This document shows positions 1-64,000 of a stretch of DNA of 64,000 nucleotides, one piece after another. The DNA lies in NCBI GenBank assembly GCA_049294435.1, contig JBAQCU010000020.1, positions 13,110 through 77,109 of the forward strand. The letters run 5' to 3'. This DNA is from Minisyncoccia bacterium (GTDB lineage: Bacteria > Patescibacteriota > Minisyncoccia > Phycocordibacterales > UBA1550). The notes under the pieces are model-generated. The model saw nothing but the letters and a program-made list of their open reading frames with translations, searched no databases and was not told the DNA's origin. The translations under genes and the position numbers were made by a program. Every line of letters begins with the position of its first letter. Within the stretch, counting starts at the first letter, position 1.

Positions 1-1643
1 CACCCGCAGAATACGAAAAGGAGAATATGAAGCTTTCTGCTGGGCAAAAAATTGACCGCAAAACGCTTATGCAAAGGCTTATCAATATCCATTTCACTCG
101 CACCAACGCCGATCTTACCCCTGGAACATTCCGCTCCATCGGCTCACTCATTGAGATCATGCCAGTTTCAGAAAAGATAATTTGGAGCATTACCCTTAAT
201 GCGAGCGGTATAGATACCATCAACAAGGTAGACCCAGTATCACAGAGAATCATAGACACTCCGGAATCAATTTTTATTTTCCCTGCAAAGCACTTCATTA
301 CTAATGAAACAGAAAAGACTCGTGCTATTAAAAAGATAAAAGCTGAACTAGATGCTCAGCTTAAGAAATTTGAGAAGGATGGTAAGCTCCTCGAGGCTGA
401 GCGACTAAAGCGTCGCACTACATATGACCTCGCGATGATTCGTGAGGTTGGTTATTGCAGTGGTATTGAAAACTACTCACGCCAGATGTCTGGGCGGGCA
501 GAGGGTTCTGCTCCAGATACCCTTCTGTCGTATTTTCCACGTACCAAGGATGGAAGCCCTGATTTTCTCACCATTATTGATGAGTCGCACGTAACTATTC
601 CACAAATTGGCGGAATGTACGCGGGTGACCAGTCACGCAAAAAAACTCTCGTAGAGTTTGGTTTTCGCCTGCCATCCGCAATGGACAACCGCCCGCTTCG
701 TTCAGAAGAATTTCATGAGCGCGTTGGTCAAATGATTTTTACATCTGCAACACCATCTAGCTACGAAAAAGAGAACAGTTCACAGGTAGTGGAGCAAGTG
801 ATTCGCCCTACAGGACTCATTGACCCAGAGATTACTATTCGCCCAATTCTCGCGCGTCCAGGCTTTTCTGCAAGTCCAAGTTTTAAAAAGAGCAAAGACA
901 CACGAAAAGAACTTGAGGATACTTCAAAAGGCGCTTACCCTGGGCAAATTCAGGATCTCATTGCTGAGACAAAAAAGGCTGTTGCAAAAGGTGGGCGTGT
1001 TATAGCAACTACCCTCACAAAGAAAATGGCGGAGGACCTTTCGGAATATTTAAAAGGGGAGGGTATCAAAGCCGAGTATGTACACAGCGACATCAAAACA
1101 CTTGAACGTATCCAAATCCTCACCGCATTTCGCAAAGGCACTTTTGATTGTCTCGTCGGGGTCAACCTTCTCCGTGAAGGACTGGACTTGCCAGAAGTGA
1201 CACTTATAGGAATTCTTGATGCAGACAAAGAGGGTTTCCTCCGCTCAGAAACATCGCTAATTCAAATCATTGGTCGCGCAGCGCGTAATGTGGAGGGGCG
1301 TGTAATTCTTTATGCCGAAAAAATTACTGGTTCTATTGAACGCGCAGTTTCAGAAACAAATCGTCGTCGCGCAATTCAGGTAGACTACAACAAGGAGCAC
1401 GGCATCACTCCGAAAACGATTATCAAGCAAATCAAAGACATCACAGAACACCTTGAAACCGACCATATGAAGGCTGTAAAAATGAATCTTGATATTGACG
1501 CGCAAGTATTTATAAAAAATCCTCAAAAACTTTTGAAGCTCAAGGAAAGAGAGATGTCAAAAGCAGTGAAAGAGCTAGATTTTGAAACGGCAGCTATTTT
1601 AAGAGACGAGATCGCGATGTTGAAGGAGCAGTTGGTTATGTAG
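1..1643 (+). CDS. uvrB: Excinuclease ABC subunit B, C-terminal ~540 aa; 5' end lies outside the window
   Basis: The frame is open from the window edge. Helicase C-terminal motifs are present, and a terminal UVR domain (ELDFETAAILRDEIAMLKEQL). TAG stop at 1641-1643. Confidence 0.9.
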   Translation, partial: PAEYEKENMKLSAGQKIDRKTLMQRLINIHFTRTNADLTPGTFRSIGSLIEIMPVSEKIIWSITLNASGIDTINKVDPVSQRIIDTPESIFIFPAKHFITNETEKTRAIKKIKAELDAQLKKFEKDGKLLEAERLKRRTTYDLAMIREVGYCSGIENYSRQMSGRAEGSAPDTLLSYFPRTKDGSPDFLTIIDESHVTIPQIGGMYAGDQSRKKTLVEFGFRLPSAMDNRPLRSEEFHERVGQMIFTSATPSSYEKENSSQVVEQVIRPTGLIDPEITIRPILARPGFSASPSFKKSKDTRKELEDTSKGAYPGQIQDLIAETKKAVAKGGRVIATTLTKKMAEDLSEYLKGEGIKAEYVHSDIKTLERIQILTAFRKGTFDCLVGVNLLREGLDLPEVTLIGILDADKEGFLRSETSLIQIIGRAARNVEGRVILYAEKITGSIERAVSETNRRRAIQVDYNKEHGITPKTIIKQIKDITEHLETDHMKAVKMNLDIDAQVFIKNPQKLLKLKEREMSKAVKELDFETAAILRDEIAMLKEQLVM

Positions 1644-1697
1644 CGAGCACCGTGTATTGCTAGCCAATACTTCGATTATGTGGTATTCTGGGACACT

Positions 1698-4316
1698 ATG
1701 TCTGAACATAAAAAACATAAAGCACTTGATAAAATCACTGTTCGTGGTGCTCGTACACACAATCTTAAAAATATTGATGTTGAAATGCCACGCGATAAGA
1801 TGATCGTCTTTACCGGACTCTCTGGGTCAGGAAAATCCTCACTTGCATTTGATACTATTTTTGCAGAAGGGCAACGACGATACGTGGAATCTCTCTCTGC
1901 ATACGCAAGGCAGTTCTTGAACCAGATGCAAAAGCCGGACGTGGACGAAATCACCGGCCTCTCGCCATCTATATCTATTGATCAAAAATCTCACTCATCA
2001 AACCCACGCTCAACCGTTGCTACTATTACCGAAGTATACGACTACCTTCGTGTTTTGTATGCGCGCATCGGCAAACCGCACTGCCTTGTGTGCGGACAAG
2101 AAATTAAACGCCTCGGTACCGAAGAAATCATAAACTTTATAATGGATGATGTGAAAGGTGCCATTGGTAAAAAGGCATTATCGGTTCGTATTTTTGCACC
2201 TCTCGTTCGCGGGCGCAAGGGCGAATATTATCAGCTACTTTATGATCTTTTGAGCAAAGGCTATTTAATGGTGCGTATTGATGGTGTGGTGCATAATCTA
2301 CGCGAAAAAATTGAACTCTCAAAAACAAAGAAGCACGAGATAGATGTCCTTGTGGACGAAATCTTGATTTCTGACTTCAAAGGAAAAGAGAAAGGCCTGC
2401 CCGCCACTGCCAATCGCTCCATGGATCAGTCAGGCGATGGCAGGCGGGGCAGAGAGCGCCTCGGTGAAGCTGTCGAAAAAGCAATCGACGAGTCACAGAG
2501 CCTAGTTCGCATTGTATTCACAAACAAGAAAGAAGACATTAAAGACTTTATTATGTCCAATCGCTTCGCATGCCCTAACGATGGGTTCTCATACCCAGAA
2601 ATAGAGCCAAGACTTTTTTCATTCAATTCTCCGTACGGTGCATGCCCTCTCTGTAACGGCCTCGGCACAAAACATTTTTTTGGAAATGAAAATTGCCCAG
2701 ACTGCGATGGCGCGCGACTTCGAAAAGAAGCTCTCAATGTTTTTGTAAACGGAAAAAACATTGTTGAGCTTGTGAATATGTCTATTCAAGATGCTTCAAA
2801 TTTTTTCGCAAGCTTAAAAATTTCATCACGCGACCGTGACATTTCGGTTCCAGTAGTAAAGGAGATCCAAAACAGGCTATCTTTTATGCTTGAGGTTGGG
2901 TTAAATTACCTCACTCTTTCTCGTCGTTCTGGGACACTTTCAGGTGGAGAAGGTCAGCGCATTCGTCTCGCGTCTCAGCTTGGCTCGCGACTCGTTGGAG
3001 CTCTTTACGTATTGGACGAGCCTACAATAGGACTACATCAGAGAGACAACGACCGACTCATTAAAACCCTAAAAGAACTGCGCGACATTGGAAATACGAT
3101 TATTGTGGTTGAGCATGACGAGGATACAATTTTCGCCGCAGATTATATGGTGGATATTGGACCAGGAGCTGGAGTGCATGGTGGCGAAATCGTGGTTGCA
3201 GGAGACCTAGAAGAACTTATTACAAATACAAGGAAATATAAATCTCTCACACTTGATTACTTACGTGGTGATGTCTCAGTGCCAACTCCGAAAAGACGAG
3301 ACACGGACAAAGGTCACCTTCGTATTCGCGAAGGTACAATTTTTAACATAAAGCGATTGAGCGCTGATATTCCGCTAGGTAAACTTGTGGCCATCACTGG
3401 CGTCTCTGGCTCTGGTAAATCCACATTTATGTATGAACTTATTCACAAAAACCTTCAAGCACGTCTTGAACGCAAATACCGCACCGCAGACATTTATAAC
3501 TGCGAAAGTTTTACTGGCACTGAGTATCTCACTCGCACCGTACTTATTGATCAATCACCAATAGGTCGTACACCACGCTCAAATCCTGCTACGTACACTG
3601 GCTCGTTTACGTTCATTCGTGATTTATTTTCAGAAACAGCAGAGGCGCGATTGCGTGGATGGGGGCCAGGTCGTTTCTCATTTAATGTAAAAGGTGGCCG
3701 CTGCGAGACCTGCGAAGGTAATGGCACGATTGCAGTAGAAATGCACTTTTTACCAACTGTGTATGTTACCTGCGATGTGTGTCGTGGCAAACGATTTGAA
3801 AAAGATACTCTTGAAGTAAGGTATAAAAAGAAAAATATTTACGAGGTTCTTGAAATGACAGTAGAAGAATCGTTAAAATTTTTTGAGGACATTCCAGCAA
3901 TATACGATCGCTTGAAAACCTTAAATGATGTAGGCCTCGGATATTTGAAACTTGGACAATCTGCAACAACTCTTTCAGGAGGGGAGGCTCAGCGCGTCAA
4001 AATTTCGTCTGAGCTTTATCGCCCTCATGTGGAAAAAACTATTTATCTTTTAGATGAGCCGACAGTAGGACTTCACTACGAGGACGTGAGAAAGCTTATA
4101 GAAATCTTGCAAAAGCTTGTTGATAAAGGCAACAGTGTAATTCTCATTGAGCACAATATGGATGTTATCAAGAACGCGGATTATGTGATTGATATTGGAC
4201 CTGAAGGAGGTGAAGGAGGAGGACAAATCGTCGCGCGTGGCACCCCAGAGCAAATCGCAGCAAGCCCTCTTTCGTATACAGGCAAATACCTTAAAAAAGT
4301 ATTAAAGAAAAAATAG
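1698..4316 (+). CDS. uvrA: Excinuclease ABC subunit A
   Basis: Begins [17 protein letters not shown]. Two ABC cassettes with Walker A ([18 protein letters not shown]) and LSGGE signature motifs. The ORF track starts at an upstream GTG at 1680; the ATG at 1698 fits the conserved N-terminus better. Confidence 0.9.
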
Positions 4317-4331
4317 CCACCAAAGCGATGG

Positions 4332-4712
4332 CTATTTAGGATATCTCAATTTTTTTTGGGGTGATACGAGACCCTTCACGTAGTCTGCAATCATTGTGTC
4401 GAGAAAATTATAATTCGAGTACTTCCTCACTGCATCCTCCCATTCATCAGTAAATAGTGAATTACTGATTCCTTCTATCATGATGTACATACTCACATTG
4501 ACCCCTTCGTCTACTTTTAGATCATAATCTGCTTCACTAGGAAGAGAGACTGCGAACATAGTAAAAAATGATGCCTTTTGGACAAGTAGACATCGCATGC
4601 ACGGCATTCGCAAGAATGGCATCCGTCGGCATAAAATATCCAGTGCGTCAGCAAACGTTTCAGGAAACAAAGTAACCGCGAGAACATTTTTGTGAAATTC
4701 ATTATTTTTCAT
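4332..4712 (-). CDS. Hypothetical protein (126 aa) placed antisense between uvrA and uvrC; contains a PCxxC motif
   Basis: Open reading frame only. No recognised domain. Confidence 0.35.
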   Translation of the reverse strand: MKNNEFHKNVLAVTLFPETFADALDILCRRMPFLRMPCMRCLLVQKASFFTMFAVSLPSEADYDLKVDEGVNVSMYIMIEGISNSLFTDEWEDAVRKYSNYNFLDTMIADYVKGLVSPQKKLRYPK

Positions 4713-4779
4713 GACATATCCCTTTTGATGAGCTAATAACCTCTTTAAATATTACGCCTATATATATAGAATGTAAAGT

Positions 4780-6021
4780 ATGAACAAGCTAATAACAAAA
4801 CTCCCTGACAAACCTGGTGTTTACATATTTCGCGGACCAAAGCGCGAGGTTTTTTATGTTGGAAAGGCGACATCGCTCAAAAGTCGCGTCGCTAGCTATT
4901 TTCGTAAAGACCTAATCGCGACTCGTGGGCCTATTCTAGTTGGGATGGTGGAGTCTGCGAAATCTGTGGATTTTATAGAAACAGATTCTGCCCTTGAGGC
5001 ACTAATTTCAGAAGCGCATCTCATCAAAAAACATCAACCAGTTTATAACACAAAGGAAAAAGATAACAAGAGTTTCAACTACGTGGTTATTACTAAAGAA
5101 GATTTTCCGCGCGTTATTACAATGCGTGGTCGCAACTTGGAAACCCGACATCCAAGTGAAATGCGTGGTCGCAACTTGGAAACCCGACATCCAAGTGAAA
5201 TAAAATATTATTTTGGGCCATTTCCACAAGGAAGCGTCTTGCGCGAAGCGCTAAATATCGTTCGGAAGATTTTTCCGTTTCGCGATAGGTGTAAGCCAGA
5301 GCCAAGTAAGCCGTGCTTCAACGCGCAAATAGGCCTTTGTCCAGGAGTGTGCGCTGGTACAGTATCAAAAGCAGAGTACGCGAAAACAATCCGTCGCATT
5401 AAACTTTTTTTTGAGGGTCACAAAAAAACACTTATCAGTGGGCTTAAACGCGATATGAAGCTATCTGCAAAAAATTTGAAGTTTGAGGAAGCGGGTCATA
5501 TTAAAAAAATGATTTTTGCGCTCAACCACATTCAAGACGTAGCTCTCCTAAAAGCAGAACTTACGAGGTCCGACCTCGTAAGGGATTTTCGCATTGAGGC
5601 TTATGATGTCGCGCATATCTCAGGAACAAATGTTGTTGGTGTAATGGTAGTAATTGAAGACGGCGAACCAAAGAAAAGTGACTACCGAAAATTCAAAATC
5701 AAAAACAGCGCCAATAACGACAATGCATCTTTGCTTGAGATGCTTGAGCGTCGTTTTAACCACCCCGAATGGTCAATGCCAAAACTCATTGTGGTAGATG
5801 GCGGTAAGGCTCAAGTAAACACTGCAGAGCGTGCGCTTAAAGAGTGGGGGATTCAAATCCCTGTAGTAGGTGTTGTAAAAGACGAGCACCATAAGCCAAA
5901 AATGTTGCTAGGTGACAAGACAGCCATCAAAGAACACGATAGGCAGATTCTTCTCGCCAACAACGAAGCCCATCGTTTCGCAGTGAGCTTCCATAGGCAA
6001 CTGAGGAGGAAATCTATTTAA
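4780..6021 (+). CDS. uvrC: Excinuclease ABC subunit C, short form: GIY-YIG, Cys-rich, UVR and RNase H-like endonuclease domains; no C-terminal HhH domain
   Basis: N-terminal GIY-YIG (GVYIFRG..FYVGKA). UVR-like segment (KFEEAGHIKKMIFAL). Endonuclease region (YDVAHISGTNVVG). Only 413 aa. Confidence 0.8.
   Translation: MNKLITKLPDKPGVYIFRGPKREVFYVGKATSLKSRVASYFRKDLIATRGPILVGMVESAKSVDFIETDSALEALISEAHLIKKHQPVYNTKEKDNKSFNYVVITKEDFPRVITMRGRNLETRHPSEMRGRNLETRHPSEIKYYFGPFPQGSVLREALNIVRKIFPFRDRCKPEPSKPCFNAQIGLCPGVCAGTVSKAEYAKTIRRIKLFFEGHKKTLISGLKRDMKLSAKNLKFEEAGHIKKMIFALNHIQDVALLKAELTRSDLVRDFRIEAYDVAHISGTNVVGVMVVIEDGEPKKSDYRKFKIKNSANNDNASLLEMLERRFNHPEWSMPKLIVVDGGKAQVNTAERALKEWGIQIPVVGVVKDEHHKPKMLLGDKTAIKEHDRQILLANNEAHRFAVSFHRQLRRKSI
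5122..5199 (+). repeat. Perfect 39 bp tandem duplication (2 x atgcgtggtcgcaacttggaaacccgacatccaagtgaa) in frame within uvrC; encodes MRGRNLETRHPSE twice
   Basis: Copies at 5122-5160 and 5161-5199 are identical and adjacent. Confidence 0.9.
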
Positions 6022-6216
6022 GCATATGGCCCAGTCATCAATTTGTTAATTGAACAACTCATCCACCACTGCTTTCACCCCATTAGAGACGGGTCACGCT
6101 GCGAGCCCCACGCCTGCCATCGCCTAACTGATTCTATTGAGCGACAGGCAGTGGCGGGCAGGTCGCGGTCTCTAACAGGGCAGGCATCACTTGCTGTCTA
6201 CAATTTTGTAATAACT

Positions 6217-6672
6217 TTACACAAAAAGTTCTTCGACGACCTCTTTGACATCAGCACCGTCTGCTTTCCCGACAAGGTCCTTCATGATTGCTCCAGTTAG
6301 CTGACCTACCTTCGCTTTATCTGTCACGCCGAGGGCGTCTTTTTTAGCGAGTGCAACAACCATAATTTCCTCACGAGACATGAGAGTAGGGAGGTAGGTG
6401 TTAAGAATAGTCAGCTCCGCTTTTTCGCTTTCTGCAAGTTCAGGACGCCCTCCATTTATAAACTGTAGAATAGAATCCTTGCGTTGATTTGCAAGACGCT
6501 TGATAACTTTGAGCACGCCCGCATCATCTAAAATGTCCTGCGGAGTTTTACCAGTCGCAACAAGCTCATTCGTAAAAGCAGAAATCATATTTCGCACCAC
6601 TGAAAGTCGCACCGCATCTTTCGCCATCATGGCGGGTCTTATCTCAGATTTTATTTGTTCGTGTAGAGACAT
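6217..6672 (-). CDS. GatB/YqeY domain-containing protein
   Basis: Typical YqeY sequence (EQIKSEI..LSVVRNMISA..LNTYLP..). Confidence 0.8.
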   Translation of the reverse strand: MSLHEQIKSEIRPAMMAKDAVRLSVVRNMISAFTNELVATGKTPQDILDDAGVLKVIKRLANQRKDSILQFINGGRPELAESEKAELTILNTYLPTLMSREEIMVVALAKKDALGVTDKAKVGQLTGAIMKDLVGKADGADVKEVVEELFV

Positions 6673-6734
6673 CTTTGAAATTTGATTACGAATTAATCCT
6701 TACAGTATACAGGTTATTTGCCATACTGCCACTA

Positions 6735-6763
6735 TTGACTTATTATATTAAATATGCTATACT
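6735..6763 (+). promoter_or_regulatory. Sigma70-like promoter TTGACT-N17-TATACT upstream of the GGDEF gene. An AGGAGG ribosome-binding site lies before the ATG at 6807.
   Basis: TTGACT at 6735-6740, 17 nt spacer, TATACT at 6758-6763. The region is AT-rich and divergent. Confidence 0.4.
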
Positions 6764-6806
6764 TGTACCAGTAATTAATTCGTTCTTACACAAATAGGAG
6801 GCAGTA

Positions 6807-7349
6807 ATGGCTCGTACCTTAAAAGATGCAAATCAAGAAATCGTTGTTCTTAGGGCAAAAATAAAAGAACTTGAGGAACTTACTCTGGATGACCTCACCG
6901 GTCTTCTTCGTAGAAAAGTTTTTCAGCTGGCAGTTGAAGAAGAAATTCTTCGTTGCAAGCGTTCAAAAAAAACATTTGCAGTACTCGTCATTGATCTGAA
7001 TTATCTGAAGACAGTCAATGACACACATGGGCATCAGGCTGGGGATCAAATGATTGTATCATTCGCAGAGTTTCTGAAAAGAAATCTGCGGGATTGTGAC
7101 ATCGTTGCGCGAACTGGCGGGGATGAATTTATGGTTTTCCTCCCAGAGCAAAATGCTAAAGGAGCAAACACGATTCGGAGACATCTTCTTGAGACTCTTG
7201 AACAAGCGACGGTGTCACTGCCATTTTTCAAAGGGGCTGCGATTGGTGTTGCAACATACATCAAAACATCCTCCAGCTTCCAAGAAATGTACAAAATTGC
7301 CGACAAGGCAATGTATGTGCACAAGAAAGCAATGAAAAAGTGCGCCTAG
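6807..7349 (+). CDS. GGDEF-domain diguanylate cyclase (180 aa) with a short N-terminal coiled coil
   Basis: GGDEFMVFL active-site motif and conserved VNDTHGHQAGD. Confidence 0.8.
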   Translation: MARTLKDANQEIVVLRAKIKELEELTLDDLTGLLRRKVFQLAVEEEILRCKRSKKTFAVLVIDLNYLKTVNDTHGHQAGDQMIVSFAEFLKRNLRDCDIVARTGGDEFMVFLPEQNAKGANTIRRHLLETLEQATVSLPFFKGAAIGVATYIKTSSSFQEMYKIADKAMYVHKKAMKKCA

Positions 7350-7415
7350 GAACACATGCCAGCGGACTACCAAGAAATTGGTGGTCCGTTTTTCTTTTGT
7401 GATATACTTGGCAAT

Positions 7416-7616
7416 ATGGAACAAGAAATTTTAAACCGACTACAGGCTCAGGATGAACTTTTGCAAAAAGTGTATATTTCAACAGAAAAAACACGTAAGG
7501 CATTTATGTGGACTCTTTATATTACACTCGCACTATTTATACTTCCGCTGATAGGTCTTATGGCGGTAATCCCAACATTCCTATCTACAGTAGGCGGTGG
7601 AGCATACGGACTTTAA
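7416..7616 (+). CDS. Small hypothetical membrane protein (~66 aa) with a C-terminal TM helix
   Basis: ORF with a hydrophobic C-terminus. Start codon choice is uncertain. Confidence 0.3.
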   Translation: MEQEILNRLQAQDELLQKVYISTEKTRKAFMWTLYITLALFILPLIGLMAVIPTFLSTVGGGAYGL

Positions 7617-7620
7617 TAGT

Positions 7621-8841
7621 ATGATTTATTTACTATTTATATTGGCTATAGGGATAGGTGGAATAGCTGGTTTTTTCACTGCCACTTTTATTAAAAATAA
7701 AGAGTTAAGCATAAAAGATCAGGAATTAGCCATTGAGAAAAGAGCATTGGAAGAAAGAGGCCGAGATATAGACCATCTGGAATCACGGTTTAAGGCTGTT
7801 GCTAGTGATGTAATGCGTGAACACTCCAAGGACTTTCTCGGTGAGTTTGAGAAAACACGAAAAACACATAATTCCGATATTGAAGTTAAAGAGAAAAATT
7901 TTGAACGAATTGCGGAAGGTATTAATAGATCAATGGAGGCTGTTGATAAAAACATTATTCAGTTCGAGAAGCAGAGGATCGAACAATCTGGGGCATTAGG
8001 CGAAAGTATAAAGAATGTTCTAGACACAGGTGCAAAAATGCAGGAAGCGGCACTTTCTCTTAAAAATGTTCTGTCATCTTCTGGTACTGTACGTGGTCGC
8101 TGGGGAGAAGCTGTATTAAAAAATTTACTTGAGCAATCTGGCTTAACTGAGGGTATAGATTTTACTGTACAAGAGACAATTATTGGTGACGAGGCTTCAT
8201 TGCGACCTGATGTAATAGTTAGCTTACCAGGAAATTTGAAATTAGTAATTGATAGTAAAGCAGTTTTGGAGGAGTTTTTTAAGGCAGTAGAAGAAAAAAA
8301 TACTGAGAAAAAAACTCTGAACCTAACGAAATTCGCTCAGGATATCAAAAATCGCATAAAGGATCTATCTAGTAAGGAGTATCAAAAATACCTAGATACT
8401 AGAATACCCTATGTTGTTATGTTTATCCCTAGTGAGGCAGCTGTTCGAGCAGCATTTGAACATGACACAAACCTATACAATGAGGCACAAGAGAAAAGGG
8501 TGATGCTGGCAAGCCCAGCAACTATAATGCCGTTAATACTATTAATTGCTCATGCCTGGAAACAACAAAAAACTGTCGAAAATGCTTCTAAATTAGCGAG
8601 TGAAATAAATGAACTTAGTTCAAGATTAAAAGCATTCTTGGGGCACGTTGTTGGGATTGGAGCATCACTTTCAAGCGCGACAAAAAAATTTAACGAGGCA
8701 GCTAATTCTTGGGATTCAAGAGTGTATACTAAAATTGAGCAAATAAATATACTTGGAGGGAACATGCAGATTAGTAACGAGATTCAAAAAATTGAAACAG
8801 AACCTCGTAACCCAGCAAAACTCATAGAAGCACCAAAATAA
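7621..8841 (+). CDS. rmuC: DNA recombination protein RmuC
   Basis: N-terminal TM helix, coiled coil, and the RmuC nuclease-like core (RGRWGE..DFTVQET..PDVIVSLPG..VIDSKA). The ATG at 7621 avoids overlap with the upstream small ORF. Confidence 0.85.
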   Translation: MIYLLFILAIGIGGIAGFFTATFIKNKELSIKDQELAIEKRALEERGRDIDHLESRFKAVASDVMREHSKDFLGEFEKTRKTHNSDIEVKEKNFERIAEGINRSMEAVDKNIIQFEKQRIEQSGALGESIKNVLDTGAKMQEAALSLKNVLSSSGTVRGRWGEAVLKNLLEQSGLTEGIDFTVQETIIGDEASLRPDVIVSLPGNLKLVIDSKAVLEEFFKAVEEKNTEKKTLNLTKFAQDIKNRIKDLSSKEYQKYLDTRIPYVVMFIPSEAAVRAAFEHDTNLYNEAQEKRVMLASPATIMPLILLIAHAWKQQKTVENASKLASEINELSSRLKAFLGHVVGIGASLSSATKKFNEAANSWDSRVYTKIEQINILGGNMQISNEIQKIETEPRNPAKLIEAPK

Positions 8842-9095
8842 AAAAACCGGAAGCAAAAGGGGGTAAGCTTCCGGGTGGTCATGTTATCCCAAGTTGGTAA
8901 AAAGTGGGGACCAAAATCTAGTATCACATCTGAGGCAATACTGGTGAGGGGTAATCTTCACCACACCTCAACTCCAGCTTCACATCAAACATGGTACAAG
9001 ATAGGACAGAGTAACCCCGCACAGGGAGTGAATAGGGGCACTCGCGGTCCTGAGGCAAAAGTAACAATAAAGCCTGCTTTTGTCAAGGGAATACA

Positions 9096-9126
9096 GGGCT
9101 CCCATAGGCGAGGCCTATGGGAGCCC
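9096..9126 (+). promoter_or_regulatory. Perfect 13 bp stem hairpin (GGGCTCCCATAGG-cgagg-CCTATGGGAGCCC) followed by a T-rich tract, 47 nt upstream of rplU
   Basis: Inverted repeat read directly from the sequence. It lies in the 310 bp non-coding gap 8842-9172. Confidence 0.5.
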
Positions 9127-9172
9127 TTAAGCTCCTTGCATTTCCTTTTATTTCGTGTAGAATACAGGAACT

Positions 9173-9490
9173 ATGAATTTTGCAGTAATACAAACAGGTG
9201 GCAAGCAATACAAGGTCGCAAAAGGCGAGACGCTCATTATTGAGAAGCTTCCTGGCGAGCCCAAAGTTGGGGACAAAATTGTCTTTGACAAGGTTCTCCT
9301 TGTAAACGACGGCTCAAAGACTCTCGTCGGAGCGCCAGTAGTTACAGGAGCCTCAGTGCACGCAACCCTCACCGAGGAAGGACGCGCGAAAAAGGTGGTT
9401 GTCATTCGCTACCGCAACAAGTCCCGCTACTTCAAAAAGAACGGCCATCGCCAACCTTTTATGAAAGTAACGATTGACGCGATCAAGTAA
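9173..9490 (+). CDS. rplU: 50S ribosomal protein L21
   Basis: MNFAVIQTGGKQYKV.. is a canonical L21 N-terminus. Confidence 0.9.
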   Translation: MNFAVIQTGGKQYKVAKGETLIIEKLPGEPKVGDKIVFDKVLLVNDGSKTLVGAPVVTGASVHATLTEEGRAKKVVVIRYRNKSRYFKKNGHRQPFMKVTIDAIK

Positions 9491-9531
9491 AAAGGGGACG
9501 TTTGACAATTGACCTGTAACATTTGACAAAT

Positions 9532-9566
9532 GAAGATTTATGCAAAGCGTAAATCTTCATTTTTGT
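9532..9566 (+). terminator. Rho-independent terminator after rplU: GAAGATTTA-N9-TAAATCTTC followed by TTTTTGT
   Basis: 9 bp stem plus a T-run. Sits between convergent rplU and recR. Confidence 0.6.
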
Positions 9567-9604
9567 ATGCCGTAAATTGTTAAATGTCACATGTTAAATG
9601 TTCC

Positions 9605-10216
9605 TCATCCTCTGTTTTTTAGCGCGTGACGGAGAGTATCGCCGTCGGAATACTCGAGCTCGGTGCCAGTAGATAGCCCACGGCCGAGGGTGGTGATGGT
9701 GACACCGAGCTGTCCTGCGAGAGGGGTGAGTGACTTTATTACATAATCTCTCGTGAAATCGCTTTCCGGGTTTACAGAAAGAGCAAGAATTATTTCTGTA
9801 AGCCCGTCGGCTGCGGAACCCTCTAATCTTTCTAGAAGTTCGCGAATGCGAATTTTTGAAGCTGGGTCTTTTTCCAAAACGGGAATTGTGCCACCGAGGA
9901 TGAAGTATCTGCCTGCGTAGCTTCCGCTACGACGCACACTGTCAAAATCGGTGTCCTTTTCTACTACCATTAGAGTGCTGGAATCCGCATCATCAACACA
10001 CACATTGCAAATCGTGGCTGTGCCTTTGCGCGGAAAAAAGCGAAAACATGATGTACATTGAGCAATATTTTTTTGTAACTCTGAAATCTCACGCGCGAGA
10101 GCGTCCAAATAATGCGGATCCTGCGATAGCAAAAAATACACAAAACGCTTCGCCTGGCGAGTTCCAATACCTGGAAATTTCATAAAAAGTTGCGAAAGGT
10201 TTTCTATTGAGCTCAT
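9605..10216 (-). CDS. recR: Recombination protein RecR
   Basis: HhH, C4 zinc finger (CTSC..CNVC), and a Toprim domain. Confidence 0.9.
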   Translation of the reverse strand: MSSIENLSQLFMKFPGIGTRQAKRFVYFLLSQDPHYLDALAREISELQKNIAQCTSCFRFFPRKGTATICNVCVDDADSSTLMVVEKDTDFDSVRRSGSYAGRYFILGGTIPVLEKDPASKIRIRELLERLEGSAADGLTEIILALSVNPESDFTRDYVIKSLTPLAGQLGVTITTLGRGLSTGTELEYSDGDTLRHALKNRG

Positions 10217-10225
10217 TTTGGTAAA

Positions 10226-11638
10226 TTAAAACTCCTCAAAATTTCCGCCCGCATTTCGTGAGCCTCCATCGTAATCATGATGTTTGTCTATGGACATAAA
10301 TGTTGATTTTTCCTCGTCAAAGTAGAGTTTGATTGCTCCGACTGGGCCGTTTCTATGCTTTTCAACAATAATCTCCGCAATGTTTGTTTTCTCGGCATTT
10401 TTGTCCATCTTGTCCTCGCGGTGAATAAACATCACGACGTCAGCGTCTTGCTCAATGGAACCGGAGTCACGAAGGTCCGAAAGTTTTGGCTTGCCACCAC
10501 GAGCCTCAAGGGCGCGAGAGAGTTGCGAGAGCGCGATAACAGGCACATCCAAATCTTTTGCTAGAGCTTTGAGAGAATGAGAAATTTCGGTCACTTGGTT
10601 CACCATAGAATCGTAGTGCCTTGATGTGTTCATAAGCTGGAGGTAGTCCACAATGATGAGCCCGAGCCCGTGTTCACTCTTTAGTTTGCGCGCGGCGGAA
10701 CGCATTTTCATAATTGTGTTTCCGGATTGGTCGTCAATAAAAACAGGAGCTTTTGAAAGTCTGTCTAAAGAATTGCGGAGTTTATCAAAATCTTCATCAA
10801 GTGAAAGTTTTCCAGTGCGAAGCTTCCACGCATTCACTCGTGCCTCTGCGGAGAGCATTCTGTCCACAAGTTGCTGTGTGTTCATTTCTAGAGAAAAGAT
10901 GCCGACGGGAATATTGTGATGTACCGCAGCCTGACGAGCAATGTCTAGCGCGAGAGTTGTCTTACCCATTGATGGTCGCGCCGCTAGAATAATGAGGTCT
11001 GACTTTTGGAAACCGGAAAGCAACTCGTCCAAAGCGGGGAAACCAGACGGCACTCCGCGAAGCTCACTACCGGACTTGTGCATTTTGTCCAAACGCTCCC
11101 ACGCTTCCTCCAGTGTGTCCTTGAGTCCGATAAACTTTTTGCTCACACTTGAGTTTGTCACCGAGTAAATTTTCTTTTCTGCTTCATCAAGCACGCTCTC
11201 TATCGCCTCGGCTTCGTTGTAGCCGAGCTCAGAAATGTGCGCTGCCGCATCTATGAGCGCGCGCAAAATATATTTTCGCTGAATAATTTCCGCATAGTGT
11301 TTTGCGTTTGTGGAGGATGGAACTGCGTCCACAAGCTCTGCTAAATAACTTCCCCCACCGATAGCGTCAAACTTCCCGCGCTCCTTTAGCCGTGTTGATA
11401 CAGAGAGCAGGTCAATAGGCTCGTGGCGAGTGTGGAGCTCAAGCATCGCGTCAAAAAGCATGCGATGCTTGTCCACATAAAAAGTCTCGCGTGTGACCAT
11501 GTCTGCCACGTCGTACATTCCGTCCGGGCGAAGCATGAGAGAGCCTAGTAGCGCCTTCTCTGTCTCTATGTTTTGAGGTGGAATGCGAAGTTCGTGAGTT
11601 TTAAATTGACGATTTTGGATAATGATTTTGCCTGTCAT
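10226..11638 (-). CDS. dnaB: Replicative DNA helicase DnaB
   Basis: DnaB N-terminal domain, Walker A (ARPSMGKTT), RecA-like core (SQLSRALE..DLRDSGSIEQDAD). Confidence 0.9.
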   Translation of the reverse strand: MTGKIIIQNRQFKTHELRIPPQNIETEKALLGSLMLRPDGMYDVADMVTRETFYVDKHRMLFDAMLELHTRHEPIDLLSVSTRLKERGKFDAIGGGSYLAELVDAVPSSTNAKHYAEIIQRKYILRALIDAAAHISELGYNEAEAIESVLDEAEKKIYSVTNSSVSKKFIGLKDTLEEAWERLDKMHKSGSELRGVPSGFPALDELLSGFQKSDLIILAARPSMGKTTLALDIARQAAVHHNIPVGIFSLEMNTQQLVDRMLSAEARVNAWKLRTGKLSLDEDFDKLRNSLDRLSKAPVFIDDQSGNTIMKMRSAARKLKSEHGLGLIIVDYLQLMNTSRHYDSMVNQVTEISHSLKALAKDLDVPVIALSQLSRALEARGGKPKLSDLRDSGSIEQDADVVMFIHREDKMDKNAEKTNIAEIIVEKHRNGPVGAIKLYFDEEKSTFMSIDKHHDYDGGSRNAGGNFEEF

Positions 11639-11730
11639 TGAGTCATTGTATCATAGGGGGGAAATCCTCAAAACAAGAATCGTGGAAAAGGCGGGGGATA
11701 ATAGGTGGATACAGAATTATGACACAAAAC

Positions 11731-13074
11731 CTATGATAAACTGCTTAATGCTGATATTTTAGGACCACTATCAGTGTCTTCAATGCTCCAGCCCAGAGAA
11801 TTTATTTCCTGGCGAATTTTGTCTGATTTTTTCCAATCCTTGTTTTTACGAGCTTCTTCGCGCGAGTTGACAAGCGCCTTGATATGAGCTGGAACAACCA
11901 CGTTTTTGCGAGTTGCAAGCCCTAATCCAAAAACGCGATCAAAATCCAAAAGTGTTGCAGTTTTAGTTGAAGGCGAGAGCGAGACATCTTTTGCGACCTC
12001 CCAAGCAAGAGCAAGAGCGCGCGAAGTATCTAAATCTTGTATTATAAAATCAATAAAACGTTTCTTGTAATCCTTGTCTACAGAACTGACATCTTCCCCA
12101 ATGTGTTCTTTAAGTTTTCTTAATGCATTTTGCGCGCCTTCAAGCGCTTCAGATGTGAAATTGAGCTTGGAGCGATAGTGAGCTCCAAGTACGAAATACC
12201 TAAATGCAAGCGGTGAAAATCCGCTCTCTGTTATTGTTTTTAAAGTTGTGTGGTTGCCGAGCGACTTGGACATTTTCTGTCCGTCAATCATCACAAATTC
12301 GTTGTGAAGCCAAATTTTTGCCAATGGTTTTCCGGAAAATGCTTCCGACTGCGCTATTTCGTTTGTATGGTGGGGGAAGATGAGGTCAACTCCACCTGTG
12401 TGAATATCTATAGTCTCGCCGAGGGTATCGCGAGCCATTTCAGAACACTCAATATGCCAACCAGGACGACCACGACCAAACGATGCGTCGTATGCATTAC
12501 CGTTGTCATCAGTGGTTTCAAATTTCCATAGCGCAAAATCGCGAGCGGACTTCTTGTCCTCCGCGCCTTCCACACGGGACTCCGTTTCAGCATCCAAATC
12601 TAAATGCGCGAGTGCTCCGTAATTTTTTGATTTCACAACCTCAAAATAAACACCGTCAGATGCTTTGTATGCAAAACCATCACGCAAAAGTTTTTCAATC
12701 ATTACAATCATTCCGCCAATATGCGAAGTTGCGTGAGGCATTTTATGCGGAGTGAGAACGTTCAACGATTTGAGATCAGACAGAAGAAAATTTTCATACT
12801 CAAGCGCAATAGTGCGAATTGACACACCTTCTTCATTTGCTCGCGCTATCATTTTGTCGTCAATATCTGTGATATTCATCACTTGCTTAACATTATATCC
12901 AACATATTCTAGCGTCCGGCGAAGGATGTCGTTTGTGATGAACGCACGCAAGTTGCCAATATGAGCAAAGCCATATACCGTAGGCCCGCAGTTATACATC
13001 CGGATTTCACGGTCATTGAGCGGTTTAAGGATCTCGATAGAACGAGAAAAAGTATTGAACAATTTTACATCCAT
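11731..13074 (-). CDS. cysS: Cysteine--tRNA ligase
   Basis: CGPTVYGFAHIGN (HIGH motif) and KMSKSLGN. The likely start is MDVKLFNT.. at 13074; the ORF track's longer N-terminal extension to 13143 is probably spurious. Confidence 0.9.
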   Translation of the reverse strand: MDVKLFNTFSRSIEILKPLNDREIRMYNCGPTVYGFAHIGNLRAFITNDILRRTLEYVGYNVKQVMNITDIDDKMIARANEEGVSIRTIALEYENFLLSDLKSLNVLTPHKMPHATSHIGGMIVMIEKLLRDGFAYKASDGVYFEVVKSKNYGALAHLDLDAETESRVEGAEDKKSARDFALWKFETTDDNGNAYDASFGRGRPGWHIECSEMARDTLGETIDIHTGGVDLIFPHHTNEIAQSEAFSGKPLAKIWLHNEFVMIDGQKMSKSLGNHTTLKTITESGFSPLAFRYFVLGAHYRSKLNFTSEALEGAQNALRKLKEHIGEDVSSVDKDYKKRFIDFIIQDLDTSRALALAWEVAKDVSLSPSTKTATLLDFDRVFGLGLATRKNVVVPAHIKALVNSREEARKNKDWKKSDKIRQEINSLGWSIEDTDSGPKISALSSLS

Positions 13075-13982
13075 TTCTTGAAAAACTTGAAGTAACCAAA
13101 GAGCAAGACGCCTACGGCACCCATTAAGACAATAATAATCCAAAACCCATCAGGGTTGCTTACAAGAGGAGTATTAACAAAACTCATACCGAACAATTGT
13201 TCAATAAAGGTGAGTGGAAGAATAATAAACGCCGTAACGGTGAGCGTCTTCATGATATCATTCGTCTTTGTCGTGAGGAGGGAGTCATTTGTATCGCGAA
13301 GATCTAGCACGGTCTCTCTGTGCCCATCTAATATTGACGAAATTTTATAAAACTCGCCAACGATTGCATGCAGATAATAAGAAAACTCTTCTCCAAAAAA
13401 TTTTTCACCGGCAATCTCAAATGATTCAAGAACTTCTCTATGTGGACGGATTATTTGCTTAAAATTCAACAGATCGCGGTTAAGATGAGAAATAGAGTTC
13501 ACCATATCGCGCTCCTTTCCGTTAAAAATTTTTGCTTGGATTTCATTGAAATCATGGTTGATGTGATCTAGTTCTCCATCAAGCATCATATAAAGATTTT
13601 TTAAAATATAAAAAAGAATGAAGCCGGCGTGGTCGCCGATATTTGATTTGTCCAAAATTGAGTTTACTTCAAACACTTTTGAGAATTCGTGAAGTTGGTC
13701 AATCAAATTATAATGAGCAGTAATGATAAACTTTTTGCCGATAATGAAGTCAATTTCTTGATCCTCTCCGCCGTCGTGCTTGTGAGAGATGGTAGGGAAG
13801 TGCAATATAAGGTAGATGAAGTTGTGATACAAATCCACCTTTGGTCTGAGTGTAGGGCCCAAAAGCTCATCTGCAACAAGCGGATGAATATCAAACTCCT
13901 CCATTAACGTACGAACTTCCTCTTGTGTAGGCGACTGCACATCAACCCAAACGAGGTCCTTATAGGTGTATCTGAAAATCAT
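13065..13982 (-). CDS. corA: CorA-like divalent cation transporter; the canonical GMN motif appears as GMS
   Basis: Two C-terminal TM helices, FGMSF in the first helix, and an acidic loop. Start assigned at MIFRYTYKD. Confidence 0.7.
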   Translation of the reverse strand: MIFRYTYKDLVWVDVQSPTQEEVRTLMEEFDIHPLVADELLGPTLRPKVDLYHNFIYLILHFPTISHKHDGGEDQEIDFIIGKKFIITAHYNLIDQLHEFSKVFEVNSILDKSNIGDHAGFILFYILKNLYMMLDGELDHINHDFNEIQAKIFNGKERDMVNSISHLNRDLLNFKQIIRPHREVLESFEIAGEKFFGEEFSYYLHAIVGEFYKISSILDGHRETVLDLRDTNDSLLTTKTNDIMKTLTVTAFIILPLTFIEQLFGMSFVNTPLVSNPDGFWIIIVLMGAVGVLLFGYFKFFKKWM

Positions 13983-14013
13983 TAGTATATAGTATAGCAT
14001 TACAATATTATAT

Positions 14014-15276
14014 TTGACCAGAGCCCAAACTTTTGCGATACTACACTTTATGAAGTCATCTGTTAGCAAGCCAGTAATTATTGCAATCTCGGTTATCGCG
14101 GTCGTGGGTATTTATAGTCTTGGAGTGCAATCTGGTCTAGAAAAATCTGCCACCATAAAGGCTCCTCAAATCCAAGCTTCAACATCTTCAGAGGTTTTGG
14201 ACCTCGCGCCATTCTGGAAAACTCTTAAAACGCTTGACGAGCGATTTGTTGCTACAACTGCGTCCTCGTCAGAGCCAACAAATAAGGAAAAAGTATACGG
14301 GGCCATTGAGGGGCTAACCGCCTCGTACGGCGACCCATACACCATCTTTTTCCCTCCAAAAGAAACGACCGCGTTTGAGGAGGAGGTTCGTGGAAGTTTT
14401 GAAGGTGTTGGAATGGAAATTGCAATCAAAGACAAAGTACTCACAGTTGTGGCGCCACTCAAAAATACTCCTGCGGAACGCGCGGGAATACAGGCTGGTG
14501 ACCAGATTTTGAAAATTGATAAACTATACACTGGAGGAATGACGGTGGAAGAGGCCATAAAACATATTCGCGGACCAAGGGGAACGATTGTCACTCTGGC
14601 GATTAAAAGAAACGGCGGGATTGAGGATATTAAAGTAACTCGCGATGTCATCAATATCCCAACGATTGACACAAAGCTTCGCGATGACGGTGTGTTTGTT
14701 GTCTCTCTTTACAATTTTTCCGCAAACTCTGCAAATCTTTTCCGTGATGCGCTTCGCGAGTTCATAGAATCTGGCTCGGATAAGCTTGTGCTTGATCTCC
14801 GTAATAACCCCGGTGGTTACTTAGAGTCAGCTGTTGATATGGCAAGCTTCTTTCTCCCAATTGGAAAAACTGTGGTTATAGAAGACGCTGGGGTGAAAGC
14901 AAAACAGAAACAAGAAAGAAGTCATGGGTATGATGTATTTACTAAAAATTTAAAAATGGTGATTCTTATAAACGAAGGATCAGCGTCAGCGTCTGAAATT
15001 CTAGCTGGAGCTCTCCATGAACACGGTGTTGCAAAACTCGTCGGTGAAAAAAGTTTTGGAAAAGGATCTGTGCAGGAGCTTATTGAAATCACACCGGAAA
15101 CCGCTCTCAAAGTTACTATTGCTCGCTGGCTAACACCAAAAGGGAAGTCCATATCAGAAAACGGGCTTGAGCCGGATTTCGAAGTTGAGGTAACAAAAAA
15201 AGATTTGGAGAAGAAGATTGACCCACAGATGGACAAGGCTGTAGCAATTTTATTGGACACTAACTATAAAAGATAA
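14014..15276 (+). CDS. ctpA: Carboxyl-terminal processing protease (S41) with a PDZ domain
   Basis: Signal/TM segment, PDZ domain, LRNNPGGYL, GSASASEI and SFGKG motifs. Confidence 0.85.
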   Translation: MTRAQTFAILHFMKSSVSKPVIIAISVIAVVGIYSLGVQSGLEKSATIKAPQIQASTSSEVLDLAPFWKTLKTLDERFVATTASSSEPTNKEKVYGAIEGLTASYGDPYTIFFPPKETTAFEEEVRGSFEGVGMEIAIKDKVLTVVAPLKNTPAERAGIQAGDQILKIDKLYTGGMTVEEAIKHIRGPRGTIVTLAIKRNGGIEDIKVTRDVINIPTIDTKLRDDGVFVVSLYNFSANSANLFRDALREFIESGSDKLVLDLRNNPGGYLESAVDMASFFLPIGKTVVIEDAGVKAKQKQERSHGYDVFTKNLKMVILINEGSASASEILAGALHEHGVAKLVGEKSFGKGSVQELIEITPETALKVTIARWLTPKGKSISENGLEPDFEVEVTKKDLEKKIDPQMDKAVAILLDTNYKR

Positions 15277-15278
15277 TT

Positions 15279-15722
15279 ATGCTAATAGTTTTTCTAAAGG
15301 ATATCCCTCGCATTGGGAAGAAGTACGAAACAAAAGAAGTCGCTGACGGATATGGACGCCACCTTGTAGCGCAAAAGCTCGCAGAATCTGCAACAAAAGA
15401 AGCACTCGCGCGCATTCAAGGCAAAATGGCGACCGATGCAACAATGAAAAAAGTTCATACTGAGCTTTTAATGAAGAATCTTGAAGCGATTTCTGGCGCA
15501 ACTATCACGCTTCGTGGTAAAGCAAATGAAAAAGGGCATCTCTTTGCAAGTATTCATAAAGAAGAGATCCTTGCCGAACTTAAACGCTCCGCTCATTTGG
15601 ATATGCACCCCGACTACGTTATTCTAGACCGCCACCTCAAACAACTCGGCACCTACGAAATCCCCGTGGTTATCGAAAAGAATCGGGTGACATTTACGGT
15701 GGTGGTTGAGGCGGTAAACTAA
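15279..15722 (+). CDS. rplI: 50S ribosomal protein L9
   Basis: MLIVFLKDIPRIGKKYETKEVADGYGRH is a canonical L9 N-terminus. Confidence 0.9.
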   Translation: MLIVFLKDIPRIGKKYETKEVADGYGRHLVAQKLAESATKEALARIQGKMATDATMKKVHTELLMKNLEAISGATITLRGKANEKGHLFASIHKEEILAELKRSAHLDMHPDYVILDRHLKQLGTYEIPVVIEKNRVTFTVVVEAVN

Positions 15723-15723
15723 T

Positions 15724-16101
15724 ATGTACAAGGCATTAATTGATCGTGAATCTCTCGTTAGCTCCAAAATACTAAATGATTATGAAATTATAGATATCTA
15801 TGAGGAATACTGGCAAGGAGAAGTTCCTGAGATATTGCATATATCAAAAGTAAGGGTGCCTGAAGAAAAAGTTGATAGTTTTGTTAAAACACTATCTTCA
15901 CAAGAACTTCAGGATGGTTGGTTCGCCTTAGTTTGGGATGAATACAAAGCAATTGTTATTTTTAAAGACAAAATATTTAAACTGAAAAATAAAAATCCGT
16001 GGGGAAAAGAAGAGCTTACTGAAGTCATTGAGTATGGGCGCGCACACGAGATAGACGAAAAATACTTTCTTAATATGAGATCTGTAATGGACATATGGTA
16101 A
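15724..16101 (+). CDS. Hypothetical protein (125 aa)
   Basis: Tightly coupled ORF 2 nt after rplI. No recognised domain. Confidence 0.45.
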   Translation: MYKALIDRESLVSSKILNDYEIIDIYEEYWQGEVPEILHISKVRVPEEKVDSFVKTLSSQELQDGWFALVWDEYKAIVIFKDKIFKLKNKNPWGKEELTEVIEYGRAHEIDEKYFLNMRSVMDIW

Positions 16102-16127
16102 GTATGATTAGGATTAAAAAAACAAAA

Positions 16128-16153
16128 ATCACGCACACTGTGCGGGATTTTTA
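16128..16153 (+). terminator. Hairpin (ATCACGCACA-ctg-TGTGCGGGAT) followed by a TTTTT run
   Basis: Seen directly in sequence after ORF 15724-16101. Confidence 0.5.
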
Positions 16154-16268
16154 CTAGAGAGAGTTACTTCACACTCGCTACCTTTCGTCTTGTCGTTGTT
16201 TCGTCAAAGTTAAACGAAAATTAGAATATAAGTATGCTCTGGTATAGACTAAGGGAAAGACTTTTCTT

Positions 16269-16832
16269 ATGGACACCAGAGATAACGAACTGATTCTAGG
16301 ATATATTGAAGGTGACACCGAGGCACTCACGGAGATTGTTGCTCGAAACATTGGGCTTGTATATCGATATGCACTTAGAATGACAAAAGATATTGAGCAA
16401 GCAGAGGACATCACTCAAGAAACCTTTGTGAAGCTTTGGCGAAATATTCACAAGTTTGATACTGAGAAAAATTTTCGCACGTGGATCCTAGGGATTGCGC
16501 ACAATACTGCCATCGATTTTTTGAGAAAAAGAAAAATTTCTGTATTTTCAGATTTTGACACTAAAGATGAGAGGAACGCAATCACCGACACACTCGCAGA
16601 CATCGCCCCGCTTGCTCCTGAAATATTTGAGAAGGAAGAGACGAAGAAACTGCTCGACAGCGCACTTGAGCAAATTTCTCCTATGCACCATGAAGTCCTT
16701 GCCCTTTATTACGAAGAAGACCTTACCTTCAATGAAATTGGAGAGATTTTGAATAAACCGCTTAATACGGTAAAAAGCCAATACCGCAGAGCTCTTGAAG
16801 AGCTCAGGAAAATTTTAGAGAGGAATCTTTAA
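16269..16832 (+). CDS. ECF-type RNA polymerase sigma-70 factor
   Basis: Region 2 (DITQETFVKLWRN) and region 4 HTH (LTFNEIGEIL..TVKSQYRRA). Confidence 0.85.
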   Translation: MDTRDNELILGYIEGDTEALTEIVARNIGLVYRYALRMTKDIEQAEDITQETFVKLWRNIHKFDTEKNFRTWILGIAHNTAIDFLRKRKISVFSDFDTKDERNAITDTLADIAPLAPEIFEKEETKKLLDSALEQISPMHHEVLALYYEEDLTFNEIGEILNKPLNTVKSQYRRALEELRKILERNL

Positions 16833-16835
16833 TCG

Positions 16836-17285
16836 TTGCACCAAAATGGTTATGAGCTCCGTATACATTATATGGAAAAAGATTATCAGAAATTGTTCCA
16901 AACGCTCAAAAACCCTGAAGTCCCTGTTGGGCTTCAGGGTGCTATCCTTGTGCGGATTAGTACTGAGGCACGCCGTGCATCTCGTATAAGGTTTGCGATA
17001 TTTGCGCCATTAGTGATTTTCTCAGCAATTTCCGTGATTTCGTCATTTCAGTACCTATTACAGGAAACGGTTCAATCAGGGTTAACGAATTATTTTTCAA
17101 TTATTCTTTCTGATAGTGGTGCTGTGCTCACCTACTGGAAAGAATTTTTGACCTATACCGCTGACCAAGCCCCAGTATTAGGGCTTGCAATTTTCTTTGG
17201 CACAATCTTTGCGTTGTTAGTATCCTTAAAAGCAACACTGAGAAATGCTCAAGTAATCTTCCCAAATACACAATTAGTAAACTAA
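16836..17285 (+). CDS. Putative anti-sigma factor / membrane protein
   Basis: Immediately downstream of the ECF sigma; two TM helices. Start is either TTG at 16836 or ATG at 16872. Confidence 0.4.
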   Translation: MHQNGYELRIHYMEKDYQKLFQTLKNPEVPVGLQGAILVRISTEARRASRIRFAIFAPLVIFSAISVISSFQYLLQETVQSGLTNYFSIILSDSGAVLTYWKEFLTYTADQAPVLGLAIFFGTIFALLVSLKATLRNAQVIFPNTQLVN

Positions 17286-17296
17286 TCTAAAAATTC

Positions 17297-17791
17297 ATGA
17301 ACTACAAAAATTTTTTACAAACTAAATTATCTCAAAAAACACTCTATATAATCGGTGCTCTTGTTGTCGCATTGTTCATATTTCAAGCAGGTATTGCCGT
17401 CGGCCAGCGCAAGGCCTCATTTTCTTATCGTTCTGGAGATAATTTTCATCGCATATTTGGTTCACCTGAGCGTAAAGGCATGATGGGTATGATGGATATA
17501 CGAGGTGGACTTGATCCACGTGGAGAATTTACTTCTGGATATGGAGCAAATGGCATAATAGTAAAAATTGATTTACCAACAATTATAGTAGCCGGTGTTG
17601 ATAAGGTTGAGAAAATTATCACGACAGACTCAAAAACAATTGTTCGCAGTTTTAGGAATGATATAAAACCAACAGACCTTAAAGTAGGAGACTCTGTCAT
17701 TATTATTGGAGTCCCAAATACCTCTGCTCAAATTGAAGCAAAACTTATTCGTGTTTTGCCCTCACCCTTTGCGCCTTCAACAATAGAATAA
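17297..17791 (+). CDS. Hypothetical N-terminally anchored protein; paralog of ORF 21593-22012
   Basis: N-terminal TM helix and a C-terminal beta-rich region (KVGDSVIIIG..). Shares architecture with the ORF after the exporter. Confidence 0.5.
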   Translation: MNYKNFLQTKLSQKTLYIIGALVVALFIFQAGIAVGQRKASFSYRSGDNFHRIFGSPERKGMMGMMDIRGGLDPRGEFTSGYGANGIIVKIDLPTIIVAGVDKVEKIITTDSKTIVRSFRNDIKPTDLKVGDSVIIIGVPNTSAQIEAKLIRVLPSPFAPSTIE

Positions 17792-17803
17792 TCAACAAAC
17801 AAA

Positions 17804-19615
17804 ATGAACCAAACCCTTACTGACCAAGTTTATGGCCAAGCCACGAATCAGCTGATTCGAAAAATCCTCGCGTATGCGCGCGCGCATAAAGTTATAAGCG
17901 CGATTGTTCTTGTTGTCGTTCTCTATCTTGGCTACACCGGATATAAATCACTCACGAGCACAGCTGGCGAAACGCGCTATGTGCTTTCGGTAGTGGAGAA
18001 GGGCGCAATGGTAACCTCAATCACGGGAAGCGGGCAGGTGTCGTCATTTAACCAGCTTGATCTCAAACCAAAAGCCTCGGGAGATGTGGTGTATGTCGGC
18101 GTGGTGAACGGTCAACAAGTGAAAGCGGGAACATTGGTGGCACAGCTCGACGCCACCGACGCGCAAAAATCCGTGCGTGACGCGCAGGTAAATCTCGACA
18201 GCACAAAGCTCTCTCTTGAGAAGATCTTACGACCTGCTGACACTCTCTCACTCATTCAAACAGAGAATGCGCTTGCGCAGGCATCCTCGTCTATATTAAA
18301 AGCATACGATGATGGTTTCAATTCGGTGTCAAATGCATTTCTTGATTTGCCGGTAATCATGGCTGGGACTGAAGACATTTTGCATAGCACCACGGTCGAT
18401 CGGGTTCAGGAAAATATATACGCATATACAGACCTAGTAAAAAGTTATGATGATAATGCTATTACCTACAGGGATGATGTTGCGACAAAGTATCAAACAG
18501 CGCGCGACATGTATGATAAAACGTTTGCGGAATATCGCTCGGCTACGCGTTCTTCGAGTCATGCTGAAATCGAGAATTATATCGCAAACGCATATATGAC
18601 AAGCAAGGATATTGCAGACTCGGTAAAAAGTATAAGTGACCTGTTGGGTTATATTAAAGATAAACTCACTGAACACAACAAGAGCATTCCTGCGATACTC
18701 ACGACGCACCAAAATCTTCTCGCGACATATATTAGCAAAACAAACTCCGCTCTCATCGATCTTTTGGGAATACAAACAACAATTACGACTTCAAAGTATA
18801 CAATTGCAGAAAAAACAGAGTCACTTCGCAAACTAAAAGCAGGAGCAGATGCTATTGATATTCAATCAACACAACTTTCACTTAAACAACGAGAAAACGC
18901 TCTCCTCGATGCACAAGCGAACCTCGCGCATTACTTTGTTCGCGCGCCGTTCGCTGGCACCATTGCAAAACTTAATGTGAAAAAAGGCGATCCAATATCG
19001 ACCGCGACTTCAGTGGCGACTTTGATTACGAAGCAGAAGATTGCCGAAATTTCGCTCAATGAAGTAGACGTAGCAAAAGTGAAAGTTGGACAGAAAGCAA
19101 CGCTTACCTTTGATGCTATTGATGGGCTCACTATTGCGGGTGACGTTGCCGAGATTGATACCATCGGCACTGTTAGTCAAGGCGTTGTGACGTACACGGT
19201 CACCATCACGCTTGAGACACAGGATGACCGCGTGAAATCTGGTATGAGCGTGAGCGCAGCGATAATCACCAACATGAAACAGGATGTGCTCATGGTTCCA
19301 AACAGCGCAGTGAAGGCACAAGGAGGCACACACTATGTTGAGCTATTCGATACACCCATGGTTGCAGTCTCTACTTCTACAAGTGGTACAAACGCTGGCG
19401 TTCCATCTACTATCCCACCGCGCCAGCAAGCTGTTGAGATTGGACTCTCCAATGATACGATGACGGAGATTGTGTCAGGGCTTAAGGGGGGAGATCAGGT
19501 AGTATCGCGCACTATTGTCGGCACAGGAACTAAGGCCGCCCAGGCACCAAGCATCTTTAGCGCGGCAGGAGTTCGCACTCCAGGCGCTAACACACGCACA
19601 ACAACAGGGCGCTAG
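17804..19615 (+). CDS. HlyD-family periplasmic adaptor (membrane fusion protein) with a long coiled-coil hairpin
   Basis: N-terminal TM helix, coiled coil, lipoyl/beta-barrel region (VRAPFAGTIAKLNVKKGD). Confidence 0.8.
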   Translation: MNQTLTDQVYGQATNQLIRKILAYARAHKVISAIVLVVVLYLGYTGYKSLTSTAGETRYVLSVVEKGAMVTSITGSGQVSSFNQLDLKPKASGDVVYVGVVNGQQVKAGTLVAQLDATDAQKSVRDAQVNLDSTKLSLEKILRPADTLSLIQTENALAQASSSILKAYDDGFNSVSNAFLDLPVIMAGTEDILHSTTVDRVQENIYAYTDLVKSYDDNAITYRDDVATKYQTARDMYDKTFAEYRSATRSSSHAEIENYIANAYMTSKDIADSVKSISDLLGYIKDKLTEHNKSIPAILTTHQNLLATYISKTNSALIDLLGIQTTITTSKYTIAEKTESLRKLKAGADAIDIQSTQLSLKQRENALLDAQANLAHYFVRAPFAGTIAKLNVKKGDPISTATSVATLITKQKIAEISLNEVDVAKVKVGQKATLTFDAIDGLTIAGDVAEIDTIGTVSQGVVTYTVTITLETQDDRVKSGMSVSAAIITNMKQDVLMVPNSAVKAQGGTHYVELFDTPMVAVSTSTSGTNAGVPSTIPPRQQAVEIGLSNDTMTEIVSGLKGGDQVVSRTIVGTGTKAAQAPSIFSAAGVRTPGANTRTTTGR

Positions 19616-19627
19616 GGCACTATATCT

Positions 19628-20350
19628 ATGATTGAAATTAAAAATGTTACAAAATCATACAAAACAGGGGATATTGATCTCCATGTTTTAAAAAACATCA
19701 GCTTCACAATTGATGATGGTGAATTCGTCGCGATTATGGGACCATCTGGTTCGGGCAAGTCCACACTCATGCACATACTCGGCGCGCTTGACACGCCAAG
19801 TAGCGGAACATACTTTTTGAACGAGCATGATGTGTCAAAAATGAGTGAAGATGAACTTGCAGATATTCGACAGGATAAAATCGGATTTGTGTTTCAGTCA
19901 TTTAATCTTTTGCCTCGCGCCACCGTGCTTCGCAATGTAATGTTGCCTCTTGTCTACGAGGGGATCCCCGAAGCAGAGCGTATCGTTCGAGCAAAAGAAG
20001 CCCTCCATGCTGCGGGGTTTGATGAGAATCGTTTTGAACATCTTTCCAATCAGCTTTCGGGCGGGCAAATACAGCGCGTGGCTATTGCACGCGCGCTTGT
20101 AAATAACCCATCGCTCATCCTTGCCGACGAGCCTACGGGCAATCTTGATTCAAAGACGGGTGAAATTGTGCTCGACACATTTCAGAAACTCAATCGTGAA
20201 AAAGGCAGAACAATTATTATCATCACACACGAGCAGGAGGTGGCTGATCATGCCGACCGAGTTCTTTTTATTCGCGACGGGCTTTTAGTAAGTGACACCA
20301 AAACAGGCAAACAAGGTACATTCCATCACACAGAACACGCCAAAAAATAA
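19628..20350 (+). CDS. ABC transporter ATP-binding protein, MacB/LolD-like
   Basis: Walker A (GPSGSGKST), LSGGQIQR signature, Walker B ([11 protein letters not shown]). Confidence 0.9.
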
Positions 20351-20351
20351 A

Positions 20352-21575
20352 ATGAAACCACAAGATATTTTAAATGAAACTATCGCCGCACTTTCCGCTA
20401 ACAAAGCTCGCTCGGGACTTACCGTGCTCGGCATTGTTATTGGTATCAGCTCGGTAATCGCTATGATTGCTATCGGTCAGGGGGCGCAGGGATCTATCCA
20501 GGCAAGCATTCAGTCGATCGGTTCAAACTTGCTGCTCGTGCAGCCAGGAGCTCAGCGTGGAGCAGGATCACAGGTGAGCTCGGGTCGTGGCTCGGCACGT
20601 ACGCTTACCCAGGATGATGCAGATGCTATTATCAAGGAAGTGACACTTGCAAAGGCTGTTGCGCCAGAAATCTCGAGCCGTTATCAAGTAACGAGTAAAG
20701 GGAAAAACACGAATACTTCAATCGCGGGGGTAACATCAGTATATCCAAGCGTGCGCAATGTCGAGCTTGACCATGGTTCATTTATCAGTGACCAAAATCT
20801 GCGAAGTCTTTCGAAGGTTGCCGTACTCGGCGCGACCGCAAGCACAGATTTGTTTGGAGAGGGTGTTGACCCCGTTGGGCAGACTATTCGCATCAAAAGC
20901 ATTGAGTTCAAAATTATCGGCATAATGAAAGCAAAAGGCGGGAGCGGTTTTGGAAGCCAAGACGACATGATTTTCATACCCCTCACGAGTGCACAGCGGT
21001 TTTTGGCGGGGGATGTATATGTGAGCACGATAAGCGTGCAGGCAGAGGATGAAGGTTCGATGGTGGATGTTCAGCAGCAAATTACCGATCTGCTTCTTGC
21101 TCGGCATCACATCACTGATTCAACACTTGCAGACTTTAATGTGATGAATCAGTCTGACATTGTTGCGACCGCCTCAAGCATCACGCAAACATTTACAGTT
21201 CTTCTTTCAGCTGTCGCGAGTATTTCTCTTGTTGTGGGTGGAATCGGCATTATGAATATGATGCTTACTAATGTGACCGAGCGAACAAAAGAAATTGGAC
21301 TTCGAAAAGCAATTGGCGCAAAACGCCGCGATATCACTTTGCAGTTTTTGGCAGAAGCTGTAATGTTGACCTTTTTCGGCGGTGTGCTCGGCGTGTTTCT
21401 CGGATGGGTGATTTCATATGGCGTGATGTATTTCGGAATTCTACAAACGAGTGTCTCGCTTTCCTCGGTCTTCCTTGCATTCGGCGTATCAGCTGCTATC
21501 GGGATTGTTTTTGGCTACTATCCAGCGCTTCGTGCTTCACGGCTAAACCCAATCGATGCGCTGAGATATGAATAA
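20352..21575 (+). CDS. ABC transporter permease, MacB/FtsX family
   Basis: N-terminal TM helix, a large periplasmic domain, and C-terminal FtsX-like helices (TERTKEIGLRKAIGA). Confidence 0.85.
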   Translation: MKPQDILNETIAALSANKARSGLTVLGIVIGISSVIAMIAIGQGAQGSIQASIQSIGSNLLLVQPGAQRGAGSQVSSGRGSARTLTQDDADAIIKEVTLAKAVAPEISSRYQVTSKGKNTNTSIAGVTSVYPSVRNVELDHGSFISDQNLRSLSKVAVLGATASTDLFGEGVDPVGQTIRIKSIEFKIIGIMKAKGGSGFGSQDDMIFIPLTSAQRFLAGDVYVSTISVQAEDEGSMVDVQQQITDLLLARHHITDSTLADFNVMNQSDIVATASSITQTFTVLLSAVASISLVVGGIGIMNMMLTNVTERTKEIGLRKAIGAKRRDITLQFLAEAVMLTFFGGVLGVFLGWVISYGVMYFGILQTSVSLSSVFLAFGVSAAIGIVFGYYPALRASRLNPIDALRYE

Positions 21576-21592
21576 TATATATAATTAAAAAT

Positions 21593-22012
21593 ATGAACAA
21601 AACAACGTTAGGAATTATTGGAATAGTAGTCGCGGTTATTTCTTTTTTCGCTGGTTTCAAATATGACCAAAGCAAAAGCGTATCGCCTAGAGCAGTAGGC
21701 TCAAACTTCGAGCAGAATGGGCAGGTGCGCATGGGCGGACAGTTTGGCACACGTGGAGCATTCAATGGCGCATCAGGTAGTATCGTTGCAAAAGATGCAA
21801 CGGGTATTACTCTCCGTCTCCGCGATGACGCTGGCTCAAAAATCGTTTTTCTTTCCGCAAGTACAACTATAATGATGACAACAAGTGGCACCGCAAATGA
21901 CCTTATCGTTGGAAAGGATGTTACGGTGAACGGTACGGCAAATCCCGATGGCAGTATCAATGCGCAATCAATTCAGGTTCGTCCAAATCTTGTAACGGGT
22001 ACATCTCGCTAA
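21593..22012 (+). CDS. Hypothetical N-terminally anchored protein; paralog of ORF 17297-17791
   Basis: Same TM plus beta-rich architecture (LIVGKDVTVNG..). Confidence 0.5.
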   Translation: MNKTTLGIIGIVVAVISFFAGFKYDQSKSVSPRAVGSNFEQNGQVRMGGQFGTRGAFNGASGSIVAKDATGITLRLRDDAGSKIVFLSASTTIMMTTSGTANDLIVGKDVTVNGTANPDGSINAQSIQVRPNLVTGTSR

Positions 22013-22034
22013 GCTAAATTTCCATTTATGCTAA

Positions 22035-22066
22035 AATACCGCACATTACTGTGCGGTATTTTATTT
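22035..22066. terminator. Bidirectional terminator hairpin (AATACCGCACA-ttac-TGTGCGGTATT) followed by TTTATTT
   Basis: Lies between the convergent exporter operon and rpmA. Confidence 0.6.
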
Positions 22067-22073
22067 GAGAGTA

Positions 22074-22346
22074 TTACTTAACACTTGCTACTTTACGGCG
22101 AGTTTTTGTGCCGTCAAAGTTTTGCTTGTTCTTCTCGGAGAATTCTACGATACCGTCTTTGAGAGAGTAAAGAGTGTGGTCTTTGCCGATGGCAACATTA
22201 GCTCCTGCGAGGATTTTTGTACCACGCTGACGCACGATGATAGACCCTGCTTTTGCTACCTCGCCAGCATAAAGCTTTGTACCAAGGTACTTAGCTCCAG
22301 AATCGGTTAGGTTTTTGGCGGATCCGCCAGCTTTTCGTGTTGCCAT
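22074..22346 (-). CDS. rpmA: 50S ribosomal protein L27
   Basis: [23 protein letters not shown] is canonical L27. Confidence 0.9.
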
Positions 22347-22394
22347 GGTGTTATAATTTCGTAAATATCTATAAAACGCCTATAATCTAAAGTA

Positions 22395-22784
22395 ATGACA
22401 AGTATACAGAATTTGATGGAAAAAATCAAGGGGTATCGCACTCCAACCCTCCGCGTCATCCCAGATGACCTGTTTTTAGGGCTCATTATTATCCTTGTAG
22501 CGTTTGGGTCATTTGGGCTAGGGCGACTTTCAAAGATAGAAGGCTCAAAAAAATCGGTACAGCTTGAAAACGTTCCGGAACTTACTCAAGCCGAGAAACA
22601 AGCAGCTAGTGTAATAAATACTAATGGAGCACAACTTGTAGGCTCAAAAAACGGTACGAAATACTACTATTCGTGGTGCACTGGAGTATCAAAAATCTCC
22701 TCTTCAAATCTTATTCAATTTACCGACAAGACCGAAGCAGAATCGCGCGGATATACCCCATCTGCCACATGTAAAGGTCTATAA
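22395..22784 (+). CDS. Membrane-anchored protein with a degenerate Ada-like metal-binding domain
   Basis: C-terminus KYYYSWCTG..NLIQFTDKTEAESRGYTPSATC matches the Ada N-terminal Zn-binding pattern (FYxxxC..NxxxFxxxxEAxxxGYxPC). Only two Cys are present. Confidence 0.45.
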   Translation: MTSIQNLMEKIKGYRTPTLRVIPDDLFLGLIIILVAFGSFGLGRLSKIEGSKKSVQLENVPELTQAEKQAASVINTNGAQLVGSKNGTKYYYSWCTGVSKISSSNLIQFTDKTEAESRGYTPSATCKGL

Positions 22785-22804
22785 ATATGCTACACTAGAA
22801 TACT

Positions 22805-23821
22805 ATGACCCCATCAGAAACTCTTCACACACATACCACTCTCTCAGACGGCAAGCTAACTCATCGCGAAATGTTTGAGTTGGCGCAATCGCTTGGTGTT
22901 GCTGTTATCGCATTCACAGATCACGACGCTGTACCGTCACCAGATACAATGGCTCTGCTTGAAGCAGAGCGCGAGCGAACACTAAAATGGATTGTTGGAA
23001 TAGAGATCACCGCCGACATTCCAAAAGAGTTAAAGCCGAACGTATGCGCAATGCACATTGTGGGACTTTTTGTTGACCCGACGAATGAAGCGCTCGTGAA
23101 GCATTGCCAACGCGCCCAGAAGGCTCGAGTTAAAAGAATGAAAGGAATAGTGTCCAAACTTCAAAATCTTGGTTTCAGAATTACTGAGGAGGATTGCCTT
23201 GAGATGTCGGGAGGGGAGTCTGTTGGCAGACCACATATTGTTCAGGCAATTAACAAATATCCCGAAAATAATTTGGTTGTGGAAAAAATTCGTCTTGAGA
23301 TGGCGAATGAAGCGACGCTCAACTCTGCTATTCAAGAACAATATTCGCAGATGATGCAAAAAGGGGAGAATAGTTACCCATATACACTCTTTCTTTCGCC
23401 AGAAGCATTTCGCAATGGATATGCAGAACACGACTATATGCCAGACCTAGACGAAGCTGTGAAGCTAATCCGCGACGCTGGTGGAGTGGCTATTTTGGCC
23501 CACTATTTTACAGTCAAACAGAAAATGTCTCTTGAAGAGTTAGAGAGGATACTATCTGAAAAGCGACTTGACGGAGTAGAAGTTGTATATGGACTCCGCG
23601 AATATGGAACAACTGGTGAAGCCGTGATGAACAAGGAACGTCAAGCTCTTCGTGAAATGGCAAAAAAATATGGAACGCTAGCTCTTGGAGGATCTGATGC
23701 ACACGGAGCGGATGACCTTGAGCGTTTTACAATGAACGATTGGTTCTCAGCAGAAACTGTTGGATTTACAGAAAAAATTCTAGCGACTGGGAAGGTGAAC
23801 AAACAATTCTCATCACTGTAG
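22805..23821 (+). CDS. PHP-domain metal-dependent phosphoesterase
   Basis: N-terminal LHTHTTLSDGK (HxH motif) and a later DHD motif. Confidence 0.8.
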   Translation: MTPSETLHTHTTLSDGKLTHREMFELAQSLGVAVIAFTDHDAVPSPDTMALLEAERERTLKWIVGIEITADIPKELKPNVCAMHIVGLFVDPTNEALVKHCQRAQKARVKRMKGIVSKLQNLGFRITEEDCLEMSGGESVGRPHIVQAINKYPENNLVVEKIRLEMANEATLNSAIQEQYSQMMQKGENSYPYTLFLSPEAFRNGYAEHDYMPDLDEAVKLIRDAGGVAILAHYFTVKQKMSLEELERILSEKRLDGVEVVYGLREYGTTGEAVMNKERQALREMAKKYGTLALGGSDAHGADDLERFTMNDWFSAETVGFTEKILATGKVNKQFSSL

Positions 23822-23846
23822 TGCCGTATGTTATACTGAAATAATT

Positions 23847-24434
23847 ATGATAGTCGCAGATATCGAAGCAACTGGATTAGATCCTCGCAAACACTCTATT
23901 TTGAGCATAGGCGCAGTTGAATTAGAGCACCCAGAAAGGCAATTTTACGGAGAATGCCACACATGGGACGGCGCGAGCATTATGAGCGACGCTCTCGCTG
24001 TAAACGGCTTTACAAAACAAGAATGTACAGATCCAAAAAAACATTCTATAAAGGAACTGATGGATAATTTTTTGCATTGGATAGAACAATGTGAGGACAA
24101 AACGCTCGCAGGGCAAAATCCATCATTTGACCGTGATTTTTTAAACGACTCGTTTGCGCGGTCAAGCATAGGCTGGCACTTCTCATATAGGACATTGGAC
24201 TTAAATTCAATGGCATATATGGATATGGTAAAACGCGGAATTCCAGTTCAACGCAAAAACGACCGCGCCGATCTATCGCTTGACACGATTTTAAAATATG
24301 TAGGACTTCCAGAAGAGCCCAAGCCACACCATGGACTCACAGGCGCGAAAATGGAGGCTGAAGCATTTTCTCGTATATTATACAGTAAAAATCTATTACC
24401 AGAGTTTTCAGAATACTCAATTGCTCATCTGTAA
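23847..24434 (+). CDS. DEDD-family 3'-5' exonuclease, DnaQ-like
   Basis: Exo I motif IVADIEATGLDP. Confidence 0.75.
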   Translation: MIVADIEATGLDPRKHSILSIGAVELEHPERQFYGECHTWDGASIMSDALAVNGFTKQECTDPKKHSIKELMDNFLHWIEQCEDKTLAGQNPSFDRDFLNDSFARSSIGWHFSYRTLDLNSMAYMDMVKRGIPVQRKNDRADLSLDTILKYVGLPEEPKPHHGLTGAKMEAEAFSRILYSKNLLPEFSEYSIAHL

Positions 24435-24444
24435 AATTCAAACA

Positions 24445-25068
24445 ATGGATCACAAAAAAAGCCTGAAAAAAATAATGCGTATTCTGACGCGACTTTTTCC
24501 TGCGCCCGCATGCGCACTCAATTACAAAAAACCATTTGAGCTTCTTGTAGCAGTTATTTTGTCTGCTCAGTGTACAGATAAAAGAGTGAACGAAGTTACC
24601 AATCAACTTTTCAAAAAATACAAAAAGCTAGATGATTATATAAAAGCAAAGCCCTCAGACTTTGAAAAGGATATCTACTCCACAGGATTTTATCGAGCAA
24701 AGGCAAGAAATATTCTTGCTGCTGCAAAAGCAATCAAAAAAGATTTTAGTGGAAAAGTTCCAAAGACGATGGGGGAGATGATTACTATCCCAGGAGTGGG
24801 AAGAAAAACAGCAAATGTTGTTCTCGGTGAGCTTTACGGCACTGCTGAGGGGATAGCTGTAGACACGCACGTCATTCGCTTATCGCGCTTACTTGGTCTC
24901 ACTAAACACAAAGATGCTGTAAAAATAGAGCGCGACCTTATGAAAATCATTCCCAAAAAAGATTGGGTGCGTTTTTCACACATGCTTATTCTCTACGGTA
25001 GGGAATACTGTCCCGCGCGATGTAAGCACACAGACTGCCCTTTAGCGTTGTTTTATGTTAAAATTTAA
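24445..25068 (+). CDS. nth: Endonuclease III (DNA glycosylase/AP lyase)
   Basis: HhH-GPD with GVGRKTANVVL; C-terminal [4Fe-4S] Cys cluster (CPARCKHTDCP). Start at MDHKK (24445). Confidence 0.9.
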   Translation: MDHKKSLKKIMRILTRLFPAPACALNYKKPFELLVAVILSAQCTDKRVNEVTNQLFKKYKKLDDYIKAKPSDFEKDIYSTGFYRAKARNILAAAKAIKKDFSGKVPKTMGEMITIPGVGRKTANVVLGELYGTAEGIAVDTHVIRLSRLLGLTKHKDAVKIERDLMKIIPKKDWVRFSHMLILYGREYCPARCKHTDCPLALFYVKI

Positions 25069-25086
25069 GGCTAATATAATAATTTT

Positions 25087-26283
25087 ATGGAGAGCTCAGA
25101 CTACCTATTAACTAACAAAGAAAAACGACACGGGTTCCTAGGGCTATACTTTGGACGAATGGTGATGGCAATATCAAGCGGACTCCTTGGCGTTTTTCTT
25201 CCTATATTTATTTACAATCTTTCTGGTGGGAATATCCCGCTCGTAATGGCATACTATGCGGTGGCAAGTGGTGTGTACCTTTTTCTTGTTGCTTTTGGAG
25301 CGCAATTTTTGAATAAATTCGGTTTTAGAAAAGCCCTCGTGCTTGCAAGTCTATCTGCTGTGGCCATAAACACAGCTTATTATTTTACGACTCCCGACAA
25401 CATGTGGAAGCTTCTTCCTATCTCACTGATTTTTGTAATCGTATTCAGGCTTTTGTTCTGGATTCCGTATCATGTGGACTTTGCGATTTTTACAAACACG
25501 GGAAGAAGGGGAGGGCAGGTTGGGCTGATGCTTTCTACTATTACACTGCTTGGGGTTGTAGGACCGATGCTCGCGGGATATATTATTGAAGTATTTTCAA
25601 TGCAAGCCCTTTTTTTTATTGCTATAGTGGTATATTTGATTGGAACAATCCCGTTTGCATTGGTACCACGTACAAATGAAAAATTCAATTGGGACTATAT
25701 GAGGGCATGGTGCGAACTTTTTTCAAAAAAGAACAGGGCAGTGGTATGGGCATCCATCGCTACAGGGGCCGAGGAAACCATTGGAGTCATTGTTTGGCCT
25801 ATTTTTATTTTTCTTCTTCTACAAGGTGACTATTTCAAGGTCGGAGCGCTTTCAAGTTTTATACTAGGAGTTACAGTGCTCATGCAATATATGTTTGGCC
25901 ACTACCTAGATCGTATAGGGAAGAAGAGCAAGATGCTTCGCGCAGGAAGCATCTTATACGCTCTTGGCTGGATTGTGAAAATCTTTGTTCTTACAGCGTT
26001 CCATGTGTTTATCGTCGGTATCTACCACAAAATAGCACAGGTGATGACAGACACCTCGTACGACGCGATATTTTACGATCTCGCGGCTGACCAAGGGCAC
26101 TATGTGGACGAATTTACAGTCCTAAGCGAAATGGCGATGCAAATAGGTCGGCTTATTGCGCTAGGCGCTGTGGCGGCCTTGGCGATGTTCACCAGCCTTA
26201 ACTGGACTTTCGTTATAGGTGCCATTGCGTCACTCGCGCTTACATCACTCTCTATGGTGATTGCAGAAGAGAAGAGGGTTTAG
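25087..26283 (+). CDS. MFS transporter
   Basis: About 12 predicted TM helices and an MFS-like loop motif. Confidence 0.7.
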   Translation: MESSDYLLTNKEKRHGFLGLYFGRMVMAISSGLLGVFLPIFIYNLSGGNIPLVMAYYAVASGVYLFLVAFGAQFLNKFGFRKALVLASLSAVAINTAYYFTTPDNMWKLLPISLIFVIVFRLLFWIPYHVDFAIFTNTGRRGGQVGLMLSTITLLGVVGPMLAGYIIEVFSMQALFFIAIVVYLIGTIPFALVPRTNEKFNWDYMRAWCELFSKKNRAVVWASIATGAEETIGVIVWPIFIFLLLQGDYFKVGALSSFILGVTVLMQYMFGHYLDRIGKKSKMLRAGSILYALGWIVKIFVLTAFHVFIVGIYHKIAQVMTDTSYDAIFYDLAADQGHYVDEFTVLSEMAMQIGRLIALGAVAALAMFTSLNWTFVIGAIASLALTSLSMVIAEEKRV

Positions 26284-26462
26284 TGTGTAGCTTTGGTTGC
26301 TAATATGCTATATGCTATTTATATGGGTACGTCGCACAATATATCTTTTACGCTGGTACGTTATACGACATTGACTATAAATACTGACAAGTTACTAAGT
26401 AATTGATGGCTTAAATACCATTACTTCTACCTCTTTATCCATAATCCATACACTTCTGCAAC

Positions 26463-27125
26463 TTACTGAATCTTTAACTGGTTTCTTTTCTCGCAAAATT
26501 TCACGAATGAATCCCACGAATACAGATGATGTCCTGCTAAAGGTTTATTTTTCTTATTTTTGATTACTGAGTCAAGGAGTGCCTGATCAAGCCCCTTGTT
26601 CATTTGTAAAAAAATCACTTGATGTTGATTCAACTGCGGGCTTTGGTATTTCGCCAACTTGCTGTTTAGGCAGCCGATTAGATTACGTCTGTCTAGAGGA
26701 CAGAGCACCTCCACGCAAAATCCACCAAGTTTATCATTAACAAAGAAATCAACACGCGTCCTCTTGTCGTCAAAAAATGAATGTCTATGATGCACAGAAT
26801 CGCGCTTGAATCGTTTTTTGAGGTACTCTGCTACCTCCTGCTCGACGCGACGCGAGCGTACGCTGATTGTACGGGCTCGTTTGCTACTATGCGTACCCTC
26901 CCGAAAATCAGACTGCGTATCTAAGCCAAGAGTTTTTCGCAATTCTACAAGCCCTCCAAAATTTCGTTCTATTGAACGAGCTGACGGCAGATATGGGTGC
27001 GCGTCAACTTCAGGCGCAGTTGGATAGCGACCATTCTTCGTATAAAAATTTTCAAGACCTGCCTTTAGTTCCAGAAGCTTCCACGGCTTTTGCCCACCTG
27101 GCTTTTGTATGCGTAGATTCTCCAT
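26463..27125 (-). CDS. Hypothetical protein, possibly Vsr/DUF559-like endonuclease fold
   Basis: A weak VDFFVNDKLGGFCVEVL pattern resembles the VDF..IVIELDG core. Start uncertain (27125 or 27158). Confidence 0.35.
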   Translation of the reverse strand: MENLRIQKPGGQKPWKLLELKAGLENFYTKNGRYPTAPEVDAHPYLPSARSIERNFGGLVELRKTLGLDTQSDFREGTHSSKRARTISVRSRRVEQEVAEYLKKRFKRDSVHHRHSFFDDKRTRVDFFVNDKLGGFCVEVLCPLDRRNLIGCLNSKLAKYQSPQLNQHQVIFLQMNKGLDQALLDSVIKNKKNKPLAGHHLYSWDSFVKFCEKRNQLKIQ

Positions 27126-27256
27126 TCCCCAAGTATACCCTACCACACAGTGTCGCACAAGGGATATGTTGCTATTAATATGCTTAAATGCTAGTTTTTT
27201 AGTAGAGACGGATTTTCAGTTATTGCCCTTTAAACTTAAAATATAGGAGAATTAAA

Positions 27257-28048
27257 ATGTCTAGCGAAGAAGCCTCTAAAGAAATCTACAGTCTTGAGAT
27301 TGTGGAAAATGGTTTTGCTTTCAAAATCAAGGAAACTTTGTATCAGCACTTTCTTTCCCTCATTAAAAACGAAGAGATACTTAAACGCCTTTTGGAAATA
27401 CCGAGAACAACAGTTGGCAATCTTTGTGTTTTTAGAATAGCATTACCATTTGTTGATTTTTCAGGCAATGAAAACAAAGGGCTTGCCTGGGATAATTTGG
27501 CAAAATGCTCCAAACAGTTGGGAATTTTGTTTATGCTCACCAACGACATTTTAACCGAAGAGGAGCAAACTCCTGAACTCTGCCTAAGCGATGATTTACA
27601 GCTTATGAATATAACTGCTGTTTATCGCAGCGATACCAGATTTCACGCCTGCCCAATGAGCGTAGTCCTTAGCAAACGAGGGTACAATCTACTCCGTGAA
27701 AATTACACCAAGGATACCATAATACCTTTATGCGAAGAAAAAGCTCTTGATTTTTATTTTGGAATGTCATCTGCCACCAAAGCTGAGTTTGATCAGAGTA
27801 AAGAGGATTACTTGAGGGCAGGCGGAGTGGTTTTCGGCGTCAGGGCTATGATAAGGTATCAAGGTGTTCCCTCCTTTACTGTTCCTGGGGATTGTGCTTG
27901 TTTGGGTGCAAACCCTGACGAGTTCAAATATTCAAGGCTTGTAAATTCTCATAATCTGGATACACCGCTACAGCAGATGGCGATGCTGGCTTCCGTAGTA
28001 ACTTTATGGAACGAGGTATTGAAACCACTTCATACTGCAGGTAAATGA
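27257..28048 (+). CDS. Hypothetical protein (263 aa)
   Basis: Strong ribosome-binding site (AGGAGAAttaaaATG) and a terminator after the stop. No recognisable domain. Confidence 0.5.
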   Translation: MSSEEASKEIYSLEIVENGFAFKIKETLYQHFLSLIKNEEILKRLLEIPRTTVGNLCVFRIALPFVDFSGNENKGLAWDNLAKCSKQLGILFMLTNDILTEEEQTPELCLSDDLQLMNITAVYRSDTRFHACPMSVVLSKRGYNLLRENYTKDTIIPLCEEKALDFYFGMSSATKAEFDQSKEDYLRAGGVVFGVRAMIRYQGVPSFTVPGDCACLGANPDEFKYSRLVNSHNLDTPLQQMAMLASVVTLWNEVLKPLHTAGK

Positions 28049-28071
28049 ATATGGGTTAGTTCTCCAACTTT

Positions 28072-28100
28072 AACAGCGCAAGAAATTGCGCTGTTTTTTT
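28072..28100 (+). terminator. Rho-independent terminator: AACAGCGCA-agaaat-TGCGCTGTT followed by TTTTTTT
   Basis: Seen directly after ORF 27257-28048. Confidence 0.65.
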
Positions 28101-28115
28101 GTATTAGACTTTGAC

Positions 28116-28334
28116 CTACTTTCCAAAAACCGCGGAGATGCTAGTGAACAAGTATGTAATCATTGGCTTCATGTATGTAGCCCATGCTACTACAAATATA
28201 TTCCAAACTTTCTGAATGATGGGACTTTCAAAAACTGAACGTAAATCAATATTAAAATATCCAAGCGCTGCAATTGCAATAATCGCCAAGAGAACGATTT
28301 GCATAAACCCGCGATTCTTAGAAATCTTTTTCAT
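28116..28334 (-). CDS. Small membrane protein (72 aa)
   Basis: Two predicted TM helices; downstream of the M23 peptidase on the same strand. Confidence 0.4.
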   Translation of the reverse strand: MKKISKNRGFMQIVLLAIIAIAALGYFNIDLRSVFESPIIQKVWNIFVVAWATYMKPMITYLFTSISAVFGK

Positions 28335-28355
28335 ACGATAATTATACTAAATCTT

Positions 28356-29639
28356 TTACAGGTAATCCATTGGATTAAGATATGCATTTAGAGCTGCGAC
28401 TGGTATAGAAGCATCCGCACAGTTTGTTATTTTTTTCACATCTCCTAGTCGAATGATTTCAACCGCCGCACTTACAAACACCGATAAATGTAGGTGCGGC
28501 CCTGTACTATATCCTGTGTTGCCACTATAACCAACTAGGTCACCTGTGGATACTGACTGTCCATTTGATACCTTAATAAGCGAGAGATGAGCATATAGCA
28601 TAGAAAGACCGTTGAAGTGCTCCACAAGTACCCACTTTCCGTATGAATAGCACCCATTATATTGGTCAGTATTCCCCGTTCCAATTATTTTACCTGGAAG
28701 CATCGCCTTAACAGGAGTCCCGACAGATACACCAAAATCTATGCCATTATGTCCACTTCCATTGTATGCCCCACTTCTTGCAAACGCAGTATTTCCAAAA
28801 TATTGTGTTATGCGAACATTGTCTACGGGGTAGGAAAAAACTTTTGTTCCTCGAGGTGGAATCGACTTAGGATCAAGAATAAATTTCAATGTGGACTCAT
28901 ACTCTTTAAGTTCTTTTTCAAGCGCATCTTTGAGCGTTAGTTTTTCTTTTAGGGTTTTTTGATATTTTGATTCTTGACTGCTCGTCTGAGTGAGTAGTTG
29001 AGTTTGTTGTTTCTTTGTATTTTCCGTCACCTTCTTTTGATCGTTGAGCGTGCTTTTCAAATCAAGAAGCTTACCTTTTTCATTTTGTTTTTTATTATTT
29101 TTTATCTCAAGGTCGCTTTTCAGTGATTTAACAATACCCAAATTATCACTGATCCCCTGGCTATATTGTTCAAGCATATCAATATCGTTCCAAAGGCCTG
29201 AAAAACTCTCGTTGGACAAAGCAACCTCCGCTAATGAATCGCTATCGCGTTCGTACATAGAAAGCAGTGCTTCCTTGAGCGCTGCAATGCGTACACTAAT
29301 TTCATTCTCTTTGTATGTTATTTCTGAACTGAGCTGGCGAATGGTAAGATTGGTAGTATCTACTTTTGTTTGAGTAAGCCTTATATCGGTTTCAAGTTTT
29401 TTTCGTGTTATTTCTAGTAACGCAATAGCATTCTTGAGAGTATTTTTCTTTGTGGCAAGCGTTGCTAGGTCGCCTTGGTATTGCGATATTTCTAGCTCGA
29501 GCTTTTGTATCGCACTTGCTTGGCTTGTGATTTTTTGCTGAAGCTCCTCAATCGTTTGAGCATGAACCAATGAGTCAGCGGTTAGCATAACCACTGTTAG
29601 AAATAATAAAATAGTTAATTGCTGAAAATGTAATCGCAT
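28356..29639 (-). CDS. M23 (LytM) peptidase with an N-terminal signal peptide and a long coiled coil, EnvC-like
   Basis: HNGIDFG (HxxxD) and HLHLSVF (HxH) catalytic motifs; ~250 aa of coiled coil. Confidence 0.85.
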   Translation of the reverse strand: MRLHFQQLTILLFLTVVMLTADSLVHAQTIEELQQKITSQASAIQKLELEISQYQGDLATLATKKNTLKNAIALLEITRKKLETDIRLTQTKVDTTNLTIRQLSSEITYKENEISVRIAALKEALLSMYERDSDSLAEVALSNESFSGLWNDIDMLEQYSQGISDNLGIVKSLKSDLEIKNNKKQNEKGKLLDLKSTLNDQKKVTENTKKQQTQLLTQTSSQESKYQKTLKEKLTLKDALEKELKEYESTLKFILDPKSIPPRGTKVFSYPVDNVRITQYFGNTAFARSGAYNGSGHNGIDFGVSVGTPVKAMLPGKIIGTGNTDQYNGCYSYGKWVLVEHFNGLSMLYAHLSLIKVSNGQSVSTGDLVGYSGNTGYSTGPHLHLSVFVSAAVEIIRLGDVKKITNCADASIPVAALNAYLNPMDYL

Positions 29640-29675
29640 AATAAATAAAATATTAGAATCAGTTTAGAGTTAGAA

Positions 29676-31019
29676 CTATACTCGAAGAACTTCTATCGCG
29701 TAGAAAATACGACGTATTGTCGTTTCCTTACCTAATATGCTTGCAAGCGTAAACGGGTCAGGAGATTTATCCCGCCCAGAAAGCGCGTAACGCATGGGCC
29801 ACAATACACTCCCCCGCCCTGCATCGGTCGCGTAGTCCCAGATAGCAGTCTTGATTGTTTCTGGCATAAAAAATGTGTCATCAATGTCAGCAATGAGAGA
29901 AAGGACTTTTTTTAATTTATTAGTAGCTACACTAGCATCATTTTCATCCTTCCAAAGCAAAGCCTCTTTTGCAAAAGTTGGGTCATCAAAAAAATAATTA
30001 TACTCCCCCGCTTCTGCCAATATTTTTACCTCTCCAAATACTGAAACATGGTCTACGATAACAGGAACCAACTTTTCAAAAATTTTTTTATTGCCTTCTG
30101 CTTTTTCACGAAGCGATTTTGGAAATCTTGAAAGAATCTCCTCCTCCGCCTTTTCCGTGCGAAGAAGTTTCATATAATGTTTGTTGAGCCATTTTAATTT
30201 ATCGATATTAAAGACGGCGCTACCTTTTTGAACTCTCTCGGGTGTAAAAAGTTTAGTCATTTCACTGATGGAAATGATTTCTTGATCATTTCCCGGATTC
30301 CAGCCCATGAGCGCGACGAAATTTAGAATCGCCTCTGGAAGATACCCTTCTTCTCTGTACTCTGTAACAGCAAGCGCACCATGACGTTTAGAAAGTTTTG
30401 TTTTGTCTGGCGCGAGAATCATTGGCAAATGTGTATAGATAGGGCGTGACGCGCCAATTGCTTCCTGAATGAGGATTTGTCTTGGTGTGTTTGAAATGGC
30501 ATCATCACCGCGGATTATGTGGGTAACCCCCATTTCAAAATCATCCACGACCACAGCAAAGTTATAGAGTGGCGTTTCAAAATCTTTTGCAATAACAAAG
30601 TCACCGAGTTCTGTAGTGTTAAAAGAAATATCCCCACGCGCTTCATCGTGAAAAGTCACGACAATATTTGGATTTTTAAAACGAATGACCTCGGTGCGGT
30701 GACCATCATCAACTGCAATTTCTTTGGACACATACGCGGTACCATTGGCGACAAGTACCTCAAGATATTTTTTATAGATTGCGGAGCGGTCTGATTGCCG
30801 AAAGAACTCGTCATGTGTAAGCCCAAGCCATTTTAAGCCTTCGACGATATTTTCTTCAAATTCTCGCGTTGAGCGCTCTTTGTCAGTGTCCTCGATACGA
30901 AGAATAAACATGCCATTGTTTTGGCGAGCGTAAAGCCACGAGTAAAGAGCTGTCCGAGCGGAGCCGATATGGAGCACTCCTGTCGGGGAGGGTGCAAATC
31001 GTGTAATTACTTTTGTCAT
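29676..31019 (-). CDS. gltX: Glutamate--tRNA ligase
   Basis: PSPTGVLHIGSART (HIGH motif) and KLSKRHG. Confidence 0.9.
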   Translation of the reverse strand: MTKVITRFAPSPTGVLHIGSARTALYSWLYARQNNGMFILRIEDTDKERSTREFEENIVEGLKWLGLTHDEFFRQSDRSAIYKKYLEVLVANGTAYVSKEIAVDDGHRTEVIRFKNPNIVVTFHDEARGDISFNTTELGDFVIAKDFETPLYNFAVVVDDFEMGVTHIIRGDDAISNTPRQILIQEAIGASRPIYTHLPMILAPDKTKLSKRHGALAVTEYREEGYLPEAILNFVALMGWNPGNDQEIISISEMTKLFTPERVQKGSAVFNIDKLKWLNKHYMKLLRTEKAEEEILSRFPKSLREKAEGNKKIFEKLVPVIVDHVSVFGEVKILAEAGEYNYFFDDPTFAKEALLWKDENDASVATNKLKKVLSLIADIDDTFFMPETIKTAIWDYATDAGRGSVLWPMRYALSGRDKSPDPFTLASILGKETTIRRIFYAIEVLRV

Positions 31020-31037
31020 TGGCTGTTTTGAATTGCA

Positions 31038-32165
31038 TTAACCTTGGTGACGCATTAAAATTGCTACAATCTGTTCGGCGATTTGCTCGGCAGCATCTGT
31101 GCGCGCAAACGCCCTCGCAGACTTTTTCATCAACGCGCGCTTGTTGTTGTCATTCATTAAATTCTCAATCTCTGACATCAAAATATTCGGTCCCATATTT
31201 GACTCTTCTATAACCACGGCACCACCTGCGCGCGCGTAAGCAAACGCATTCTTCCTCTGATGATCGCCAACGTGATTTGCAATGGGAATAAGAATAGATG
31301 GAATCTCCCACGCTGCAATTTCAAAAATTGCAGACCCTGCTCGCGACACGATAATAGTCGCCTCCTCCGCGGCTAGTTTCATTGTTTGATTATCAAGATA
31401 CCCATAAATATGGTAGCGTGACGCATTTGCATTACCGCTCAAAAGTCCGCTTACCGTAGTTTTTACGTCTTCCATGTTTGCCTCTCCTGTCTGGTGGATA
31501 ACTTGATATTTTTCCACAAGACGAGGTGAGAGAGTTTCCATTTGACTATTGATAACGCGCGCGCCTTGAGAGCCGCCAAGAACAAGGAGTGTTGGAATAC
31601 CTTGCTCAAGATCAAGCTCTTTTAGAGCATTCTTTCCCGAAGGGCGCAGAATTTCCTCGCGAATCGGGTTACCTGTGAGAGCCGTGCGACCCTCTGGAAA
31701 AAATTGCGCCGCTTCAGCGTATGAGATGGCGATTTTTTGCGCAAACTTACCAGCCCATGTATTTACGCGACCTGGCGCGCTGTCAGATTCATGAATAATA
31801 ACAGGAATGCGAAATAGTTTCGCAGCAACCAAAGTTGGGAAACTTGCAAAACCTCCTTTACTAAATACAACATCAGGATATAACACAAACATTTGAAAAA
31901 TTGACTTTAGTACCCCCCAACCAGTTTTAAAGAAATCAAAAAAATTTTGTAAGGAAAAGTATGTTCGTCTCTTCCCTGCTGTTACGGCCTTAAATTTGAT
32001 TTTGTTGTCAAAAAGCATCCGCTCATTGTATGGCTCGGTAGACAAATAGAACATCAGAACATTCGCGATTTTTTCGCGTACAAGGAGTTGGTGCAGTTTT
32101 TGTGCTACAGCAATAATCGGATAAAAGTGACCGCCTGTTCCCCCACCGGTAAATACGATTTTCAT
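31038..32165 (-). CDS. murG: UDP-GlcNAc--lipid I N-acetylglucosaminyltransferase MurG
   Basis: FTGGGTGGHFYP G-loop; GT28 fold. Confidence 0.9.
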   Translation of the reverse strand: MKIVFTGGGTGGHFYPIIAVAQKLHQLLVREKIANVLMFYLSTEPYNERMLFDNKIKFKAVTAGKRRTYFSLQNFFDFFKTGWGVLKSIFQMFVLYPDVVFSKGGFASFPTLVAAKLFRIPVIIHESDSAPGRVNTWAGKFAQKIAISYAEAAQFFPEGRTALTGNPIREEILRPSGKNALKELDLEQGIPTLLVLGGSQGARVINSQMETLSPRLVEKYQVIHQTGEANMEDVKTTVSGLLSGNANASRYHIYGYLDNQTMKLAAEEATIIVSRAGSAIFEIAAWEIPSILIPIANHVGDHQRKNAFAYARAGGAVVIEESNMGPNILMSEIENLMNDNNKRALMKKSARAFARTDAAEQIAEQIVAILMRHQG

Positions 32166-32453
32166 GTTAGTTTTTCATAGTGAGAGAAGCGAGCTTAGTA
32201 AAACTACACCTGGTTAAATGCGATTTTGCAAATCGCGATTTCAAATTCTCTGTTAAACAGCCTGAGAATTTTTTATTATAGTTATGTGATTTTTTCATAA
32301 TAATGTTAATTGTGTTTTTAATTTGAAATCATTTAACTGGGTAAGGAAATTATATAACTTGATACAACATATTCTGCGTTCGCTCGGAAATGCAAACTCC
32401 GTGTTTGTATTTCGCTCGCTCTCTCGCTCTCTTGAATATAGTCGCTTCACTCC
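32166..32453 (-). promoter_or_regulatory. Family 1 structured leader/repeat, copy A (core 32211-32339), filling the ftsW-murG spacer
   Basis: Shares GGTTAAATGCGATTTTGCAAATCGCGATTTCAAATTCTCTGTT at one end and AATTTGAAATCATTTAACTGGG at the other with copies at 63087-63294 and 63655-63872. Strand is given as the sense of the downstream gene. Confidence 0.6.
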
Positions 32454-33551
32454 TTAATTTCTCTTAGAAATATTTAGGAGAATTCCTACCTCAAGGAAAG
32501 CAAATAGTATCGCGGAACCGCCGTGGCTAACAAACACAAGTGGTACGCCAGTAAGCGGTATTAGCCCGAGCATAGCAGCGATATTCGCAAATGACTGCGA
32601 TACTATCAGTATAACAATTCCTACAGCCAAAAGCGACTCAAAAATATTTGGGGTACGTCTCGCAATTTGTATGCCACGAACACCGAACAAAAGAAACAAA
32701 ATTATGATAATCAACCCGCCAATAAACCCAAATTCTTCTCCTACCACCGCAAAAATAGAGTCGCCTGTTGGTTCAGGGAGAGAACCGAATTTTTGTAGAC
32801 TTTGCCCGAAACCACGGCCTGTAATTCCACCTGAACCGATTGCGAGGAGAGATTTTTGAATCTGATAACTCGACCCCTGCGGGTCGTGCGAAGGGTCAAG
32901 GTATGTGAGAATACGCTCGCCAACATATGGACGAGCAAGAGCTAGAGCGCCGACCGCAAGAACACTAATACCTATAATAAGCAAAAAATGACGAATCTTC
33001 ATTCCTGCAGCAAGAAGCATTGCAATCACAGCGGCAAAAAGAACGGCCAATGTGCCGGTGTCTGGCTCTGCAAGCAACACTATAGCAGGGAGAAGCAATA
33101 TTCCGCCAGTGACAGTCAAGGCTGTTTTTAAAGTTTGGATGCGCTCCCTGAGAATTGGCAAAAGTGCGGCGAAATAGATAACAGTACCAAGTTTGAGAAG
33201 CTCGGACGGTTGAAATGTAATGAACCTCAAATCAATCCACCTATGCGCTCCACCGTGTTCCAATCCGACACCAGGCACAAAAACAAAAAGTGTAACGATT
33301 ACGGAACCAATAAAAATATAAAGTGCATTTGTTTGTAGTAATTTTAAATTGACCTTAAACGCAAAAAAAACGGCAATAATAATTCCAAGAAGAAGCCCTA
33401 AAATAACTTGATCAAACAAAAGATCCTTCAAAGAAAATCCCTTTCGCGCAAAAAGCCCAAACGAGGCAGAAGTGAAAACAAAAAGCCCTACTAGTGCAAG
33501 AAGAGCGGTAATTCCAAGAAATATTTTATCTATTGATTGGATTTTTTTCAT
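32454..33551 (-). CDS. ftsW: SEDS-family peptidoglycan glycosyltransferase FtsW/RodA
   Basis: About 10 TM helices and conserved SEDS loops (GSGGITGRGFGQS). Confidence 0.85.
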   Translation of the reverse strand: MKKIQSIDKIFLGITALLALVGLFVFTSASFGLFARKGFSLKDLLFDQVILGLLLGIIIAVFFAFKVNLKLLQTNALYIFIGSVIVTLFVFVPGVGLEHGGAHRWIDLRFITFQPSELLKLGTVIYFAALLPILRERIQTLKTALTVTGGILLLPAIVLLAEPDTGTLAVLFAAVIAMLLAAGMKIRHFLLIIGISVLAVGALALARPYVGERILTYLDPSHDPQGSSYQIQKSLLAIGSGGITGRGFGQSLQKFGSLPEPTGDSIFAVVGEEFGFIGGLIIIILFLLFGVRGIQIARRTPNIFESLLAVGIVILIVSQSFANIAAMLGLIPLTGVPLVFVSHGGSAILFAFLEVGILLNISKRN

Positions 33552-33563
33552 AACATATTTATT

Positions 33564-34619
33564 TCATCCGACGAGCGCGATTATCGTACCAAGAAGCGCG
33601 AGTACCACCGAAATAACCCAGTATCTCATCACCACCTTGTATGGTGGCCAACCGAGCGCCTGAAAATGGTTGTGTAAGGGTGCTACTAAAAATACTTTTT
33701 TACCATTTCGATATTTTTTTGAAAGAATTTGAATAAGTGACGATGCGCTTGTGGCGATAAGTAGGAGTGCGATGATGGGGAGCACCAGTACTGCCTTTGT
33801 AAGAAAAGCAACGACCGTGAGAGCAGTAGTGAGCGCCATTGTTCCTGTTTCTGAATTAAAAAAACGCGCGGGTGGAATATTAAACCACAGAAATGCTAGG
33901 AGCCCTCCGACCACTACACTGGAAAAAACAGCAAGATCTATTTGCCCCTGCGCAAATGCTATAACTGCGTAAGCGGTAAAAATTGATGCAAATACTCCGC
34001 CCGAAAGCCCATCTATACCGTCTATTATTCCACCGGAATAAATACCGATCATAAAAACAATGAAGAGCGGAATAAACCATAATCCTAGATGCATATCGCC
34101 TACAAACGGCACATGAACAAAATCTATCCCAAGCTTTGCGTAAAACCACCATGCACCAGCGCTTGCAAGGAAAAATATAAATGCGAGTCGCGCACGCAGA
34201 GCGAGGCCTCCGCCAGCATATGTGCCTGTTTCGCGACACACTAGGTAATCATCAATAAGTCCGAATAGTCCTCCTGCAACGAGAGCAAAAAGAGGGAGCC
34301 ATGTTTGCTCACGAGAAAGAAACGAGAGTTTTGAAAAAATACTGTCTGGGAAGACTGAAGCAAAAATAAAAAATAAAATAATCGTTATAGAAACAGATCC
34401 CCAAACTACAACCCCACCCATACGAGGCGTTTTTCTGTCTTCATCATTGTGAAGCTTACCTGAAATAGTTGCTTCTTTCCCGTCCATTGTTAAGCGTACG
34501 CTGGTTTTCTTCCACATCCTATGGCGATAGAGAAACGAGGTCAAAAAAGGAGTTATAGCTATACCAACAAAGAATGCTGTGGCGGTAGCAAGAAAAATTT
34601 TTACAACATCAATTGGCAT
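33564..34619 (-). CDS. mraY: Phospho-N-acetylmuramoyl-pentapeptide transferase MraY
   Basis: GLIDDYL, GIDGLSGG and NHFQALGW motifs. Confidence 0.9.
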   Translation of the reverse strand: MPIDVVKIFLATATAFFVGIAITPFLTSFLYRHRMWKKTSVRLTMDGKEATISGKLHNDEDRKTPRMGGVVVWGSVSITIILFFIFASVFPDSIFSKLSFLSREQTWLPLFALVAGGLFGLIDDYLVCRETGTYAGGGLALRARLAFIFFLASAGAWWFYAKLGIDFVHVPFVGDMHLGLWFIPLFIVFMIGIYSGGIIDGIDGLSGGVFASIFTAYAVIAFAQGQIDLAVFSSVVVGGLLAFLWFNIPPARFFNSETGTMALTTALTVVAFLTKAVLVLPIIALLLIATSASSLIQILSKKYRNGKKVFLVAPLHNHFQALGWPPYKVVMRYWVISVVLALLGTIIALVG

Positions 34620-34661
34620 AGTATTTATCTATTGTACAAAAATTATACAGAAGCACCAAAC

Positions 34662-35699
34662 TCATCTTTTTTGTGAAATTACAGAAACTCTAATTGCAGA
34701 AACAATCTTCCGCATATCGTCAAAACGCCCCTTATAGCTAGAGCCGAGTACTACGGCCACGACAGGGTCGCCAATTCCTCTGTCAAAAATAATTGCAAGA
34801 TTTCCCCCAGATAGATCTGTAAAACCAGTCTTTGATGCCACGAGTCCGGGGATACTCCCAACTATTTCATTCGTATTTGATAAAATATGCGCGATTTCAT
34901 CCTGCGAATAAATACGTGCGTCCTTGCGAGCGGTTATTTCTATGGTTTCTGGATATCTTTTCCAAAGTTCAGCAAATAACTCCGCAACATTGCGAGCAGA
35001 TCCGTACCCTCCTCCCTGCTCAAGTATGCTCACCTGCGCGAGCTGACTACTTTTTGGCAAAGGGACATCTAGGCCAGACTCATTAAAAAATCGCATCTGT
35101 TCTAGCCCGAGTGCGACAGCCTTTTCATTCATCATCTGAACAAAGCTCGCGCGTGCCAGATTCAAGTCGCCAACTTTCTCTGACATATCATTTGCACCTA
35201 CAAAACCCGCCACCGCATGCGCCGCGTCGTTTGAGGAAACAAGCAACATTGCGTTCAATATATCGCCGAGTCGCCACCTTTCACCAGGGCGAAGCCCTGA
35301 GTCCCCCTCTGCAGAAAGGTCGTCTTTTGTAAGGGTGAGTACTGCGCTCTCGGAGAAATGCTCGCGAGCCACAAACGCAGTCATCAACTTGGTCAATGAC
35401 GCAAGTGGAAGTTTTTCGTTTTCACTTTTTGCAAAAAGCACCACTCCTGTTTTTAATTCAATTACATAGACAGCACGCGCCACAAGCGAAATATCTTCAA
35501 ACGGATTCACAATTTTTGCTGTGCTAATTTCCTCAGTTGCACCACCAGTATTGTTTACACCTGTTTCTGTCTGCGTTGGAAGAGCAAATGAAAGTAGCCC
35601 CTGCATTGCAACTGCGAGGCCAGCTCCGCCAATGAGAACAATCGCAAGCGAATGGAGTCTCTTTGCGGTAATGTGTCCTTTATTCTTCCTCGTGTCCAT
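34662..35699 (-). CDS. D-alanyl-D-alanine carboxypeptidase (S11, PBP5/6-like)
   Basis: SLTK (SxxK), SSND (SxN) and KTG motifs; N-terminal TM/signal segment. Confidence 0.8.
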   Translation of the reverse strand: MDTRKNKGHITAKRLHSLAIVLIGGAGLAVAMQGLLSFALPTQTETGVNNTGGATEEISTAKIVNPFEDISLVARAVYVIELKTGVVLFAKSENEKLPLASLTKLMTAFVAREHFSESAVLTLTKDDLSAEGDSGLRPGERWRLGDILNAMLLVSSNDAAHAVAGFVGANDMSEKVGDLNLARASFVQMMNEKAVALGLEQMRFFNESGLDVPLPKSSQLAQVSILEQGGGYGSARNVAELFAELWKRYPETIEITARKDARIYSQDEIAHILSNTNEIVGSIPGLVASKTGFTDLSGGNLAIIFDRGIGDPVVAVVLGSSYKGRFDDMRKIVSAIRVSVISQKR

Positions 35700-36225
35700 T
35701 TTCAGTATCTGATTTTTTAAACTCCTCGACAGATTTCTGCGTCTCTTCGTATCCTGGCAAATCAGAAACTTTGCTTACTCCCATATATGAAAGAAGTTCA
35801 AATGTTGGTTGATATGCGACGCTTCGTCCACCTTGGTCAACTTTTTCAATAAGTCCGCGCACAAGCAGACTTCGTAAAATATAATTTGAATTCACACCCC
35901 GAATGTAGTTTATTTCGCTTCGTGTTATAGGTCCTCTATAAAGCACTGTTGCGAGAGTTTCAAGCCCTGCCTTGCCAAGATCTTTACCGAGCTCTTCTTT
36001 GAGTAGACTCTCTATTGTTGACCCCATTTCTGGTGAAGAGGCGAGCATATACTCATCGCCATTTTGCATCAAAACGATTCCACGACCAGAGAGTGACTGC
36101 TCAAGCTCTGTGAGTCCAGCACGTACATCTTCCTCCGATATGTTTAGTGTTTTTGCCAAAAAACCTGTTGTTACAGGCTCCCCCTTGAAAAACAGTAATG
36201 CTTCGATTTTGCGAGAAAGTTCCAT
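35680..36225 (-). CDS. scpB: Segregation and condensation protein B
   Basis: Tandem wHTH (ALLFFKGEPV.., RGPITRSEINYIRGV..). Confidence 0.85.
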   Translation of the reverse strand: MELSRKIEALLFFKGEPVTTGFLAKTLNISEEDVRAGLTELEQSLSGRGIVLMQNGDEYMLASSPEMGSTIESLLKEELGKDLGKAGLETLATVLYRGPITRSEINYIRGVNSNYILRSLLVRGLIEKVDQGGRSVAYQPTFELLSYMGVSKVSDLPGYEETQKSVEEFKKSDTENGHEEE

Positions 36226-36246
36226 ATGTTCTTTACTATATCACGA

Positions 36247-36276
36247 ATTATACATTCTCCAGATACCTATTGACAA
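36247..36276 (-). promoter_or_regulatory. Sigma70-like promoter TTGTCA-N18-TATAAT for scpB. It overlaps a plus-strand TTGACA-N16-TATACT at 36270-36297.
   Basis: Hexamers read from the sequence on both strands. Confidence 0.4.
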
Positions 36277-36322
36277 AAATAGATAATCGTCTATACTGTA
36301 TACATTATGGCTTCGGCCTCCG

Positions 36323-36352
36323 AGATGCCCGTCACCGCAAGGTGACGGGCAT
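36323..36352. terminator. GC-rich perfect 13 bp stem hairpin (GATGCCCGTCACC-gcaa-GGTGACGGGCATC) followed on the plus strand by GATGTTTT
   Basis: Seen in sequence directly after the stop of ORF 36360-36650. Confidence 0.5.
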
Positions 36353-36359
36353 CGATGTT

Positions 36360-36650
36360 TTAAAGAGAGGATTTCCATACCGAGACAAGTTTGTCGAATA
36401 ACTCCTGATTCAAAATATCAACCTTTCGGAAAAGTCTTTTCGTGCTAATAACTCTTGTTTGAGTAAGTTTAGCCCATACAACTTTGTTTTCAGTTTCTAT
36501 CTTATGATGAAATTCATCATTCTTTTCCTTGAGCGAACACCGCCAAATTTCACGAGGGTGCACGAAAAACACACGCCCTGTTTCATTAAGCTGTTTTTTA
36601 AGGATATTCCACTGGTCAAAACTTTCTTTCATAAAATTATTTCGCTCCAT
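36360..36650 (-). CDS. Hypothetical protein (96 aa) inserted between scpA and scpB
   Basis: ORF overlapping the scpA 3' end by 14 nt. No recognised domain. Confidence 0.4.
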   Translation of the reverse strand: MERNNFMKESFDQWNILKKQLNETGRVFFVHPREIWRCSLKEKNDEFHHKIETENKVVWAKLTQTRVISTKRLFRKVDILNQELFDKLVSVWKSSL

Positions 36651-37374
36651 AATTTGGTGTTTCTAAAGTATTTGTCTCAATTTCAATATCATCACTGTGT
36701 GAACCCTGAGTTACAGCAATCATTCCTTGCTTCACTAGCTCAAGCATAGCGAGGAAACTAACGATGATATTCACCTTTTCCTCCTTACCCACTCCGGCAA
36801 ACTCCTTAAAACTCATTTTTAAACTCCCTGTAATGCGTGTAGTTAGCCTGTCCATCATTTCCTCAAGCGAGATTACCTTTTTTACAACAACTTTTGGTAA
36901 AGTAATCTTTTTTGGAAAATGCAGTATAACATCTCGCATCGCAGAAAAAATGCTTTGCGTGGAAATTTCCTCGCTAGGAGTAAATACCGCTTCCCTCTCG
37001 CGTGGTTGCCCTTTTGGAAAAGAAATATTCTCGCCAAACATTTGCTTCACATTCACAGATAGCTCTCGAATTTTCTGATATTCCTTGAGGCGTCTTTCAA
37101 GCTCATCAATGTCCTGTGTTTCCTCATCAGTGAGTGAGAGCGTTGGCAGAAGTGATTTAGATTTGATAAGGATGAGAGTAGATGCAACAATGAGAAAATT
37201 TGAGACAAAATCCACCGGCATCTTTTCAAATTGCTTTAGGTGCTGGATATAGTCATCCGCAACCACGGCAAGCGAAATCTCATTAATGAAAAGTTTGCGC
37301 TTCTCAACAAGGTCCAACAGAAGCTCCAGTGGCCCCTCAAACACATCGGTTTTAATTTGGTAATCTGAGGGCAT
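36637..37374 (-). CDS. scpA: Segregation and condensation protein A
   Basis: MPSDYQIKTDVFEGPLELLLDLV is a canonical ScpA N-terminus. A start at 37374 avoids overlap with the upstream membrane ORF. Confidence 0.8.
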   Translation of the reverse strand: MPSDYQIKTDVFEGPLELLLDLVEKRKLFINEISLAVVADDYIQHLKQFEKMPVDFVSNFLIVASTLILIKSKSLLPTLSLTDEETQDIDELERRLKEYQKIRELSVNVKQMFGENISFPKGQPREREAVFTPSEEISTQSIFSAMRDVILHFPKKITLPKVVVKKVISLEEMMDRLTTRITGSLKMSFKEFAGVGKEEKVNIIVSFLAMLELVKQGMIAVTQGSHSDDIEIETNTLETPNYGAK

Positions 37375-37378
37375 AAAC

Positions 37379-37789
37379 TTATCTCCTTGTCTTAATATAC
37401 GCTCGCACAATTTTAACCAACGAAGTAATGATGAAGATAATATAAAGTAGCCAGAGGACAGCAAATTCAAATATTCCTGAACTGATACCCCAACCACCTC
37501 CGCCACCTGCATTTTCAAGCCAAAGTGTTACTACGATGATAACTGGAATAAACCACTTTGCGAAATTCCACCAGGCGTGGAAGACTTCGTCTTTCATGCG
37601 GTAGGTAATGAGGGATAGGAGAAAAAGTGGAGTGGAAACAATAGCCAATGATGCAACTATCCCGTAGGAATCACTGCAAATAAACAAATTTCCACTAGAA
37701 CAGTGCCAAATTTGATTAATAACAGCAGGAAGAAACAAAATAATACTTCCAATTACTCCTACAAATAAAACATTTTTTTTTGTCGTCAT
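37379..37789 (-). CDS. Hypothetical membrane protein (136 aa, 4 TM, Gly-rich loop)
   Basis: ORF with hydrophobic segments. Confidence 0.45.
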   Translation of the reverse strand: MTTKKNVLFVGVIGSIILFLPAVINQIWHCSSGNLFICSDSYGIVASLAIVSTPLFLLSLITYRMKDEVFHAWWNFAKWFIPVIIVVTLWLENAGGGGGWGISSGIFEFAVLWLLYIIFIITSLVKIVRAYIKTRR

Positions 37790-37806
37790 AAGTTTATATA
37801 AATAAA

Positions 37807-39090
37807 TTAATAATCTACTCTCATACTCCCTTTATCGCTCACAAGTTTCAAAATACGGAGTCCTAAAAATGTCTCCTTGTTTTCCTTTTCATCTTCATCA
37901 CCGCTATTCACCTTCCTTTCAATTTTAGTAGTATTCTTCTTCGCATCATAATGCGCTTCAACCTTTAAATTCCCAACTGTCACTTTCTGTTCAAGTTCCT
38001 TGATATTTCCCATTTTGTCAGTGGACCACTCATATTGTAGCGTAATTTTAGGAATTGCGCTTATGGAGATACCATTGTAATACAACTCCTGTAGCTGTAC
38101 TTTTATTTCCTTCGCTTCTTGTTTAGATTTAGAAAATACAATGCCCAAAGTGTTACCCGTAAGGTCTGTAATGATTGACGAGGTAGCAGTATTAAAGACT
38201 GTTGCTTCTCCGCCATTGTCAATGCCCTCAATCAACAATTGTTGAGTAGTAGTGCTAAAAGAGATGCGTGCTTCTGGAGACGTTGTGTCGAAGGCGACAT
38301 CATTGCCGACATTTGGCATGAGAGTGAAATCGATCGTGCCATCATTGTCATAGTCAACGAATAGAGGTGTTGCGGTTTGAAGTATGCCGTCGGGAAAGGA
38401 GATCGTCGCAGTTGTTGAAGTTGCGGATGGGACACCAGAAAATGTTGTAGAAGCAATTATGTTGTTCATACCATCAATCTCCTCCATGTCCAAGGTAAAA
38501 GAGCCAGAGGCGTAGCCTACGAGGTTTAATGTGATGGAAGTTCCTTTAGGGATTTTGAGTACTTGAACTTCGCCGTAACGCTTGAAACTACCGTCTGGAA
38601 TAGTAGAGATTGCGGAGCTAACTGTATTACCAAGGTTATCGGTGACAGAGAGGTTGAGTGGCGAGTGAAGAATGAAGCTAAGGCGGTCAGGAGAATTTGA
38701 TGAAGGAGGGGAAGTAGGTATAAACTCCAACGTAGTTGTTGATGTAATATTAGTGAGAATATTTTGAATAAGGGTACGAAGTGATGGAACCTCAAGAATG
38801 TCGGCATGTTTACGGGGAGCATTCCCAGTAAGCCACCATTTATTGTACGTATCCAAATCCACCCAGTACTTCTTCGTCGTTGAAGCAGTACTCAAGAGCG
38901 CGCTCGCTGTCACCACTGTCCCGTCACCATCCACCACTTCTTTTGGGTTATAAATAACAGTGGGAGTAGTGGTGTACACGCAATATGTTTTGGTAAAAGG
39001 AAATGCTGGTTGTGTTTCCTTACAGACAGTTTTCTTCCCCTCTTTATACTCAATATTGTCGCGAGCGTATCCTCTCCCCAGCCGGCAATC
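37807..39090 (-). CDS. Downstream part of the giant surface protein (lipase C-terminal region with a DGDGTV motif, then Thr/Ser-rich beta region). Reading frame shifted relative to the 5' part.
   Basis: The frame is open upstream of the annotated GTG back to a TGA at 39091-39093 and reads ..DNIEYKEGKKTVCKETQPAFPFTKTYCVYTTTPTVIYNPKEVVDGDGTVV. This is protein-like, whereas the tail of the upstream frame is not. Confidence 0.55.
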   Translation of the reverse strand, partial: DCRLGRGYARDNIEYKEGKKTVCKETQPAFPFTKTYCVYTTTPTVIYNPKEVVDGDGTVVTASALLSTASTTKKYWVDLDTYNKWWLTGNAPRKHADILEVPSLRTLIQNILTNITSTTTLEFIPTSPPSSNSPDRLSFILHSPLNLSVTDNLGNTVSSAISTIPDGSFKRYGEVQVLKIPKGTSITLNLVGYASGSFTLDMEEIDGMNNIIASTTFSGVPSATSTTATISFPDGILQTATPLFVDYDNDGTIDFTLMPNVGNDVAFDTTSPEARISFSTTTQQLLIEGIDNGGEATVFNTATSSIITDLTGNTLGIVFSKSKQEAKEIKVQLQELYYNGISISAIPKITLQYEWSTDKMGNIKELEQKVTVGNLKVEAHYDAKKNTTKIERKVNSGDEDEKENKETFLGLRILKLVSDKGSMRVDY

Positions 39091-41762
39091 TCATAGAGCG
39101 ACACTCCTTGAGGTGGCGTCCATATATCAAGCACGCCGTGCACCACTTCCGCTTGAGAAAAAAGATTTGCGTTTCCTACGCTTGGATAAGCCAAATCATC
39201 TGCTGACGATGATGCGGTTCGCCATGTATCGGTAATGAAATTTCGCAATCCAGACTCAGAATTAATAACTGTTCCATAGCGGGCACGAAAATCTGCGAGA
39301 AAATCTGAGTTATCAAATGTTACGACAGAAGTGGTAACATTTGTAAAATAGCTGACTGAGGAAACAAGATTGTAAGCAGATGACATATTTTCGGCAAGAC
39401 TGCGGGCAGTTTTTAAAGAAAGTGCGAGAGGAAAAATATCCGCAGGCAATCCTTGATCATACCCGTGTAAAATCGCACCTATCGCCTGTGGTGTTCCTAC
39501 TTGTGGCACTGCAATTAAGACAACCTTGTCAATAAGTTTAGTAGTTTCTGTGTCACCAAGTTTTTGCATAAGCGCTTTTGCCACAAGTCCACCGTTAGAA
39601 TGCGCAACAATAGTGACCTTGCCAGTTTTTGAGGTTTTCGCGAGACGACGAAGCTCTTGAATAATGTATGGTGATGATGTAGCAGAGAGGTATGAAATAT
39701 TCTCGCCTGTCTTAATACCATTGTTTAAAATATCGTCTAGAGAAAGGCGCCAATCGTATGGAGTGGTCGTTGCGATGATACCATAATCGGTCTCCCATGT
39801 TTTCATTTCTTGGAGAAATGATTTGTAAACATTCCCCTTAATCGGCAAATAGGCATTGTCAATCACATCCTTAGTGTATACATCATTTCGGACAGAGGCT
39901 CCGCCTGAGTTTAAAAATAAGTTCTCAGCATCAGCGTTTGATGATGGTTCCCAAAGTTTGTTCTCTACGCCATTGCCGTCTGGCATATACAACCGACTTG
40001 CCTCAAGCCCCGGAAGAAAAAGCACGTTGGAGTAACAATTTGTCTGACAAGAAGTTTCTAATTGCTTTACAACCACCGTTCCAGCTCCTGCGCACGTCGC
40101 AGACCAACCATCAAAGCTGACACATCCTCCTTTTGCAAAAACTCCACCAGAAAACGAGGAAGTGGCATAATAAAGAGCAATTCTGCCACCACCACCCATA
40201 CCAAATACAATGTTTGGCCAATACGCAGGACCGCCGTTGGCTCGATAGCTACCAGCACCAGACATCTTGTCGGCAGTAACATAAATACTGCCACCACTTG
40301 ACGTGTTGCTTCCATCTGCAGAAATCGTGCCGTCATTTAAAAGAGTGTCAGTAACAACAAGTCTAATAGCTCCACCTCCGTGTGGAAAATATCCATTTCC
40401 TCCGCTACCAAAATCGATTGGTGCTGTCGAGGACCCATATGTTGATGTTGCTGAATTCCACAGCCCGATACCGCCATAGCTTGCGCCAGCGGTCGCTGTC
40501 GCAGGGGCCCCTTGCCCCAACCCCGCGCCATATCCCTTTGCATTTGCGGTGACAGAACCGCCAAGAGATATATTTAGGTTTGGTATAGTTAGGGACAAAA
40601 TATGTTCTTTTGCCACGGTGAGTGTCCCACCATTTTTAATGTTTAAAGTGTCAGATACTAATGTTTCATTGCCGGACAAAGTCAATGTGCTTCCTTGACC
40701 TATATCTATTAGGGGAATATTTAATACCGAAGAACCTAATATAGTGAAATAAGAATTCTGTTCTTCCATAAGGTAATGAGCATTGATACTCGCACCATCC
40801 TTCACTGTTATTCCAGAAAGATTTCTTACAAAAATATTATCTGCAGTTACAGATACGTCTTTCTCAATCTCTACGCCTGTGCTGTTTACAATAGAAACGT
40901 TACGAAAACTAAAAGGTGTGTCATTTGCTTGAAATCTAAAAGATCCTTTTGGATACAAATCATTATTCGTAGTATCGATAAAAACTACTGTTCCATGGCC
41001 TCCAGCCGGATTACATCCATAAAAACAATAAATTCCAGCGTTTGCTTTTGCGCTACCGGTAAAAGATGACTGTTGATAATATACCGCTATTCTTCCACCA
41101 CCCCCTGAATAATAATATGGCCAGGATGTATCTGCTCCGTTTGCGTTAAATGTACCTGCTCCTGCTAATTTATTAACAGTTACATATATGCTTCCGCCAC
41201 TCGTACGATACAATTGTCCATTTGAAGAAATATTGCCATTATTTAGAAGCGTGTCAGCCACAACAAGTCTTATGGCTCCACCGCCTCTATAACCGCTTGT
41301 CCCACTCCCCAAATCAATTGGCATCATGGCAGACCCGTATGTTGAAGTGGCTGTGTTCGCACCACCAGCACCACCGTAACTTGCGCCAGCATTAGTGCCA
41401 GAAGGAGGCAACCCTGGTCCAGACGCATATCCTTTACCATCTGCGGAAATACGCGAACCTAGTGTAACCGTTATATTAGTAGCATTTATTTTTACTCCCT
41501 TGAATAAGTCCATGGAAAGCTGGTTTCCTTCTAACGTAAGTGTTGCATTATTGGCTATGGTTAAATTATTGAAATTGTATTCACCCGCGAGTAGAGATTT
41601 GCTTGCAATAACAACGACTTCAGCTTCAGTGCTATCTGCTATGGCGTTGCTATTCAAATCTGAATCTAAAACAGCAGAGGCATAAATAGTTTGAGTGCCC
41701 ACAAAGAACGTACAGAAAAAGACAGTTGCTACTGCTAATATAATTTTACTTTTACTCATCAT
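38910..41762 (-). CDS. Giant secreted protein, 5' part: signal peptide, two ~270 aa Gly-rich repeats (beta-helix-like), and an alpha/beta-hydrolase lipase domain (LCAT/PGAP1-like, AHSNGG). Probably the same gene as 37807-39090, interrupted by a frameshift.
   Basis: MMSKSKIILAVATVFF.. signal peptide. Internal repeats GASYGG(A/I)G..ATSTYGS..PID(L/F)GSG..GGGAIRLVV.DTLLN. Nucleophile motif TIVAHSNGG. The last ~45 codons are low-complexity (KRGRKLSVRKHNQHFLLP..). Confidence 0.7.
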   Translation of the reverse strand: MMSKSKIILAVATVFFCTFFVGTQTIYASAVLDSDLNSNAIADSTEAEVVVIASKSLLAGEYNFNNLTIANNATLTLEGNQLSMDLFKGVKINATNITVTLGSRISADGKGYASGPGLPPSGTNAGASYGGAGGANTATSTYGSAMMPIDLGSGTSGYRGGGAIRLVVADTLLNNGNISSNGQLYRTSGGSIYVTVNKLAGAGTFNANGADTSWPYYYSGGGGRIAVYYQQSSFTGSAKANAGIYCFYGCNPAGGHGTVVFIDTTNNDLYPKGSFRFQANDTPFSFRNVSIVNSTGVEIEKDVSVTADNIFVRNLSGITVKDGASINAHYLMEEQNSYFTILGSSVLNIPLIDIGQGSTLTLSGNETLVSDTLNIKNGGTLTVAKEHILSLTIPNLNISLGGSVTANAKGYGAGLGQGAPATATAGASYGGIGLWNSATSTYGSSTAPIDFGSGGNGYFPHGGGAIRLVVTDTLLNDGTISADGSNTSSGGSIYVTADKMSGAGSYRANGGPAYWPNIVFGMGGGGRIALYYATSSFSGGVFAKGGCVSFDGWSATCAGAGTVVVKQLETSCQTNCYSNVLFLPGLEASRLYMPDGNGVENKLWEPSSNADAENLFLNSGGASVRNDVYTKDVIDNAYLPIKGNVYKSFLQEMKTWETDYGIIATTTPYDWRLSLDDILNNGIKTGENISYLSATSSPYIIQELRRLAKTSKTGKVTIVAHSNGGLVAKALMQKLGDTETTKLIDKVVLIAVPQVGTPQAIGAILHGYDQGLPADIFPLALSLKTARSLAENMSSAYNLVSSVSYFTNVTTSVVTFDNSDFLADFRARYGTVINSESGLRNFITDTWRTASSSADDLAYPSVGNANLFSQAEVVHGVLDIWTPPQGVSLYEIAGWGEDTLATILSIKRGRKLSVRKHNQHFLLPKHIACTPLLPLLFITQKKWWMVTGQW

Positions 41763-41768
41763 AAATAA

Positions 41769-43166
41769 CTATTTCATCCTTGGAATCGTAATCCCGAGCT
41801 CCTGAAGTTGCTCCGCGCTCACTTCCGACGGAGTTTCCATCATAAGGTCACGACCTTCGCCGGTCTTTGGGAAGGCAATCACTTCGCGAATGTTTGGCTC
41901 ACCAGTGAGAATAGCGAGAAAGCGATCAAGCCCCCATGCAATACCGCCGTGCGGTGGCGCGCCGTACGAGAAAGCATCAATCATGTGACCAAAGTTAGTG
42001 CGAATGTTCTCTTCGGTGTGCCCCATAATCTCAAGCACTTTAATAAGCGCGTCTGGACGATGATTACGAATACTTCCACCACCAATTTCAAAACCATTGA
42101 GTGCGATGTCGTACTGCGCAGCCAAAATCTCACCAATCTTTTCTTTATTCATAAGCCATTTGTGATGCTCCGACATTGGCGCAGAAAAAGGGTTATGCGT
42201 AAATGTCCATCCGCCTTTTTTGTCTTTCTCAAAAAATGGAAATTCAATAACCCAACAGAACGCCAAGAGATTCGGGTCGTTTTTATCTTCACGCATATCA
42301 GGGCGGTCATTTCCGTACTTTTCCATCGCTTCTTTGTACGTAATGCGTGGGAAAGGAACTGTCTGAATTTTCTTTTCTGGCGCGAGTGTTTGCACAAGCT
42401 CGATCAAAAGTTTTTCATTGAGCTCCATAATATCCTTTTGATTTACAAACGAAAGCTCCATATCGAGCTGAGTAAACTCGGGCTGACGGTCACCGCGTGT
42501 GTCCTCATCACGCATACAGCGAGCAATTTGAAAATAACGTTCCATCCCTGCAACCATCAAGAGTTGCTTGTACTGTTGAGGAGATTGCGGGAGCGCGTAA
42601 AATTTACCCTGTTCAATACGAGACGGCACGATATAGTCGCGCGCGCCTTCCGGAGTAGACTTTGTAAGAATGGGTGTTTCTATCTCTATAAAATTATGTT
42701 TTGAAAGAAAGTTACGTATATGAAGCGCAATATCATGGCGAAGACGCATGTTTCTCTGAAGGCGAGGGCGACGAAGGTCTAGATAGCGATACTTTAGACG
42801 TGTTTCTTCTCCAATCTCGTGACCATCTGAGGTAACATCCATAGGAGGAGTTTGGGCTTCGTTTAATACTAGAATACTCAAAACTTCAAGCTCAATGTCT
42901 CCATTAAGTACGTCTGCTTTGATATTGCGCTCTGGGCGCTTGTTTACTTGAGCAGAAACACTCACGACCCACTCTGGGCGAAGGCGTTGTGCTACCTCGA
43001 GTGCCAGAGCGTGATTTGGAAGTACAACAGCTTGAACTTTGCCACTCATCTCGCGTAAATCAAGAAAAACCATCTTCCCTTGGTCACGGCGAATATCCAC
43101 CCACCCTTGCACGGTAACTTCTTTGCCGATATGTTTTTTTAAATCTTTAATGTAGGTACGTTCCAT
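41769..43166 (-). CDS. aspS: Aspartate--tRNA ligase, short archaeal/non-discriminating type (no GAD insertion); AsnRS not excluded
   Basis: N-terminal OB fold; class IIb motifs (FRDED-like ARCMRDEDTRGDRQPEFTQLD; GGIAWGLDRF..AFPKT); 465 aa. Confidence 0.75.
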   Translation of the reverse strand: MERTYIKDLKKHIGKEVTVQGWVDIRRDQGKMVFLDLREMSGKVQAVVLPNHALALEVAQRLRPEWVVSVSAQVNKRPERNIKADVLNGDIELEVLSILVLNEAQTPPMDVTSDGHEIGEETRLKYRYLDLRRPRLQRNMRLRHDIALHIRNFLSKHNFIEIETPILTKSTPEGARDYIVPSRIEQGKFYALPQSPQQYKQLLMVAGMERYFQIARCMRDEDTRGDRQPEFTQLDMELSFVNQKDIMELNEKLLIELVQTLAPEKKIQTVPFPRITYKEAMEKYGNDRPDMREDKNDPNLLAFCWVIEFPFFEKDKKGGWTFTHNPFSAPMSEHHKWLMNKEKIGEILAAQYDIALNGFEIGGGSIRNHRPDALIKVLEIMGHTEENIRTNFGHMIDAFSYGAPPHGGIAWGLDRFLAILTGEPNIREVIAFPKTGEGRDLMMETPSEVSAEQLQELGITIPRMK

Positions 43167-43170
43167 GATT

Positions 43171-43410
43171 TTAGTGGTAAATCTCTTTCTTAACTTTCTC
43201 TAGTGCCTCTTCGTATGTTTCCTCTTCTGCTAATTGGTCGAGTATCGATGGGTCACGCTTAACTAACTTATCAAAATCATCCGCATGTTCTCCAATCCAC
43301 GAAATAAGTGACTGGTCTAATTCATGCGCAAGTTTTATTTGCACCATGTTACGTGAAAGCTGTTGCTTCTCACTAAAGCCTCCGCCCATAGGTTGTTCCA
43401 TTTGTCCCAT
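43171..43410 (-). CDS. Hypothetical acidic small protein (79 aa)
   Basis: ORF tightly packed between trpS and aspS. Confidence 0.4.
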   Translation of the reverse strand: MGQMEQPMGGGFSEKQQLSRNMVQIKLAHELDQSLISWIGEHADDFDKLVKRDPSILDQLAEEETYEEALEKVKKEIYH

Positions 43411-43411
43411 A

Positions 43412-44389
43412 TTATTTCAAAATTAATCCCACCTTCTCACGCACGTCTTTCATTGTCTTCTGCGCATGAGCGCGCGCAACGATGCCACCCTCTTTCAAAA
43501 TTTTAAGAACTGCTTCGGGGTCGCGCGCTATCTCCTCACGACGCGCGCGCATTGGCGAGATAAACGAAATAATTTTTTCTACGAGTAAATCTTTTGACTC
43601 CTTGTAGCCAATTCCTCCTTTGATATATCGCTCACGTATTTCTTTCAGATTATCTCCGGGAAAGAGTTCGTGTAGTGCAAATACCTTGCATTCGCTTGGA
43701 TCTTTTGGTTCCTCCACACCTTTTGAGTCTGTGGGAATACTCATCACCGCTTTTTTGATTTCATCATCACTCGCAAAAAGCCCAATGATATTGCCATAAC
43801 TCTTGCTCATCTTACGACCATCTGTACCAGGTACCGTTTTTACTTCTTCAAGAATCATTGCTTCAGGAATTTTGAATGTCTCTCCAAAAGTGCGGTTAAA
43901 CTTTTGCGCGGTATCACGGGCTATTTCAATGTGTTGCTTCTGATCAAGCCCAACAGGCACCACGTCTGCGTTATACATCAAGATGTCAGCAGCCATAAGA
44001 ATAGGATAATCAAAAAGACCCACGTTCACCTCTTTGTTTTTCGCTTCAGCATCCTTGAAAGCATGCGCGCGAGAAAGATACGGCATTGTAGTGATGGTAT
44101 TAAAAATCCAAGCGAGCTCGGTCACCTCTGGCACATCGGACTGCAAAAAGAGTGTAGTCTTTTTAGTGTCCACACCAATAGCTAGATAGTCCATCGCAAT
44201 CTCCAGCGTGAGCTTTTGCAAAAGCGCCCCGTCAGACACACTCGTGAGAGCGTGGTAGTTGGCGATAAAAATATACTGGCAATACTCGTCCTGCCTATCC
44301 ACAAACTGACGCATAGCACCAAAATAATTACCGATATGTACGGTTCCCGTTGGTTTTACTCCAGAAAGTAGTGTTTTCTGCATTTCCAT
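43412..44389 (-). CDS. trpS: Tryptophan--tRNA ligase
   Basis: SGVKPTGTVHIGNYFGA (HIGH motif) and KMSKS. Confidence 0.9.
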   Translation of the reverse strand: MEMQKTLLSGVKPTGTVHIGNYFGAMRQFVDRQDEYCQYIFIANYHALTSVSDGALLQKLTLEIAMDYLAIGVDTKKTTLFLQSDVPEVTELAWIFNTITTMPYLSRAHAFKDAEAKNKEVNVGLFDYPILMAADILMYNADVVPVGLDQKQHIEIARDTAQKFNRTFGETFKIPEAMILEEVKTVPGTDGRKMSKSYGNIIGLFASDDEIKKAVMSIPTDSKGVEEPKDPSECKVFALHELFPGDNLKEIRERYIKGGIGYKESKDLLVEKIISFISPMRARREEIARDPEAVLKILKEGGIVARAHAQKTMKDVREKVGLILK

Positions 44390-44432
44390 ATACTACCAGA
44401 AAAAACGTTGATTTTAAAGCCGACCGCACCCG

Positions 44433-46097
44433 TTACCCTTTCGCCTCAAGCTCAACATAAAAGCTTGAGCCATGACCTTCCCCTTTAGACTCAGCCCAAA
44501 TTCGTCCTTCGTGTTTCTTAATCACTTCTTTCGCCACATAAAGACCTAGGCCAGTTCCTTCTGTATATACTTTGTTTACACCCTCACCACGACTAAACTT
44601 TTTAAAAATTTTTTCAAGCGTCATTGAGTTCATCCCAATACCTGTGTCTGATAAACTAAAAATAATTTTTTTTCTGTCTGAACTTTTGGATAAGAGTAAG
44701 GATATTTCTCCATTTGGTGTGTATTTTATAGAATTATCTATGAGATTTGAAATAACTTGTCGCAATTTTCCACTATCTCCCACAGTAATAAACTGCTCAT
44801 TACCCGAAACGCCATCATCTATCATCACGTTAAAGACCAAACGTGCATGGAGAGCATTCTGCTCCATATCACTCGCGATGTCTGTGACTAGTTTTTTCAT
44901 ATCCACGTCGACAAATTTATAATTCATATCACCGCTTTCTATGCGTGAAATATCCATAAAATCAGAAATCACAACAACGAGATGTCCGCTTGAAACAGAT
45001 ATCTTTTCAAGCGCATCCATCACGGGATGAGAAAGCGGGCCAAAAGAACCCTCGATGAGCATTGATGCATAACCTTTAATAACGGTAAGCGGGTCACGCA
45101 AGTGGTGCGCCGCAATGGAGAGAAATTCTGATTTTTTCTTATCAAGGAGCTTCAAACGCTTTGATATTGCATCAAGATTATGAGAAAGACGTATAATCCT
45201 CTCTTCAGACTCTATCTCGCGCTTCACGCTTCTTGCTAAAAATGAACTGGACAAAATGATTAATAACGTGATTACTGTTCTAATAAACAAATCGTAGATA
45301 GAATTCGCGAAAAAGAGCTCGGTTATAAGAACAAGCGCAATAATAGAGATGAGCAACTCAATAGTAATAATTTTAATGTTAAAAGAATTGTACTTTATGA
45401 GAATAAATGAAGTTGCAAAAATAAGCAGGCTTACAGAAAAGTGTCCAATCCAAAACATACCATGCTGTCCAACAGTAAAAATCGGAGGCATGAATGACAT
45501 TACCATCGTTATTGCGCAGACAAAACCAACCACTGTAAGCATCTCGAAAATTGCAGTTTTAAGAATCCCGACACTTTCTTGATATTTTTTAACAAGCAAG
45601 AAAATAGCTGCTACAAGATACGTAAAAATATAAAAAATGTATATCAGGAATCCTTTACCTAAAACCATGCCATCAAGAGCTCCAGTGGGGGCCTCCTGAT
45701 AACTGACAATGAATGATGGGTACCAGTACAAAATACCGACTATTGCAAAATAGGGTACGAAAAAAGCAACAAATTTTTGAAACGAAATCTCACTATTTTC
45801 AATCGAAAATACATGCAAAAATATAAATAAAAATGGAGGCACGATGGCGGCGACTGCGTAGAGTGCCACGATTCCCATATAAACGCCAGATATACTGAAC
45901 GAGCCATCTAAAATAGCATAAACAAAACTACTCAAAAGATTTATAATCGCTAAAAAAAAGAAAATTCTGCTGTTGCGTTTTGCAAGATCCTGCCAAAATA
46001 TAACCCACGAGAGTACCACGATAAAAAGATTCCATATCACGAGTACGCACATCTCAATGGAAAGGTTACTGATAATATCAAGTAATGCTACTGGCAT
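44433..46097 (-). CDS. Sensor histidine kinase with an N-terminal multi-TM sensor, HisKA and HATPase_c domains
   Basis: H-box SIAAHHLRDPLTV; G-boxes DTGIGM, GTGLGL. Confidence 0.85.
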   Translation of the reverse strand: MPVALLDIISNLSIEMCVLVIWNLFIVVLSWVIFWQDLAKRNSRIFFFLAIINLLSSFVYAILDGSFSISGVYMGIVALYAVAAIVPPFLFIFLHVFSIENSEISFQKFVAFFVPYFAIVGILYWYPSFIVSYQEAPTGALDGMVLGKGFLIYIFYIFTYLVAAIFLLVKKYQESVGILKTAIFEMLTVVGFVCAITMVMSFMPPIFTVGQHGMFWIGHFSVSLLIFATSFILIKYNSFNIKIITIELLISIIALVLITELFFANSIYDLFIRTVITLLIILSSSFLARSVKREIESEERIIRLSHNLDAISKRLKLLDKKKSEFLSIAAHHLRDPLTVIKGYASMLIEGSFGPLSHPVMDALEKISVSSGHLVVVISDFMDISRIESGDMNYKFVDVDMKKLVTDIASDMEQNALHARLVFNVMIDDGVSGNEQFITVGDSGKLRQVISNLIDNSIKYTPNGEISLLLSKSSDRKKIIFSLSDTGIGMNSMTLEKIFKKFSRGEGVNKVYTEGTGLGLYVAKEVIKKHEGRIWAESKGEGHGSSFYVELEAKG

Positions 46098-46254
46098 AAT
46101 TCAATTATACCATACCAATCGCAAAAATTACCCACGATTTTGTTGAAAACTACTGCAGAGTTCTTTTTTCTTTCAACTCCAAATATACTGACTCCGAATT
46201 TGTGTCTTCGCACCTTTAGTATAAATTTTGATAAATTCACACTGCTTGCTAATA

Positions 46255-46432
46255 CCATCCCCAATTAACCTATGTACAATAATCCAAAAATTTTGGCTGC
46301 GACTTCGAATCAGCTGATTCGTGGCTCGGCCATAAAAGAAAATCCTTTGAAATATCCCGATATTCCTCATATTTTTCTCTTCGTCTCGCTCAAAATTTTG
46401 GAATTCTTTGCACAAGAGTTAATTGGGGATGG
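46255..46432. repeat. 178 bp element bounded by a perfect 15 bp inverted repeat (CCATCCCCAATTAAC / GTTAATTGGGGATGG) with TA dinucleotides outside both ends; contains the 16 bp palindrome CGAATCAGCTGATTCG (46306-46321) and two CAAAATTTTGG boxes
   Basis: Inverted repeats and palindromes read directly from the sequence in the intergenic region between the two histidine kinases. Confidence 0.45.
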
Positions 46433-46462
46433 TATAACATTCTTTGCTATACACCAAACACT

Positions 46463-48205
46463 TTATTGGCTTTCTGGTTCTCTCATCTTCGGCATCTCCA
46501 CTGTCACTATCGTGCCTTTGCCTAAACCTGCTGATTCAATGCGAAGTGTCCCGTGGTGCGCATCAATAATTTGTTGAGCGATGTACAAACCGATACCAGG
46601 CGTTCTTTTTTCCATCATTGTCGATTCTTCTTCCTCTCTCTTATTCTGCCCTCCCTCCTGTGGCATATGCTTCTCATTAAGTGCCGAATGTCCGCCTTCC
46701 TTCACTTTTAGATTAAATCTTTCAAAAATTGACGTTATCTGCTCCTGCTTCATTCCAATCCCTGTGTCAGAAACAGTGAGACGAACTTTTTTTGTTAAGC
46801 TGTCATCTGCAACAGTTACTCGCACACTACCCGACGCAGTAGTATATTTGATAGCATTTTCCAATATATGCTTCACTATTTGTTTAACTTTTTTCTCATC
46901 AATATAGGCAAGGAATTCTTTATCGCCTGTGGCAGTAAATGATACATCAACTTTTGCTTCAGCCACCTCATCCTTTAATTCTGTAATTGTACTTTCCACA
47001 AGATTTTTGAAATTTGTCATCTCAAAATTAAGCATTGTTCTCCCTTGTTCAATACGAGAAATCGTAAGAAGATCCTCTACTAGCGCGATAATCTTTTGAC
47101 TAGATTTATAGAGCTTTCCCATGGCATCTCGAGCAGAATCATTAATATGTCCAAAAGTTCCTTCAAGGATCATGGACGCATAGCCTTTAATGACTGTAAG
47201 AGGCGCGCGTAGCTGGTGCGAAGCAATAGACATGAACTCCGTCTTCTGCTCTTCAAGTACTCGTAATTTCTCATTCGCTACCTCCATTTCCTTCAATAAC
47301 CCAAAAATTCGTTCTCTGTTACTGATATCCTTGTAAATGCCACGAAGAAGCACTACGCTAAAGATAAAAATGAGTAAAGCCATTAATACGTTCAACATAA
47401 AATCCGTTTTTAAATACGAGGTAAATACATTAATAAACAAAAACAAGTTTAGCAACAAAACCGCTAATTCAACGAGAATAACTTTTATATCGAAAAGCTG
47501 GTGTTTGAATATAGCATATGAAATAATCAGTGGATAAAGAAACACCGTCAAATTCATATACGGATAAATATCAAAACCGTATACTGGGAGAAAATTAAAA
47601 GCTCCACCCGCAAAACTTACCGCCATACCAAAGAAGAAAAATTTAATCTTTTCTTTAATCAATCTATCTTTACTTTCTTTAAATCCTAGCCATAAAAGGA
47701 AATGACTGTATCCTGTTAGGCCAAAAAACATTATGGTAAATAGTGGGTAAAAAGGACCTGGTGGCGAATCATAATAAAACTGCCCAAAAACAAAACGCAT
47801 GTTGTCAATAAAGAGACCATCAGTAAAATTTGTTATCAAAAGTAACACGGAAACGGCATATAAAAATATCAAAATTTCTGTTTTCTTTTTTTCCAAAAAC
47901 TCATATACAAAATGCAAAAAGAATACAGGTATTAAAATTGCTCCTATATGCGCAATTTTCCACCAAAATGATGCTGTTTCTGGCGATGTTGAACCTCCAA
48001 CAAAATATATGCCCAGACCAAAAAGAAACACAGCAAAACAAAAAACAGCCCAAAGATAATGCAGTTTTTTCTTGCCAATAAATAACATCAGCAGAGTCAT
48101 CAAACCACTCGTAACAGCAATCAAAAAACCTGATAAACTGTAAAAGTTCATTCTTATGTTATATATTATAAATGAATTGCTGTCTACATCATTAAACATT
48201 ACCAT
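46463..48205 (-). CDS. Sensor histidine kinase (paralog of the upstream HK) with a multi-TM sensor and a C-terminal insert
   Basis: H-box SIASHQLRAPLTV; HATPase_c with TGIGM, and GIGLYIA after a Glu-rich insert. Confidence 0.85.
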   Translation of the reverse strand: MVMFNDVDSNSFIIYNIRMNFYSLSGFLIAVTSGLMTLLMLFIGKKKLHYLWAVFCFAVFLFGLGIYFVGGSTSPETASFWWKIAHIGAILIPVFFLHFVYEFLEKKKTEILIFLYAVSVLLLITNFTDGLFIDNMRFVFGQFYYDSPPGPFYPLFTIMFFGLTGYSHFLLWLGFKESKDRLIKEKIKFFFFGMAVSFAGGAFNFLPVYGFDIYPYMNLTVFLYPLIISYAIFKHQLFDIKVILVELAVLLLNLFLFINVFTSYLKTDFMLNVLMALLIFIFSVVLLRGIYKDISNRERIFGLLKEMEVANEKLRVLEEQKTEFMSIASHQLRAPLTVIKGYASMILEGTFGHINDSARDAMGKLYKSSQKIIALVEDLLTISRIEQGRTMLNFEMTNFKNLVESTITELKDEVAEAKVDVSFTATGDKEFLAYIDEKKVKQIVKHILENAIKYTTASGSVRVTVADDSLTKKVRLTVSDTGIGMKQEQITSIFERFNLKVKEGGHSALNEKHMPQEGGQNKREEEESTMMEKRTPGIGLYIAQQIIDAHHGTLRIESAGLGKGTIVTVEMPKMREPESQ

Positions 48206-48239
48206 TCAAAGTCTGACTGCTTGTCTGTGATATAAAAAA

Positions 48240-48265
48240 TGGACAGCACTGAGATGCTGTCCATA
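48240..48265 (-). terminator. Hairpin ATGGACAGC-N8-GCTGTCCAT preceded on the plus strand by an A-run (T-run in minus sense), after the SDR gene
   Basis: Seen in sequence. Confidence 0.5.
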
Positions 48266-48277
48266 AAATTAATGCTG

Positions 48278-49417
48278 TTATTTCTTCCCGAAGTTCGCGT
48301 ACATTGCATAATCCAACATTAAGCACAACATCGCCTCATCAACATCTTTGTGAGGAATATACTTACATCCCAGTGTGTTGATAAGTTTATCACATGTAAA
48401 AACGCTGCCGTGTTTAATGTACTGCTGGTAGATTTTAGTGTTTTCATTAATCCCAGTTTGAATCTTTGCCAGTAGCGGTTTTAATTCCATGACACCGAAC
48501 AAATCATATCTGACGCCAGAGATACCTAAATGTCTTAATGACATCTCTATAATTGATTTCACCTTCGGCGGGTTCTGATGAACCAAATGGTAAGTTTGAC
48601 CACAGCTTGACATCTTAAGCAACTCAGACATCATTTGTGCAACCCAATCAACAGTGACCATATTCAGAACAGAAATAGAGGAACAATCAATGAAAAGAGG
48701 AATATTCATCACACCTTTTTCATTAAAGGTTACTCCTTCATCCGTGCATTTCTGCTTATCTGCAAGCCACCGTCTGTTCCAGCTTTTGAGCATCCGCCAA
48801 AATGGCATAAAGAATCCATAATAGCTGTGAAAGGTCAGTACCCTCCCATCAACCGAACTCCCAAGTACTGTCGGGAGTCTGTAAATAGTGAATTCTCCGC
48901 CTTCCCATCCGTGCACCAATTTCTCGCTCTCAATTTTTGACAGCTCATAGGCGTTGAAAGATTTCTGGCCGATATCCAAATCAGTTTCGTGAAAAACAAT
49001 AGCACTGCCAGAAATGTAAGCGGTACTTATGTAGTGAAAACTCTTAACATCAAGAACACTGGCCAACTCCAACATATTTTGAACTCCACCTACATTGGTA
49101 TGCCAAACATGATCAGCATCTTTTTCTTCAAAACTAATTGCAGCGGCTCCGTGTAAAATTTTTCCAATCTTCCCACGCCAGAATTCACTGTCTGCGCGAG
49201 AAAGTCCACCAAATGGTAATGTAATATCACCATCAATAGCAATGTCCAGACCATCACGAATCGTCGGCAAAAGTTCAGCCAAGCGTGCTTGTGCATTTTT
49301 CCCGCTAGATGAACGGATTAAATACAAAATACGCCACCCCTCTTTTTGCAAAACCATTGCAAGCTCCGAGACAACCTGACCAGTTGCACCAGTCAACAAA
49401 ACAGTTTTATCATTCAT
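48278..49417 (-). CDS. SDR-family NAD(P)-dependent oxidoreductase, thioester-reductase/epimerase-like
   Basis: TGATGQVVSEL Rossmann motif and YELSK (YxxxK). Confidence 0.7.
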   Translation of the reverse strand: MNDKTVLLTGATGQVVSELAMVLQKEGWRILYLIRSSSGKNAQARLAELLPTIRDGLDIAIDGDITLPFGGLSRADSEFWRGKIGKILHGAAAISFEEKDADHVWHTNVGGVQNMLELASVLDVKSFHYISTAYISGSAIVFHETDLDIGQKSFNAYELSKIESEKLVHGWEGGEFTIYRLPTVLGSSVDGRVLTFHSYYGFFMPFWRMLKSWNRRWLADKQKCTDEGVTFNEKGVMNIPLFIDCSSISVLNMVTVDWVAQMMSELLKMSSCGQTYHLVHQNPPKVKSIIEMSLRHLGISGVRYDLFGVMELKPLLAKIQTGINENTKIYQQYIKHGSVFTCDKLINTLGCKYIPHKDVDEAMLCLMLDYAMYANFGKK

Positions 49418-49511
49418 TTTGTTGCTCCTTATAGAGAATCAAAAAGATCATTACTTTCATTGTTCCTTTGAAAACATACATCAAAACACGTTGAAAGTCA
49501 ATGTGAAAATC

Positions 49512-49677
49512 CGTAACCCCTCACACCTACTTCTCAAAAATACAAAAAACAACGAGATTGTCGTCTTTGCGAGCGGGAGCGAAGCAATCCAGGAGCTAAT
49601 CGTTAAACGCTGGATTTCTTCGCAAAGCTCGCAAAGACAAGGATTTTGGGCTAGTGTAGCAGGGGTGTGAGGGGTTA
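49512..49677. repeat. Family 2 nested-palindrome element, copy a: inverted ends GTAACCCCTCACACC / GGTGTGAGGGGTTAC, flanked by the 8 bp direct repeat GAAAATCC (49504-49511 and 49678-49685)
   Basis: Terminal inverted repeat and flanking direct repeat read from the sequence. Inner stems: TCTTTGCGAGC / GCTCGCAAAGA, and GCGAAGCAATCCAG / CTGGATTTCTTCGC. Confidence 0.55.
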
Positions 49678-49701
49678 CGAAAATCCAGCGTAGCATGCTA
49701 C

Positions 49702-50763
49702 TTATACTCCCTCTTTGCGAAGGTCTTCAATGAGTCTTTCGGCAGCGCGTGAAAGCTTTCCTGGAGTTTTAACTTCTAATTTTATTAAAATATCACCGCG
49801 ATGTTTACCACTAAAAGGCACGCCCTTTTCACGCACGCGCAAAACCTCGCCTGACGAAACACCTTTTGGGATTTTTAATTTAATTTCTCCGTCGAGTGTC
49901 TGTACAGCATACTCGGCGCCAAGAATTGCATCAGTAAGTTTTACGGTGAGTTGCATAATGAGATTTGCCCCTTCGCGTTTAAAAACTTTGTGTTGGCCAA
50001 CATGTACCCTGACATACAAATCTCCTGCCTTGCCATTCTGAATAGCCTCGCCGGCTCCTGCTAGGCGTACCTGCTCGCCATTTTGAATACCAGATGGAAT
50101 GCGAATAGTAATTTGCTCTTCATTTCTCACAACGCCTGCGCCTTTGCACGGATGACATTTTTCTTCAGGAACTCTACCTAAACCATGACACGTTGGACAC
50201 TCACGCTCTTGCGCAAACGTGCCGAGAATAGTACGTACGGATTCCTGTGTGCGCCCTTTTCCTTTACACTGCGCGCATTCTTTTGTTCTTATGCCGGGTT
50301 TTGAGCCACTACCATGACAAGTATCGCACGCGGATGTCTTTGTAATGCGTACCTTATGCTCCACACCAAACACAGCCTCTGAAAATGAGATCTCTAAATC
50401 TACAGCAATATCTCGACCGCGACGCGCTTGTTCACGACGACCTCCACCAAAAAAATCTCCGAATATGTCGTTTAGGTCTACACCATCAAATCCTTGTCCG
50501 CCTTGGAAACCTGAAAAACCAAAACCACCAGCCTGCCCTCCGCTAGCAAACCCCTGTTCTGGACCAGCTGAACCGTAGGTATCATACTGAGAACGTTTTT
50601 TCTCATCTGAAAGAATTTGGTACGCTTCACTTGCCTCTTTGAATTTTTTCTCATCTCCTCCTTTGTCTGGATGATGCTCGTGCGCAAGCTTGCGGAACGC
50701 TTTTTTAATTTCGTCCTGAGATGCGTCCTTTTCAACGCCGAGTGTTTTGTAGTAATCTTTCAT
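49702..50763 (-). CDS. dnaJ: Chaperone DnaJ
   Basis: J domain ([14 protein letters not shown]), four CxxCxGxG repeats, C-terminal domains. The ATG at 50763 is preferred over the upstream TTG at 50784. Confidence 0.9.
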
Positions 50764-50853
50764 TAATCTTGGGACATGTGACAATTAACATTTGACATGT
50801 GACCGAACGCATCATGAATCATGAATTTTTAGTCAATTGTCAATGGTCAATTG
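50764..50853 (-). promoter_or_regulatory. dnaK-dnaJ spacer with three tandem ATTGAC(N) repeats, two TCATGA palindromes, and two GTCACATGTC boxes about 22 bp apart just upstream of the dnaJ ATG
   Basis: Repeats read from sequence. Minus sense: aacaATTGACcATTGACaATTGACtaaaa ... cgGTCACATGTCaaatgttaattGTCACATGTCcc. Confidence 0.45.
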
Positions 50854-52755
50854 TTAATTGTCCTTCTTCTCCTCTCCTTCCTTGTACTCTGCGTCGTGAA
50901 CTTTTTCTTCACCATCTCCCTTTGCTTCAGCTTCACCTGCCTTAGCAGATTCTGTATTCTTCATCATCTCCTCTCCGATTTTTGAGAGTTCGTCTGAAAG
51001 CTCTTGTGATGCCTTCTTCATCGCCTCTATATCAGTACCAGCCGACGCAGTCTTTGCTAAAGCAATCTTTTCCTCAACTTTTGTTTTAATATCTGCAGAA
51101 AGTTTGTCTCCATTATCACGAAGCGATTTCTCGGCTGTGTAAACCATCTGTTCTAACATATTTTTTGTCTCCGCGCTGTCGCGCTTCTTTGCGTCTTCTT
51201 CTGCGTTTATTTCTGCTTCTTTTTGCATACGTGCAATGTCGTCCTTTGAAAGTCCTGAGCTTGCTTCTATGCGGATTGATTGCTCTTTGCCTGTAGTTTT
51301 TTCCTTAGCTTTTACTTGAAGAATACCGTTTGCGTCAACATCAAAAGAAACTTCAACTTGAGGCACACCGCGATGCGCTGGTGGAATACCGTCTAGAATA
51401 AAACGGCCAAGCGACTTGTTGTCGGGAGCCATTGGACGTTCACCCTGAACTACGTGGATCTCTACAGATGTTTGATTGTCAGAGGCGGTAGAAAAAATTT
51501 GTGAACGGGATGCGGGGATTGTCGTATTTTTTTCAATAAGCTTCGTCGCTACGTTCCCAAAAGTTTCGATACCGAGTGAAAGCGGAATGACATCTAAAAG
51601 AAGCACATCCTTTACATCACCTTGAAGGATCCCGGCTTGGATAGCAGCGCCAATTGCCACCACTTCGTCAGGATTGATTGAGCGGTTTGGTTCTTTGCCA
51701 AAAAGTTCCTTCACTGCGTTTACAATAGCAGGCATACGTGTCTGCCCCCCAACCATAATAATTTCATTGATATCTTCCTTTTTGAATGGGGATGCGGCAA
51801 GTGCGCGCTTTGTAATTTCAATTGATTTCTCAATATACTCACGAGCAAGTTCGTCCAATGTCGCGCGCGAAAGCTTCATAAGAAGGTGCTTGGGACCATC
51901 AGCCCCTGAAGTAATAAAAGGAATATTGATTTCTGCTTCTGTGGTCGTGGAAAGCTCATGTTTTGCCTTTTCTGCAGACTCCTTTAAACGTTGGAGCGCC
52001 ATCATATCCGTTGAAACATCAATACCCGACTCTTTTTTAAATTCGCTCGCAATGTGCTTGATAATCTTCTGGTCAATGTCTTCTCCACCCATATGTACAT
52101 CGCCGTCTGTGGACTTCACCTCAATAACATCGCCTCCAATCTCAAGCACAGACACGTCAAACGTACCACCTCCAAAATCGTACACAACAACCTTTTCATC
52201 TTTCTTTTTATTAAAACCATAGGCCAGAGCTGCAGCAGTAGGCTCGTTAATAATACGCTTCACGTCAAAACCAGCAATTGTTCCAGCATCCTTTGTCGCC
52301 TGACGTTGTGAGTCATTGAAATATGCGGGCACGGTGATAACCGCCTCGGTGATTTTCTCACCAAGCTTTGCTTCTGCATCTGCCTTTATCTTCTGGAGAA
52401 CCATCGCAGAAATCTCCTCTGGACGGTATTGCTTCTCTCCCATCTTCACCAACACACCGCCAGTTGGAGATTTTTCGATACCAAACGGCGCCGTTTTTTT
52501 ATCGCGTTGAACACCCTCATCTTCAAAGGTATGACCGATCATGCGCTTGATGCCAAAAAGCGTGTTCTGAGGGTTGGTCACCGCCTGACGCTTTGCCAAA
52601 AGTCCCACCAAGCGCTCACCACTCTTTGAAACTGCGACAATGGACGGAGTTGTGCGCGCGCCTTCGATGTTTTCTACGATACGTGGCTCGCCACCTTCAA
52701 TGATAGCGACCGCGCTGTTTGTTGTACCCAAGTCAATTCCTAAAATTTTTGCCAT
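50854..52755 (-). CDS. dnaK: Chaperone DnaK (Hsp70)
   Basis: [17 protein letters not shown].., full NBD and SBD, acidic C-terminus. Confidence 0.95.
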
Positions 52756-52839
52756 GTTTGTTTTATGTGATTATGTTTGTGGGACTATTAAAATTCGACT
52801 TTCTTTTTCTTTCACTCGAGCCCTGTTAAATGTTACATG

Positions 52840-53478
52840 TCAGTTGTCAATTGTTCCCCCTACGTGTCCGAAGGCCTTTACTTTCGCGGGACGAATAACT
52901 TTACTATGCAAACGATAACCTTTTTGTATAATCTCGGAGACTGTATCTGCATCTTTTTCTGATTTTGGCGGAATCTCCTCTATAGCGATATGGAGCCGTG
53001 GGTCAGTCTTCTCCCCCACTTCCCCTATTTCTGTGAGCCCCCTCGACTCAAGAACAGAATACATTTGCGCGTAAATATATTCAACTCCTTTCCGCCAATT
53101 CTCGTCTACTTTTTCCCATGCTTCTTTGTTTCCAAAAGCCATCGAGAAGCTATCTAACACCGGAATTAAATCATCAACAAGCCCCTCAGCTGCGAATTTT
53201 ATCATTTCACCACGACTTTTTTCCTCCTCTTTTTTAACATTTGCGAAGTCCGCGCGCATTCTTTGCCACCCATCCAAATAGTCTTTCTTCTCCTTTTCGC
53301 AGATTTTGAGTTTCTCACGCATTTTCTTCTGTGTAAGGGCTGGGTTCTCCAAATCCTCCTCACTTTCAAAAGACACGGGGTCAATATACGTAGTATCGTC
53401 CTTCGTGTCAAGTAATTCACTTTGAGCATCGACACCCGCTATTTTCTCATCTTTTTCTTCGCTTTCGTTTTTTATCAT
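52840..53478 (-). CDS. grpE: Nucleotide exchange factor GrpE
   Basis: Coiled coil plus C-terminal beta domain (DFANVKKEEEKSR...AIEEIP). Confidence 0.85.
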   Translation of the reverse strand: MIKNESEEKDEKIAGVDAQSELLDTKDDTTYIDPVSFESEEDLENPALTQKKMREKLKICEKEKKDYLDGWQRMRADFANVKKEEEKSRGEMIKFAAEGLVDDLIPVLDSFSMAFGNKEAWEKVDENWRKGVEYIYAQMYSVLESRGLTEIGEVGEKTDPRLHIAIEEIPPKSEKDADTVSEIIQKGYRLHSKVIRPAKVKAFGHVGGTIDN

Positions 53479-53700
53479 AGTTATTGAAACCTTATCTTAT
53501 CACACTGGGGAAAGTAGTGGAAATTACTATGAATTTTTAGTCTTATTTTTATTTGTTGTTATTTCTGTTGTTTTTAGAACTTTTCTTGCCTCCCCTTTCC
53601 CTTCCCTCATCGCTTTTGTATACGCTAAAACGATAGCCGACTTAGGAGCCTGCAAAACTGCACCCGTCTGAAATTGTTCACCTAGAATAGTTACCATAAG

Positions 53701-53907
53701 TTAGATATTACCATAATTTGCATTTATTTCAATACCGTTTTCTGTTGCGATTTTATCCATAGACTGGGCAGCTGCAACAAGGCTCCTTGCCATCACCTTC
53801 CTGCCTTTAGACATCCTTAGTTTGATATAGCTCAATTTGTCGGTGTCATCCCTTTTCTTATATTCATCTACCTCAATGATCATAGATGTAATTCTACCAC
53901 AGACCAC
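53701..53907 (-). CDS. Hypothetical small protein (68 aa)
   Basis: ORF only; located beside a Family 2 element and the TA remnant. Confidence 0.3.
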   Translation of the reverse strand: MVCGRITSMIIEVDEYKKRDDTDKLSYIKLRMSKGRKVMARSLVAAAQSMDKIATENGIEINANYGNI

Positions 53908-54013
53908 CTATCAAACAACTTCCAACGGCTCAGATGTAGGGAAGTTCTCTCTTATTTTGCTAGCTATACGTCGCTAATGAGCCGTTCAAATTTTAAATCA
54001 AAGGTACCTGACC

Positions 54014-54134
54014 TGCTCTGTAGAAAACATGGTTGTAGTCTTTGCGAGGCACGAAGCAATCTAGGTTTTACGTGTAATTTTATGGATTGCCACGTCGCAA
54101 GCTCCTCGCAAAGACAGTGTTTTCTACGGAGCAT
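54014..54134. repeat. Family 2 nested-palindrome element, copy b: inverted ends TGCTCTGTAGAAAACA / TGTTTTCTACGGAGCAT, flanked by the 8 bp direct repeat ACCTGACC (54006-54013 and 54135-54142)
   Basis: Inner core (GTCTTTGCGAGG..CGAAGCAATCTAGG..GGATTGCCACGTCG..CTCGCAAAGAC) is homologous to copy a; the outer stem differs in sequence but is still complementary. Confidence 0.55.
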
Positions 54135-54190
54135 ACCTGACCTTATATCGCATCAAAGCATGCTCAAAACTTCACAATTAGCTAGAAATC

Positions 54191-54421
54191 CTAAAGTGTT
54201 CTTTTATAGATTTTGTAAATACGACTTCTGTGGTCAACCATTTTGATTGTGATTACCTTGCCAGAAACCTTGTACAAAACGCGATAATCACCGACACGTA
54301 GTTTGTAAACTCCCTTCAAATCATAATGTAAAAGTTCTGGAATTAAACTAGCATAGTATTCAGCATCCACAGCATCAAGATCCGCAACTGCTCTCTCGTC
54401 CTATTTAACGACCAGCGCCAT
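54191..54421 (-). pseudogene. RelE/ParE-family toxin remnant with an in-frame TAG at codon 7 (MALVVK*DERAVADL..YKLRVGDYRVLYKVSGKVITIKMVDHRSRIYKIY)
   Basis: Manual translation of the minus strand. The C-terminal RVGDYRVLY...HRSxIY pattern is typical of RelE/ParE. TAG is used as a stop elsewhere in the window (e.g. uvrB). Confidence 0.6.
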
Positions 54422-54502
54422 ACTTTTCCGCAACACGGTCATGCGAGATGGGTTTAGACCTCACAGCAAGGCGTATTTTTAATCTATTGATAAACGGCTT
54501 AC

Positions 54503-54601
54503 TTAAAGACAAAAAACTAAACTGTCAGGGTCACCGAGTAATTCATTAAGCTTTTTCTCAACGAGAAAATCTATTTTTTTATCGAGTGCTTTTAAGGTCA
54601 T
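54503..54601 (-). CDS. Short antitoxin-like ORF (32 aa, MTLKALDKKIDFLVEKKLNELLGDPDSLVFCL) directly upstream of the RelE remnant
   Basis: Manual translation; below the ORF-track length cutoff. Its position as the upstream partner of a RelE-like gene suggests an antitoxin. It may be truncated. Confidence 0.3.
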   Translation of the reverse strand: MTLKALDKKIDFLVEKKLNELLGDPDSLVFCL

Positions 54602-54656
54602 ATAAAAATATTACCCCAAAAACTGCCAAAAAGCAACAACATCACCCTTCGCCTTA

Positions 54657-55259
54657 TTATTTCATCGCTCGAAGTTTCTTTGTATATTCCTCCCCACAAT
54701 CAGATTCTAATTCTCCGAGAACAAGTTGAATTGACTTATACTGTCCCGTTGGTATTGAAGAAACATACTTGTATTTTTTATACAATGGTTTATAAAACAT
54801 TCTTAGCAAGAAATGAAGTTCCCAGTGCATATCAAATAGTATCCGATTGCGTTTTTCATTTAATATTTTATTTGAACTATAGCTATTTTCTGGACATCTA
54901 ATATGTACAGTAAGAGGCCCCAATTCATTTCTAAACATTCTTACTGCTGCCTGACGGATATTCCCGTTATCGTGTTGTATCAAATAAAACAACCAAGGGA
55001 AAAGAAAGTCTGGCTCAGCTTCCCTATCGTGCAGAAAATATATTACTGACACCGCCATAGCAAAATTCTCCTGTCTCCAATCTTCACTAATAGTCACGTA
55101 TACACGGTCAGCACTATTAATAATTTTCTTCATTTCAATAAACTCTTCTTTTCCGCTTTTTGAACTATACAAAAATTTACGAACACTCCTCGCAGCCTCC
55201 CTGCTGGATTGCCTGTCCCCCTCTAATATAATTTTAAACAAAGCATTAAATGACTGCAT
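54657..55259 (-). CDS. Hypothetical protein (200 aa)
   Basis: ORF with a TATAAT box and a ribosome-binding site upstream. No confident domain. Confidence 0.5.
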   Translation of the reverse strand: MQSFNALFKIILEGDRQSSREAARSVRKFLYSSKSGKEEFIEMKKIINSADRVYVTISEDWRQENFAMAVSVIYFLHDREAEPDFLFPWLFYLIQHDNGNIRQAAVRMFRNELGPLTVHIRCPENSYSSNKILNEKRNRILFDMHWELHFLLRMFYKPLYKKYKYVSSIPTGQYKSIQLVLGELESDCGEEYTKKLRAMK

Positions 55260-55314
55260 AGTTTTGTTTATTTTTTACCTTCTTTCTCCATATATTTCAT
55301 TCTATTATACACTC

Positions 55315-55620
55315 TTATACGGATAAGGCACTAAAATCAACCGTGTCACCGTCAAAAAGAATTGAATGGTCTCTAGGCGGGATGCCGTTGATTGAAAACC
55401 CAATTAAACCTGGCGGATATTTTTCTTCAATCTCCGGGCACTCCATAAAAACATTCATCAGTAAGTACAAAAAAGATGCCCCTTCGCTAATTATTACTGA
55501 GTGCCCCTCATTCCCCGTAATCTTCTGTAGCTCTTTATCGAAGCGGACATTGACACTCATTGCCCTTGGCATACCGTGCATCTCTGATTTTTCATTTGTA
55601 ATCTTTTTCATACATTTCAT
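55315..55620 (-). CDS. Ubiquitin-fold (MoaD/ThiS / Ub-Mut7C-like beta-grasp) small protein, without a C-terminal GG
   Basis: Core MSVNVRFDKEL..GASFLYLL..INGIPPRDHSILFDGDTVDF matches the beta-grasp sulfur-carrier pattern. Begins MKCMKK, as RhuM does. Confidence 0.45.
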   Translation of the reverse strand: MKCMKKITNEKSEMHGMPRAMSVNVRFDKELQKITGNEGHSVIISEGASFLYLLMNVFMECPEIEEKYPPGLIGFSINGIPPRDHSILFDGDTVDFSALSV

Positions 55621-55764
55621 TCTACCCTAAAACATTTTGTGCTCAAAATGTTCGGGCAACCCGTAACTAGCGGGTTTAACCCTAAACTGTCTTCGGCGGT
55701 CGGGCGACACTGCGAAGCAGGGTTTAGCCACAGACCGCACCTCACCAAAATTTTGATCCTCATC
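55621..55764 (-). promoter_or_regulatory. Family 3 leader, copy 1: shares ~90 bp plus the first four codons (ATGAAATGTATG) with the RhuM leader; hairpin AACATTTTG-tgctc-CAAAATGTT (55631-55653) overlaps the AGGG ribosome-binding site; contains a 47 bp internal duplication
   Basis: Aligned directly against 56770-56880. Confidence 0.55.
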
Positions 55765-56784
55765 TCAATGCCCCTTTTCTTTTGTTCCCTTAACTTTTAA
55801 AAGTTTTTTCACCTCCTTGTCAAAGTCTGAAACATAATTTCTGTCTCTCACCTGCCTGTACTTTTCGTATTCCCTAAAAGCCAACGTTTCCGCATCCTTT
55901 GCGCTCACCGTACCCGCAGTATGCAATAGTTTCTTTTCAGAGATTGTCAGAAATTCATCGAGCTTTATAATCCAATCTTGCATTTTCATGAGTCGCCCAC
56001 TAGAAGCCTGCAAATCTGCAAAATCGATGTACAAAGAAACAATCAAGTTGAGCTGACTTATTTCTGACTCAGATAAATAATTTTTTGCAATAGGAATGTC
56101 TCCTGCGGTAATGTAGTCGTTTTTAAAACTAGTTAATCCCATCAGTGGCTTTCTACTATCAGCACGCTTGGCAATTATTTCTGCGGCGGTAGAACCATGC
56201 ACTGCGTAGTGCATTTTATTTTGTACCATGGCAAAAAACTTTTGAGTTTGCTCCGTGTCTACTTTGTAATCGATGCTAGTTGCGTATATATCAGTGACTT
56301 TCTGATAAAACATACGCTCACTACTGCGAATATCTCTAATTCTCTGTAAAAGTTCTTGGAAATATCTTGCACGGCCATCACCCTGCTTTAATCGTTCATC
56401 ATCCATAGTAAATCCCTTAATCAGGTATTCACGCAACCTCTCCGTTGCCCATATGCGAAATTGAGTCCCCTTATCAGACCGCACTCGATACCCAACGGCC
56501 AAAATAGCATCAAGATTATAATGCTTTGTATCATACTCCTTACCATCTGTAGCAGTTATCCGGAAATTCCGGATAACTGAATTTTCATTTAATTCCAGTT
56601 CTAAAAATATATTTTTTAGATGCTCATTAGCCGTACGTACATCAATAACAAAAAGTTCTGCAATTAATTTTTGCGTTAGCCACACATTTTCATCCTCAAT
56701 TCTAACACGAATTTTTTGATCGTCGCCAAGAATTTGATAGATTGCTATTTGTATTTTTTCTGTTTCCTTCTTCATACATTTCAT
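55765..56784 (-). CDS. RhuM-family virulence/Fic-associated protein
   Basis: ENVWLTQKLIAELFVIDVRTANEHLKNIF and GYRVRSDKGTQFRIWATERLREYLIKGF match conserved RhuM-family blocks. Confidence 0.7.
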   Translation of the reverse strand: MKCMKKETEKIQIAIYQILGDDQKIRVRIEDENVWLTQKLIAELFVIDVRTANEHLKNIFLELELNENSVIRNFRITATDGKEYDTKHYNLDAILAVGYRVRSDKGTQFRIWATERLREYLIKGFTMDDERLKQGDGRARYFQELLQRIRDIRSSERMFYQKVTDIYATSIDYKVDTEQTQKFFAMVQNKMHYAVHGSTAAEIIAKRADSRKPLMGLTSFKNDYITAGDIPIAKNYLSESEISQLNLIVSLYIDFADLQASSGRLMKMQDWIIKLDEFLTISEKKLLHTAGTVSAKDAETLAFREYEKYRQVRDRNYVSDFDKEVKKLLKVKGTKEKGH

Positions 56785-56880
56785 TCTACCCTAAAACATT
56801 TTGTGCTCAAAATGTTCGGGCGACCCGCAACTAGCGGGTTTAGCCACAGGCCTCCTCTCATCAAGATTTTAATCTTCATT
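56785..56880 (-). promoter_or_regulatory. Family 3 leader, copy 2 (upstream of RhuM): hairpins CCCGC-tagtt-GCGGG and AACATTTTG-tgctc-CAAAATGTT (56795-56817) immediately before the ribosome-binding site and ATG
   Basis: Aligned directly against 55606-55745. Confidence 0.55.
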
Positions 56881-56952
56881 TTTGTAATTCCATTTTTAGA
56901 ATTTTAGAAACGAGTGGCTGACCCCCATTTTTCCCATTTTTGACCCCCTTTT

Positions 56953-57624
56953 TCAATCGGAAATGTCCGCTTGTTCCTTAAATATTATTTTCTTTCTGTA
57001 TGCCTTACAATAATTAATTGTAGAACAAATTTCCTTGAAAAGTAATTTTGATTCGTTTTCCTCATAATCATACTCCTCCTCAGACTTACCTTGGAATTTA
57101 TAGTGCAAAAAACTGCTCCTTTTTTCAGAAACCTTCTTAATTAAATTAAAATGTTTTCTGTTAAATTTAGGTAACTTCATAACATCAATTAACCAAGTAA
57201 ACTTACCCTCAAAAGAAACATATTTTAATAATTCCTTAAGCGTACTATTAGGAACATCATTTCTAATAGTCCATATTTGAATAATTTCGTTAATGAAGTG
57301 CTCAAAATACGTTGCCAGAAAAACGTATGCAAGGTTAAAATCATCTTCCTTAACAGATTGTTCAAAACTACTCAAAAGGGTATCTTGATGAATAATTACA
57401 AAATGAGAATGTTTACTTTTTGCACGTTGCCTAACCCATTTTCTGATTTTCTCATCTACCAATTTTTTATTAGAAAGATCAGCGACAACAAGAACTCCAC
57501 AAATTATTGCTGACTCAACAAGTTGAGGAAAAATTTCTTTCAACAATTGGTGACCTTCACTATCTACTGCCATTCCCTCTTTATTAGTTTGCTCCTTTAT
57601 CATAGTGCTATAAAATTTCATCAA
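56953..57624 (-). CDS. Hypothetical protein (223 aa), possibly HEPN-like (R-x4-H: EKRSSFLHY); last gene of the restriction-modification operon
   Basis: Overlaps the 3' end of the RM gene by 17 nt. The Rx4-6H motif alone is weak evidence. Confidence 0.4.
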   Translation of the reverse strand: MMKFYSTMIKEQTNKEGMAVDSEGHQLLKEIFPQLVESAIICGVLVVADLSNKKLVDEKIRKWVRQRAKSKHSHFVIIHQDTLLSSFEQSVKEDDFNLAYVFLATYFEHFINEIIQIWTIRNDVPNSTLKELLKYVSFEGKFTWLIDVMKLPKFNRKHFNLIKKVSEKRSSFLHYKFQGKSEEEYDYEENESKLLFKEICSTINYCKAYRKKIIFKEQADISD

Positions 57625-60600
57625 TCTCCCTCATTACATTATCTGTCTCCGTAAGTACCACAATAATCTTTTGATAGTGTTCGATGTCAGCGTTGGTGAG
57701 CGTGCGGGTTTTGCGGTCTTTCAGCCATTTTTGAGCGGGTTGGTATCCACCGATGTAGAAATTCCATGCGACTTCGGGAACATTGCCAAAATACTGGGTA
57801 TCGTTTATGTAGACATTTCCATTTTCATATTTTATTTTTTCCACAGTGTCACTCCCCGCTACAGGGTATGAAGTAATAAGATTGTTGCATTCGGATGCGG
57901 TCATCAAGTGTAGTTCACGGAGCTTAGTACCAAGAGGCACCAGCTTCCAAAATTCTTCCTTATTTTTTGGATATGGTACGCGTGGAAAATCTGTTTTTAA
58001 AAACTCGCTATATTTAGTGCGGTAGCTTGGTGAATATAGGTATGCATAAATATAGTCCAAAATATTTTCAGGAGTAATCCTAATATCACCGTCTTTTGTA
58101 TTATATTCAGCTACAGGATAATACACACTACCGACAGCTTCAGCAATTTTTCTTGAAATTACTAGATCGATGTTTGGAATTCTTGAAACTCTAATATTTC
58201 CCACCTCGCCAGCATGAAAACTACTGCCAACTTCTGGATAAAGATAGAGTGGAAATGATGCCCCGATTTCAGAAGTTTTATTTGAAACATAACTTGATTC
58301 AACGATATTGTCATGGACTAGAACATGTTGAAACCCCTCAATCTTCTGCTGCCTGCACAACATAAGTCCAATATTTTCCTTATTTATCAAATGTTGCATG
58401 ACGTCCCACCGTCCGCGTTCTACAAACTTCTTATCATAATAAATATATCTTGTATCAAATGGTCTATAATTTATCTTACAAACTTTGCCTTCTTCATAGT
58501 CAAAACTTTGATTATTTGCATAAGCAATAATATTTTTCTTGAGCAATTCCTTATCTTCCGAGATAACGATAGCATCTCGCCCTGTTACTATTCCTACGCT
58601 GGAGGTAGTAAATAATTCACTAACAGAAAAACCTTCACTGTATGCGCCCTTATTTTCTCCTTCCAGCTTCCAAACATCACATTCATCTGGCAGTTTCACC
58701 CACATCACTGTTTCTACACTGGCGATATCGAGCATCTGAAACTTGGCATCTCGTGTGCCATACATATCACTAACATGCACAGTCGCGAGCTTTTTATCTC
58801 TAATATTTAGGAACTTTTTAACTGCCAAAATTATAGACACACCTGACATGATATCAAAAACATTTTCATCTTTTGTTCCGTCTGGACTTATTTCCTTTTT
58901 ACGACTATTGCCGTGTAAGTCAACTACATAAATTTTATCGAATGTGTTTCTCAGATGCCAACGCATTCCGCGGAATGTTGGGTTGTCTATATAGCCATGT
59001 GCAGTAATCATCCCAACAATTCCCTCTCCGTTTTTCTCGATGAGACTCTCGGCAAAACGAATAAACTTAACGTAGTCGTCGTTAATCCATTTACTATTTC
59101 GCTCTTTTAATTTTTCTTTGCCCCCAATTTCAACCTTGTAAACATCATTGTCGGTGTAGTGAGGGTTCATTGATTCACCGCTGTACGGCGGATTCCCAAT
59201 CACACACATAATCGGATACTCGGACTTCACACGCGATGCATTTTTGCTTTCCTCGGCAATACTGTCCATAATTCCGAAAAGTGTATCCTGGGTTGAGTAG
59301 TCAATTGGTGCATCAAGGGTGTTGGTGAGATACACACCGAGGCGGGTATTGATATTATCTGCACCGGTATCGTGAAGTGTCATGCCGAGTTTCAAGTGCG
59401 CGATGGTGTACGAAGCCATCATGAGCTCAAAACCATGCAGGCGTGGCAGGAGGTCGTTTTCTACATACGCAGGCCATCTCCCCTCTTGTCCTTTGAAATT
59501 TTCATGAATATGATTAATTACCTCATTGAGAAAAGTACCTGTCCCTGTGGCGACATCGAGTACCTGCACCTTGTGATATTCTTTTTGAACTTTTACCTCC
59601 TTACTTTTGTTGTTGATTTCTTTTTTCTCAATGATAACCTTGGTTGTATCGGTAAGACCTTTTTCAAGACCAAATTCACTTTTTAGCAGACTGTCGACTG
59701 CTCGCACAATAAACTGCACTACTGGTCGCGGTGTATAGAAAACACCCATTTCCATTTTTTTCTTTGAGTCGTACTCCTTCAAAAAATCTTCGTAGAAGTG
59801 AATGACTGGATCCTTGTCGTCTTTTTCTTTTTGATAGAAATCACGCAGTATTTTTTCTACATCGGCGTGAGTAAAAACTTCACAAAGCTCGTCGACAATA
59901 AATCTCAATTTATCAGGAAAGGATGTACCTGCAATGTGGTCAAAAAATGAGCGTAGAAACGGATTAGTTTTAGGAACAAGCTCGCGCGCTTCGGTACGAG
60001 AAAAATCTTCGGGAGTTGTGTCGTTATAACGTGCTGCAAAAAGCCCATACACGAGAGTTTGTGCATACATATCGGCAAAAGATTCATCGTCAAGACCAGA
60101 AACAAGGTGCTCGCGAACCACATTACGCATTTTGAGCAAGTCAGCATATTTGTGCGAAGGATTCGCAAGCATTTCTCGCACATTGCCTCGAATACGCTGA
60201 GCCTTGCCGCCCATAATCTGAGCAAGATGTTTCCCGCGTTTAATAGGCTCCTTGTGAGACGAAGAAAAGTCTACAAGGGTTTTTGGAAGAAGTGAAAAAT
60301 TTTTAGGGAATGCAGTTATTGTGCGATTGGTTTTGTCGAAACTTGCAATAGCAACAGGCTCGCCGTATCTCTCACCATTGCGATAGAAACGAAATTCAAC
60401 GTAGTCAGTAAGCACAAGATTATCATAACCAAAGTAACGCTCCATTTGGTTACTTTTTTCTATTTTGTCGAGGCTGATGCCTATATCTTTTGCTTCAATG
60501 TAGAGAATGGGTACTCCATTTTTCGAAATAACAAAATCGGGCTTATTCCCATCATCATTTGTTGAATCGTGGTTGATTTGTGTTACCTTGCCATCAGCCT

Positions 60601-60727
60601 GAAAAATTTGTTTCAAGAGCAACTCAAAGTCAGTACGATAAATCATCTCTCTTCCGTTTGAAGCATCCAGACGGGCAAATTTTTGTGCGATATTCTTTAA
60701 ATATTCTTCCATAGTAATTATTGACAC
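57608..60727 (-). CDS. Type IIG/IIL restriction-modification enzyme, MmeI-like: N-terminal PD-ExK nuclease, gamma-class N6-adenine methyltransferase, C-terminal target-recognition domain
   Basis: N-terminus DFVISKNGVPILYIEAKD (D..EAK). MTase motif I VLDVATGTGTFL and motif IV IGNPPYSG. 1039 aa in a single chain. Confidence 0.8.
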   Translation of the reverse strand: MSIITMEEYLKNIAQKFARLDASNGREMIYRTDFELLLKQIFQADGKVTQINHDSTNDDGNKPDFVISKNGVPILYIEAKDIGISLDKIEKSNQMERYFGYDNLVLTDYVEFRFYRNGERYGEPVAIASFDKTNRTITAFPKNFSLLPKTLVDFSSSHKEPIKRGKHLAQIMGGKAQRIRGNVREMLANPSHKYADLLKMRNVVREHLVSGLDDESFADMYAQTLVYGLFAARYNDTTPEDFSRTEARELVPKTNPFLRSFFDHIAGTSFPDKLRFIVDELCEVFTHADVEKILRDFYQKEKDDKDPVIHFYEDFLKEYDSKKKMEMGVFYTPRPVVQFIVRAVDSLLKSEFGLEKGLTDTTKVIIEKKEINNKSKEVKVQKEYHKVQVLDVATGTGTFLNEVINHIHENFKGQEGRWPAYVENDLLPRLHGFELMMASYTIAHLKLGMTLHDTGADNINTRLGVYLTNTLDAPIDYSTQDTLFGIMDSIAEESKNASRVKSEYPIMCVIGNPPYSGESMNPHYTDNDVYKVEIGGKEKLKERNSKWINDDYVKFIRFAESLIEKNGEGIVGMITAHGYIDNPTFRGMRWHLRNTFDKIYVVDLHGNSRKKEISPDGTKDENVFDIMSGVSIILAVKKFLNIRDKKLATVHVSDMYGTRDAKFQMLDIASVETVMWVKLPDECDVWKLEGENKGAYSEGFSVSELFTTSSVGIVTGRDAIVISEDKELLKKNIIAYANNQSFDYEEGKVCKINYRPFDTRYIYYDKKFVERGRWDVMQHLINKENIGLMLCRQQKIEGFQHVLVHDNIVESSYVSNKTSEIGASFPLYLYPEVGSSFHAGEVGNIRVSRIPNIDLVISRKIAEAVGSVYYPVAEYNTKDGDIRITPENILDYIYAYLYSPSYRTKYSEFLKTDFPRVPYPKNKEEFWKLVPLGTKLRELHLMTASECNNLITSYPVAGSDTVEKIKYENGNVYINDTQYFGNVPEVAWNFYIGGYQPAQKWLKDRKTRTLTNADIEHYQKIIVVLTETDNVMREIDEIL

Positions 60728-60734
60728 TATAAAT

Positions 60735-61802
60735 TTAAATCCTCACATACCTCGTACCGCGTCCGCGACCGATACGCCTTATTTTCTTGAGTTCAAGGAG
60801 CCTTTCGACTGATTGTCGAACTGTGCTGAGTGCAATGCCTGTTTTTCCTACTATTTCAGCAACACCCGTTTCGTCTACGCTTGAGATGTACTTCCATACC
60901 GCAAACTGTTTTGGGGAAAGCGTATCTTCAATGTGTTCTTCTTTAAGAAATATGAGTGCTTTTGTTGCCTGTTCTTTGACAACACCGAGAAAGAAGTTGA
61001 GCCATGGAGCAATCGTGTCGTGTTCTGTTCCAAATGTCTCTTGTGATTTTATAAGTGCGACATAGTATTCGTCTTTGCGTCGTTCGACGATTTGCTCATG
61101 AGAAACATACTGCACAAACTGGTATTCAGATCGGAGTAAAAGCAAGTTAGTCATAACGCGCGAAAGACGCCCGTTGCCGTCTTCGAATGGGTGAATTTTT
61201 AAAAATTCAACAAGGAAGTTGGCGATTACAAGCAAAGGATGGAACCGTCGGTCTATAAGTGCGTCGTATGTCCAGTCGACAAGCTCGGTCATTTCTCTAG
61301 GAGCGCGCCATGCTGGAGTTGTTTCAAAAATTACTTTTGCTATAGATTTTCCATCAGGCGCAAGTATGCCGACGGTGTTTTCAATTTTTTTGTACTTGCC
61401 TTTGTGGAGTTTATCTTTGTCAGAATATTTGAGAAGCTCGTTGTGTAGCGAGCCAATCACCCCTTCACGGAGTGGAAGCGTCTGATAACTATCAAAGACA
61501 TTTTGAAGCACTTCAAGGTAGCCCTGCACTTCTTGATAGTCGCGCTCGGCAAGCTTCGATGCCGTGAGTCCCTGCATGACTTTCTCCACTTCTTCGTCGG
61601 AGAGTTTTGACCCCTCAATACGGGTCGATGCACCAGCAGAGGTAACAAGCACCGAGCGTTTGAGGCTGGTAATTGCTTGTGGAGTCATCCGTAGCCCACC
61701 TTTGAACTCCCCTCTCATGCCGTCAATTTCAGCAACAAGAGATAGTATATGAGGCGCGGGCGCTTGAAGCCTGTGATCAAATTTTGTCTTATTTTCGTCC
61801 AT
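60735..61802 (-). CDS. Fic-family protein, class II (N-terminal inhibitory helix with S-x3-E-G) and a C-terminal winged HTH
   Basis: Fic motif HPFEDGNGRLSR; inhibitory motif ASTRIEGS; C-terminal LSTVRQSVERLLELKKIRRIGRGRGTRYV. Its stop lies 7 nt before the RM start. Confidence 0.85.
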   Translation of the reverse strand: MDENKTKFDHRLQAPAPHILSLVAEIDGMRGEFKGGLRMTPQAITSLKRSVLVTSAGASTRIEGSKLSDEEVEKVMQGLTASKLAERDYQEVQGYLEVLQNVFDSYQTLPLREGVIGSLHNELLKYSDKDKLHKGKYKKIENTVGILAPDGKSIAKVIFETTPAWRAPREMTELVDWTYDALIDRRFHPLLVIANFLVEFLKIHPFEDGNGRLSRVMTNLLLLRSEYQFVQYVSHEQIVERRKDEYYVALIKSQETFGTEHDTIAPWLNFFLGVVKEQATKALIFLKEEHIEDTLSPKQFAVWKYISSVDETGVAEIVGKTGIALSTVRQSVERLLELKKIRRIGRGRGTRYVRI

Positions 61803-61873
61803 AATTTACCGCTATACTGTATATAGTTGATTATAGCGGATTATGGCGGGAGAAGTCAATAACAATTTTTGTA

Positions 61874-62000
61874 ACCCCTCACACCTATAGAAAAATTCTA
61901 GAAGACCAGAGTCATTGCGAGTAGATAGCGTCCAAGACGTGAACTTGCTAGTTCAGAAACAATCCATGAGTCCTGGATTGCCACGTCGGAGTACCGACTC
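61874..62000. repeat. Family 2 element, copy c (partial or rearranged): left end GTAACCCCTCACACC is identical to copy a; inner core (TCATTGCGAG..CTGGATTGCCACGTCGG..GACTCGCAAAGACGG) is homologous to copy b; no matching right terminal repeat
   Basis: Read from sequence. Confidence 0.45.
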
Positions 62001-62052
62001 GCAAAGACGGAAAACTAGAGTTTCGTAATTCAAAGTTTATGAGATAGAAGAA

Positions 62053-62086
62053 AGAGCGGGATTGCTGAAGGCAATCCCGCTCTTTT
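62053..62086. terminator. Hairpin AGAGCGGGATTGC-tgaag-GCAATCCCGCTCT with TTTT (plus strand) or TTTCTTCT (minus strand); terminator of the rpsI operon and/or the repeat-region transcript
   Basis: 13 bp perfect stem read from sequence. Confidence 0.55.
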
Positions 62087-62224
62087 AATGTGTAAAATGT
62101 TTCGCTTAGGAAACGTTCAAATATTAGGATGGATGCGAGGCGCTAAAAATTTTTTCGACCAAGGTGTACAAGTGTACATTGCGGGAGAAAAAATTTTATA
62201 GCAACAAAGCAGACACCCAATATT

Positions 62225-62740
62225 TTAACGTTTACTCCATTGTGGGGCCTTACGGGCCTTCTTGAGCCCGAACTTTCGTCGCTCTTTCATTCGTGGGTCG
62301 CGCTTGAGGAAGCCGAGCTTCTTGAGACGCTTGCGTGTCTCCTCATCAAATTCTACGAGCGCTCGCGAGAGTCCGTGGCGAATAGCTTCTGCTTGTGAGT
62401 GAATTCCCCCTCCGATTACCTTTGCAGAAATGGTGAACTTACCTACTACCTTTGACTTTTCGATTGCCTCAGCAATAATATTCTGCATATCTGCTGTAGG
62501 AAAATAGGTTGGTACATCCTTACCGTTTACTACCACTGACTCTTTTGTAGCCTCGGTAATACGAACGCGCGCTGTTGAAGTCTTGCGACGACCAACAGCC
62601 TCAATATATCTTCCGAGAGCAGTTTTAGTAGTCGCTTTTTTTACCGTAGCCTTTTCCTCCGTGGTTTTACTTAGAGTAGGCGCTTTTTTTACAGCCTTAA
62701 ATTTGACTTCTTTTTCTATTGTAGTATCTTTGGTCGTCAT
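62225..62740 (-). CDS. rpsI: 30S ribosomal protein S9 with a ~40 aa Lys/Thr-rich N-terminal extension
   Basis: C-terminus ..GGGIHSQAEAIRHGLSRAL..RDPRMKERRKFGLKKARKAPQWSKR is canonical S9. Confidence 0.9.
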   Translation of the reverse strand: MTTKDTTIEKEVKFKAVKKAPTLSKTTEEKATVKKATTKTALGRYIEAVGRRKTSTARVRITEATKESVVVNGKDVPTYFPTADMQNIIAEAIEKSKVVGKFTISAKVIGGGIHSQAEAIRHGLSRALVEFDEETRKRLKKLGFLKRDPRMKERRKFGLKKARKAPQWSKR

Positions 62741-62741
62741 A

Positions 62742-63086
62742 TTATTCAGTAATTTTTAAATTCTTCATTCGCACTTTATGCAAACGGTTGCGGGGAATCA
62801 TGCGTGAAATTGCGCGGAGGAAAACTTCAGCGTAACCCTTTTTCTCGATGGTGTACCCAACGGTACGCTCACGAAGTCCGCCTGGGTAGCCAGAGTATGT
62901 CTTTGAGTGCACCTCTCCCATCTTTGATGGAGCGATGGTTGCCTTTGAGGCATTTAGAACAATCACTTCTACTGGAGCTACGAGGTGCTTCTGGAATGCG
63001 ACCGAGTTTTTACCCATAAGAACGCTGGCTGCCTCTGTGGCAACACGTCCTACGGATTTTCCTTTTGCGTCAATTTTGTATGTCAT
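62742..63086 (-). CDS. rplM: 50S ribosomal protein L13
   Basis: MTYKIDAKGKSVGRVATEAA.. The ORF track's MEIFKIS.. extension comes from the upstream repeat; the real start is the ATG at 63086. Confidence 0.85.
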   Translation of the reverse strand: MTYKIDAKGKSVGRVATEAASVLMGKNSVAFQKHLVAPVEVIVLNASKATIAPSKMGEVHSKTYSGYPGGLRERTVGYTIEKKGYAEVFLRAISRMIPRNRLHKVRMKNLKITE

Positions 63087-63294
63087 GGTAGATCTTCTTA
63101 GCGAGCAAAGCGAGATTTTGAAAATCTCCACCCGGTTAAATGCGATTTTGTAAATCGCGATTTCAAATTCTCTGTTGAATAATCAGCAGAGGATTTATTA
63201 TCATTACGTGATGCTAACATAAAGTGTGTCATATTACTAATTTGAAATCATTTAACTGGGTTTGAAAATTATAGTCGCTTCCCTCCTTAATTTT
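63087..63294 (-). promoter_or_regulatory. Family 1 structured leader/repeat, copy B (core 63134-63259) between rplQ and rplM
   Basis: Contains, in gene sense: a TATAAT box right after the rplQ stop; the long-range inverted repeat CCCAGTTAAATGATTTCAAATT ... AATTTGAAATC[GCGATTTACAAAATCGC]ATTTAACCGGG; and the palindrome GAGATTTTCAAAATCTC before the ATG. Confidence 0.6.
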
Positions 63295-63654
63295 CTAAAC
63301 GAACTCAATAACCGCCATTTTAGAAGCATCTCCGCCACGACGTGGTAGCTTCACAATACGTGTATAGCCACCGGCGCGCTCTTTGTAGCGAGGCGCAATT
63401 TCATCAATAAGCTTCTTTGCACCTTCCTCTCCAGAGACACCGCCAAGTCGTGAAATAATAAGACGACGTGAAGCAAGGTCTGCTTTGCCACCACGTGTAA
63501 CCAATTTCTCCACGAATGGTCGGAGTTCTTTGGCACGAGCTTCTGTAGTCTCTATATGCTCAGTTTTAATAAGAGAAAGCGCAAGAGAACGTAGAAGCGC
63601 AATGCGTCCTGCGTGATCTCGTCCGAATTTTCGAATTGACTTGTGGTGTTTCAT
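63295..63654 (-). CDS. rplQ: 50S ribosomal protein L17
   Basis: MKHHKSIRKFGRDHAGRIALLRSLA.. is canonical L17. Start at 63654; the ORF-track extension to 63699 is repeat-derived. Confidence 0.9.
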   Translation of the reverse strand: MKHHKSIRKFGRDHAGRIALLRSLALSLIKTEHIETTEARAKELRPFVEKLVTRGGKADLASRRLIISRLGGVSGEEGAKKLIDEIAPRYKERAGGYTRIVKLPRRGGDASKMAVIEFV

Positions 63655-63872
63655 GGTTGATTTTCTTAGCGAGTGAAACGAGATTTTGAAAATCTCCACC
63701 CGGTTAAATGCGATTTTGTAAATCGCGATTTCAAATTCTCTGTTGCATAATTTACGGGGAATTTATAATCGTTGTGTGATACTAGCATAAAGTGTGTCAT
63801 ATTGCCAATTTGAAATCATTTAACTGGGTTCTCAAAAAATACATTAGCTATACTCATTATTTTTTGGAATAA
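63655..63872 (-). promoter_or_regulatory. Family 1 structured leader/repeat, copy C (core 63702-63827) between rpoA and rplQ
   Basis: About 90% identical to copy B over the conserved arms; the central ~65 bp is homologous but more diverged. Confidence 0.6.
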
Positions 63873-64000
63873 TTATGCCTTGAGAGTGATATCGTGGGCA
63901 CCGAGCGCACGCTTGATTTCCTGAATACCTTTATCGCCCAAACCGTCGATTTCCAAGAGGTCTTCTTCAGTCTTGCGAGCAAGTCCACCTATTGTGCGAA
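63873..64000 (-). CDS. rpoA: DNA-directed RNA polymerase alpha subunit, C-terminal domain only; 5' end lies outside the window
   Basis: Minus-strand translation ..LLEIDGLGDKGIQEIKRALGAHDITLKA* is a typical alpha-CTD HhH. Stop at 63873-63875. Confidence 0.8.
   Translation of the reverse strand, partial: RTIGGLARKTEEDLLEIDGLGDKGIQEIKRALGAHDITLKA

What the first reader, a model, noticed from the sequence alone, without database searches (positions are those of the whole stretch)
32166..32453. Extended Family 1 copy within the division/cell-wall cluster (ftsW-murG spacer)
The 288 bp ftsW-murG spacer consists entirely of the Family 1 element, with an extra ~85 nt insert. In gene sense the insert reads caagagagcgagagagcgagcgaaatacaaacacggagtttgcatttccgagcgaacgcagaatatgttgtatcaagttatataatttcctta, including CGAGAGAG direct repeats. 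It lies between the conserved TATATT box and the first arm. dcw clusters are normally tightly packed, so a structured element here suggests separate control of murG, or a repeat insertion with regulatory consequences.
Basis: seen in the sequence. Interest (0 to 1): 0.55.

Follow-up and report, generated by a model that had tools for sequence, protein, structure and literature searches.

The report
Mobile leader cassette inserted before murG
The long gap between the cell-wall genes ftsW and murG is a recent insertion of a small repeated DNA element, found so far in a few related uncultured groundwater-type bacteria (Paceibacterota), that always sits directly in front of a gene's start codon and probably controls how that gene is translated.

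Summary
The spacer 32166-32453 (288 nt, genes on the minus strand) is filled by one copy of a repeat. Two more copies lie in the window, before rplM (63087-63294) and rplQ (63655-63872). The extra, copy-specific segment is 80 nt (32357-32436), not about 85-94.

Five related genomes with the same gene order have ftsW and murG 1 nt apart or overlapping, so the spacer is an insertion. An independent assembly of the same reads reproduces it. The rplQ, rplM and dnaK sites are also filled in some relatives and empty in others.

The element occupies five different sites. It is always in gene sense and always ends at the ATG. It has invariant 22-nt inverted arms that form a three-way junction. An A-U-rich helix with compensatory changes pairs the segment after the junction with about -10 to +1 of the downstream start. 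The long copies also keep a 34-43 codon upstream ORF that reads through that segment and stops 1-25 nt before the gene.

Same-site (presumed orthologous) copies are 81-100% identical outside a 48-nt stretch, while four-fold sites are about 50% identical. Rfam, Pfam, phage and plasmid searches gave no match.

Best reading: a mobile, MITE-like leader cassette that re-creates translational coupling for murG. The function is inferred, not shown.

The parts
32166..32453 (-). Whole ftsW-murG spacer, which is the inserted DNA: one copy of the repeat plus a copy-specific segment.
   Evidence: Absent from 5 syntenic relatives. Matches covariance model R1 at 189 bits. Reproduced by an independent assembly.
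32437..32453 (-). 5' box GGAGTGAAGCGACTATA, directly after the ftsW stop codon (32454-32456).
   Evidence: Homologous to GGAGGGAAGCGACTATA in the rplM copy and to GAGCGAAGCGAC in the L016 dnaK copy.
32357..32436 (-). Copy-specific 80-nt segment. It contains GAGAGCGA x2 and its own imperfect hairpin, GAAATACAAAC / GTTTGCATTTC.
   Evidence: Has no other copy anywhere in the held data, and is not a significant duplication of the 5' box. In the minimum-free-energy fold its 5' part pairs with the tail GCUCGCUUCUCUC.
32342..32356 (-). TATATAATTTCCTTA: a -10-like box plus linker, present in the other copies as TATAATTTTCAAA.
   Evidence: Alignments. Promoter activity was not tested.
32320..32341 (-). 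5' arm CCCAGTTAAATGATTTCAAATT.
   Evidence: Identical in 7 of 8 distinct copies.
32248..32319 (-). Centre of the element (72 nt), variable between copies. The upstream ORF starts here.
   Evidence: The centre is 69-72 nt in long copies and 6 nt in the minimal L016 copy.
32167..32298 (-). Upstream ORF of 43 codons plus TAA. The ATG is at 32296-32298 and the stop at 32167-32169, 1 nt before the murG ATG.
   Evidence: The same frame is open in all 6 long copies. The ATG is always 51 nt 5' of the 3' arm. Stops by frame are 0/10/15.
32209..32247 (-). 3' arm, the reverse complement of the 5' arm, with the embedded hairpin GCGATTT-GCA-AAATCGC (32220-32236). This copy has a G-to-A change that weakens P1.
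32200..32208 (-). Segment X (UGUAGUUUU), immediately 3' of the junction.
   Evidence: Pairs with Y; compensatory differences between tail types.
32165..32174 (-). Segment Y (AAAACUAACA), covering -9 to +1 of the murG start and pairing with X.
63087..63294 (-). Second copy, filling the rplQ-rplM spacer (208 nt).
   Evidence: 221 bits with R1. Copies at the same site occur in L002, L014 and L022. The site is empty in L016 and L023-L025.
63655..63872 (-). Third copy, filling the rpoA-rplQ spacer (218 nt).
   Evidence: 223 bits with R1. This spacer is 22-25 nt in L002, L004, L010-L023.

Best explanation
The spacer is a lineage-specific insertion of a small non-autonomous repeat, 130-200 nt long and without a transposase gene. 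The repeat behaves like a portable 5' leader cassette. It lands, or survives, only between co-directional genes, in gene sense, with its 3' end fused to the next gene's ATG.

Inferred mechanism, assuming the element is transcribed with the operon:
1. The invariant 22-nt arms fold into a long stem with a side hairpin, giving a three-way junction.
2. The U-rich segment X, just after the junction, pairs with the A-rich segment Y that runs into the start codon. This would mask the only ribosome entry site in a genome that lacks Shine-Dalgarno sequences.
3. In long copies, an upstream ORF starts in the open centre loop, reads through the 3' arm and X, and stops 1-25 nt before the gene. Ribosomes translating it would melt X:Y and hand over to the gene by termination-reinitiation.

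At murG the upstream ORF ends in TAA-C-ATG, which is exactly the stop-start geometry that ftsW-murG has in genomes without the insertion. The insertion would thus replace direct ftsW-murG coupling by coupling to the cassette's own ORF.

What is shown: the insertion, the repeat family, orientation and position, sequence conservation, complementarity, and maintenance of the ORF. What is inferred: transcription, folding in vivo, translation of the upstream ORF, and any regulatory effect.

The confidence of 0.5 refers to the full mechanism. That the spacer is an inserted copy of a dispersed repeat is about 0.95.
For: Insertion:
- The ftsW-murG site is empty in L005-L009.
- rpoA-rplQ is empty in many relatives.
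- rplQ-rplM is empty in L016 and L023-L025, although RplM is identical or more than 90% identical.
- The dnaK site is filled only in L016.

Position: five distinct sites (murG, rplQ, rplM, rbfA, dnaK) are all in gene sense and all abut the ATG.

Selection: copies at the rplM site in three genomes are 81-100% identical in the flank, arms, P3 hairpin and tail. The 48-nt variable stretch is 48-62% identical and four-fold codon sites are 47-54%.

Structure:
- 95.7% of cells pair in P1/P2/P3, against at most 58% when the partner is slid.
- Fold z-scores are -2.4 to -5.3.
- X:Y pairs in 94.9% of cells against at most 58% when slid. Two pairs show compensatory change, and 2 of 500 shuffles reach the observed value.
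- Cognate X:Y duplexes are -5.3 to -12.3 kcal/mol against -1.6 to -3.4 for shuffles.

Upstream ORF:
- The ATG is invariant, there is no indel in the 48 variable nt, and stops by frame are 0/10/15.
- The product of the shuffle probabilities is 3e-4, which assumes the six copies are independent, and they are related.

The genome has essentially no Shine-Dalgarno sequences.
Against: - No expression data exist.
- The arms hardly vary, so there is only one compensatory pair in 29. Sequence-level conservation could equally reflect a DNA-binding or RNA-binding protein.
- The minimal L016 copy has no upstream ORF, so the ORF is not essential to the element.
- Codon-position identities (0.58/0.50/0.63) show no protein-like pattern.
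- The murG copy is the most degenerate. It has an extra mismatch in P1, the weakest X:Y (-5.3 kcal/mol, shuffle p = 0.10), and carries an unexplained 80-nt segment.
- Only 8 distinct sequences from 5 sites were available.
- Gene strand and replication strand cannot be separated, so the orientation rule might be a replication-strand rule.
Confidence: 0.5

Rival explanations
1. Selfish or neutral MITE-like insertion. The element is simply tolerated between genes. Its arms are kept because a transposase or recombinase needs them, and the murG copy does nothing useful and is decaying.
For: - Presence or absence is patchy among very close relatives.
- The arms are long, near-perfect inverted repeats.
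- The murG copy is the most diverged and is interrupted by an 80-nt segment.
- The insertion is flanked by an imperfect direct repeat, CTAAGAGAAATTAA / CTATGAAAAACTAA (11 of 14).
Against: - Same-site copies keep flank, arms and tail at 81-100% while neutral sites sit near 50%, which mobility alone does not explain.
- The inverted repeats are internal, not terminal. About 34 nt on the 5' side and 44 nt on the 3' side are also conserved outside them.
- The orientation is the same as the gene at 5 of 5 sites.
- No transposase with matching ends is present in the window or any locus.
Confidence: 0.25
2. Mobile promoter. The cassette's main effect is to give murG (and rplQ, rplM, dnaK, rbfA) its own transcription start from the TATAAT box 7-9 nt before the 5' arm.
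For: - A -10-like hexamer sits at the same place in every copy (TATAAT, TATATT, TAGATT).
- The promoter scan reports TAGAAA-18-TATAAT (10 of 12) in the rplM copy.
- The 5' flank is 94% conserved between window and L022.
- Homologous upstream regions in front of unrelated genes is the definition of the 'putative mobile promoters' of PMC3488235.
Against: - The scan reports no promoter on the gene strand in the murG spacer, and site counts do not exceed shuffles.
- -35 elements are poor, and TATA-like hexamers are common in 30% GC DNA.
- A promoter does not explain the arms, X:Y or the open frame.
- This reading is not exclusive of the main model.
Confidence: 0.25
3. RNA processing or stability element. 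The 22-bp perfect stem is an RNase III site or a protective hairpin that splits the operon mRNA and sets the half-life of the downstream part, as described for Correia and ERIC elements.
For: - A 21-22 bp uninterrupted or near-perfect duplex is predicted in all copies.
- Correia elements bind RNase III and are cleaved or protected by it (abstract of PMC2649163).
Against: - Structure alone would tolerate compensatory changes, yet the arms are almost invariant in sequence.
- It does not explain why the element must touch the ATG.
- No cleavage data exist.
Confidence: 0.2
4. The open frame encodes a functional small basic protein (34-43 aa), and the repeat is a multi-copy small gene.
For: The frame is kept open, the start codon is invariant, and there are no indels.
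Against: - The third codon position is the most conserved one.
- The C-terminal half is fixed at the nucleotide level by the arm.
- The C-terminus differs by a frameshift in the murG copy and is truncated in L001.
- The ORF is absent from the L016 copy.
- No homologue exists among 5.8 billion predicted proteins, and there is no Pfam or NCBIfam hit.
Confidence: 0.07
5. DNA-level site. The invariant arms are paired binding sites for a sequence-specific protein, such as a regulator, a nucleoid protein or a recombinase.
For: There is extreme sequence conservation rather than structural conservation across copies and genomes.
Against: - One compensatory G-C to A-U change in L022 keeps pairing.
- The spacing between the arms varies from 6 to 72 nt.
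- A DNA site gives no reason for strict gene-sense orientation or for the X:Y helix.
Confidence: 0.1

Closest known systems
Bacterial MITEs and transcribed palindromic repeats (Correia/CREE of Neisseria, ERIC, RUP, BOX; reviews PMC10969869, PMC2229807; CREE PMC2649163)
   Same: Small, with no transposase gene and with long inverted repeats. Several copies per genome, and sites that are filled or empty between close relatives. Sits in transcribed intergenic regions, is predicted to form long RNA stems, and may carry a -10 box.
   Different: The inverted repeats are internal rather than terminal. No clear target-site duplication and no partner transposase were found. Orientation is always that of the downstream gene. 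The 3' end is always fused to a start codon and base-pairs with it. Copies at the same site are under purifying selection.
Putative mobile promoters (Promoter propagation in prokaryotes, PMC3488235)
   Same: Highly similar upstream sequence in front of non-homologous genes (murG, rplQ, rplM, dnaK, rbfA) within and between genomes.
   Different: What is copied here is a complete roughly 200-nt leader down to the ATG. Its conserved parts lie mostly downstream of the candidate -10 box, so the conserved payload looks post-transcriptional rather than promoter-like.
Translational coupling through an upstream ORF that unfolds a sequestered start (own knowledge: infC-rpmI-rplT operon; leader-peptide systems; an intergenic small ORF promoting translation, PMC8092293)
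   Same: The start region is buried in a helix. A short ORF reads through one strand of that helix and stops next to the main start codon.
   Different: Those leaders are fixed features of one operon. This one is a dispersed cassette found before unrelated genes. It lacks a Shine-Dalgarno sequence, and translation of its ORF is untested.
FourU-type and ROSE-type RNA thermometers (own knowledge)
   Same: A run of U pairs with the ribosome entry site in a weak A-U-rich helix. One copy precedes dnaK.
   Different: The pairing partner is an A-rich leader plus the AUG rather than a Shine-Dalgarno sequence. Other copies precede rplM, rplQ, murG and rbfA. No melting data exist.

Membership tests
MITE | Short (about 50-500 bp), no transposase gene, multiple copies. 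| tested here: met
   Copies are 132-288 nt, with 3 in 64 kb. The only internal ORF is 34-43 codons and has no family match.
MITE | Inverted repeats at the termini of the mobile unit. | tested here: not met
   The 22-nt arms are internal. The inserted DNA at murG extends 112 nt 5' (32 nt without the extra segment) and 43 nt 3' of the arms. These flanks are conserved between copies.
MITE | Target-site duplication flanking the insertion. | tested here: inconclusive
   At murG there is an imperfect 14-nt direct repeat (11 of 14). The right-hand repeat is also present in the L016 dnaK copy, so it belongs to the element. The native junction motif matches only the three element tails in the window.
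MITE | A parent insertion sequence or transposase with matching ends. | tested here: not met
   No further arm-like sequence occurs in the window or in 26 loci. The full genome was not available.
REP/REPIN with RAYT | Short palindromes that flank, and are mobilised by, a Y1 (RAYT) transposase gene. | tested here: not met
   The Y1_Tnp gene in L010-L013 is flanked by a different repeat, GGAATGGGGACAGCCAC, which is unrelated to this element.
Integron attC site | Core order RYYYAAC ... GTTRRRY on the top strand. | tested here: not met
   The arms contain GTTAAAT and ATTTAAC, but in the reverse order (GTTRRRY first) on both strands (read).
Putative mobile promoter | Homologous upstream sequence before non-homologous genes. 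| tested here: met
Putative mobile promoter | Promoter activity. | not testable with these tools
   Only a -10-like box is present, and the promoter scans do not exceed shuffles.
Any Rfam family (including L13_leader and other r-protein leaders) | Score at or above the family's gathering threshold. | tested here: not met
   There were 0 hits at gathering thresholds over the window. Only chance-level hits (E > 1) occurred on the three copies. The element also precedes genes that are not ribosomal-protein genes, and it is absent from the rplM site in close relatives.
Upstream-ORF translational coupling leader | Conserved start, frame kept open, and stop close to the main start. | tested here: met
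   All three hold in all 6 long copies, with a stop-to-ATG distance of 1, 11, 11, 11, 11 and 25 nt. The ORF is absent in the minimal copy.
Upstream-ORF translational coupling leader | Main start sequestered by a helix that the upstream ORF traverses. | tested here: met
   The X:Y helix is found in all 8 sequences, with 2 compensatory pairs. This rests on prediction only.
Upstream-ORF translational coupling leader | The upstream ORF is translated and the downstream gene depends on it. | not testable with these tools
   No ribosome profiling or reporter data are available.
RNA thermometer | Temperature-dependent melting of a helix that masks the start. | not testable with these tools
   The helix is A-U rich and weak (-5 to -12 kcal/mol).

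The most novel reading that the evidence does not exclude
The element is a mobile RNA switch. It would be a translational control module, made of an invariant three-way junction as sensor or protein-binding platform plus a start-masking helix, that spreads by insertion in front of start codons. In genome-reduced Paceibacterota that lack Shine-Dalgarno sequences, this would wire unrelated essential genes (ribosomal proteins, MurG, DnaK, RbfA) into one post-transcriptional regulon that responds to a shared signal such as temperature, growth rate or a trans-acting factor.
Probability: 0.2. Interest if true: 0.8.

Novelty: new variant of a known kind. Interest (0 to 1): 0.55.

Why it matters
Candidate Phyla Radiation bacteria have tiny genomes, few known regulators and, in this genome, no Shine-Dalgarno sequences. 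How they set expression levels inside tightly packed operons is largely unknown.

A dispersed cassette that carries its own start-masking helix and coupling ORF, and that is kept under selection where it lands, would show that regulation can be moved between operons as a ready-made RNA module. It would also give a concrete, testable handle on translation initiation in these organisms.

On the practical side, the element breaks short-read assemblies. It also causes gene callers to add a false 15-residue N-terminal extension (MEIFKIS...) to L13 in public databases.

Tried and rejected
- Rfam at gathering and at permissive thresholds gave nothing. There are no tRNA or tmRNA genes.
- The peptide of the upstream ORF has no homologue and no family.
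- Phage and plasmid collections and viral contigs gave no match.
- Exact-core scans of species-representative genomes and JGI metagenomes found only 2 and 1 loci.
- Integron attC was rejected because the core order is reversed.
- A RAYT/REP relationship was rejected because the nearby Y1 transposase has its own, different repeat.
- A conserved rplM (L13) leader was rejected. The site is empty in genomes whose L13 is identical or more than 90% identical, and the element also precedes murG, dnaK and rbfA.
- The 80-nt segment as a tandem duplication of the 5' box is not significant (score 17 against a null of 16 +/- 3). An outer helix between the 5' box and the tail is not consistent across copies.
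- Covariation in the arms amounts to only one compensatory pair (64 of 500 shuffles reach it), so the arm helices rest on complementarity alone.

Full report
WHAT IS THERE. All genes around the finding lie on the minus strand. By Pfam, ftsW is 32454-33551 and murG is 31038-32165. They sit in the order scpB, D-Ala-D-Ala carboxypeptidase, mraY-like, ftsW, murG, gltX, M23 peptidase. The spacer is exactly 32166-32453, 288 nt. The window is 41.9% GC and comes from an NCBI MAG named 'Minisyncoccia bacterium', on a contig of 125,310 nt. Its closest named relatives are Candidatus Yonathbacteria and Paceibacterota.

THE REPEAT. A repeat search and two core patterns find three copies in the window, all on the minus strand. 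They lie before murG, before rplM (63087-63294) and before rplQ (63655-63872). Each core occurs 3 times against 0 expected. A covariance model built from five copies finds these three and no others in the window.

In gene sense each copy reads, in order:
- a 5' box (GGAGnGAAGCGAC);
- a TATAAT-like hexamer;
- a 22-nt 5' arm, CCCAGTTAAATGATTTCAAATT;
- a variable centre;
- a 39-nt 3' arm, which is the reverse complement of the 5' arm with a 17-nt hairpin (GCGATTT-RCA-AAATCGC) inserted;
- a 43-45 nt tail that runs up to the ATG of the next gene.

Two details need changing. The copy-specific extra segment is 80 nt (32357-32436). The 80-nt segment has no second copy in the window or in any fetched locus, and it is not a significant duplication of the 5' box.

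IT IS AN INSERTION. Five genomes whose MurG is 79-85% identical, with the same gene order, have ftsW and murG separated by one base (TAA-C-ATG) or overlapping (TCATGA). The alignment places the whole 287-288 nt between AAATTAA and CATG.

The other sites behave the same way:
- rpoA-rplQ is 22-25 nt in every relative examined.
- rplQ-rplM is filled in L002, L004, L010-L015, L017-L022. It is only 35-39 nt in L016 and L023-L025, even though their L13 protein is identical or more than 90% identical.
- L016 instead carries a copy before dnaK, a site that is empty in the others.
- A Paceibacterota MAG has a copy between infB and rbfA.

That makes five distinct sites. All are in the sense of the flanking genes, and all have the element's last base next to the ATG.

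An independent assembly of the same read set gives two contigs that carry the ftsW side (including the 80-nt segment) and the murG side. They overlap by 25 nt inside the invariant 3' arm. The insertion is therefore real, and the break is what a genomic repeat produces.

CONSERVATION. The rplM-site copies of the window, L002 and L022 sit at the same site in genomes whose rplQ and rplM four-fold sites are only 47-54% identical. In these copies a 48-nt stretch of the centre is 48-62% identical, which is about neutral. The 5' flank, both arms, the first part of the centre, the side hairpin and the tail are 81-100% identical. If these copies descend from one insertion, which the neutral-looking 48-nt stretch suggests, most of the element is under purifying selection where it sits. 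The alternative is repeated replacement by a younger master copy, and this cannot be excluded with eight sequences.

STRUCTURE. Single-sequence folds give the same architecture for long and minimal copies. P1 and P2 form from the two arms (21-22 bp with one conserved A.C mismatch), P3 is the side hairpin, and a helix forms in the tail. The z-scores are -2.4, -5.3, -2.9 and -4.3.

On the 8-sequence alignment, 95.7% of cells in P1, P2 and P3 pair, against at most 58% when the partner is slid. The arms almost never vary, however, so there is only one compensatory change (G-C to A-U in L022). This is not significant on its own.

The tail is more informative. Segment X, directly after P1, reads GUGGAGAUUUUC in 'type A' tails and GUGUAGUUUU or GUGUAAGUUUUU in 'type B' tails. 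It pairs with segment Y, which reads GAAAAUCAACCAU or AAAACUAACA and covers about -10 to +1/+2 of the gene's start. Here 94.9% of cells pair (at most 58% when slid), two pairs show compensatory changes, and 2 of 500 shuffles reach the observed values. Cognate X:Y duplexes are -5.3 to -12.3 kcal/mol, against -1.6 to -3.4 for shuffled Y. The shuffle p is at most 0.01 in six of seven copies and 0.10 for the murG copy.

UPSTREAM ORF. In all six long copies an ATG lies exactly 51 nt 5' of the 3' arm. The frame it opens runs for 34-43 codons through the 3' arm and X, and stops 1 nt (murG), 11 nt (rplM, rplQ) or 25 nt (rbfA) before the gene's ATG.

The 48 variable nucleotides have no indel although they are only about 55% identical. 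They contain 0 stops in this frame, against 10 and 15 in the other two. The product of the per-copy shuffle probabilities is 3e-4, an optimistic figure because the copies are related.

Identity by codon position (0.58/0.50/0.63) is not protein-like. No predicted protein anywhere resembles the peptide. The minimal dnaK copy, whose arms are joined by 6 nt, has no such ORF. The most economical reading is that the act of translation matters in long copies, not the peptide.

In the murG copy a 1-nt deletion in the tail shifts the end of the ORF so that it stops in AAAAACTAA-C-ATG. This is the same stop-start geometry that ftsW-murG has in the uninterrupted genomes.

CONTEXT FOR THE MECHANISM. Window genes have almost no Shine-Dalgarno sequences. 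Their leaders are A/C-rich, so a U-rich strand that pairs with the A-rich stretch and the AUG would be an effective mask.

The model is as follows. The cassette is co-transcribed, and X:Y closes the start of the downstream gene. Ribosomes that begin at the upstream ORF in the open centre loop unwind the 3' arm and X, terminate on top of Y, and re-initiate at the gene. The invariant three-way junction might in addition bind a factor, and the weak A-U helix might respond to temperature. Both of these ideas are speculation.

A promoter role for the TATAAT box is possible but weakly supported. The scan reports TAGAAA-18-TATAAT in the rplM copy but nothing on the gene strand of the murG spacer, and counts do not exceed shuffles.

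HOW IT MOVES is unknown. The inverted repeats are internal, no transposase with matching ends was seen, and a nearby Y1 transposase in Yonathbacteria has its own unrelated repeat.

One unexplained observation bears on this. The native ftsW-murG junction of the relatives (CTAAGAAAAAYTAACATG) matches, at 3 mismatches or fewer, only three places in the 64-kb window, namely the tails of the three element copies (0.25 expected). The left ends of the murG and rplM copies also read AGA(A/G)AATTAA-GGAG. This could mean integration by short homology, a carried-along target duplication, or convergence on a good A-rich initiation region.

COMPARISON WITH KNOWN THINGS. There is no Rfam family and no phage, plasmid or viral-contig match.

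The element resembles bacterial MITEs and transcribed palindromic repeats such as Correia and ERIC in size, inverted repeats, copy polymorphism and predicted long RNA stems (PMC10969869, PMC2229807, PMC2649163). It also fits the operational definition of a 'putative mobile promoter' (PMC3488235). It fails two MITE criteria that were tested (terminal position of the repeats, a partner transposase), and target-site duplication is inconclusive.

It differs from all of these in three ways: it is locked in gene sense, it is fused to and pairs with the start codon, and it is conserved where it sits. I therefore rate it a new variant of a known kind.

VERDICT.
- The 'repeat insertion' reading is right.
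- 'Separate control of murG' is plausible only in the sense of altered translational coupling, and it is untested.
- The murG copy is the most degenerate member and carries an unexplained 80-nt segment, so its own functionality is the least certain part.

Noticed in passing
window 55590-55681 / 56754-56845 and 55720-55763 / 56836-56879: A second repeat family (82-89% identical). It is the duplicated upstream region plus the first codons (ATGAAATGT) of a RhuM-family gene (55765-56784) and of a 101-aa ORF (55315-55620). It looks like a partial duplication of the rhuM 5' end.
   Followed up: partly
window 5121-5198: An exact 39-nt tandem duplication (13 codons, in frame) inside a UvrC-like gene, 4780-6021.
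   Followed up: no
window 55315-61802: A small defence or mobile islet between the dnaK region and rpsI. It holds a Type ISP restriction-modification enzyme (57608-60727), a Fic-domain protein (60735-61802) and RhuM.
   Followed up: partly
window 49495-49529 and 61853-61887: A 35-nt repeat (80% identical) ending in GTAACCCCTCACACCTA. The second copy lies just upstream of the Fic gene.
   Followed up: no
whole window: Almost no Shine-Dalgarno sequences occur upstream of genes, and leaders are A/C-rich (for example AAAACAAAC-ATG). There is no tRNA gene in 64 kb.
   Followed up: partly
L010 16230-17130 (also L011-L013): A Y1_Tnp (RAYT-like) gene of 225 aa flanked by inverted copies of GGAATGGGGACAGCCAC. 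This is a separate REP-type family in Yonathbacteria. Single GGAATGGGGACAG motifs also lie upstream of dnaK in L014-L021.
   Followed up: partly
rplM in public protein sets (P0124, P0127, P0135): Some gene callers start L13 at a GTG inside the element. This gives a spurious 15-residue extension, MEIFKISLRSLRKST (129 aa instead of 114 aa).
   Followed up: yes
L016 4986-5405; L021 5331-5486: The rpsI-grpE spacer is a variable spot. It holds a HicA/HicB-like pair in L016, a ParE-like ORF in L021, and a 62-aa ORF in the others.
   Followed up: no
window 32163-32180, 63084-63101, 63652-63669 versus L005-L009 junctions: The tails of all three element copies resemble the native ftsW-murG junction of genomes that lack the insertion (CTAAGAAAAAYTAACATG). 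These are the only matches in the window at 3 mismatches or fewer (0.25 expected). The origin of the resemblance is unexplained.
   Followed up: partly

Follow-up and report, generated by a model that had tools for sequence, protein, structure and literature searches.

Two open reading frames (ORFs) on the minus strand of a 64,000-nucleotide stretch of Minisyncoccia DNA (the window) overlap in different frames, and NCBI annotates them as two hypothetical proteins, WAV98_01280 and WAV98_01275 (CDS MFZ2303406.1 and MFZ2303405.1). Are they two genes, one gene joined by recoding, the product of a sequence error, or one gene that has recently been broken? ORF A (38910-41762) encodes 950 aa. The ORF B frame, –1 relative to ORF A, stops at 37807 and remains open upstream as far as the TGA at 39091-39093, with GTG 38979 as its first listed start; for ~180 nt neither frame contains a stop. 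The peptides EIAGWGEDTLA, RDNIEYKEGKK, AHSNGG and DGDGTV, cited in a previous sequence-only reading of this DNA, were all found in the window translations. ORF A and the ORF B frame are pieces of one gene, with the following features.

37807..41762, minus strand: whole disrupted gene; repaired, a 1317-aa LCAT-family lipase, predicted to be secreted (ORFs, homologue alignment)
41676..41762, minus strand: putative N-terminal signal-peptide-like segment, residues 1-29 (MMSKSKIILAVATVFFCTFFVGTQTIYASA), recognised by reading the sequence
40983..41564, minus strand: Gly-rich all-beta module, copy 1, residues 67-260 (BLASTP of copy against copy, AF2)
40071..40646, minus strand: Gly-rich all-beta module, copy 2, residues 373-564 (BLASTP of copy against copy, AF2)
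39054..40046, minus strand: predicted LCAT/LPLA2-type alpha/beta hydrolase domain before the shift, residues 573-903 (Pfam LCAT, Foldseek LPLA2)
39597-39599, minus strand: codon of the putative nucleophile Ser722, in AHSNGG (Ser invariant in the alignment)
39052..39056, minus strand: site of a 2-nt insertion (protein alignment of 40 homologues, DNA alignment with L002, L006 and L007)
38910..39053, minus strand: out-of-frame tail of ORF A, 47 junk residues (LSIKRGRK...MVTGQW) and the stop codon at 38910-38912
38725..39051, minus strand: lipase domain after the shift, frame –1, repaired residues 904-1012 (conserved D and H)
38923-38925, minus strand: putative catalytic Asp946, in DGDGTV (invariant in the family alignment)
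38806-38808, minus strand: putative catalytic His985, in KHADIL (invariant in the family alignment)
37807..38724, minus strand: conserved C-terminal region, repaired residues 1013-1317, common to the whole family
37379..37789, minus strand: 136-aa multi-pass membrane protein, downstream of the lipase gene

That the two frames form one gene split by a frameshift, as the sequence-only reading had proposed, is borne out by the homologues, which run through the junction as single ORFs. The best 120 of 2066 homologue matches are all single ORFs covering 77-100% of the query. At the junction itself a single frame was found in 40 of 40 aligned homologues, in 75 of 80 genome loci and in all 37 metagenome loci that span it; one of ~76 genome loci and none of the 37 metagenome loci is broken. 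One homologue, P0008, comes from another metagenome and is intact at 1299 aa, with the two-module architecture of the repaired window protein, and its locus has the same aspS-lipase-small-membrane-protein arrangement as the window. The gene 3′ of the P0001, P0002 and P0003 homologues encodes a protein with 47–71% identity to the 136-aa protein of the window, while at P0008 the next gene downstream (133 aa) resembles it in position and length. A small membrane protein, for which no Pfam match was found in the window, follows the lipase gene here and in every related locus examined, making a conserved two-gene module. A search of the rest of the window found no paralogue of the lipase gene, and a promoter and terminator scan gave a signal below shuffle expectation.

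No intact allele of the same species came to light: the junction with a variable gap gave 0 matches in a scan of genome and metagenome contigs. Metagenome contigs scanned at the protein level yielded at most 71% identity among loci covering the junction; an 88% identity fragment from the metagenome scan (L127) stops short of it. In a cluster look-up the proteins of the MAG itself came back, accompanied only by short junk members with no relation to them.

At the lesion the window has GCGACAATATTGAG where its three closest homologues have GCGAC(T/C)ATTGAG, that is, ACAATATTGAG against AC(T/C)ATTGAG at the insertion site itself, or, viewed by codons, ACA ATA TT GAG against ACN ATT GAG. The DNA of these three relatives (L002, L006 and L007) is 2 nt shorter exactly at 39052-39056, so the change is a 2-nt insertion by both protein and DNA alignments and not the single-nucleotide indel first supposed, although the interval predicted for it, 39040-39070, was right. 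The surplus pair is ambiguous within ATATT, and the simplest reading would be a tandem AT/TA duplication. Repaired, the junction becomes ...TLATI/EYKEG, matching homologues that continue uninterrupted as ...EIAGWGEDTLA-TIEYKEGKK...; the ‘RDN’ quoted from the downstream frame comes from reading through out of frame. The longest homopolymer runs near the shift are A4 or G4, and the insertion lies outside any of them.

What the insertion interrupts is a predicted lipase. The repaired protein carries an LCAT/LPLA2-type Ser-Asp-His lipase domain as judged from its sequence, in agreement with the earlier description of it as an LCAT-like hydrolase: Pfam PF02450 (LCAT) matches at 42.2 bits against a cut-off of 21 (E 8e-11), the match being limited to profile positions 38-203 of 392, and in a Foldseek search of the PDB the top five structures are LPLA2 and LCAT (E 3e-8 to 4e-6, TM 0.43-0.53, for a model with pLDDT 66). 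The nucleophile elbow AHS722NGG, of G/A-x-S-x-G type, has H, S, N, G and G invariant in 32 sequences, and Asp946 (GDGTV) and His985, which here lie in the shifted frame, are likewise invariant in the 32 aligned family members. The DGDGTV region shows a weak HMM alignment to LPLA2 residues 326-343. Searched against the PDB, the full-length family profile gave no matches and a lipase-only profile gave weak matches only, around the nucleophile elbow; no NCBIfam family was matched. The shift falls between Ser722 and the pair Asp946 and His985, dividing the putative catalytic triad. The separation of the AHSNGG serine from the DGDGTV aspartate had been foreseen; the histidine of KHADIL is cut off from the serine as well. 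The C-terminal region has no Pfam match and lies within homologue matches of 100% query coverage.

The N-terminal part is of a different nature. Its first segment has a helix at residues 5-27 in the AF2 model, at low pLDDT, while the N-terminal 575 aa as a whole are modelled as all-beta and repetitive with pLDDT 91.6. Instead of the ~270-aa tandem repeats described before, there are two Gly-rich modules of ~190 aa each, ~305 aa apart, with 49% identity (BLASTP of copy 1 against copy 2, E 1e-43). Tandem Repeats Finder detected no DNA-level repeat in the gene, so the modules appear to be old duplicates. Residues 1-575 have no Pfam match, including to PF13229 and PF05048 (Beta_helix, NosD). Foldseek with this region reached at best E 0.04 and a TM of at most 0.3, the better-ranked weak matches being nearly all beta-solenoids, and a beta-helix is a plausible reading of the model. 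The attachment function that the sequence-only reading had suggested for this half may be no more than a possibility.

We consider it probable that the insertion truly exists in the dominant genotype of the sampled population and inactivated the gene very recently, leaving a nascent pseudogene in a large, multi-copy family with fast turnover; the most likely class of event would be an ordinary recent pseudogene or variant allele that calls for no new mechanism. The simplest event, a duplication of AT in tandem in ACAATTGAG following codon Ile903, would have shifted the frame, and translation from the start would then yield a 950-aa product with Ser722 and 47 junk residues and without Asp946, His985 and the C-terminal region, which should leave the lipase without catalytic activity. 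A signal peptide is missing from the downstream piece, and on reading the sequence we saw no Shine-Dalgarno-like sequence ahead of GTG 38979; we infer that the truncated product would be inactive and the downstream part unexpressed. Past the shift there is no sign of decay. This segment has 0 stops in 413 codons and no further shifts, and keeps 79 of 82 columns that are ≥90% conserved (25 of 26 in the lipase part, 54 of 56 in the C-terminal part). Of 197 conserved columns 7 deviate, mid-range for intact homologues, and the similarity of the post-shift segment to the family equals that among intact members. Either the break happened very recently, therefore, or it is not real. Over 14,062 bp the window is 100% identical, insertion included, to a Logan assembly of SRR28062858, the contig of which may go back to the reads used for the MAG. 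Among the five other suspicious overlapping ORF pairs of the 64-kb window there is no split gene, all of them being distinct full-length genes, and the assembly is therefore not indel-ridden. The Logan identity and the position of the insertion outside any homopolymer favour a real mutation.

The main competitor, to which we give a clearly smaller though appreciable chance, is an artefact of sequencing, assembly or consensus calling, the organism having an intact 1317-aa gene or the surplus bases being present in a minority of cells. The perfect preservation of the 413 downstream codons, with family-typical conservation, and the lack of decay would be equally expected in that case, MAG consensus sequences sometimes carry indels, and a Logan contig possibly built from the MAG's own reads would allow for a systematic error or a mix of alleles. 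A Peptidase_S11 gene is moreover split in L003 and L004 (identical P0002 homologue) and whole in L002 and L005, so assemblies of near-identical strains do differ in such ways. However, over 14 kb the two different assemblies do not disagree at a single base, a two-base insertion into non-repetitive sequence is unlike the typical error in homopolymer length, and no other gene among the suspicious pairs of the window is broken. It is hardly credible that the two frames are separate genes with independent starts, even though NCBI annotates two CDS and Logan's gene caller also made two: neither piece occurs alone in any homologue, the triad is split between them, the last 47 residues of ORF A have no homology, and the homologue alignments refute such a division. 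An independent start of ORF B at GTG 38979 was rejected for want of a Shine-Dalgarno-like sequence, as was the GTG chosen by the Logan caller (368 aa), which sits inside DGDGTV/V and would exclude the Asp. The annotation should merge WAV98_01280 and WAV98_01275 and flag them as one frameshifted gene.

Programmed recoding, by –1 ribosomal frameshifting or transcriptional slippage, would make a truncated surface protein together with some full-length lipase, as had been suggested for this locus. In its favour, the gene would need a –1 shift, and programmed shifts most often go in that direction; neither frame is closed across the overlap; and L008, a distant member of the family, has a break of its own in this loop at an A9 run, at which slippage could bring translation back into frame. 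We nevertheless regard this as very unlikely. When 38910-39090 was read codon by codon, neither an X XXY YYZ heptamer nor a homopolymer was seen (the site reads ACA ATA TTG), and the run of at least ~7-9 identical bases expected for slippage, which L008 has as A9, is absent at the shift site. RNA structure across 38900-39100 does not exceed chance (MFE –52.6, shuffle mean –48.2, z –1.16; an equally good fold is reached by 26 of 200 shuffles). The shift is not conserved, being absent from the aligned homologues, the three closest relatives and P0008, and a shift away from the insertion site would replace a loop that holds two nearly invariant cysteines. No other part of the domain varies as much in length as the loop in question, which lies between GWGE and DGDGTV. 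Besides the window, L008 is broken in it by a change from A8 to A9 and L068 by a break from frame 3 to frame 2. Three independent breaks within one ~40-residue loop might mark a recurrent break point, a contingency-like switch by which Patescibacteria turn surface LCAT-like lipases off in populations and perhaps, at A-tracts as in L008, back on; were this so, there would be on/off variation of an enzyme that perhaps harvests host membrane lipids, and the window would hold a captured ‘off’ allele. We judge this improbable. Ascertainment partly explains the pattern, a length-limited search being able to return only truncated LCAT-bearing proteins (chance co-location ~0.01, a rough estimate), (AT)2 is far too short for a hypermutable tract, L068 is degenerate at the motifs (IAGTGEE, GDGTKTG) as an old pseudogene would be, and the broken loci are as few as counted above, one in the genomes and none in the metagenomes.

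A recent real mutation thus remains our preferred reading, and under it the frameshift shows gene turnover in the lipase family and hints at an indel-prone loop. This family of LCAT-like lipases is very large (>2000 members), uncharacterised and widespread in Patescibacteria; its proteins have shuffled N-terminal surface modules and are predicted to be secreted. The intact enzyme would be expected to act on lipids, possibly those of a host; for Vampirococcus a secreted phospholipase has been proposed for host-lipid use, and the intact family is a reasonable candidate for host-lipid acquisition. Nothing specific was found in the literature on LCAT-like lipases or pseudogenes in Patescibacteria.

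With LCAT and LPLA2 (PLA2G15; PF02450) the window protein has in common the G/A-H-S-x-G elbow, the GDGTV Asp and the downstream His, and LPLA2 4x97 (E 3e-8) and LCAT 5bv7 are the closest solved folds to the predicted lipase model. Unlike these eukaryotic enzymes it is bacterial and fused to N-terminal modules that look beta-solenoid-like and to a C-terminal region of ~300 aa. The type VI secretion phospholipase effector Tle4 (4r1d), a bacterial lipase that targets other cells' membranes, is the best profile match among solved structures (E 0.0024 near the nucleophile elbow) and also a Foldseek match (E 7e-6), but the likeness is very distant, the domain architecture is different and the window shows no T6SS context. 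The predicted all-beta repetitive N-terminus resembles in that respect the beta-helix adhesins and passenger domains (tapirin, EtpA, Ag43, pertactin) and phage tailspikes, though without a significant fold match to them. In reduced genomes of the Buchnera/Blochmannia type, frameshifts in poly(A) tracts are rescued by polymerase slippage. The window likewise has a frameshifted but otherwise intact gene in a reduced-genome bacterium, yet here the damage is an inserted dinucleotide away from any homopolymer, which would make slippage rescue unavailable; L008 does have such an A9 tract. The nearest relatives belong to the patescibacterial family that NCBI names ‘lipase/acyltransferase domain-containing protein’ (P0022, P0050 and P0008 among others), with 59–71% identity over the lipase and C-terminal regions at 100% coverage and a small membrane protein downstream as in the window. 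N-terminal domains are shuffled across this family, the window's type occurring in 4 of 120, and the relatives named here are all single ORFs, without the 2-nt insertion of the window copy.

Every peptide quoted in the sequence-only reading, which had described two overlapping frames within the disrupted lipase gene at 37807-41762, was found in the window. The frames, the adjacent small gene and the parts of the repaired protein (1317 aa) are as follows.

Features of the disrupted lipase gene, its product and the adjacent gene
38910-41762, minus strand: frame A, a 950-aa ORF
End at 37807, minus strand: frame B, –1 relative to frame A; first listed start GTG 38979, open upstream as far as a TGA at 39091-39093
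Junction sequence: ACAATATTGAG with the insertion, ACAATTGAG without it
37379-37789, minus strand: small multi-pass membrane protein (136 aa in the window, ~135-180 aa across loci); in other loci at L006 4943-5356, L007 4223-4627, and L002 9139-9675 and 9970-10431
Residues 67-260 and 373-564: two copies of a Gly-rich module (49% identical, E 1e-43)
Residues 573-1012: lipase domain (Pfam LCAT PF02450, 42 bits against a cut-off of 21)
Residues 1013-1317: C-terminal region, conserved, common to the whole family, no Pfam match

At NCBI the two ORFs are separate entries of a Minisyncoccia bacterium MAG (MFZ2303406.1 and MFZ2303405.1; WAV98_01280 and WAV98_01275; 125,310-bp contig), both titled 'hypothetical protein'. 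A 746-aa query joining both frames, junction included, matched 2066 proteins at E ≤ 1e-5. The best 120 of these are single proteins with 42–70% identity and query coverage of mostly 99–100% (66–97% in the others); their source names include Paceibacterota, Kaiserbacteria, Minisyncoccota, Yonathbacteria and Moranbacteria. Two genuine genes are therefore an unsupported reading, the homologues being single proteins across the junction. The downstream piece lacks a signal peptide, and no Shine-Dalgarno-like sequence was seen on reading before the GTG of frame B.

Alignment to intact homologues, as the sequence-only reading had proposed, located the shift after Ile903. Nearly all of 40 aligned homologues carry ...EIAGWGEDTLA-TIEYKEGKK... 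or a near variant; against them, frame A of the window is right up to ...TLATI (Ile903), and frame B is right from EYKEGKK on. At the DNA level, the window reads GCGACAATATTGAGTA, compared with GCGAC(T/C)ATTGAGTA in the three closest relatives. Since these relatives lack two bases present in the window, the lesion consists of two surplus bases within 39052-39056. Its predicted position was thus correct, but the supposed single-nucleotide indel is a 2-nt insertion, located outside any homopolymer; the simplest account is a tandem AT/TA duplication in ACAATTGAG. The proposed separation of the AHSNGG serine from the DGDGTV aspartate holds: Ser722 (AHSNGG) lies on one side of the shift, Asp946 (GDGTV) and His985 (KHADIL) on the other, all three being invariant in a 32-sequence alignment.

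The part of the gene beyond the shift contains no stop in 413 codons. Of the columns conserved to at least 90% in homologues, it retains 25 of 26 in the lipase domain and 54 of 56 in the C-terminal region. Its similarity to the family equals that between intact members; counted across all 745 aligned residues, the window departs from 7 of 197 conserved columns, a mid-range figure for intact homologues. This lack of decay means that the break is either very recent or not real. A Logan assembly of SRR28062858 contains a 14,062-bp contig 100% identical to window 32218-46279, insertion included, in which the gene caller likewise reports 950-aa and 368-aa genes; thus, two assemblers agree, although both assemblies may share the same reads. 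Nor is the window assembly generally indel-ridden: the five other overlapping same-strand ORF pairs are all distinct genes with end-to-end domain matches. Because two assemblies reproduce the lesion, and because it inserts a dinucleotide into non-repetitive sequence, we consider a real, recent mutation probable and a sequencing or assembly artefact, which the absence of decay would also fit, rather unlikely. Another frameshift in this lineage, strain-level or assembly-level, affects the Peptidase_S11 gene beside the identical homologue P0002: it is whole (328 aa) in L002 4950-5936 and L005 470-1456, and split into 178 and 139/140 aa in L003 4981-5936 and L004 2901-3849.

Programmed recoding, by which one gene would yield two products as the sequence-only reading had offered as an option, is unsupported. 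Codon-by-codon reading of 38910-39090 revealed neither an X XXY YYZ heptamer nor a homopolymer above 4 bases, RNA structure at 38900-39100 was no better than in shuffles (z –1.16), and promoter-like and terminator-like sites were below shuffle expectation. The shift was found neither in the 40-homologue protein alignment nor in the three-relative DNA alignment, and the lipase domain is in one frame in 75 of 80 loci of GTDB representative genomes and in all 37 metagenome loci covering the junction. A contingency-like on/off switch would draw on two further family members that are broken in this loop too, a stretch of ~40 residues linking GWGE to GDGTV. One is L008 (Logan ERR3281034 contig 377025, 4660-4720), the locus of a distant member with the same two-module architecture, where P0127 (915 aa) stops after ...GWGEETLAGVDYKKKDNTDRR (also given as ...GVDYKKKDNTDRR) and an ORF starting MVVDGDGTVV begins 20 nt later. 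An A9 run marks the break; homopolymer error and a slippage-prone site are candidates, and with A8 or A11 a single ORF would result. The other, L068 (Candidatus Moraniibacteriota MAG, JACPGV010000001.1, 4440-4800), passes from frame 3 to 2 between IAGTGEETL... and ...GDGTKTG; with IAGTGEE in place of AGWGE and GDGTKTG in place of GDGTVV, it looks like an older pseudogene. A rough estimate of about 0.01 for chance co-location is suggestive, not compelling, and ascertainment adds to the coincidence: the homologue search returned no protein longer than about 1.75 query lengths, which left truncated proteins as the only LCAT-bearing matches of the N-terminal query. Since length varies more in this loop than in any other part of the lipase domain in the 40-homologue alignment, repeated breaks are economically explained by a proneness of the loop to indels, and a switch is very improbable.

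The lipase gene starts 6 nt downstream of aspS and is followed, after a 17-nt gap, by a gene for a 136-aa membrane protein and then by scpA, scpB, a Peptidase_S11 gene, mraY and ftsW. The intact P0008 (1299 aa) carries two Gly-rich modules in the same order of aspS, lipase and a small (133-aa) protein, and is therefore the positional counterpart that shows the undamaged form; its 133-aa neighbour (L009 6014-6415) is matched by position. By lipase sequence the nearest homologues are P0001-P0003. Their genes occupy other positions within this neighbourhood, those of P0001 and P0003 being flanked by the S11 peptidase gene and mraY, and each has the same small membrane protein gene directly behind it. 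The motif TYRMKDEVFHAWWNFARWF...ENAGGGG is conserved in this protein, which has no Pfam family and directly follows the LCAT-like lipase in the window as in L002, L006 and L007, regardless of neighbourhood. The pair behaves as a two-gene module, and the small protein possibly partners the lipase in function. Elsewhere in the window, a 1039-aa ORF (57608-60727, minus strand) has Type ISP restriction-modification domains (Type_ISP_C, E 4e-80; N6_Mtase; Eco57I; HSDR_N).

Residues 1-29 of the repaired protein resemble a signal peptide. Residues 1-575 have no Pfam match and were confidently modelled as a repetitive array of short beta strands (AlphaFold pLDDT 91.6, pTM 0.88). Since Foldseek matches to the PDB were weak (best E 0.04), the better-ranked ones being nearly all beta-helix adhesins, autotransporter passengers, curli or tailspikes, the modelled N-terminus can be called beta-solenoid-like, with membership of any solved family not demonstrable. 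The two Gly-rich modules are a rare N-terminal architecture, present in only 4 of the best 120 homologues. The module pattern (GASYGG...YGS...P.DLGSGG...GGGAI...GSGGSIY...GGGGRIA.YY) also occurs in MAG proteins assigned to Planctomycetota, Sedimentisphaerales, Bdellovibrio and Acidobacteria-type sources (e.g. P0141, P0169, P0209, P0218, P0242); in these proteins it is fused to other domains, and for most of them Pfam gives no annotation. The pattern appears to define a widespread surface module that is undescribed.

The two lipase peptide patterns match 415 loci in GTDB representatives. Several genomes hold two or three LCAT-like copies (L019/L069/L088 in JACROD01, L031/L035 in DDWQ01000005.1, L044/L050 in CAYHIZ01, L046/L057 in JAYTVK01), and precomputed Pfam domains and source names reveal widely varying N-termini (Beta_helix, NosD, DNRLRE, PxKF, chitobiase-C and others); the family is multi-copy and domain-shuffled. 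For many MAGs with this gene, typical of Patescibacteria, the record title is 'uncultured Candidatus Saccharibacteria', 'Bdellovibrionales' or 'Nitrospira sp.', which may reflect loose or wrong labels or mis-binned contigs. The window gene is an ordinary, frameshift-disrupted member of a large known kind, and the result is mainly an annotation correction. The sequence-only reading had the gene, split triad and position right, and the Pfam match bears out its LCAT-like family; the indel size and the two-product option did not stand. The intact product is a putative secreted or surface LCAT/LPLA2-type enzyme, and host-lipid acquisition is a reasonable candidate role of the family. The lipase-domain model, of moderate quality (pLDDT 66), finds its best PDB match in lysosomal phospholipase A2 (E 3e-8), followed by LCAT and the type VI secretion lipase Tle4.

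Follow-up and report, generated by a model that had tools for sequence, protein, structure and literature searches.

A 16-bp palindrome shared by an HlyD-family gene and a histidine kinase spacer is probably one hairpin of a REP-like insertion element dispersed in Parcubacteria/Minisyncoccia

Results

A repeat common to two loci

The window, i.e. the whole 64-kb stretch of DNA from a Minisyncoccia/Parcubacteria MAG analyzed here, carries on its plus strand (17804..19615) a gene for an HlyD-family periplasmic adaptor, assigned on the basis of the Pfam domains HlyD_3 and HlyD_D23 and of orthologous loci, which is preceded by an ECF sigma factor gene and two small ORFs, and followed by genes for an ABC ATPase and a MacB-like permease. 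Two histidine kinase genes are found on the minus strand, namely HK2 (46463..48205; Pfam HisKA_7TM, HisKA, HATPase_c), encoding a 7TM histidine kinase, and HK1 (44433..46097; Pfam HisKA, HATPase_c). A preliminary description of this DNA noted that no response regulator is encoded beside either kinase, which agrees with the window ORFs, and drew attention to a perfect 16-mer palindrome, CGAATCAGCTGATTCG, occurring twice in 64 kb. An exact search bore this out, with two matches in the window, at 17844-17859 and 46306-46321, against an expectation from shuffles of 0.01, and zero extra copies in the whole window when up to two mismatches were allowed; the palindrome begins, however, 40 nt into the HlyD ORF and not 44 bp as initially reported.

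The repeat that the two loci have in common is longer than the 16-mer, as it extends over 33 nt, 32 of which are identical, in inverted orientation: 17829-17861 on the plus strand is matched by the reverse complement of 46304-46336 (BLAST E value of 8e-11), and the longest perfect run is 23 nt. In this asymmetric, conserved unit, a 5' tag (GTYTAY) is followed by a first hairpin, hairpin A (N-GGC-CRA-GCC-N'), and by a second one, hairpin B, which is the 16-mer palindrome itself. In addition to the 33-nt match, covariance-model scores of 62 and 56.1 bits support, respectively, the mini-element of the HlyD gene (W1; 17826..17862, plus strand) and that of the kinase spacer (W2; 46303..46339, minus strand). 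Hairpin B was located by exact search at 17844..17859 in W1 and, with the additional support of covariation, at 46306..46321 in W2, where it reads C-GAATC-AGCT-GATTC-G; hairpin A of W2, U-GGC-CGA-GCC-A on the minus strand, lies at 46322..46332 according to a module scan and covariation. A third, diverged member, GC-GTCCAAGAC-GT-GAACTTGCTAGTTC-AGAA, resides in the Fic/rpsI spacer (61922..61958, plus strand; 19.9 bits with the covariance model) and shows compensatory stem variants, which brings the window to two strong copies and one diverged copy. W1 and W2 are inverted with respect to each other on either side of a GC-skew switch, and copies also adjoin the probable terminus.

Insertion in the HlyD-family adaptor gene

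W1 lies within the 5' end of the HlyD/YknX-like gene, where its translation reads VYGQATNQLIR. When this region was aligned at the DNA level with two empty sites of close relatives (L162 and L163), a clean 27-nt gap was seen at ACTGAACGA/ATTCGAAA, so that the 27-nt segment GTTTATGGCCAAGCCACGAATCAGCTG (17828..17854, plus strand) has no counterpart at these orthologous sites. The nine-residue motif was also sought in the N-termini of other HlyD homologues, and found in 0 of 119 among those listed. Judging from these alignments, W1 is a lineage-specific, in-frame insertion of 27 nt in coding sequence, and it is probably a recent one that adds nine residues to the cytoplasmic N-terminus of the adaptor.

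A secondary insertion in a larger hairpin element

W2 sits in a MITE-like hairpin element, here called the host element, located between the HK2 stop codon and the HK1 promoter (46252..46435) and recognized by its extended inverted repeat, its fold z-scores and its homologues elsewhere; it measures 184 nt in all, of which ~157 nt remain once the nested insert is discounted. The perfect 15-bp inverted repeat reported earlier was recovered (CCATCCCCAATTAAC at 46255-46269 versus the reverse complement of 46418-46432; shuffle expectation 0.06), and continues imperfectly to form arms of ~44 nt (46252-46295 and 46391-46435). Based on inverted-repeat and consensus-structure analysis, the left arm (46252..46295) contains the 15-mer and the CCAAAAATTTTGG box, and the right arm (46391..46435) contains GTTAATTGGGGATGG at 46418-46432 and the CAAAATTTTGG box; of what had been described as two CAAAATTTTGG palindromic boxes, only AAAATTTTGG is common to both, and the boxes represent the inner part of the arms. 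TA dinucleotides are indeed present outside both arms, but because the complementarity of the repeat runs through them (ATACC...GGTAT), a TA target duplication is inseparable from the repeat itself. TA flanks the 15-mer in three of the four copies of the host element, the remaining one (L135) having AG...CT instead.

These four copies are the one in the window and three homologues of ~160 nt with the same termini (L117:2606-2768, L138:13030-13194, L135:3686-3845), found in three other genomes at unrelated sites (pilM/pilN, recA/efp and znuB/znuC), which amounts to four different contexts in four genomes, with a single copy per genome sampled. The window segment folds at -78.2 kcal/mol on the minus strand (z -9.2) and at -60.9 kcal/mol on the plus strand (z -7.6); the same element strand gives the better fold in all four copies, and their consensus structure has 45 pairs, 15 of them with compensatory changes, as the arms co-vary. 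All three homologues are insert-free, with a 28-nt gap at the exact W2 point. The W2 insert of ~28 nt thus falls within about 46304-46335, with ambiguous exact boundaries, in an internal loop of the host hairpin. As read from these homologues, W2 is a secondary ~28-nt insertion nested in a host that would be an older, unrelated MITE-like hairpin of ~157 nt, placed after HK2 and before the HK1 promoter. The earlier view of a MITE-like element therefore holds with regard to the inverted-repeat termini and the homologues at three unrelated loci, but the palindrome is not part of that element and no cognate transposase was found: neither the window, nor the loci examined, nor viral contigs yielded an autonomous element or a DDE transposase with matching terminal inverted repeats.

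W2 was not found in the same kinase spacer of the relatives L083 and L084. Some 210 nt separate it from the downstream HK1 start, where a conserved promoter belonging to HK1 itself adjoins the ATG; the spacer hairpin also has a plus-strand sigma-70-like site, directed away from HK1. Two ORFs of 80 and 101 aa that span the spacer were rejected as genes, being read-throughs of the repeat, and an attC identity of the outer inverted repeat was dismissed by inspection, as AATTAAC/GTTAATT does not fit RYYYAAC/GTTRRRY. In another relative, L086, that kinase spacer carries an independent long variant.

Structure of the mini-element

In the covariation analysis of the family, 99.1% of cells were paired, and the observed score was reached by none of 500 shuffles. 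Double changes involved three of the four pairs of hairpin A and the closing pair of hairpin B, and the stems of diverged members read GAATT/AATTC, GACTC/GAGTC, GAACT/AGTTC and GAACC/GGTTC. Since paired stem positions co-vary, these data point to a nucleic-acid hairpin, and not to independent recognition of half-sites by a dimeric protein. Column counts upstream of hairpin A (G-T-Y-T-A-N) define a conserved unpaired tag, and the hairpin loops are conserved as well (CRA in A, AGCU in B). Many copies are enclosed in long, locus-specific stems, with more enclosing pairs than controls (P = 0.008). No difference in fold energy between strands was seen over 61 copies, and the idea of a sense-strand RNA was discarded, given no orientation bias and no strand bias in fold energy. 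At one locus (L107), inspection by eye suggested that the palindrome alone caps a terminator-like hairpin beside a tRNA 3' end-like sequence.

The covariance model scored 30-62 bits in loci of the Candidate Phyla Radiation (CPR), and at best 21.7 bits in 0.84 Mb from other bacteria, a negative control composed of loci of unrelated phyla matched by generic histidine-kinase catalytic-domain peptide patterns. Searches of Rfam at gathering thresholds for the whole window, and in E-value mode for 46150-46480 and 20 loci, identified no family and returned generic long-hairpin noise; small ribozymes (hammerhead, twister), suggested by superficial letter matches by eye, were rejected with zero Rfam matches. 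A full-text literature search for the sequence gave no match, and keyword searches on CPR repeats and RNA motifs retrieved nothing specific.

Dispersal and filled versus empty sites

A scan of metagenome contigs with the exact pattern GGCCRAGCC-N(2-20)-GAATCAGCTGATTC found the module in 69 contigs, most of those examined being CPR/Parcubacteria-like, with unrelated flanks; the near-identity of copies across species is in part an artefact of this exact-pattern search. Copies occur in both orientations and at intergenic, coding and RNA-gene sites. In-frame coding copies were seen in the genes for Cpn10 (groES) and SOD and in rluA, uvrC, murB, dnaG and rpsE (S5), and one copy, a by-product of the Rfam search, lies inside an RNase P RNA gene. 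Intergenic copies separate co-directional operon genes (atpB/atpE, tuf/rpsJ, rplR/rpsE) or follow clpP, tsf and topA. The right flank is often (T)TCGAA. Seven contigs of similar assembly coverage, maybe from one genome, have only the core in common, and at least seven copies were counted on ~280 kb of similar-coverage contigs; density is ~1 per 30 kb, and a few copies per ~130 kb of unbiased sequence would extrapolate to tens per genome. Most family members are singletons, with one inverted doublet in L097 (4914-4950, plus strand, and 4979-5015, minus strand). Viral contigs gave five matches to a 17-mer, judged to be at chance level and none with hairpin A, and contained neither the full module nor the core of the host element.

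Comparison of filled and empty sites revealed a gain of 24 nt in uvrC, of 27 nt in the 5' region of uvrA and of 24 nt in an rluA loop, where a second event of ~30-33 nt, misplaced by the aligner, was read by hand. No target duplication was seen at the sites compared. Net inserts measure 24-33 nt and the full unit ~33-37 nt; such variable boundaries would fit imprecise copying better than a precise transposase. Among 121 aligned RluA-family orthologues, 115 have no insert, two independent insertion types occur, and P0244 and P0259 are degenerate, so that on this alignment the element is patchy and decaying in the family.

The copies showed no preferred orientation with respect to either genes or GC skew. 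A replication-polar motif (Ter, KOPS, Chi-like) was rejected, the motif strand being G-rich in merely 28 of 49 loci, as was a solo CRISPR repeat, given the solitary copies and no arrays.

Candidate mobilizing enzymes

Neither a Y1/HUH gene (Y1_Tnp) nor a recombinase gene is evident in the window upon inspection of the translations by eye, with Pfam searches for three proteins in the case of Y1_Tnp. The relative L086 does have a RAYT-like Y1_Tnp gene, which is flanked by a different inverted repeat, GGGGACAGCCACCATT, and not by the mini-element, and was therefore not retained as the RAYT partner. Some RAYTs, however, have unrelated terminal inverted repeats (PMC3733652), and a relationship in trans is hence still compatible with this mismatch.

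Discussion

Our results make it probable that the 16-mer is hairpin B of a ~30-nt REP-like palindromic insertion element dispersed in Parcubacteria/Minisyncoccia (CPR). The anatomy of this element, its status as an insertion, its dispersal and the covariation of its stems are direct observations. The unit comprises an unpaired tag (GTYTAY), hairpin A (N-GGC-[CRA]-GCC-N'), a linker of 0-1 nt and hairpin B (N-GAATC-[AGCT]-GATTC-N'), and would land wherever it is tolerated, that is in spacers, in protein loops and N-termini (always in a stop-free frame), in peripheral RNA helices and in other repeats. We infer that its spread involves a folded single strand and leaves no target-site duplication, possibly through a trans-acting HUH/RAYT-type enzyme or through microhomology-guided template switching, and that an inserted copy may act at most as a generic DNA or mRNA hairpin before decaying. 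As W1 and W2 would be insertions of one mobile repeat, the HlyD and kinase loci would be linked by that alone.

The preliminary description proposed instead an operator bound by a dimeric transcription factor, such as an orphan response regulator, through which the kinase pair and the ECF-sigma/ABC-exporter cluster would be co-regulated. A perfect 16-bp palindrome occurring exactly twice in 64 kb, with no response regulator gene beside either kinase, could suggest as much, and three family members (L132, L106, L094) do have a TTGACA-like box 4-12 nt downstream. An operator, however, should be a promoter site conserved at orthologous promoters, and W1 is found 40 nt inside a coding sequence, as an insertion without counterpart in the 119 other homologues listed, while W2 is an insertion in a mobile hairpin, well upstream of an HK1 gene that has its own promoter, and is not in the L083 and L084 spacers. 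The conserved unit is an asymmetric 33-mer, its symmetric positions co-vary so as to preserve base pairing, and more than 60 copies in unrelated contexts share no functional theme and no tie to kinases or exporters, some being deep in coding sequences, on both strands, in CPR metagenomes, a distribution that the preliminary description had itself named as evidence against an operator. We hence regard the operator as very improbable. Hardly more credible is that the repeats serve as recombination sites, with the 33-nt copies inverting a 28.5-kb segment, which would swap the HlyD N-terminus and promoter in frame, or with the 128-nt interior of the spacer hairpin acting as a switch upstream of HK1. 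The copies are in fact inverted and flank the GC-skew switch, a minus-strand ORF of the spacer (MRNIGIFQRIFFYGRATNQLIR...) shares the HlyD frame across the repeat, the sigma-70-like plus-strand site in the hairpin points away from HK1, and window-identical short-read (Logan) contigs break off at 17854 as well as at the inner ends of the 28-nt arms (46279 and 46408). A flip via the 18-nt perfect core of the arms should nonetheless break contigs at 46270 and not at 46280, and these contigs also have other, random-looking ends, so that hairpin-related loss of coverage is an adequate explanation; moreover, no recombinase was evident by eye in the window, family members are overwhelmingly solitary, and W1 and W2 share no perfect stretch longer than 23 nt.

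A chromosome-level signal, either a DNA-uptake sequence or an organization site of the parS/Noc/SlmA type, would be in keeping with a palindrome of parS-like size that is orientation-independent, tolerated in coding DNA and present, by extrapolation, in tens of copies per genome. We find this reading scarcely plausible, though, as copies arise by discrete insertions of 24-33 nt and not by point mutation, conservation extends beyond the palindrome to an asymmetric tag and hairpin A, stems co-vary, known uptake signals are far denser than ~1 per 30 kb, and copies adjoin the probable terminus. Somewhat more weight, although still on the unlikely side, can be given to a domesticated cis-element, i.e. 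a two-hairpin RNA or DNA signal for a conserved CPR factor (such as an mRNA stabilizer or processing site in operons, or a nucleoid-protein site) that is held by purifying selection, with mobility being incidental. The near-identity of copies across many species could reflect selection for a host function, and the conserved CRA and AGCU loops, the many copies between co-directional operon genes, the excess of locus-specific enclosing pairs and, by eye, the terminator-like hairpin of L107 beside its tRNA 3' end-like sequence are consistent with it; the loop of hairpin B is also self-complementary, and thus reads alike on either transcript strand. Against such a role, copies have no orientation preference relative to transcription and equal fold energy on both strands (61 copies), orthologous copies decay (P0244, P0259) and are patchily present, searching with an exact pattern makes conservation look stronger than it is, and Rfam families gave zero matches.

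With regard to known systems, the mini-element would be closest to REP/REPIN sequences and to Rickettsia palindromic elements (RPE), albeit its tag is neither GTAG nor CGTC and no RAYT partner was found. REP/REPIN sequences are mobilized by RAYT Y1 transposases (PF01797). They are 20-40 bp long, with an unpaired tag, alternative complementary stems, CMA-type loops and dimers, and have intragenic copies in repair/replication, pseudouridine-synthase and tRNA-synthetase genes; the survey that describes them covers eight phyla, Patescibacteria/CPR not being among these (PMC3733652). The mini-element resembles them in its 20-40-nt size, in the conserved unpaired tag at one end followed by a stem-loop, in having sub-families with complementary stem changes and a short CMA-like loop (CRA), in showing no target duplication, and in its intragenic locations, often N-terminal, in uvrA, uvrC, pseudouridine-synthase, tRNA-synthetase and replication genes (PMC3733652). 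Its occurrence as singletons with an occasional inverted doublet (L097), and a mostly intergenic placement between unidirectional or convergent genes, may be further parallels. It differs in its GTYTAY tag, as opposed to the GTAG or CGTC of the REP superfamilies, in having two different tandem hairpins whereas a classical REP has a single one, in that no RAYT flanked by the mini-element was found, and in its low density (~1 per 30 kb).

RPE are selfish palindromic repeats found in frame in essential genes, and in structural RNA genes, of a reduced genome, whose copies are translated and then decay; the classical RPE-1 measures ~100-150 bp and is restricted to Rickettsia. They are also mentioned in the REP survey (PMC3733652). 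The mini-element shares with them its in-frame location in protein-coding genes, from Cpn10 to HlyD, and its presence in RNase P RNA, and is set apart by its ~30-nt length, its host and, presumably, its sequence. The host element, in turn, is similar to ERIC, Correia/NEMIS and RUP in its 100-200 nt, in the long imperfect terminal inverted repeats that fold as a hairpin, and in having homologous copies at unrelated loci, in transcribed operon spacers, and to Correia and IS630-type elements in the TA at both ends. Unlike ERIC, Correia/NEMIS and RUP, it was found in one copy per genome sampled with no autonomous partner, and its preference for folding on the same strand is not a stated trait of those families.

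A documented mobile repeat thus replaces a regulatory story. There is also a modest possibility, which we put forward tentatively, that, across Parcubacteria, the two-hairpin module serves as cis partner to a dedicated hairpin-binding factor or within a vertically inherited REPIN-RAYT-like symbiosis. If this were true, that factor would keep master copies invariant, and minimal genomes would have their protein loops, N-termini, RNase P RNA and operon spacers constantly reshaped by the element, which could also supply orientation-independent RNA hairpins, through its self-complementary AGCU loop, for mRNA processing or stability.

The mini-element represents a REP-like family previously undescribed in the CPR, with no match in Rfam or in the full-text literature, defined here by a covariance model and by filled and empty sites. 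Its distribution indicates that tiny, gene-dense genomes nonetheless take in-frame inserts in chaperonin, repair, replication and ribosomal genes and inserts in RNase P RNA, and that such an element can nest in another hairpin repeat. For annotation, it accounts for contig breaks as well as for spurious N-terminal extensions and odd loops. It could further be of use for strain typing and for understanding how minimal genomes tolerate selfish DNA, and might offer a route to the enzyme that moves hairpin DNA of ~30 nt.

Results

The 16-nt palindrome CGAATCAGCTGATTCG occurs in the window as exact copies at 17844-17859 and 46306-46321, as the preliminary description had stated, with no third copy there even with up to two mismatches permitted, and a shuffle expectation of 0.01. 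The first copy is indeed inside the HlyD-family ORF (17804..19615, plus strand), although 40 nt into it and not 44, and the second is in the spacer (46098-46462) between two Pfam-supported histidine kinase genes on the minus strand, HK1 (44433..46097) and HK2 (46463..48205). Overlooked by eye was that the two loci have 33 nt in common, 32 of them identical, in inverted orientation (E 8e-11): 17829-17861 on the plus strand is the reverse complement of 46304-46336, TTTATGGCC[A/G]AGCCACGAATCAGCTGATTCGAA. This sequence represents a ~33-37-nt unit, hereafter the mini-element, composed of an unpaired 5' tag (GTYTAY), a hairpin A, and a hairpin B that is the palindrome itself; the HlyD and spacer copies are called W1 and W2. 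Besides these two strong copies, the covariance model R1, run with filters off, found a diverged one at 61922-61958(+). The surroundings of this third copy (61900-62040) are a partial larger repeat whose right end, AGAGTTTCGTAATTCAAAG (~62019-62037), matches the end of a ~200-nt composite hairpin in another locus (L097, ~4860-5060), a hairpin that contains an inverted doublet of mini-elements. Beside it (57608-61802), a 1039-aa ORF that by eye resembles a fused restriction/methyltransferase enzyme adjoins a Fic-like gene, and the pair may be a small defence or mobile islet. Over the whole window (1-64000), plus-strand GC skew switches from positive to negative at ~26-38 kb and gene orientations converge, so that the window probably spans the replication terminus, which W1 and W2 would flank, one on each side and inverted relative to each other.

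In the spacer, CCATCCCCAATTAAC / GTTAATTGGGGATGG form a perfect 15-nt inverted repeat (46255-46269 and 46418-46432), with a TA dinucleotide directly outside each arm, as described earlier. It extends imperfectly into arms of ~44 nt, of which the CAAAATTTTGG boxes, formerly listed as a separate feature, are merely the inner portion, and a 198-nt segment folds as an exceptionally stable hairpin (minus strand, -78.2 kcal/mol with z -9.2; plus strand, -60.9 kcal/mol with z -7.6); extension and stability had both escaped inspection by eye. The arms of this MITE-like host element (46252..46435; ~157 nt without the nested insert) match elements in three other genomes, in spacers whose genes were named by eye from translations: pilM/pilN-like (L117:2606-2768), recA/efp (L138:13030-13194), and znuB-like/znuC-like (L135:3686-3845). 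All three are collinear with the window element save for a 28-nt gap exactly at the mini-element, and the four copies support one common hairpin with three helices and 45 pairs, compensatory changes being present at 15 of these; W2 occupies an internal loop of it. One and the same element strand gives the better fold in 4/4 copies, by 4.6-11 kcal/mol, regardless of host-gene orientation.

The annotation of HK1 places it in a Minisyncoccia (Patescibacteria/CPR) MAG, and its closest relatives are Candidatus Yonathbacteria and other Parcubacteria, with just ~69% amino-acid identity. In three relatives the HK2-HK1 spacer is an indel/insertion hotspot, holding a PemK toxin-antitoxin pair (L083), ~4 kb of cargo encoding an acetyltransferase, a PIN protein and a DUF5674 protein (L084), or an oppositely oriented gene of 152 aa with a strong bidirectional terminator (L086, Yonathbacteria). 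L086 also carries a related motif, GGCCGAGCC-GT-GAATCTACTGATTC-A-GAATCAGCTGATTCGAAAGTCG, 35 nt past the HK2 stop, the first hint that the unit exceeds a palindrome and recurs. The 53 nt 5' of HK1 (46098-46160, minus strand) are 83% identical to L086:9943-9995 and hold an extended -10, TGGTATAAT, just ~7 nt from the ATG; this suggests that HK1 is transcribed from a promoter of its own, into an mRNA almost without a leader. In the ATP-lid region of HK2 (46463-48205) there is a low-complexity insertion, KEGGHSALNEKHMPQEGGQNKREEEESTMMEK, and in an HK2 orthologue (L133) this loop is occupied by a mini-element (LWPSHESADS).

When JGI/ENA metagenome contigs were scanned with the pattern GGCCRAGCC-N(2-20)-GAATCAGCTGATTC, 69 stretches were recovered, chiefly from groundwater and sediment, and the genes examined on them were typical of CPR/Parcubacteria. 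The flanks of the oriented copies are unrelated, while a ~33-nt core is kept (GTYTAN-GGCCRAGCC-NN-GAATCAGCTGATTC-G), its striking identity owing partly to the exact-pattern search; even seven contigs of the same assembly coverage, which may represent one genome, have nothing in common outside it. Copies are found in operon spacers (atpB/atpE, tuf/rpsJ, rplR/rpsE, and 3' of clpP, tsf and topA) and, in one case, directly 5' of a uvrA start codon. Others are in frame within genes, with hosts confirmed by Pfam for the Cpn10 mobile loop, an RluA-family pseudouridine synthase, the UvrC N-terminus, MurB, the S5 N-terminus, Fe/Mn-SOD and DnaG, and recognized by eye only for IleRS, FtsK, GyrB and the ATP-lid loop of the HK2 orthologue. 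The mini-element is open in four of its six reading frames (GQAxNQLIR, PSxESADS, ESADSxLG and NQLIxGLA), and coding-sequence copies use only these. A class A bacterial RNase P RNA gene (L150:313-799, the same region as L159) is 487 nt long versus a 367-nt model, and carries a mini-element with long flanking arms; the arms are AAAGT/ACTTT-rich. In one lineage (L093, L108, L114, L124, L137, L146, L150), the arms flanking the mini-element are built from short tandem units, (A)AAGTNN at the 5' side and NNACTTT at the 3' side (e.g., GACTTTATA repeats), that pair mutually. Orientation is unbiased: of 49 loci, 28 have the motif on the G-rich strand; genes upstream of the motif share its strand in 24 cases and are opposite to it in 27, and for genes downstream the corresponding figures are 28 and 18.

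In an alignment of 62 sequences (55 distinct), 99.1% of the cells of the two proposed hairpins are paired. The closing pair of hairpin A is U-A in 27, C-G in 19 and G-C in 5, its two inner pairs change from G-C to U-A in eight cases and to A-U in one, and the closing pair of hairpin B is C-G in 47, U-A in 4, U-G in 2 and A-U in 1. The observed covariation score was reached by 0 of 500 shuffles, and slid controls collapse. The search pattern itself had fixed most of hairpin B; R1, however, found more diverged members, with hairpin B stems GAATT/AATTC, GACTC/GAGTC, GAACT/AGTTC and GAACC/GGTTC and hairpin A reading GTCCAAGAC or ATCCAAGAT; scores were 30-62 bits in CPR loci, versus a maximum of 21.7 bits in 0.84 Mb of other-bacterial DNA.

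W1 is an insertion as well. The peptide VYGQATNQLIR is unique to the window protein among the 120 HlyD-family homologues listed, the nearest of which (74-87% identity) read MNQTITERIRKILAY... at this position, and DNA alignment with two empty orthologous sites leaves a clean 27-nt gap between ...ACTGAACGA and ATTCGAAA... Filled and empty sites likewise differ by 24 nt in uvrC, 27 nt in the uvrA 5' region, 24 nt in RluA-family loop type I, and ~30-33 nt in type II (by our own reading, as the aligner misplaced the region). No target-site duplication was seen in these filled/empty comparisons, and insert boundaries vary. There is an apparent preference for (T)TCGAA at the right flank, and the empty W1 site already reads ACGAATTCGAAA. 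In the RluA family, 115 of 121 aligned sequences lack an insert; two insertion types have hit one and the same loop independently, and some versions are degenerate (GQALESADSD, VYGKATNHLIH). Copies are thus gained sporadically and then decay. Logan contigs from SRR28062858, 100% identical to the window, end at 16137, 17854, 18941, 46279, 46408 and 49530, three of these at a hairpin or palindrome: 46279 and 46408 mark where the arms of the spacer inverted repeat end on the inside, and 17854 is the last base of the W1 insert. These breaks reflect either hairpin-caused coverage loss or population polymorphism.

Discussion

The palindrome thus forms hairpin B of a small insertion element that is itself palindromic and REP-like, and the two window loci share it through both having been hit, not through co-regulation. 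The proposal that it is the operator of a dimeric transcription factor is contradicted by the dispersal of the family, by the insertion status of both window copies, and by structure, as pairing-preserving covariation is expected of a folded nucleic acid and not of two independently read half-sites. The mobile-element reading of the spacer segment, on the other hand, holds in part, in the form of a nested pair of repeats: the segment is a second, older and unrelated MITE-like hairpin repeat that later received the mini-element. It works like ERIC- or Correia-type hairpin MITEs; any TA duplication, autonomous partner or multiple copies within a genome would be putative.

Many copies reside in operon spacers or within locus-specific long stems, as might be expected of a domesticated RNA or DNA signal; we give this a low but appreciable probability, and against it count an orientation that is unbiased, orthologous copies that have decayed and a presence that is patchy. 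Inversion between copies, or an inverton, is suggested solely by the inverted arrangement of W1 and W2 around the skew switch and by the contig ends at 46279, 46408 and 17854, but the remaining ends of the same contigs appear random and a recombinase gene is not evident by eye in the window. That the copies are uptake or partition-type sites is unlikely, because they originate as discrete insertions.

The data show the anatomy of the insertion element, its covariation, dispersal, insertion status, nesting and decay; how it spreads is inferred. The lack of target duplication, the hairpin dependence and the conserved unpaired tag resemble HUH/Y1 (IS200/IS605, REP-RAYT) single-strand chemistry; the variable boundaries and right-flank microhomology would fit template switching equally well. 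Once inserted, a copy would be at most a generic hairpin in mRNA or DNA. No Y1/RAYT-type gene was evident by eye among the window ORFs. L086 (1780-1925 and 2600-2640) does have a gene for a RAYT-like Y1_Tnp protein (225 aa, PF01797), bracketed by an inverted repeat other than the mini-element (GGGGACAGCCACCATT / AATGGTGGCTGTCCCC) and preceded by a ~62-nt direct duplication, apparently a distinct REP/TIR system of Yonathbacteria. Unrelated terminal inverted repeats flank some RAYTs (PMC3733652).

REPs are 20-40-bp palindromes with an unpaired GTAG or CGTC tag, alternative complementary stem bases among sub-families and short TY or CMA loops; they occur as singletons and dimers, chiefly between unidirectional or convergent genes, and intragenic ones are found notably in uvrA/B/C, polymerases, pseudouridine synthases and tRNA synthetases, often at N-termini (PMC3733652). 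The CPR mini-element shares all the behavioural features of REPs, and its in-frame insertion is like that of the Rickettsia RPEs. However, it departs from them in two defining features, as its tag does not fit the consensus and no link to a RAYT is demonstrable, and it has two hairpins instead of one, so that it works like a REP and yet is outside the defined superfamilies. As a new variant on the REP theme, from a phylum that has been little studied, it is of moderate interest at present, and would be of more if it proved to serve its host or to have a dedicated partner protein.

Follow-up and report, generated by a model that had tools for sequence, protein, structure and literature searches.

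Bacterial MITEs, such as the Correia elements of Neisseria and the RPEs of Rickettsia, are non-coding, intergenic units of 100-200 bp with inverted repeats and a hairpin shape. What defines a MITE family is its conserved ends, which match a transposase, and Correia elements duplicate TA. REPINs consist of two inverted short motifs separated by a short spacer, form a long hairpin, and are non-autonomous, dispersed and intergenic; RAYT is a single-copy Y1 HUH transposase gene flanked by its own REP motif, and REPs also occur in BIME-like arrays. REPINs are not known to possess a terminal wrapper or a target-site duplication, and REPs are lineage-specific. The association of REP/REPIN doublets with RAYT transposases was reportedly worked out by Nunvar in 2010 and by Bertels and Rainey in 2011.

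The first description of Ssn nucleases, together with their repeats, dates from 2025 (PMC11893778). NTS repeats have the sequence CGTCATTCCCGCGMAVGCGGGAATCYRG, and Ssn-related motifs (SRM) flank single-domain GIY-YIG genes (Chenal et al. 2025, Nat Commun, PMC11893778). As characterized in that paper, SsnA is a site-specific nuclease; it requires the repeat hairpin to be single-stranded DNA for binding, does not bind RNA, and makes its cut just upstream of the hairpin, ~3 nt from the motif. The NTS-ssnA-NTS arrangement in Neisseria modulates transformation (PMC11893778).

The window, meaning the whole 64-kb stretch of DNA analysed here, comes, as its DnaJ shows, from a Patescibacteria (Minisyncoccia) MAG, and the nearest relatives by DnaJ belong to Candidatus Yonathbacteria (81-85% identity). 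It carries three palindromic elements, copies a, b and c, whose shared homologous core had been proposed from inspection of the sequence and was recovered at all three sites. The features are given below, here and in later lists without assigned strand unless one is stated.

49513-49678: copy a, whole element, 166 bp, non-coding, folding as a single long hairpin
49505-49512: copy a, left target-site duplication GAAAATCC, 8 bp, read directly, abutting the arm
49513-49527 and 49664-49678: copy a, terminal inverted repeats GTAACCCCTCACACC, 15/15 complementary
49563-49638: copy a, core doublet, with half (+) at 49562-49593, a loop, and half (-) at 49609-49639
49679-49686: copy a, right target-site duplication GAAAATCC, 8 bp, the identical 8-mer, abutting the arm
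54014-54133: copy b, whole element, 120 bp, non-coding
54005-54013: copy b, left target-site duplication TACCTGACC, 9 bp, abutting the arm
54014-54029 and 54118-54133: copy b, terminal inverted repeats TGCTCTGTAGAAAACA, 15/16 complementary with one T.G mismatch
54038-54115: copy b, core doublet, heterotypic, with a CGAAG-type left half and a CGTGG-type right half
54134-54142: copy b, right target-site duplication TACCTGACC, 9 bp, abutting the arm
61871-62036: copy c, chimeric element with arms of two repeat types and no target-site duplication
61871-61885: copy c, left arm, a-type, matching the left arm of copy a
61911-62008: copy c, core doublet, left half with an extra hairpin insert as in loci L011 and L094, right half of CGTGG type
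62019-62036: copy c, right arm, E14-type ACTTTGAATTACGAAACT, an 18/18 exact match to a repeat in a related MAG

For copy a, the sequence-only reading had the element right and its position one base too low, and both the perfect complementarity of the inverted repeat and the abutting 8-bp direct repeat hold at the corrected coordinates; spacers of 35 and 25 nt separate the arms from the core. For copy b, it was correct that the outer arms are complementary and abutted by a perfect direct repeat, but the pairing is imperfect at the one T.G position and the repeat measures 9 bp instead of 8 bp. The 8-mer AAGTCAAT occurs at 49495-49502 and 61853-61860, exactly 10 nt beyond the left arms of copies a and c, and beside copy a it lies outside the target-site duplication. 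On the minus strand it supplies a TTGACT -35-like box before a gene of 379 aa and before the Fic gene; it could represent a target preference, an outward promoter context or chance.

With at most one mismatch, GTCTTTGCGAG matches the window 10 times against 1.14 expected, a count that 0 of 100 shuffles reached, and 6 of the 10 matches are the three arm pairs of copies a, b and c. Other S1-like matches (11902, 22155, 23884, 34920 and 55201) fall in coding sequence and were dismissed as chance. A half-motif profile run over the 64 kb returned exactly six halves, which form the three doublets, and no other significant match. Each core consists of two inverted copies of a single oriented half-motif of 30-45 nt: 5'-CGTC[A/T]TTGCGA, a variable mini-hairpin (often GC-GNA-GC), then GAAGCAATCC, or GAAGCAATC[C/T]-3' in an alternative notation. 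Across 496 halves, C occupies position -1 in 74% and is followed by GTC[A/T]TTGCGA, a linker and GCAATC[C/T]. The linker usually reads G-[G/C]...GNA... and closes as GC-GNA-GC, the stable d(GCGAAGC) type of DNA mini-hairpin. Other linkers are longer hairpins with varying stems (TCGG-TACT-CCGA or CCCGCC...GGCGGG), and they covary, as in GGTC-TTT-GACC versus GGCC-TTT-GGCC in two copies of one element family. Of 217 distinct halves folded with RNA energy parameters, 130 were predicted to form the outer TTGC/GCAA stem and 128 an inner hairpin. Among 98 parsed doublets, the two linkers are identical in 26 and different in length in 64, and in copies b and c a CGAAG-type half is paired with a CGTGG-type half, leaving A.A and A.C mismatches. 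Since the halves of a doublet are so often of different subtypes (64/98), they behave as independent modules.

We scanned one genome per species, 596 Gb in total, with the exact pattern GTCTTTGCGAG-N50-80-CTCGCAAAGAC and found it at at least 119 loci in more than 10 phyla, where rough arithmetic predicts ~1 by chance. The core is not specific to the genome of the window. Hosts among the matches listed include Legionella, Methylobacterium, Sphingomonadales, Burkholderiales and several Bacteroidota, as well as Chloroflexota, Acidobacteriota, Clostridia, Planctomycetota and several Patescibacteria. The interior is also conserved among the matches listed, with the consensus GTCTTTGCGAG-CGAAG-CGAAGCAATCCAG, a variable loop and CTGGATTGCTTCG-CTTCG-CTCGCAAAGAC, and tandem arrays of cores are present in L016, L007 and L056. 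The sequence-only reading saw the homology of the three cores correctly but missed the broader identity, a cross-phylum repeat tied to GIY-YIG (Ssn-type) nuclease genes. IMG/VR gave 0 matches to the exact GTCTTTGCGAG...CTCGCAAAGAC pattern, a plasmid collection was matched by the core only and by nothing of the wrapper sequences beyond it, and a literature text search with words of the core sequence retrieved only unrelated primers. Clustering of ORFs beside the cores of 119 loci gave no families other than translations of the hairpin itself.

A second palindromic repeat family is present at 32159-32460, 63074-63298 and 63646-63841, with inner repeat ACCCGGTTAAATGCGATTTCAAATT / AATTTGAAATCATTTAACTGGGT. 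Its copies lie beside or inside the rplM-rplQ region, it also occurs in the CPR loci L036, L060, L084 and L023, and its outer arms contain CGAGCGAAGCGA, a 12-mer identical to the S1-linker part of the core.

The half-motif is linked to a nuclease gene: among ORFs in the fetched loci, phmmer with GIY-YIG query sequences identified genes embedded among half-motifs in L007 and L003, both encoding proteins with Pfam GIY-YIG (PF01541) as sole domain. Similarly, the Pfam GIY-YIG gene of L121, the sole locus from an IMG/VR protein search, lies between a (+) half and a (-) half. For an unbiased test, 80 metagenomic loci were picked solely by protein similarity to a ~97-aa single-domain GIY-YIG protein. 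A half-motif was located within 300 nt of the GIY-YIG gene in 61 of the 80 loci and on both sides of it in 39, and the nearest pair faced inward (+,-) in 22 of these 39. Half-motif density was 3.9/kb near the gene versus 0.22/kb further out, revealing an 18-fold local enrichment. The ~97-aa protein shares 45.7% identity, across 95% of its length, with the product of a gene of N. gonorrhoeae that has nine copies of NTS no more than 600 bp away, the NTS-ssnA-NTS arrangement described by Chenal et al. 2025 (PMC11893778). In the PDB, only the UPF0213 structure 1zg2 matches, and it is not informative here.

The SRM pattern given in the 2025 paper, HGTCWYN(0-2)YYVSBRHN(0-5)WNVSBRGN(0-2)RNCYNB (PMC11893778), does recognise a canonical NTS sequence used as a test and, among the fetched loci, 18 sites; it has 0 matches in the window and matches none of the half-motifs, including those of the 80 GIY-YIG loci. 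The canonical SRM form co-occurs in some of the at least 119 core loci. Because the half-motif flanks GIY-YIG genes homologous to the NTS-flanked gonococcal gene, these data go most of the way towards establishing that the core is a doublet without a gene, built from an Ssn-type repeat whose variant class the published SRM pattern does not cover. The inner layer would then be the GIY-YIG-flanking repeat pair minus its gene, standing to it as a REPIN stands to RAYT or a MITE to its IS: the gene usually sits between two inward-facing halves, and the doublet would keep that arrangement without it. By analogy with SsnA, a half in single-stranded DNA would adopt a small hairpin, to be bound and cut just 5' of CGTC by a cognate nuclease whose gene would lie elsewhere in the genome. 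No GIY-YIG gene was found in the 64-kb window and no cognate one in any fetched Patescibacteria locus, so action in trans is assumed for this genome; from the same analogy we infer both nuclease activity on the half-motif and its action here. A search for literature on GIY-YIG proteins with MITEs, or for Ssn follow-ups, found none beyond PMC11893778. On plasmid pNL2 of Novosphingobium aromaticivorans (L210, 305274-305600), a GIY-YIG gene is flanked by another CGTC-hairpin variant, CGTCGCCCCGTGCTTGACACGGGGC, which neither the half-motif pattern nor the published SRM regular expression matches in that locus. Ssn-type repeats may therefore comprise more classes than the published pattern covers.

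The outer layer was examined in a larger set of cores, and an outer inverted repeat was found around 27 of 122. A search for inverted repeats with abutting direct repeats, allowing for boundary shifts, recovered the following.

Window copy a: inverted repeat and 8-bp direct repeat
Window copy b: inverted repeat and 9-bp direct repeat
L052: inverted repeat and 8-bp direct repeat
L023: inverted repeat and 7-bp direct repeat
L001, L006 and L087 (Legionella MAGs): inverted repeats and 8-9-bp direct repeats of three different sequences

The three Legionella loci have one repeat type (AATGGCACTTACTTAAGG) and one core in common while their duplications differ, which is the trace expected of a unit that transposes. 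Direct repeats of at least 9 bp flank 20% of cores versus 2% in a flank-swapped control, some of them being array spacers, as are many long direct repeats outside wrappers (L007, L012, L016 and L056). Duplications around gene-bearing units or hugging bare doublets did not rise above the control. Since neither of these shows an excess and ~75% of cores have no wrapper, the duplications belong to the wrapper layer. Wrapper ends lie 18-65 nt from the core, as compared with the SsnA cut reported at ~3 nt from the motif (PMC11893778).

The window contains one further element of this kind.

46250-46437: fourth, decayed relative, with arms TACCATCCCCAATTAACC at 46253-46270 and 46417-46434 and TAA on either side

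Its repeat type is TACCATCNCCAATTAACC, and the same arms recur in core-bearing elements of three other CPR MAGs (L042, L100 and L108). The element folds with z = -6.9 and its interior resembles the core weakly; the profile detects no half-motif in it, and it may be a wrapper without a core. The flank type thus varies, with TAA at this element and for the type of its relatives versus 8-9 bp elsewhere.

Copies a and b share with MITEs a short non-coding body, terminal inverted repeats and target-site duplications that differ in sequence between copies, whereas the ends of copy c do not match and it has no duplication. Ends common to the family and an autonomous IS were not found: the arms of copies a and b differ, and the 64-kb window encodes no transposase. 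An IMG/VR search with wrapper arms produced one match, which lies in coding sequence and was rejected as chance. The MITE reading offered from the sequence is nonetheless supported, as inverted repeats with 8-9-bp duplications recur in other genomes and the motif is absent from syntenic relatives. Two checks had been proposed for it, direct repeats at other copies and fixation at syntenic positions; direct repeats are present at L052, L023, L001, L006 and L087, and the motif is absent from the syntenic region of four relatives. Overall, the three elements are real, non-coding mobile DNA palindromes.

We regard it as probable that they are two-layer, non-autonomous units, in which an Ssn-type doublet core sits inside an inverted-repeat wrapper with target-site duplications. 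The doublet is enclosed by terminal inverted repeats that differ from copy to copy. Given the 8-9-bp duplications of the target site at copies a and b, the wrapper would have been inserted together with its core, by transposition with a staggered cut of the target. Recombination through the shared core would account for the chimeric copy c. The same core is found in wrappers of at least seven unrelated repeat types, which is hard to reconcile with a single sequence-specific transposase.

The diversity of wrappers raises the question of whether the two layers arrived separately. In a nested-insertion scenario, the wrappers are unrelated MITEs of different IS families, and the doublet was inserted at the apex of the palindrome once per family before that family spread. 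The unrelated wrapper types and their differing flanks (direct repeats of 8-9 bp at a, b and L052 and in the Legionella type versus TAA in the 46250 type), the wrapper at 46250-46437 with no recognisable core, the large share of unwrapped cores and the existence of chimeras and nested arrangements (copy c and L064) all agree with such a history. Furthermore, a hairpin apex would supply the single-stranded DNA that SsnA is described as requiring (PMC11893778). However, nine wrapper types always lie within 80 nt of a core in the fetched loci, apart from weak matches and the decayed 46250 copy, although this co-occurrence comes from a biased sample because the loci were selected for cores; a core-less wrapper family was likewise not found in those core-selected loci. 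The scenario also needs at least seven independent insertions at MITE centres in small genomes, and the core is off-centre in several copies, such as copy a (35/25 nt) and L052 (42/3 nt). We consider nested insertion a real but minority possibility.

Alternatively, the agent that moves wrapped doublets could be the Ssn-type GIY-YIG nuclease or else a host pathway that acts on the hairpin this nuclease creates. The foot of a long DNA hairpin, in place of a sequence specific to a transposase, would then set the ends, and this would explain how ends that are unrelated yet self-complementary come to share the same core and carry 8-9-bp duplications. We judge this mode of movement unlikely; if it were true, it would constitute a new class of prokaryotic transposition, driven by a GIY-YIG single-strand nuclease, in ultra-small CPR genomes.

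The sequence-only reading had also entertained a small structured RNA whose outer helix covaries between copies, to which a cis-acting RNA hairpin (terminator or mRNA stabiliser) may be added. The folds are indeed very stable against shuffled sequences (z-scores of -9.2, -5.2 and -3.7 for copies a, b and c), the outer helices differ in sequence yet remain complementary, the single arm mismatch of copy b is a T.G pair, copy a follows dnaJ immediately, on the strand that is transcribed, and copy c neighbours the rpsI terminator. In contrast, an RNA would not account for the perfect 8-9-bp direct repeats that flank the helices. The mismatches seen in other wrappers (C.A, G.G and T.C) are not wobble pairs, both arms are conserved in sequence across phyla beyond mere pairing, and the elements are absent from syntenic sites of relatives. 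The long core helix is not kept by compensatory change, given that 64 of 98 doublets have linkers of unequal length that do not complement each other. No Rfam family matched at gathering score or at E<=1, a terminator scan did not flag the elements, and SsnA is reported not to bind RNA (PMC11893778). The covarying RNA was therefore not borne out, and we hold an RNA function to be extremely improbable, while a side effect on dnaJ mRNA through strong hairpins in read-through transcripts is possible.

The two-layer reading extends to copy c, for which an earlier claim that it keeps the left end of copy a was accurate; the right end is not missing, as had been thought, but is the arm at 62019-62036 of a different repeat type. 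The stretch 61973-62036 is 92-94% identical to five loci of GCA_030649835.1. No direct repeat was found flanking copy c, as expected for a chimera. The suggestion that it arose by recombination between copies through the shared core is supported by these arms of two repeat types, albeit with a foreign right end. The strong intrinsic terminator noticed after copy c is the rpsI terminator, at 62051-62085. Its stem, GCGGGATTGC / GCAATCCCGC, carries the inner-stem words of the core, GGATTGC/GCAATCC, in reversed order. Just past rpsI, at 62100-62225, is a palindromic stretch (AATATTG...CAATGTACA/TGTACA...CTAATATT) that has the same position in L206 (3075-3200), which suggests a syntenic structured element, unlike the mobile copies.

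Gene order was compared with that of relatives, where L204 and L206 share the string rpsK-rpsD-rpoA-rplQ-rplM-rpsI-grpE-dnaK-dnaJ with only ~100-160 bp between rpsI and grpE. In the window, these two genes, which adjoin in relatives, are split by an 8-kb accessory island, annotated with Pfam as follows.

54143-61870, minus strand: accessory island, bracketed by copies b and c, between rpsI and grpE
60735-61802: Fic gene, in the island
57608-60727: Type ISP restriction-modification enzyme, 1039 aa, in the island
55765-56784: RhuM gene, in the island

The island also holds four hypothetical genes. The regions upstream of the RhuM gene and of a neighbouring 101-aa ORF (55590-55681 and 56754-56845) are 89% identical to each other. 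Copy c forms the border on the rpsI side and copy b that on the grpE side, in the same orientation, and copy a is placed after dnaJ; copies b and c thereby mark the borders of the accessory island.

Such placement would fit recombination scars, that is, attachment-like sites left by site-specific integration of the island with the direct repeats as crossover sequences, and the bracketing of the 8-kb island at the rpsI-grpE junction by equally oriented copies, one of them recombinant, speaks for it. Against this, the direct repeats flank single elements rather than the island and are not the same at a as at b, copy a lies away from the island borders, Pfam annotation reveals no integrase or recombinase gene in the island, and other phyla carry this core at hundreds of unrelated sites and also as tandem arrays. 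We deem this origin very unlikely.

The half-motif is absent from the fetched loci of relatives (L202-L207), including the syntenic rpsI-grpE-dnaK-dnaJ region of four of them, and because of this absence the copies are lineage-specific insertions and not conserved regulatory sites. DnaJ identity to relatives whose syntenic operon is free of the motif amounts to 83-85%. The empty junctions predicted for copies a and b are AATGTGAAAATCCAGCGTAGC and AAAGGTACCTGACCTTATATCG, respectively; a base-exact empty site was not recovered in the relatives because the genes beside dnaJ differ there. The exact DnaJ protein was found in just one other assembly, which ends inside cores a and b, so that an independent assembly of the same genome breaks where a multi-copy repeat would be expected to break it. 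The closest relative (L202, GCA_030649835.1, 7560-7949) has, ~580 bp beyond the end of dnaJ on the downstream side, a different GIY-YIG gene of 86 aa, and the inverted repeat that flanks this gene (CGTTAGAGAyCCC...GCC) is one of its own and absent from the window. L204 (7908-8585) and L206 (11166-11852) each have a 225-aa Y1_Tnp (IS200/RAYT-like) gene near dnaJ.

An Ssn-type repeat inside units with target-site duplications offers direct sequence evidence of transposition-like spread, and the host range of this variant repeat includes Patescibacteria and Legionella. The motif is widespread, breaks assemblies and is translated into spurious ORFs, so recognising it improves annotation. Many CPR bacteria rely on DNA uptake. 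The copies bracket a defence island within a conserved string of ribosomal-protein and chaperone genes, which echoes the NTS-gene-NTS arrangement that modulates transformation in Neisseria.

Compared with the systems introduced above, the elements resemble MITEs in size, lack of coding capacity, terminal inverted repeats, target-site duplication, hairpin shape and siting by genes and islands. They differ in that the ends vary while the centre is conserved, no cognate IS was found, and the duplication of copies a and b is 8-9 bp as opposed to the TA of Correia elements. With REPINs they share the inverted doublet hairpin, dispersal, arrays and a cognate gene flanked by the motif, but the gene here is a GIY-YIG nuclease and not a Y1 HUH transposase, and the motif is conserved across phyla; Y1_Tnp genes do occur in loci of relatives, but the motif is absent from those loci. 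The closest likeness is to the NTS/SRM-SsnA system as presented by Chenal et al.: an oriented hairpin repeat that starts with CGTC[A/T]T and ends in AATC[C/T]RG (AATCCAG here), flanking of a ~95-aa GIY-YIG gene on both sides (39/80 here versus 42% in the paper), and many dispersed copies and arrays across phyla (PMC11893778). Like an SRM, the half-motif is an oriented hairpin in which CGTC on the 5' side and a C immediately 3' of the palindrome are conserved. In contrast to the G+C-rich CCCGCG/GCGGG stem described for that system (PMC11893778), the hairpin here is TTGC-GA-[mini-hairpin]-GAA-GCAA, the published SRM pattern does not match the half-motif, and the usual genomic form is a tight inverted doublet. 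The host, moreover, is a Patescibacteria MAG, and the half-motif would be a nuclease target by analogy. Wrappers with terminal inverted repeats and 8-9-bp duplications, as seen here, do not feature in the portions of PMC11893778 on which this comparison draws. New here are the assignment of the core as a variant-class Ssn-type repeat, its spread across phyla and its packaging in duplication-bearing wrappers.
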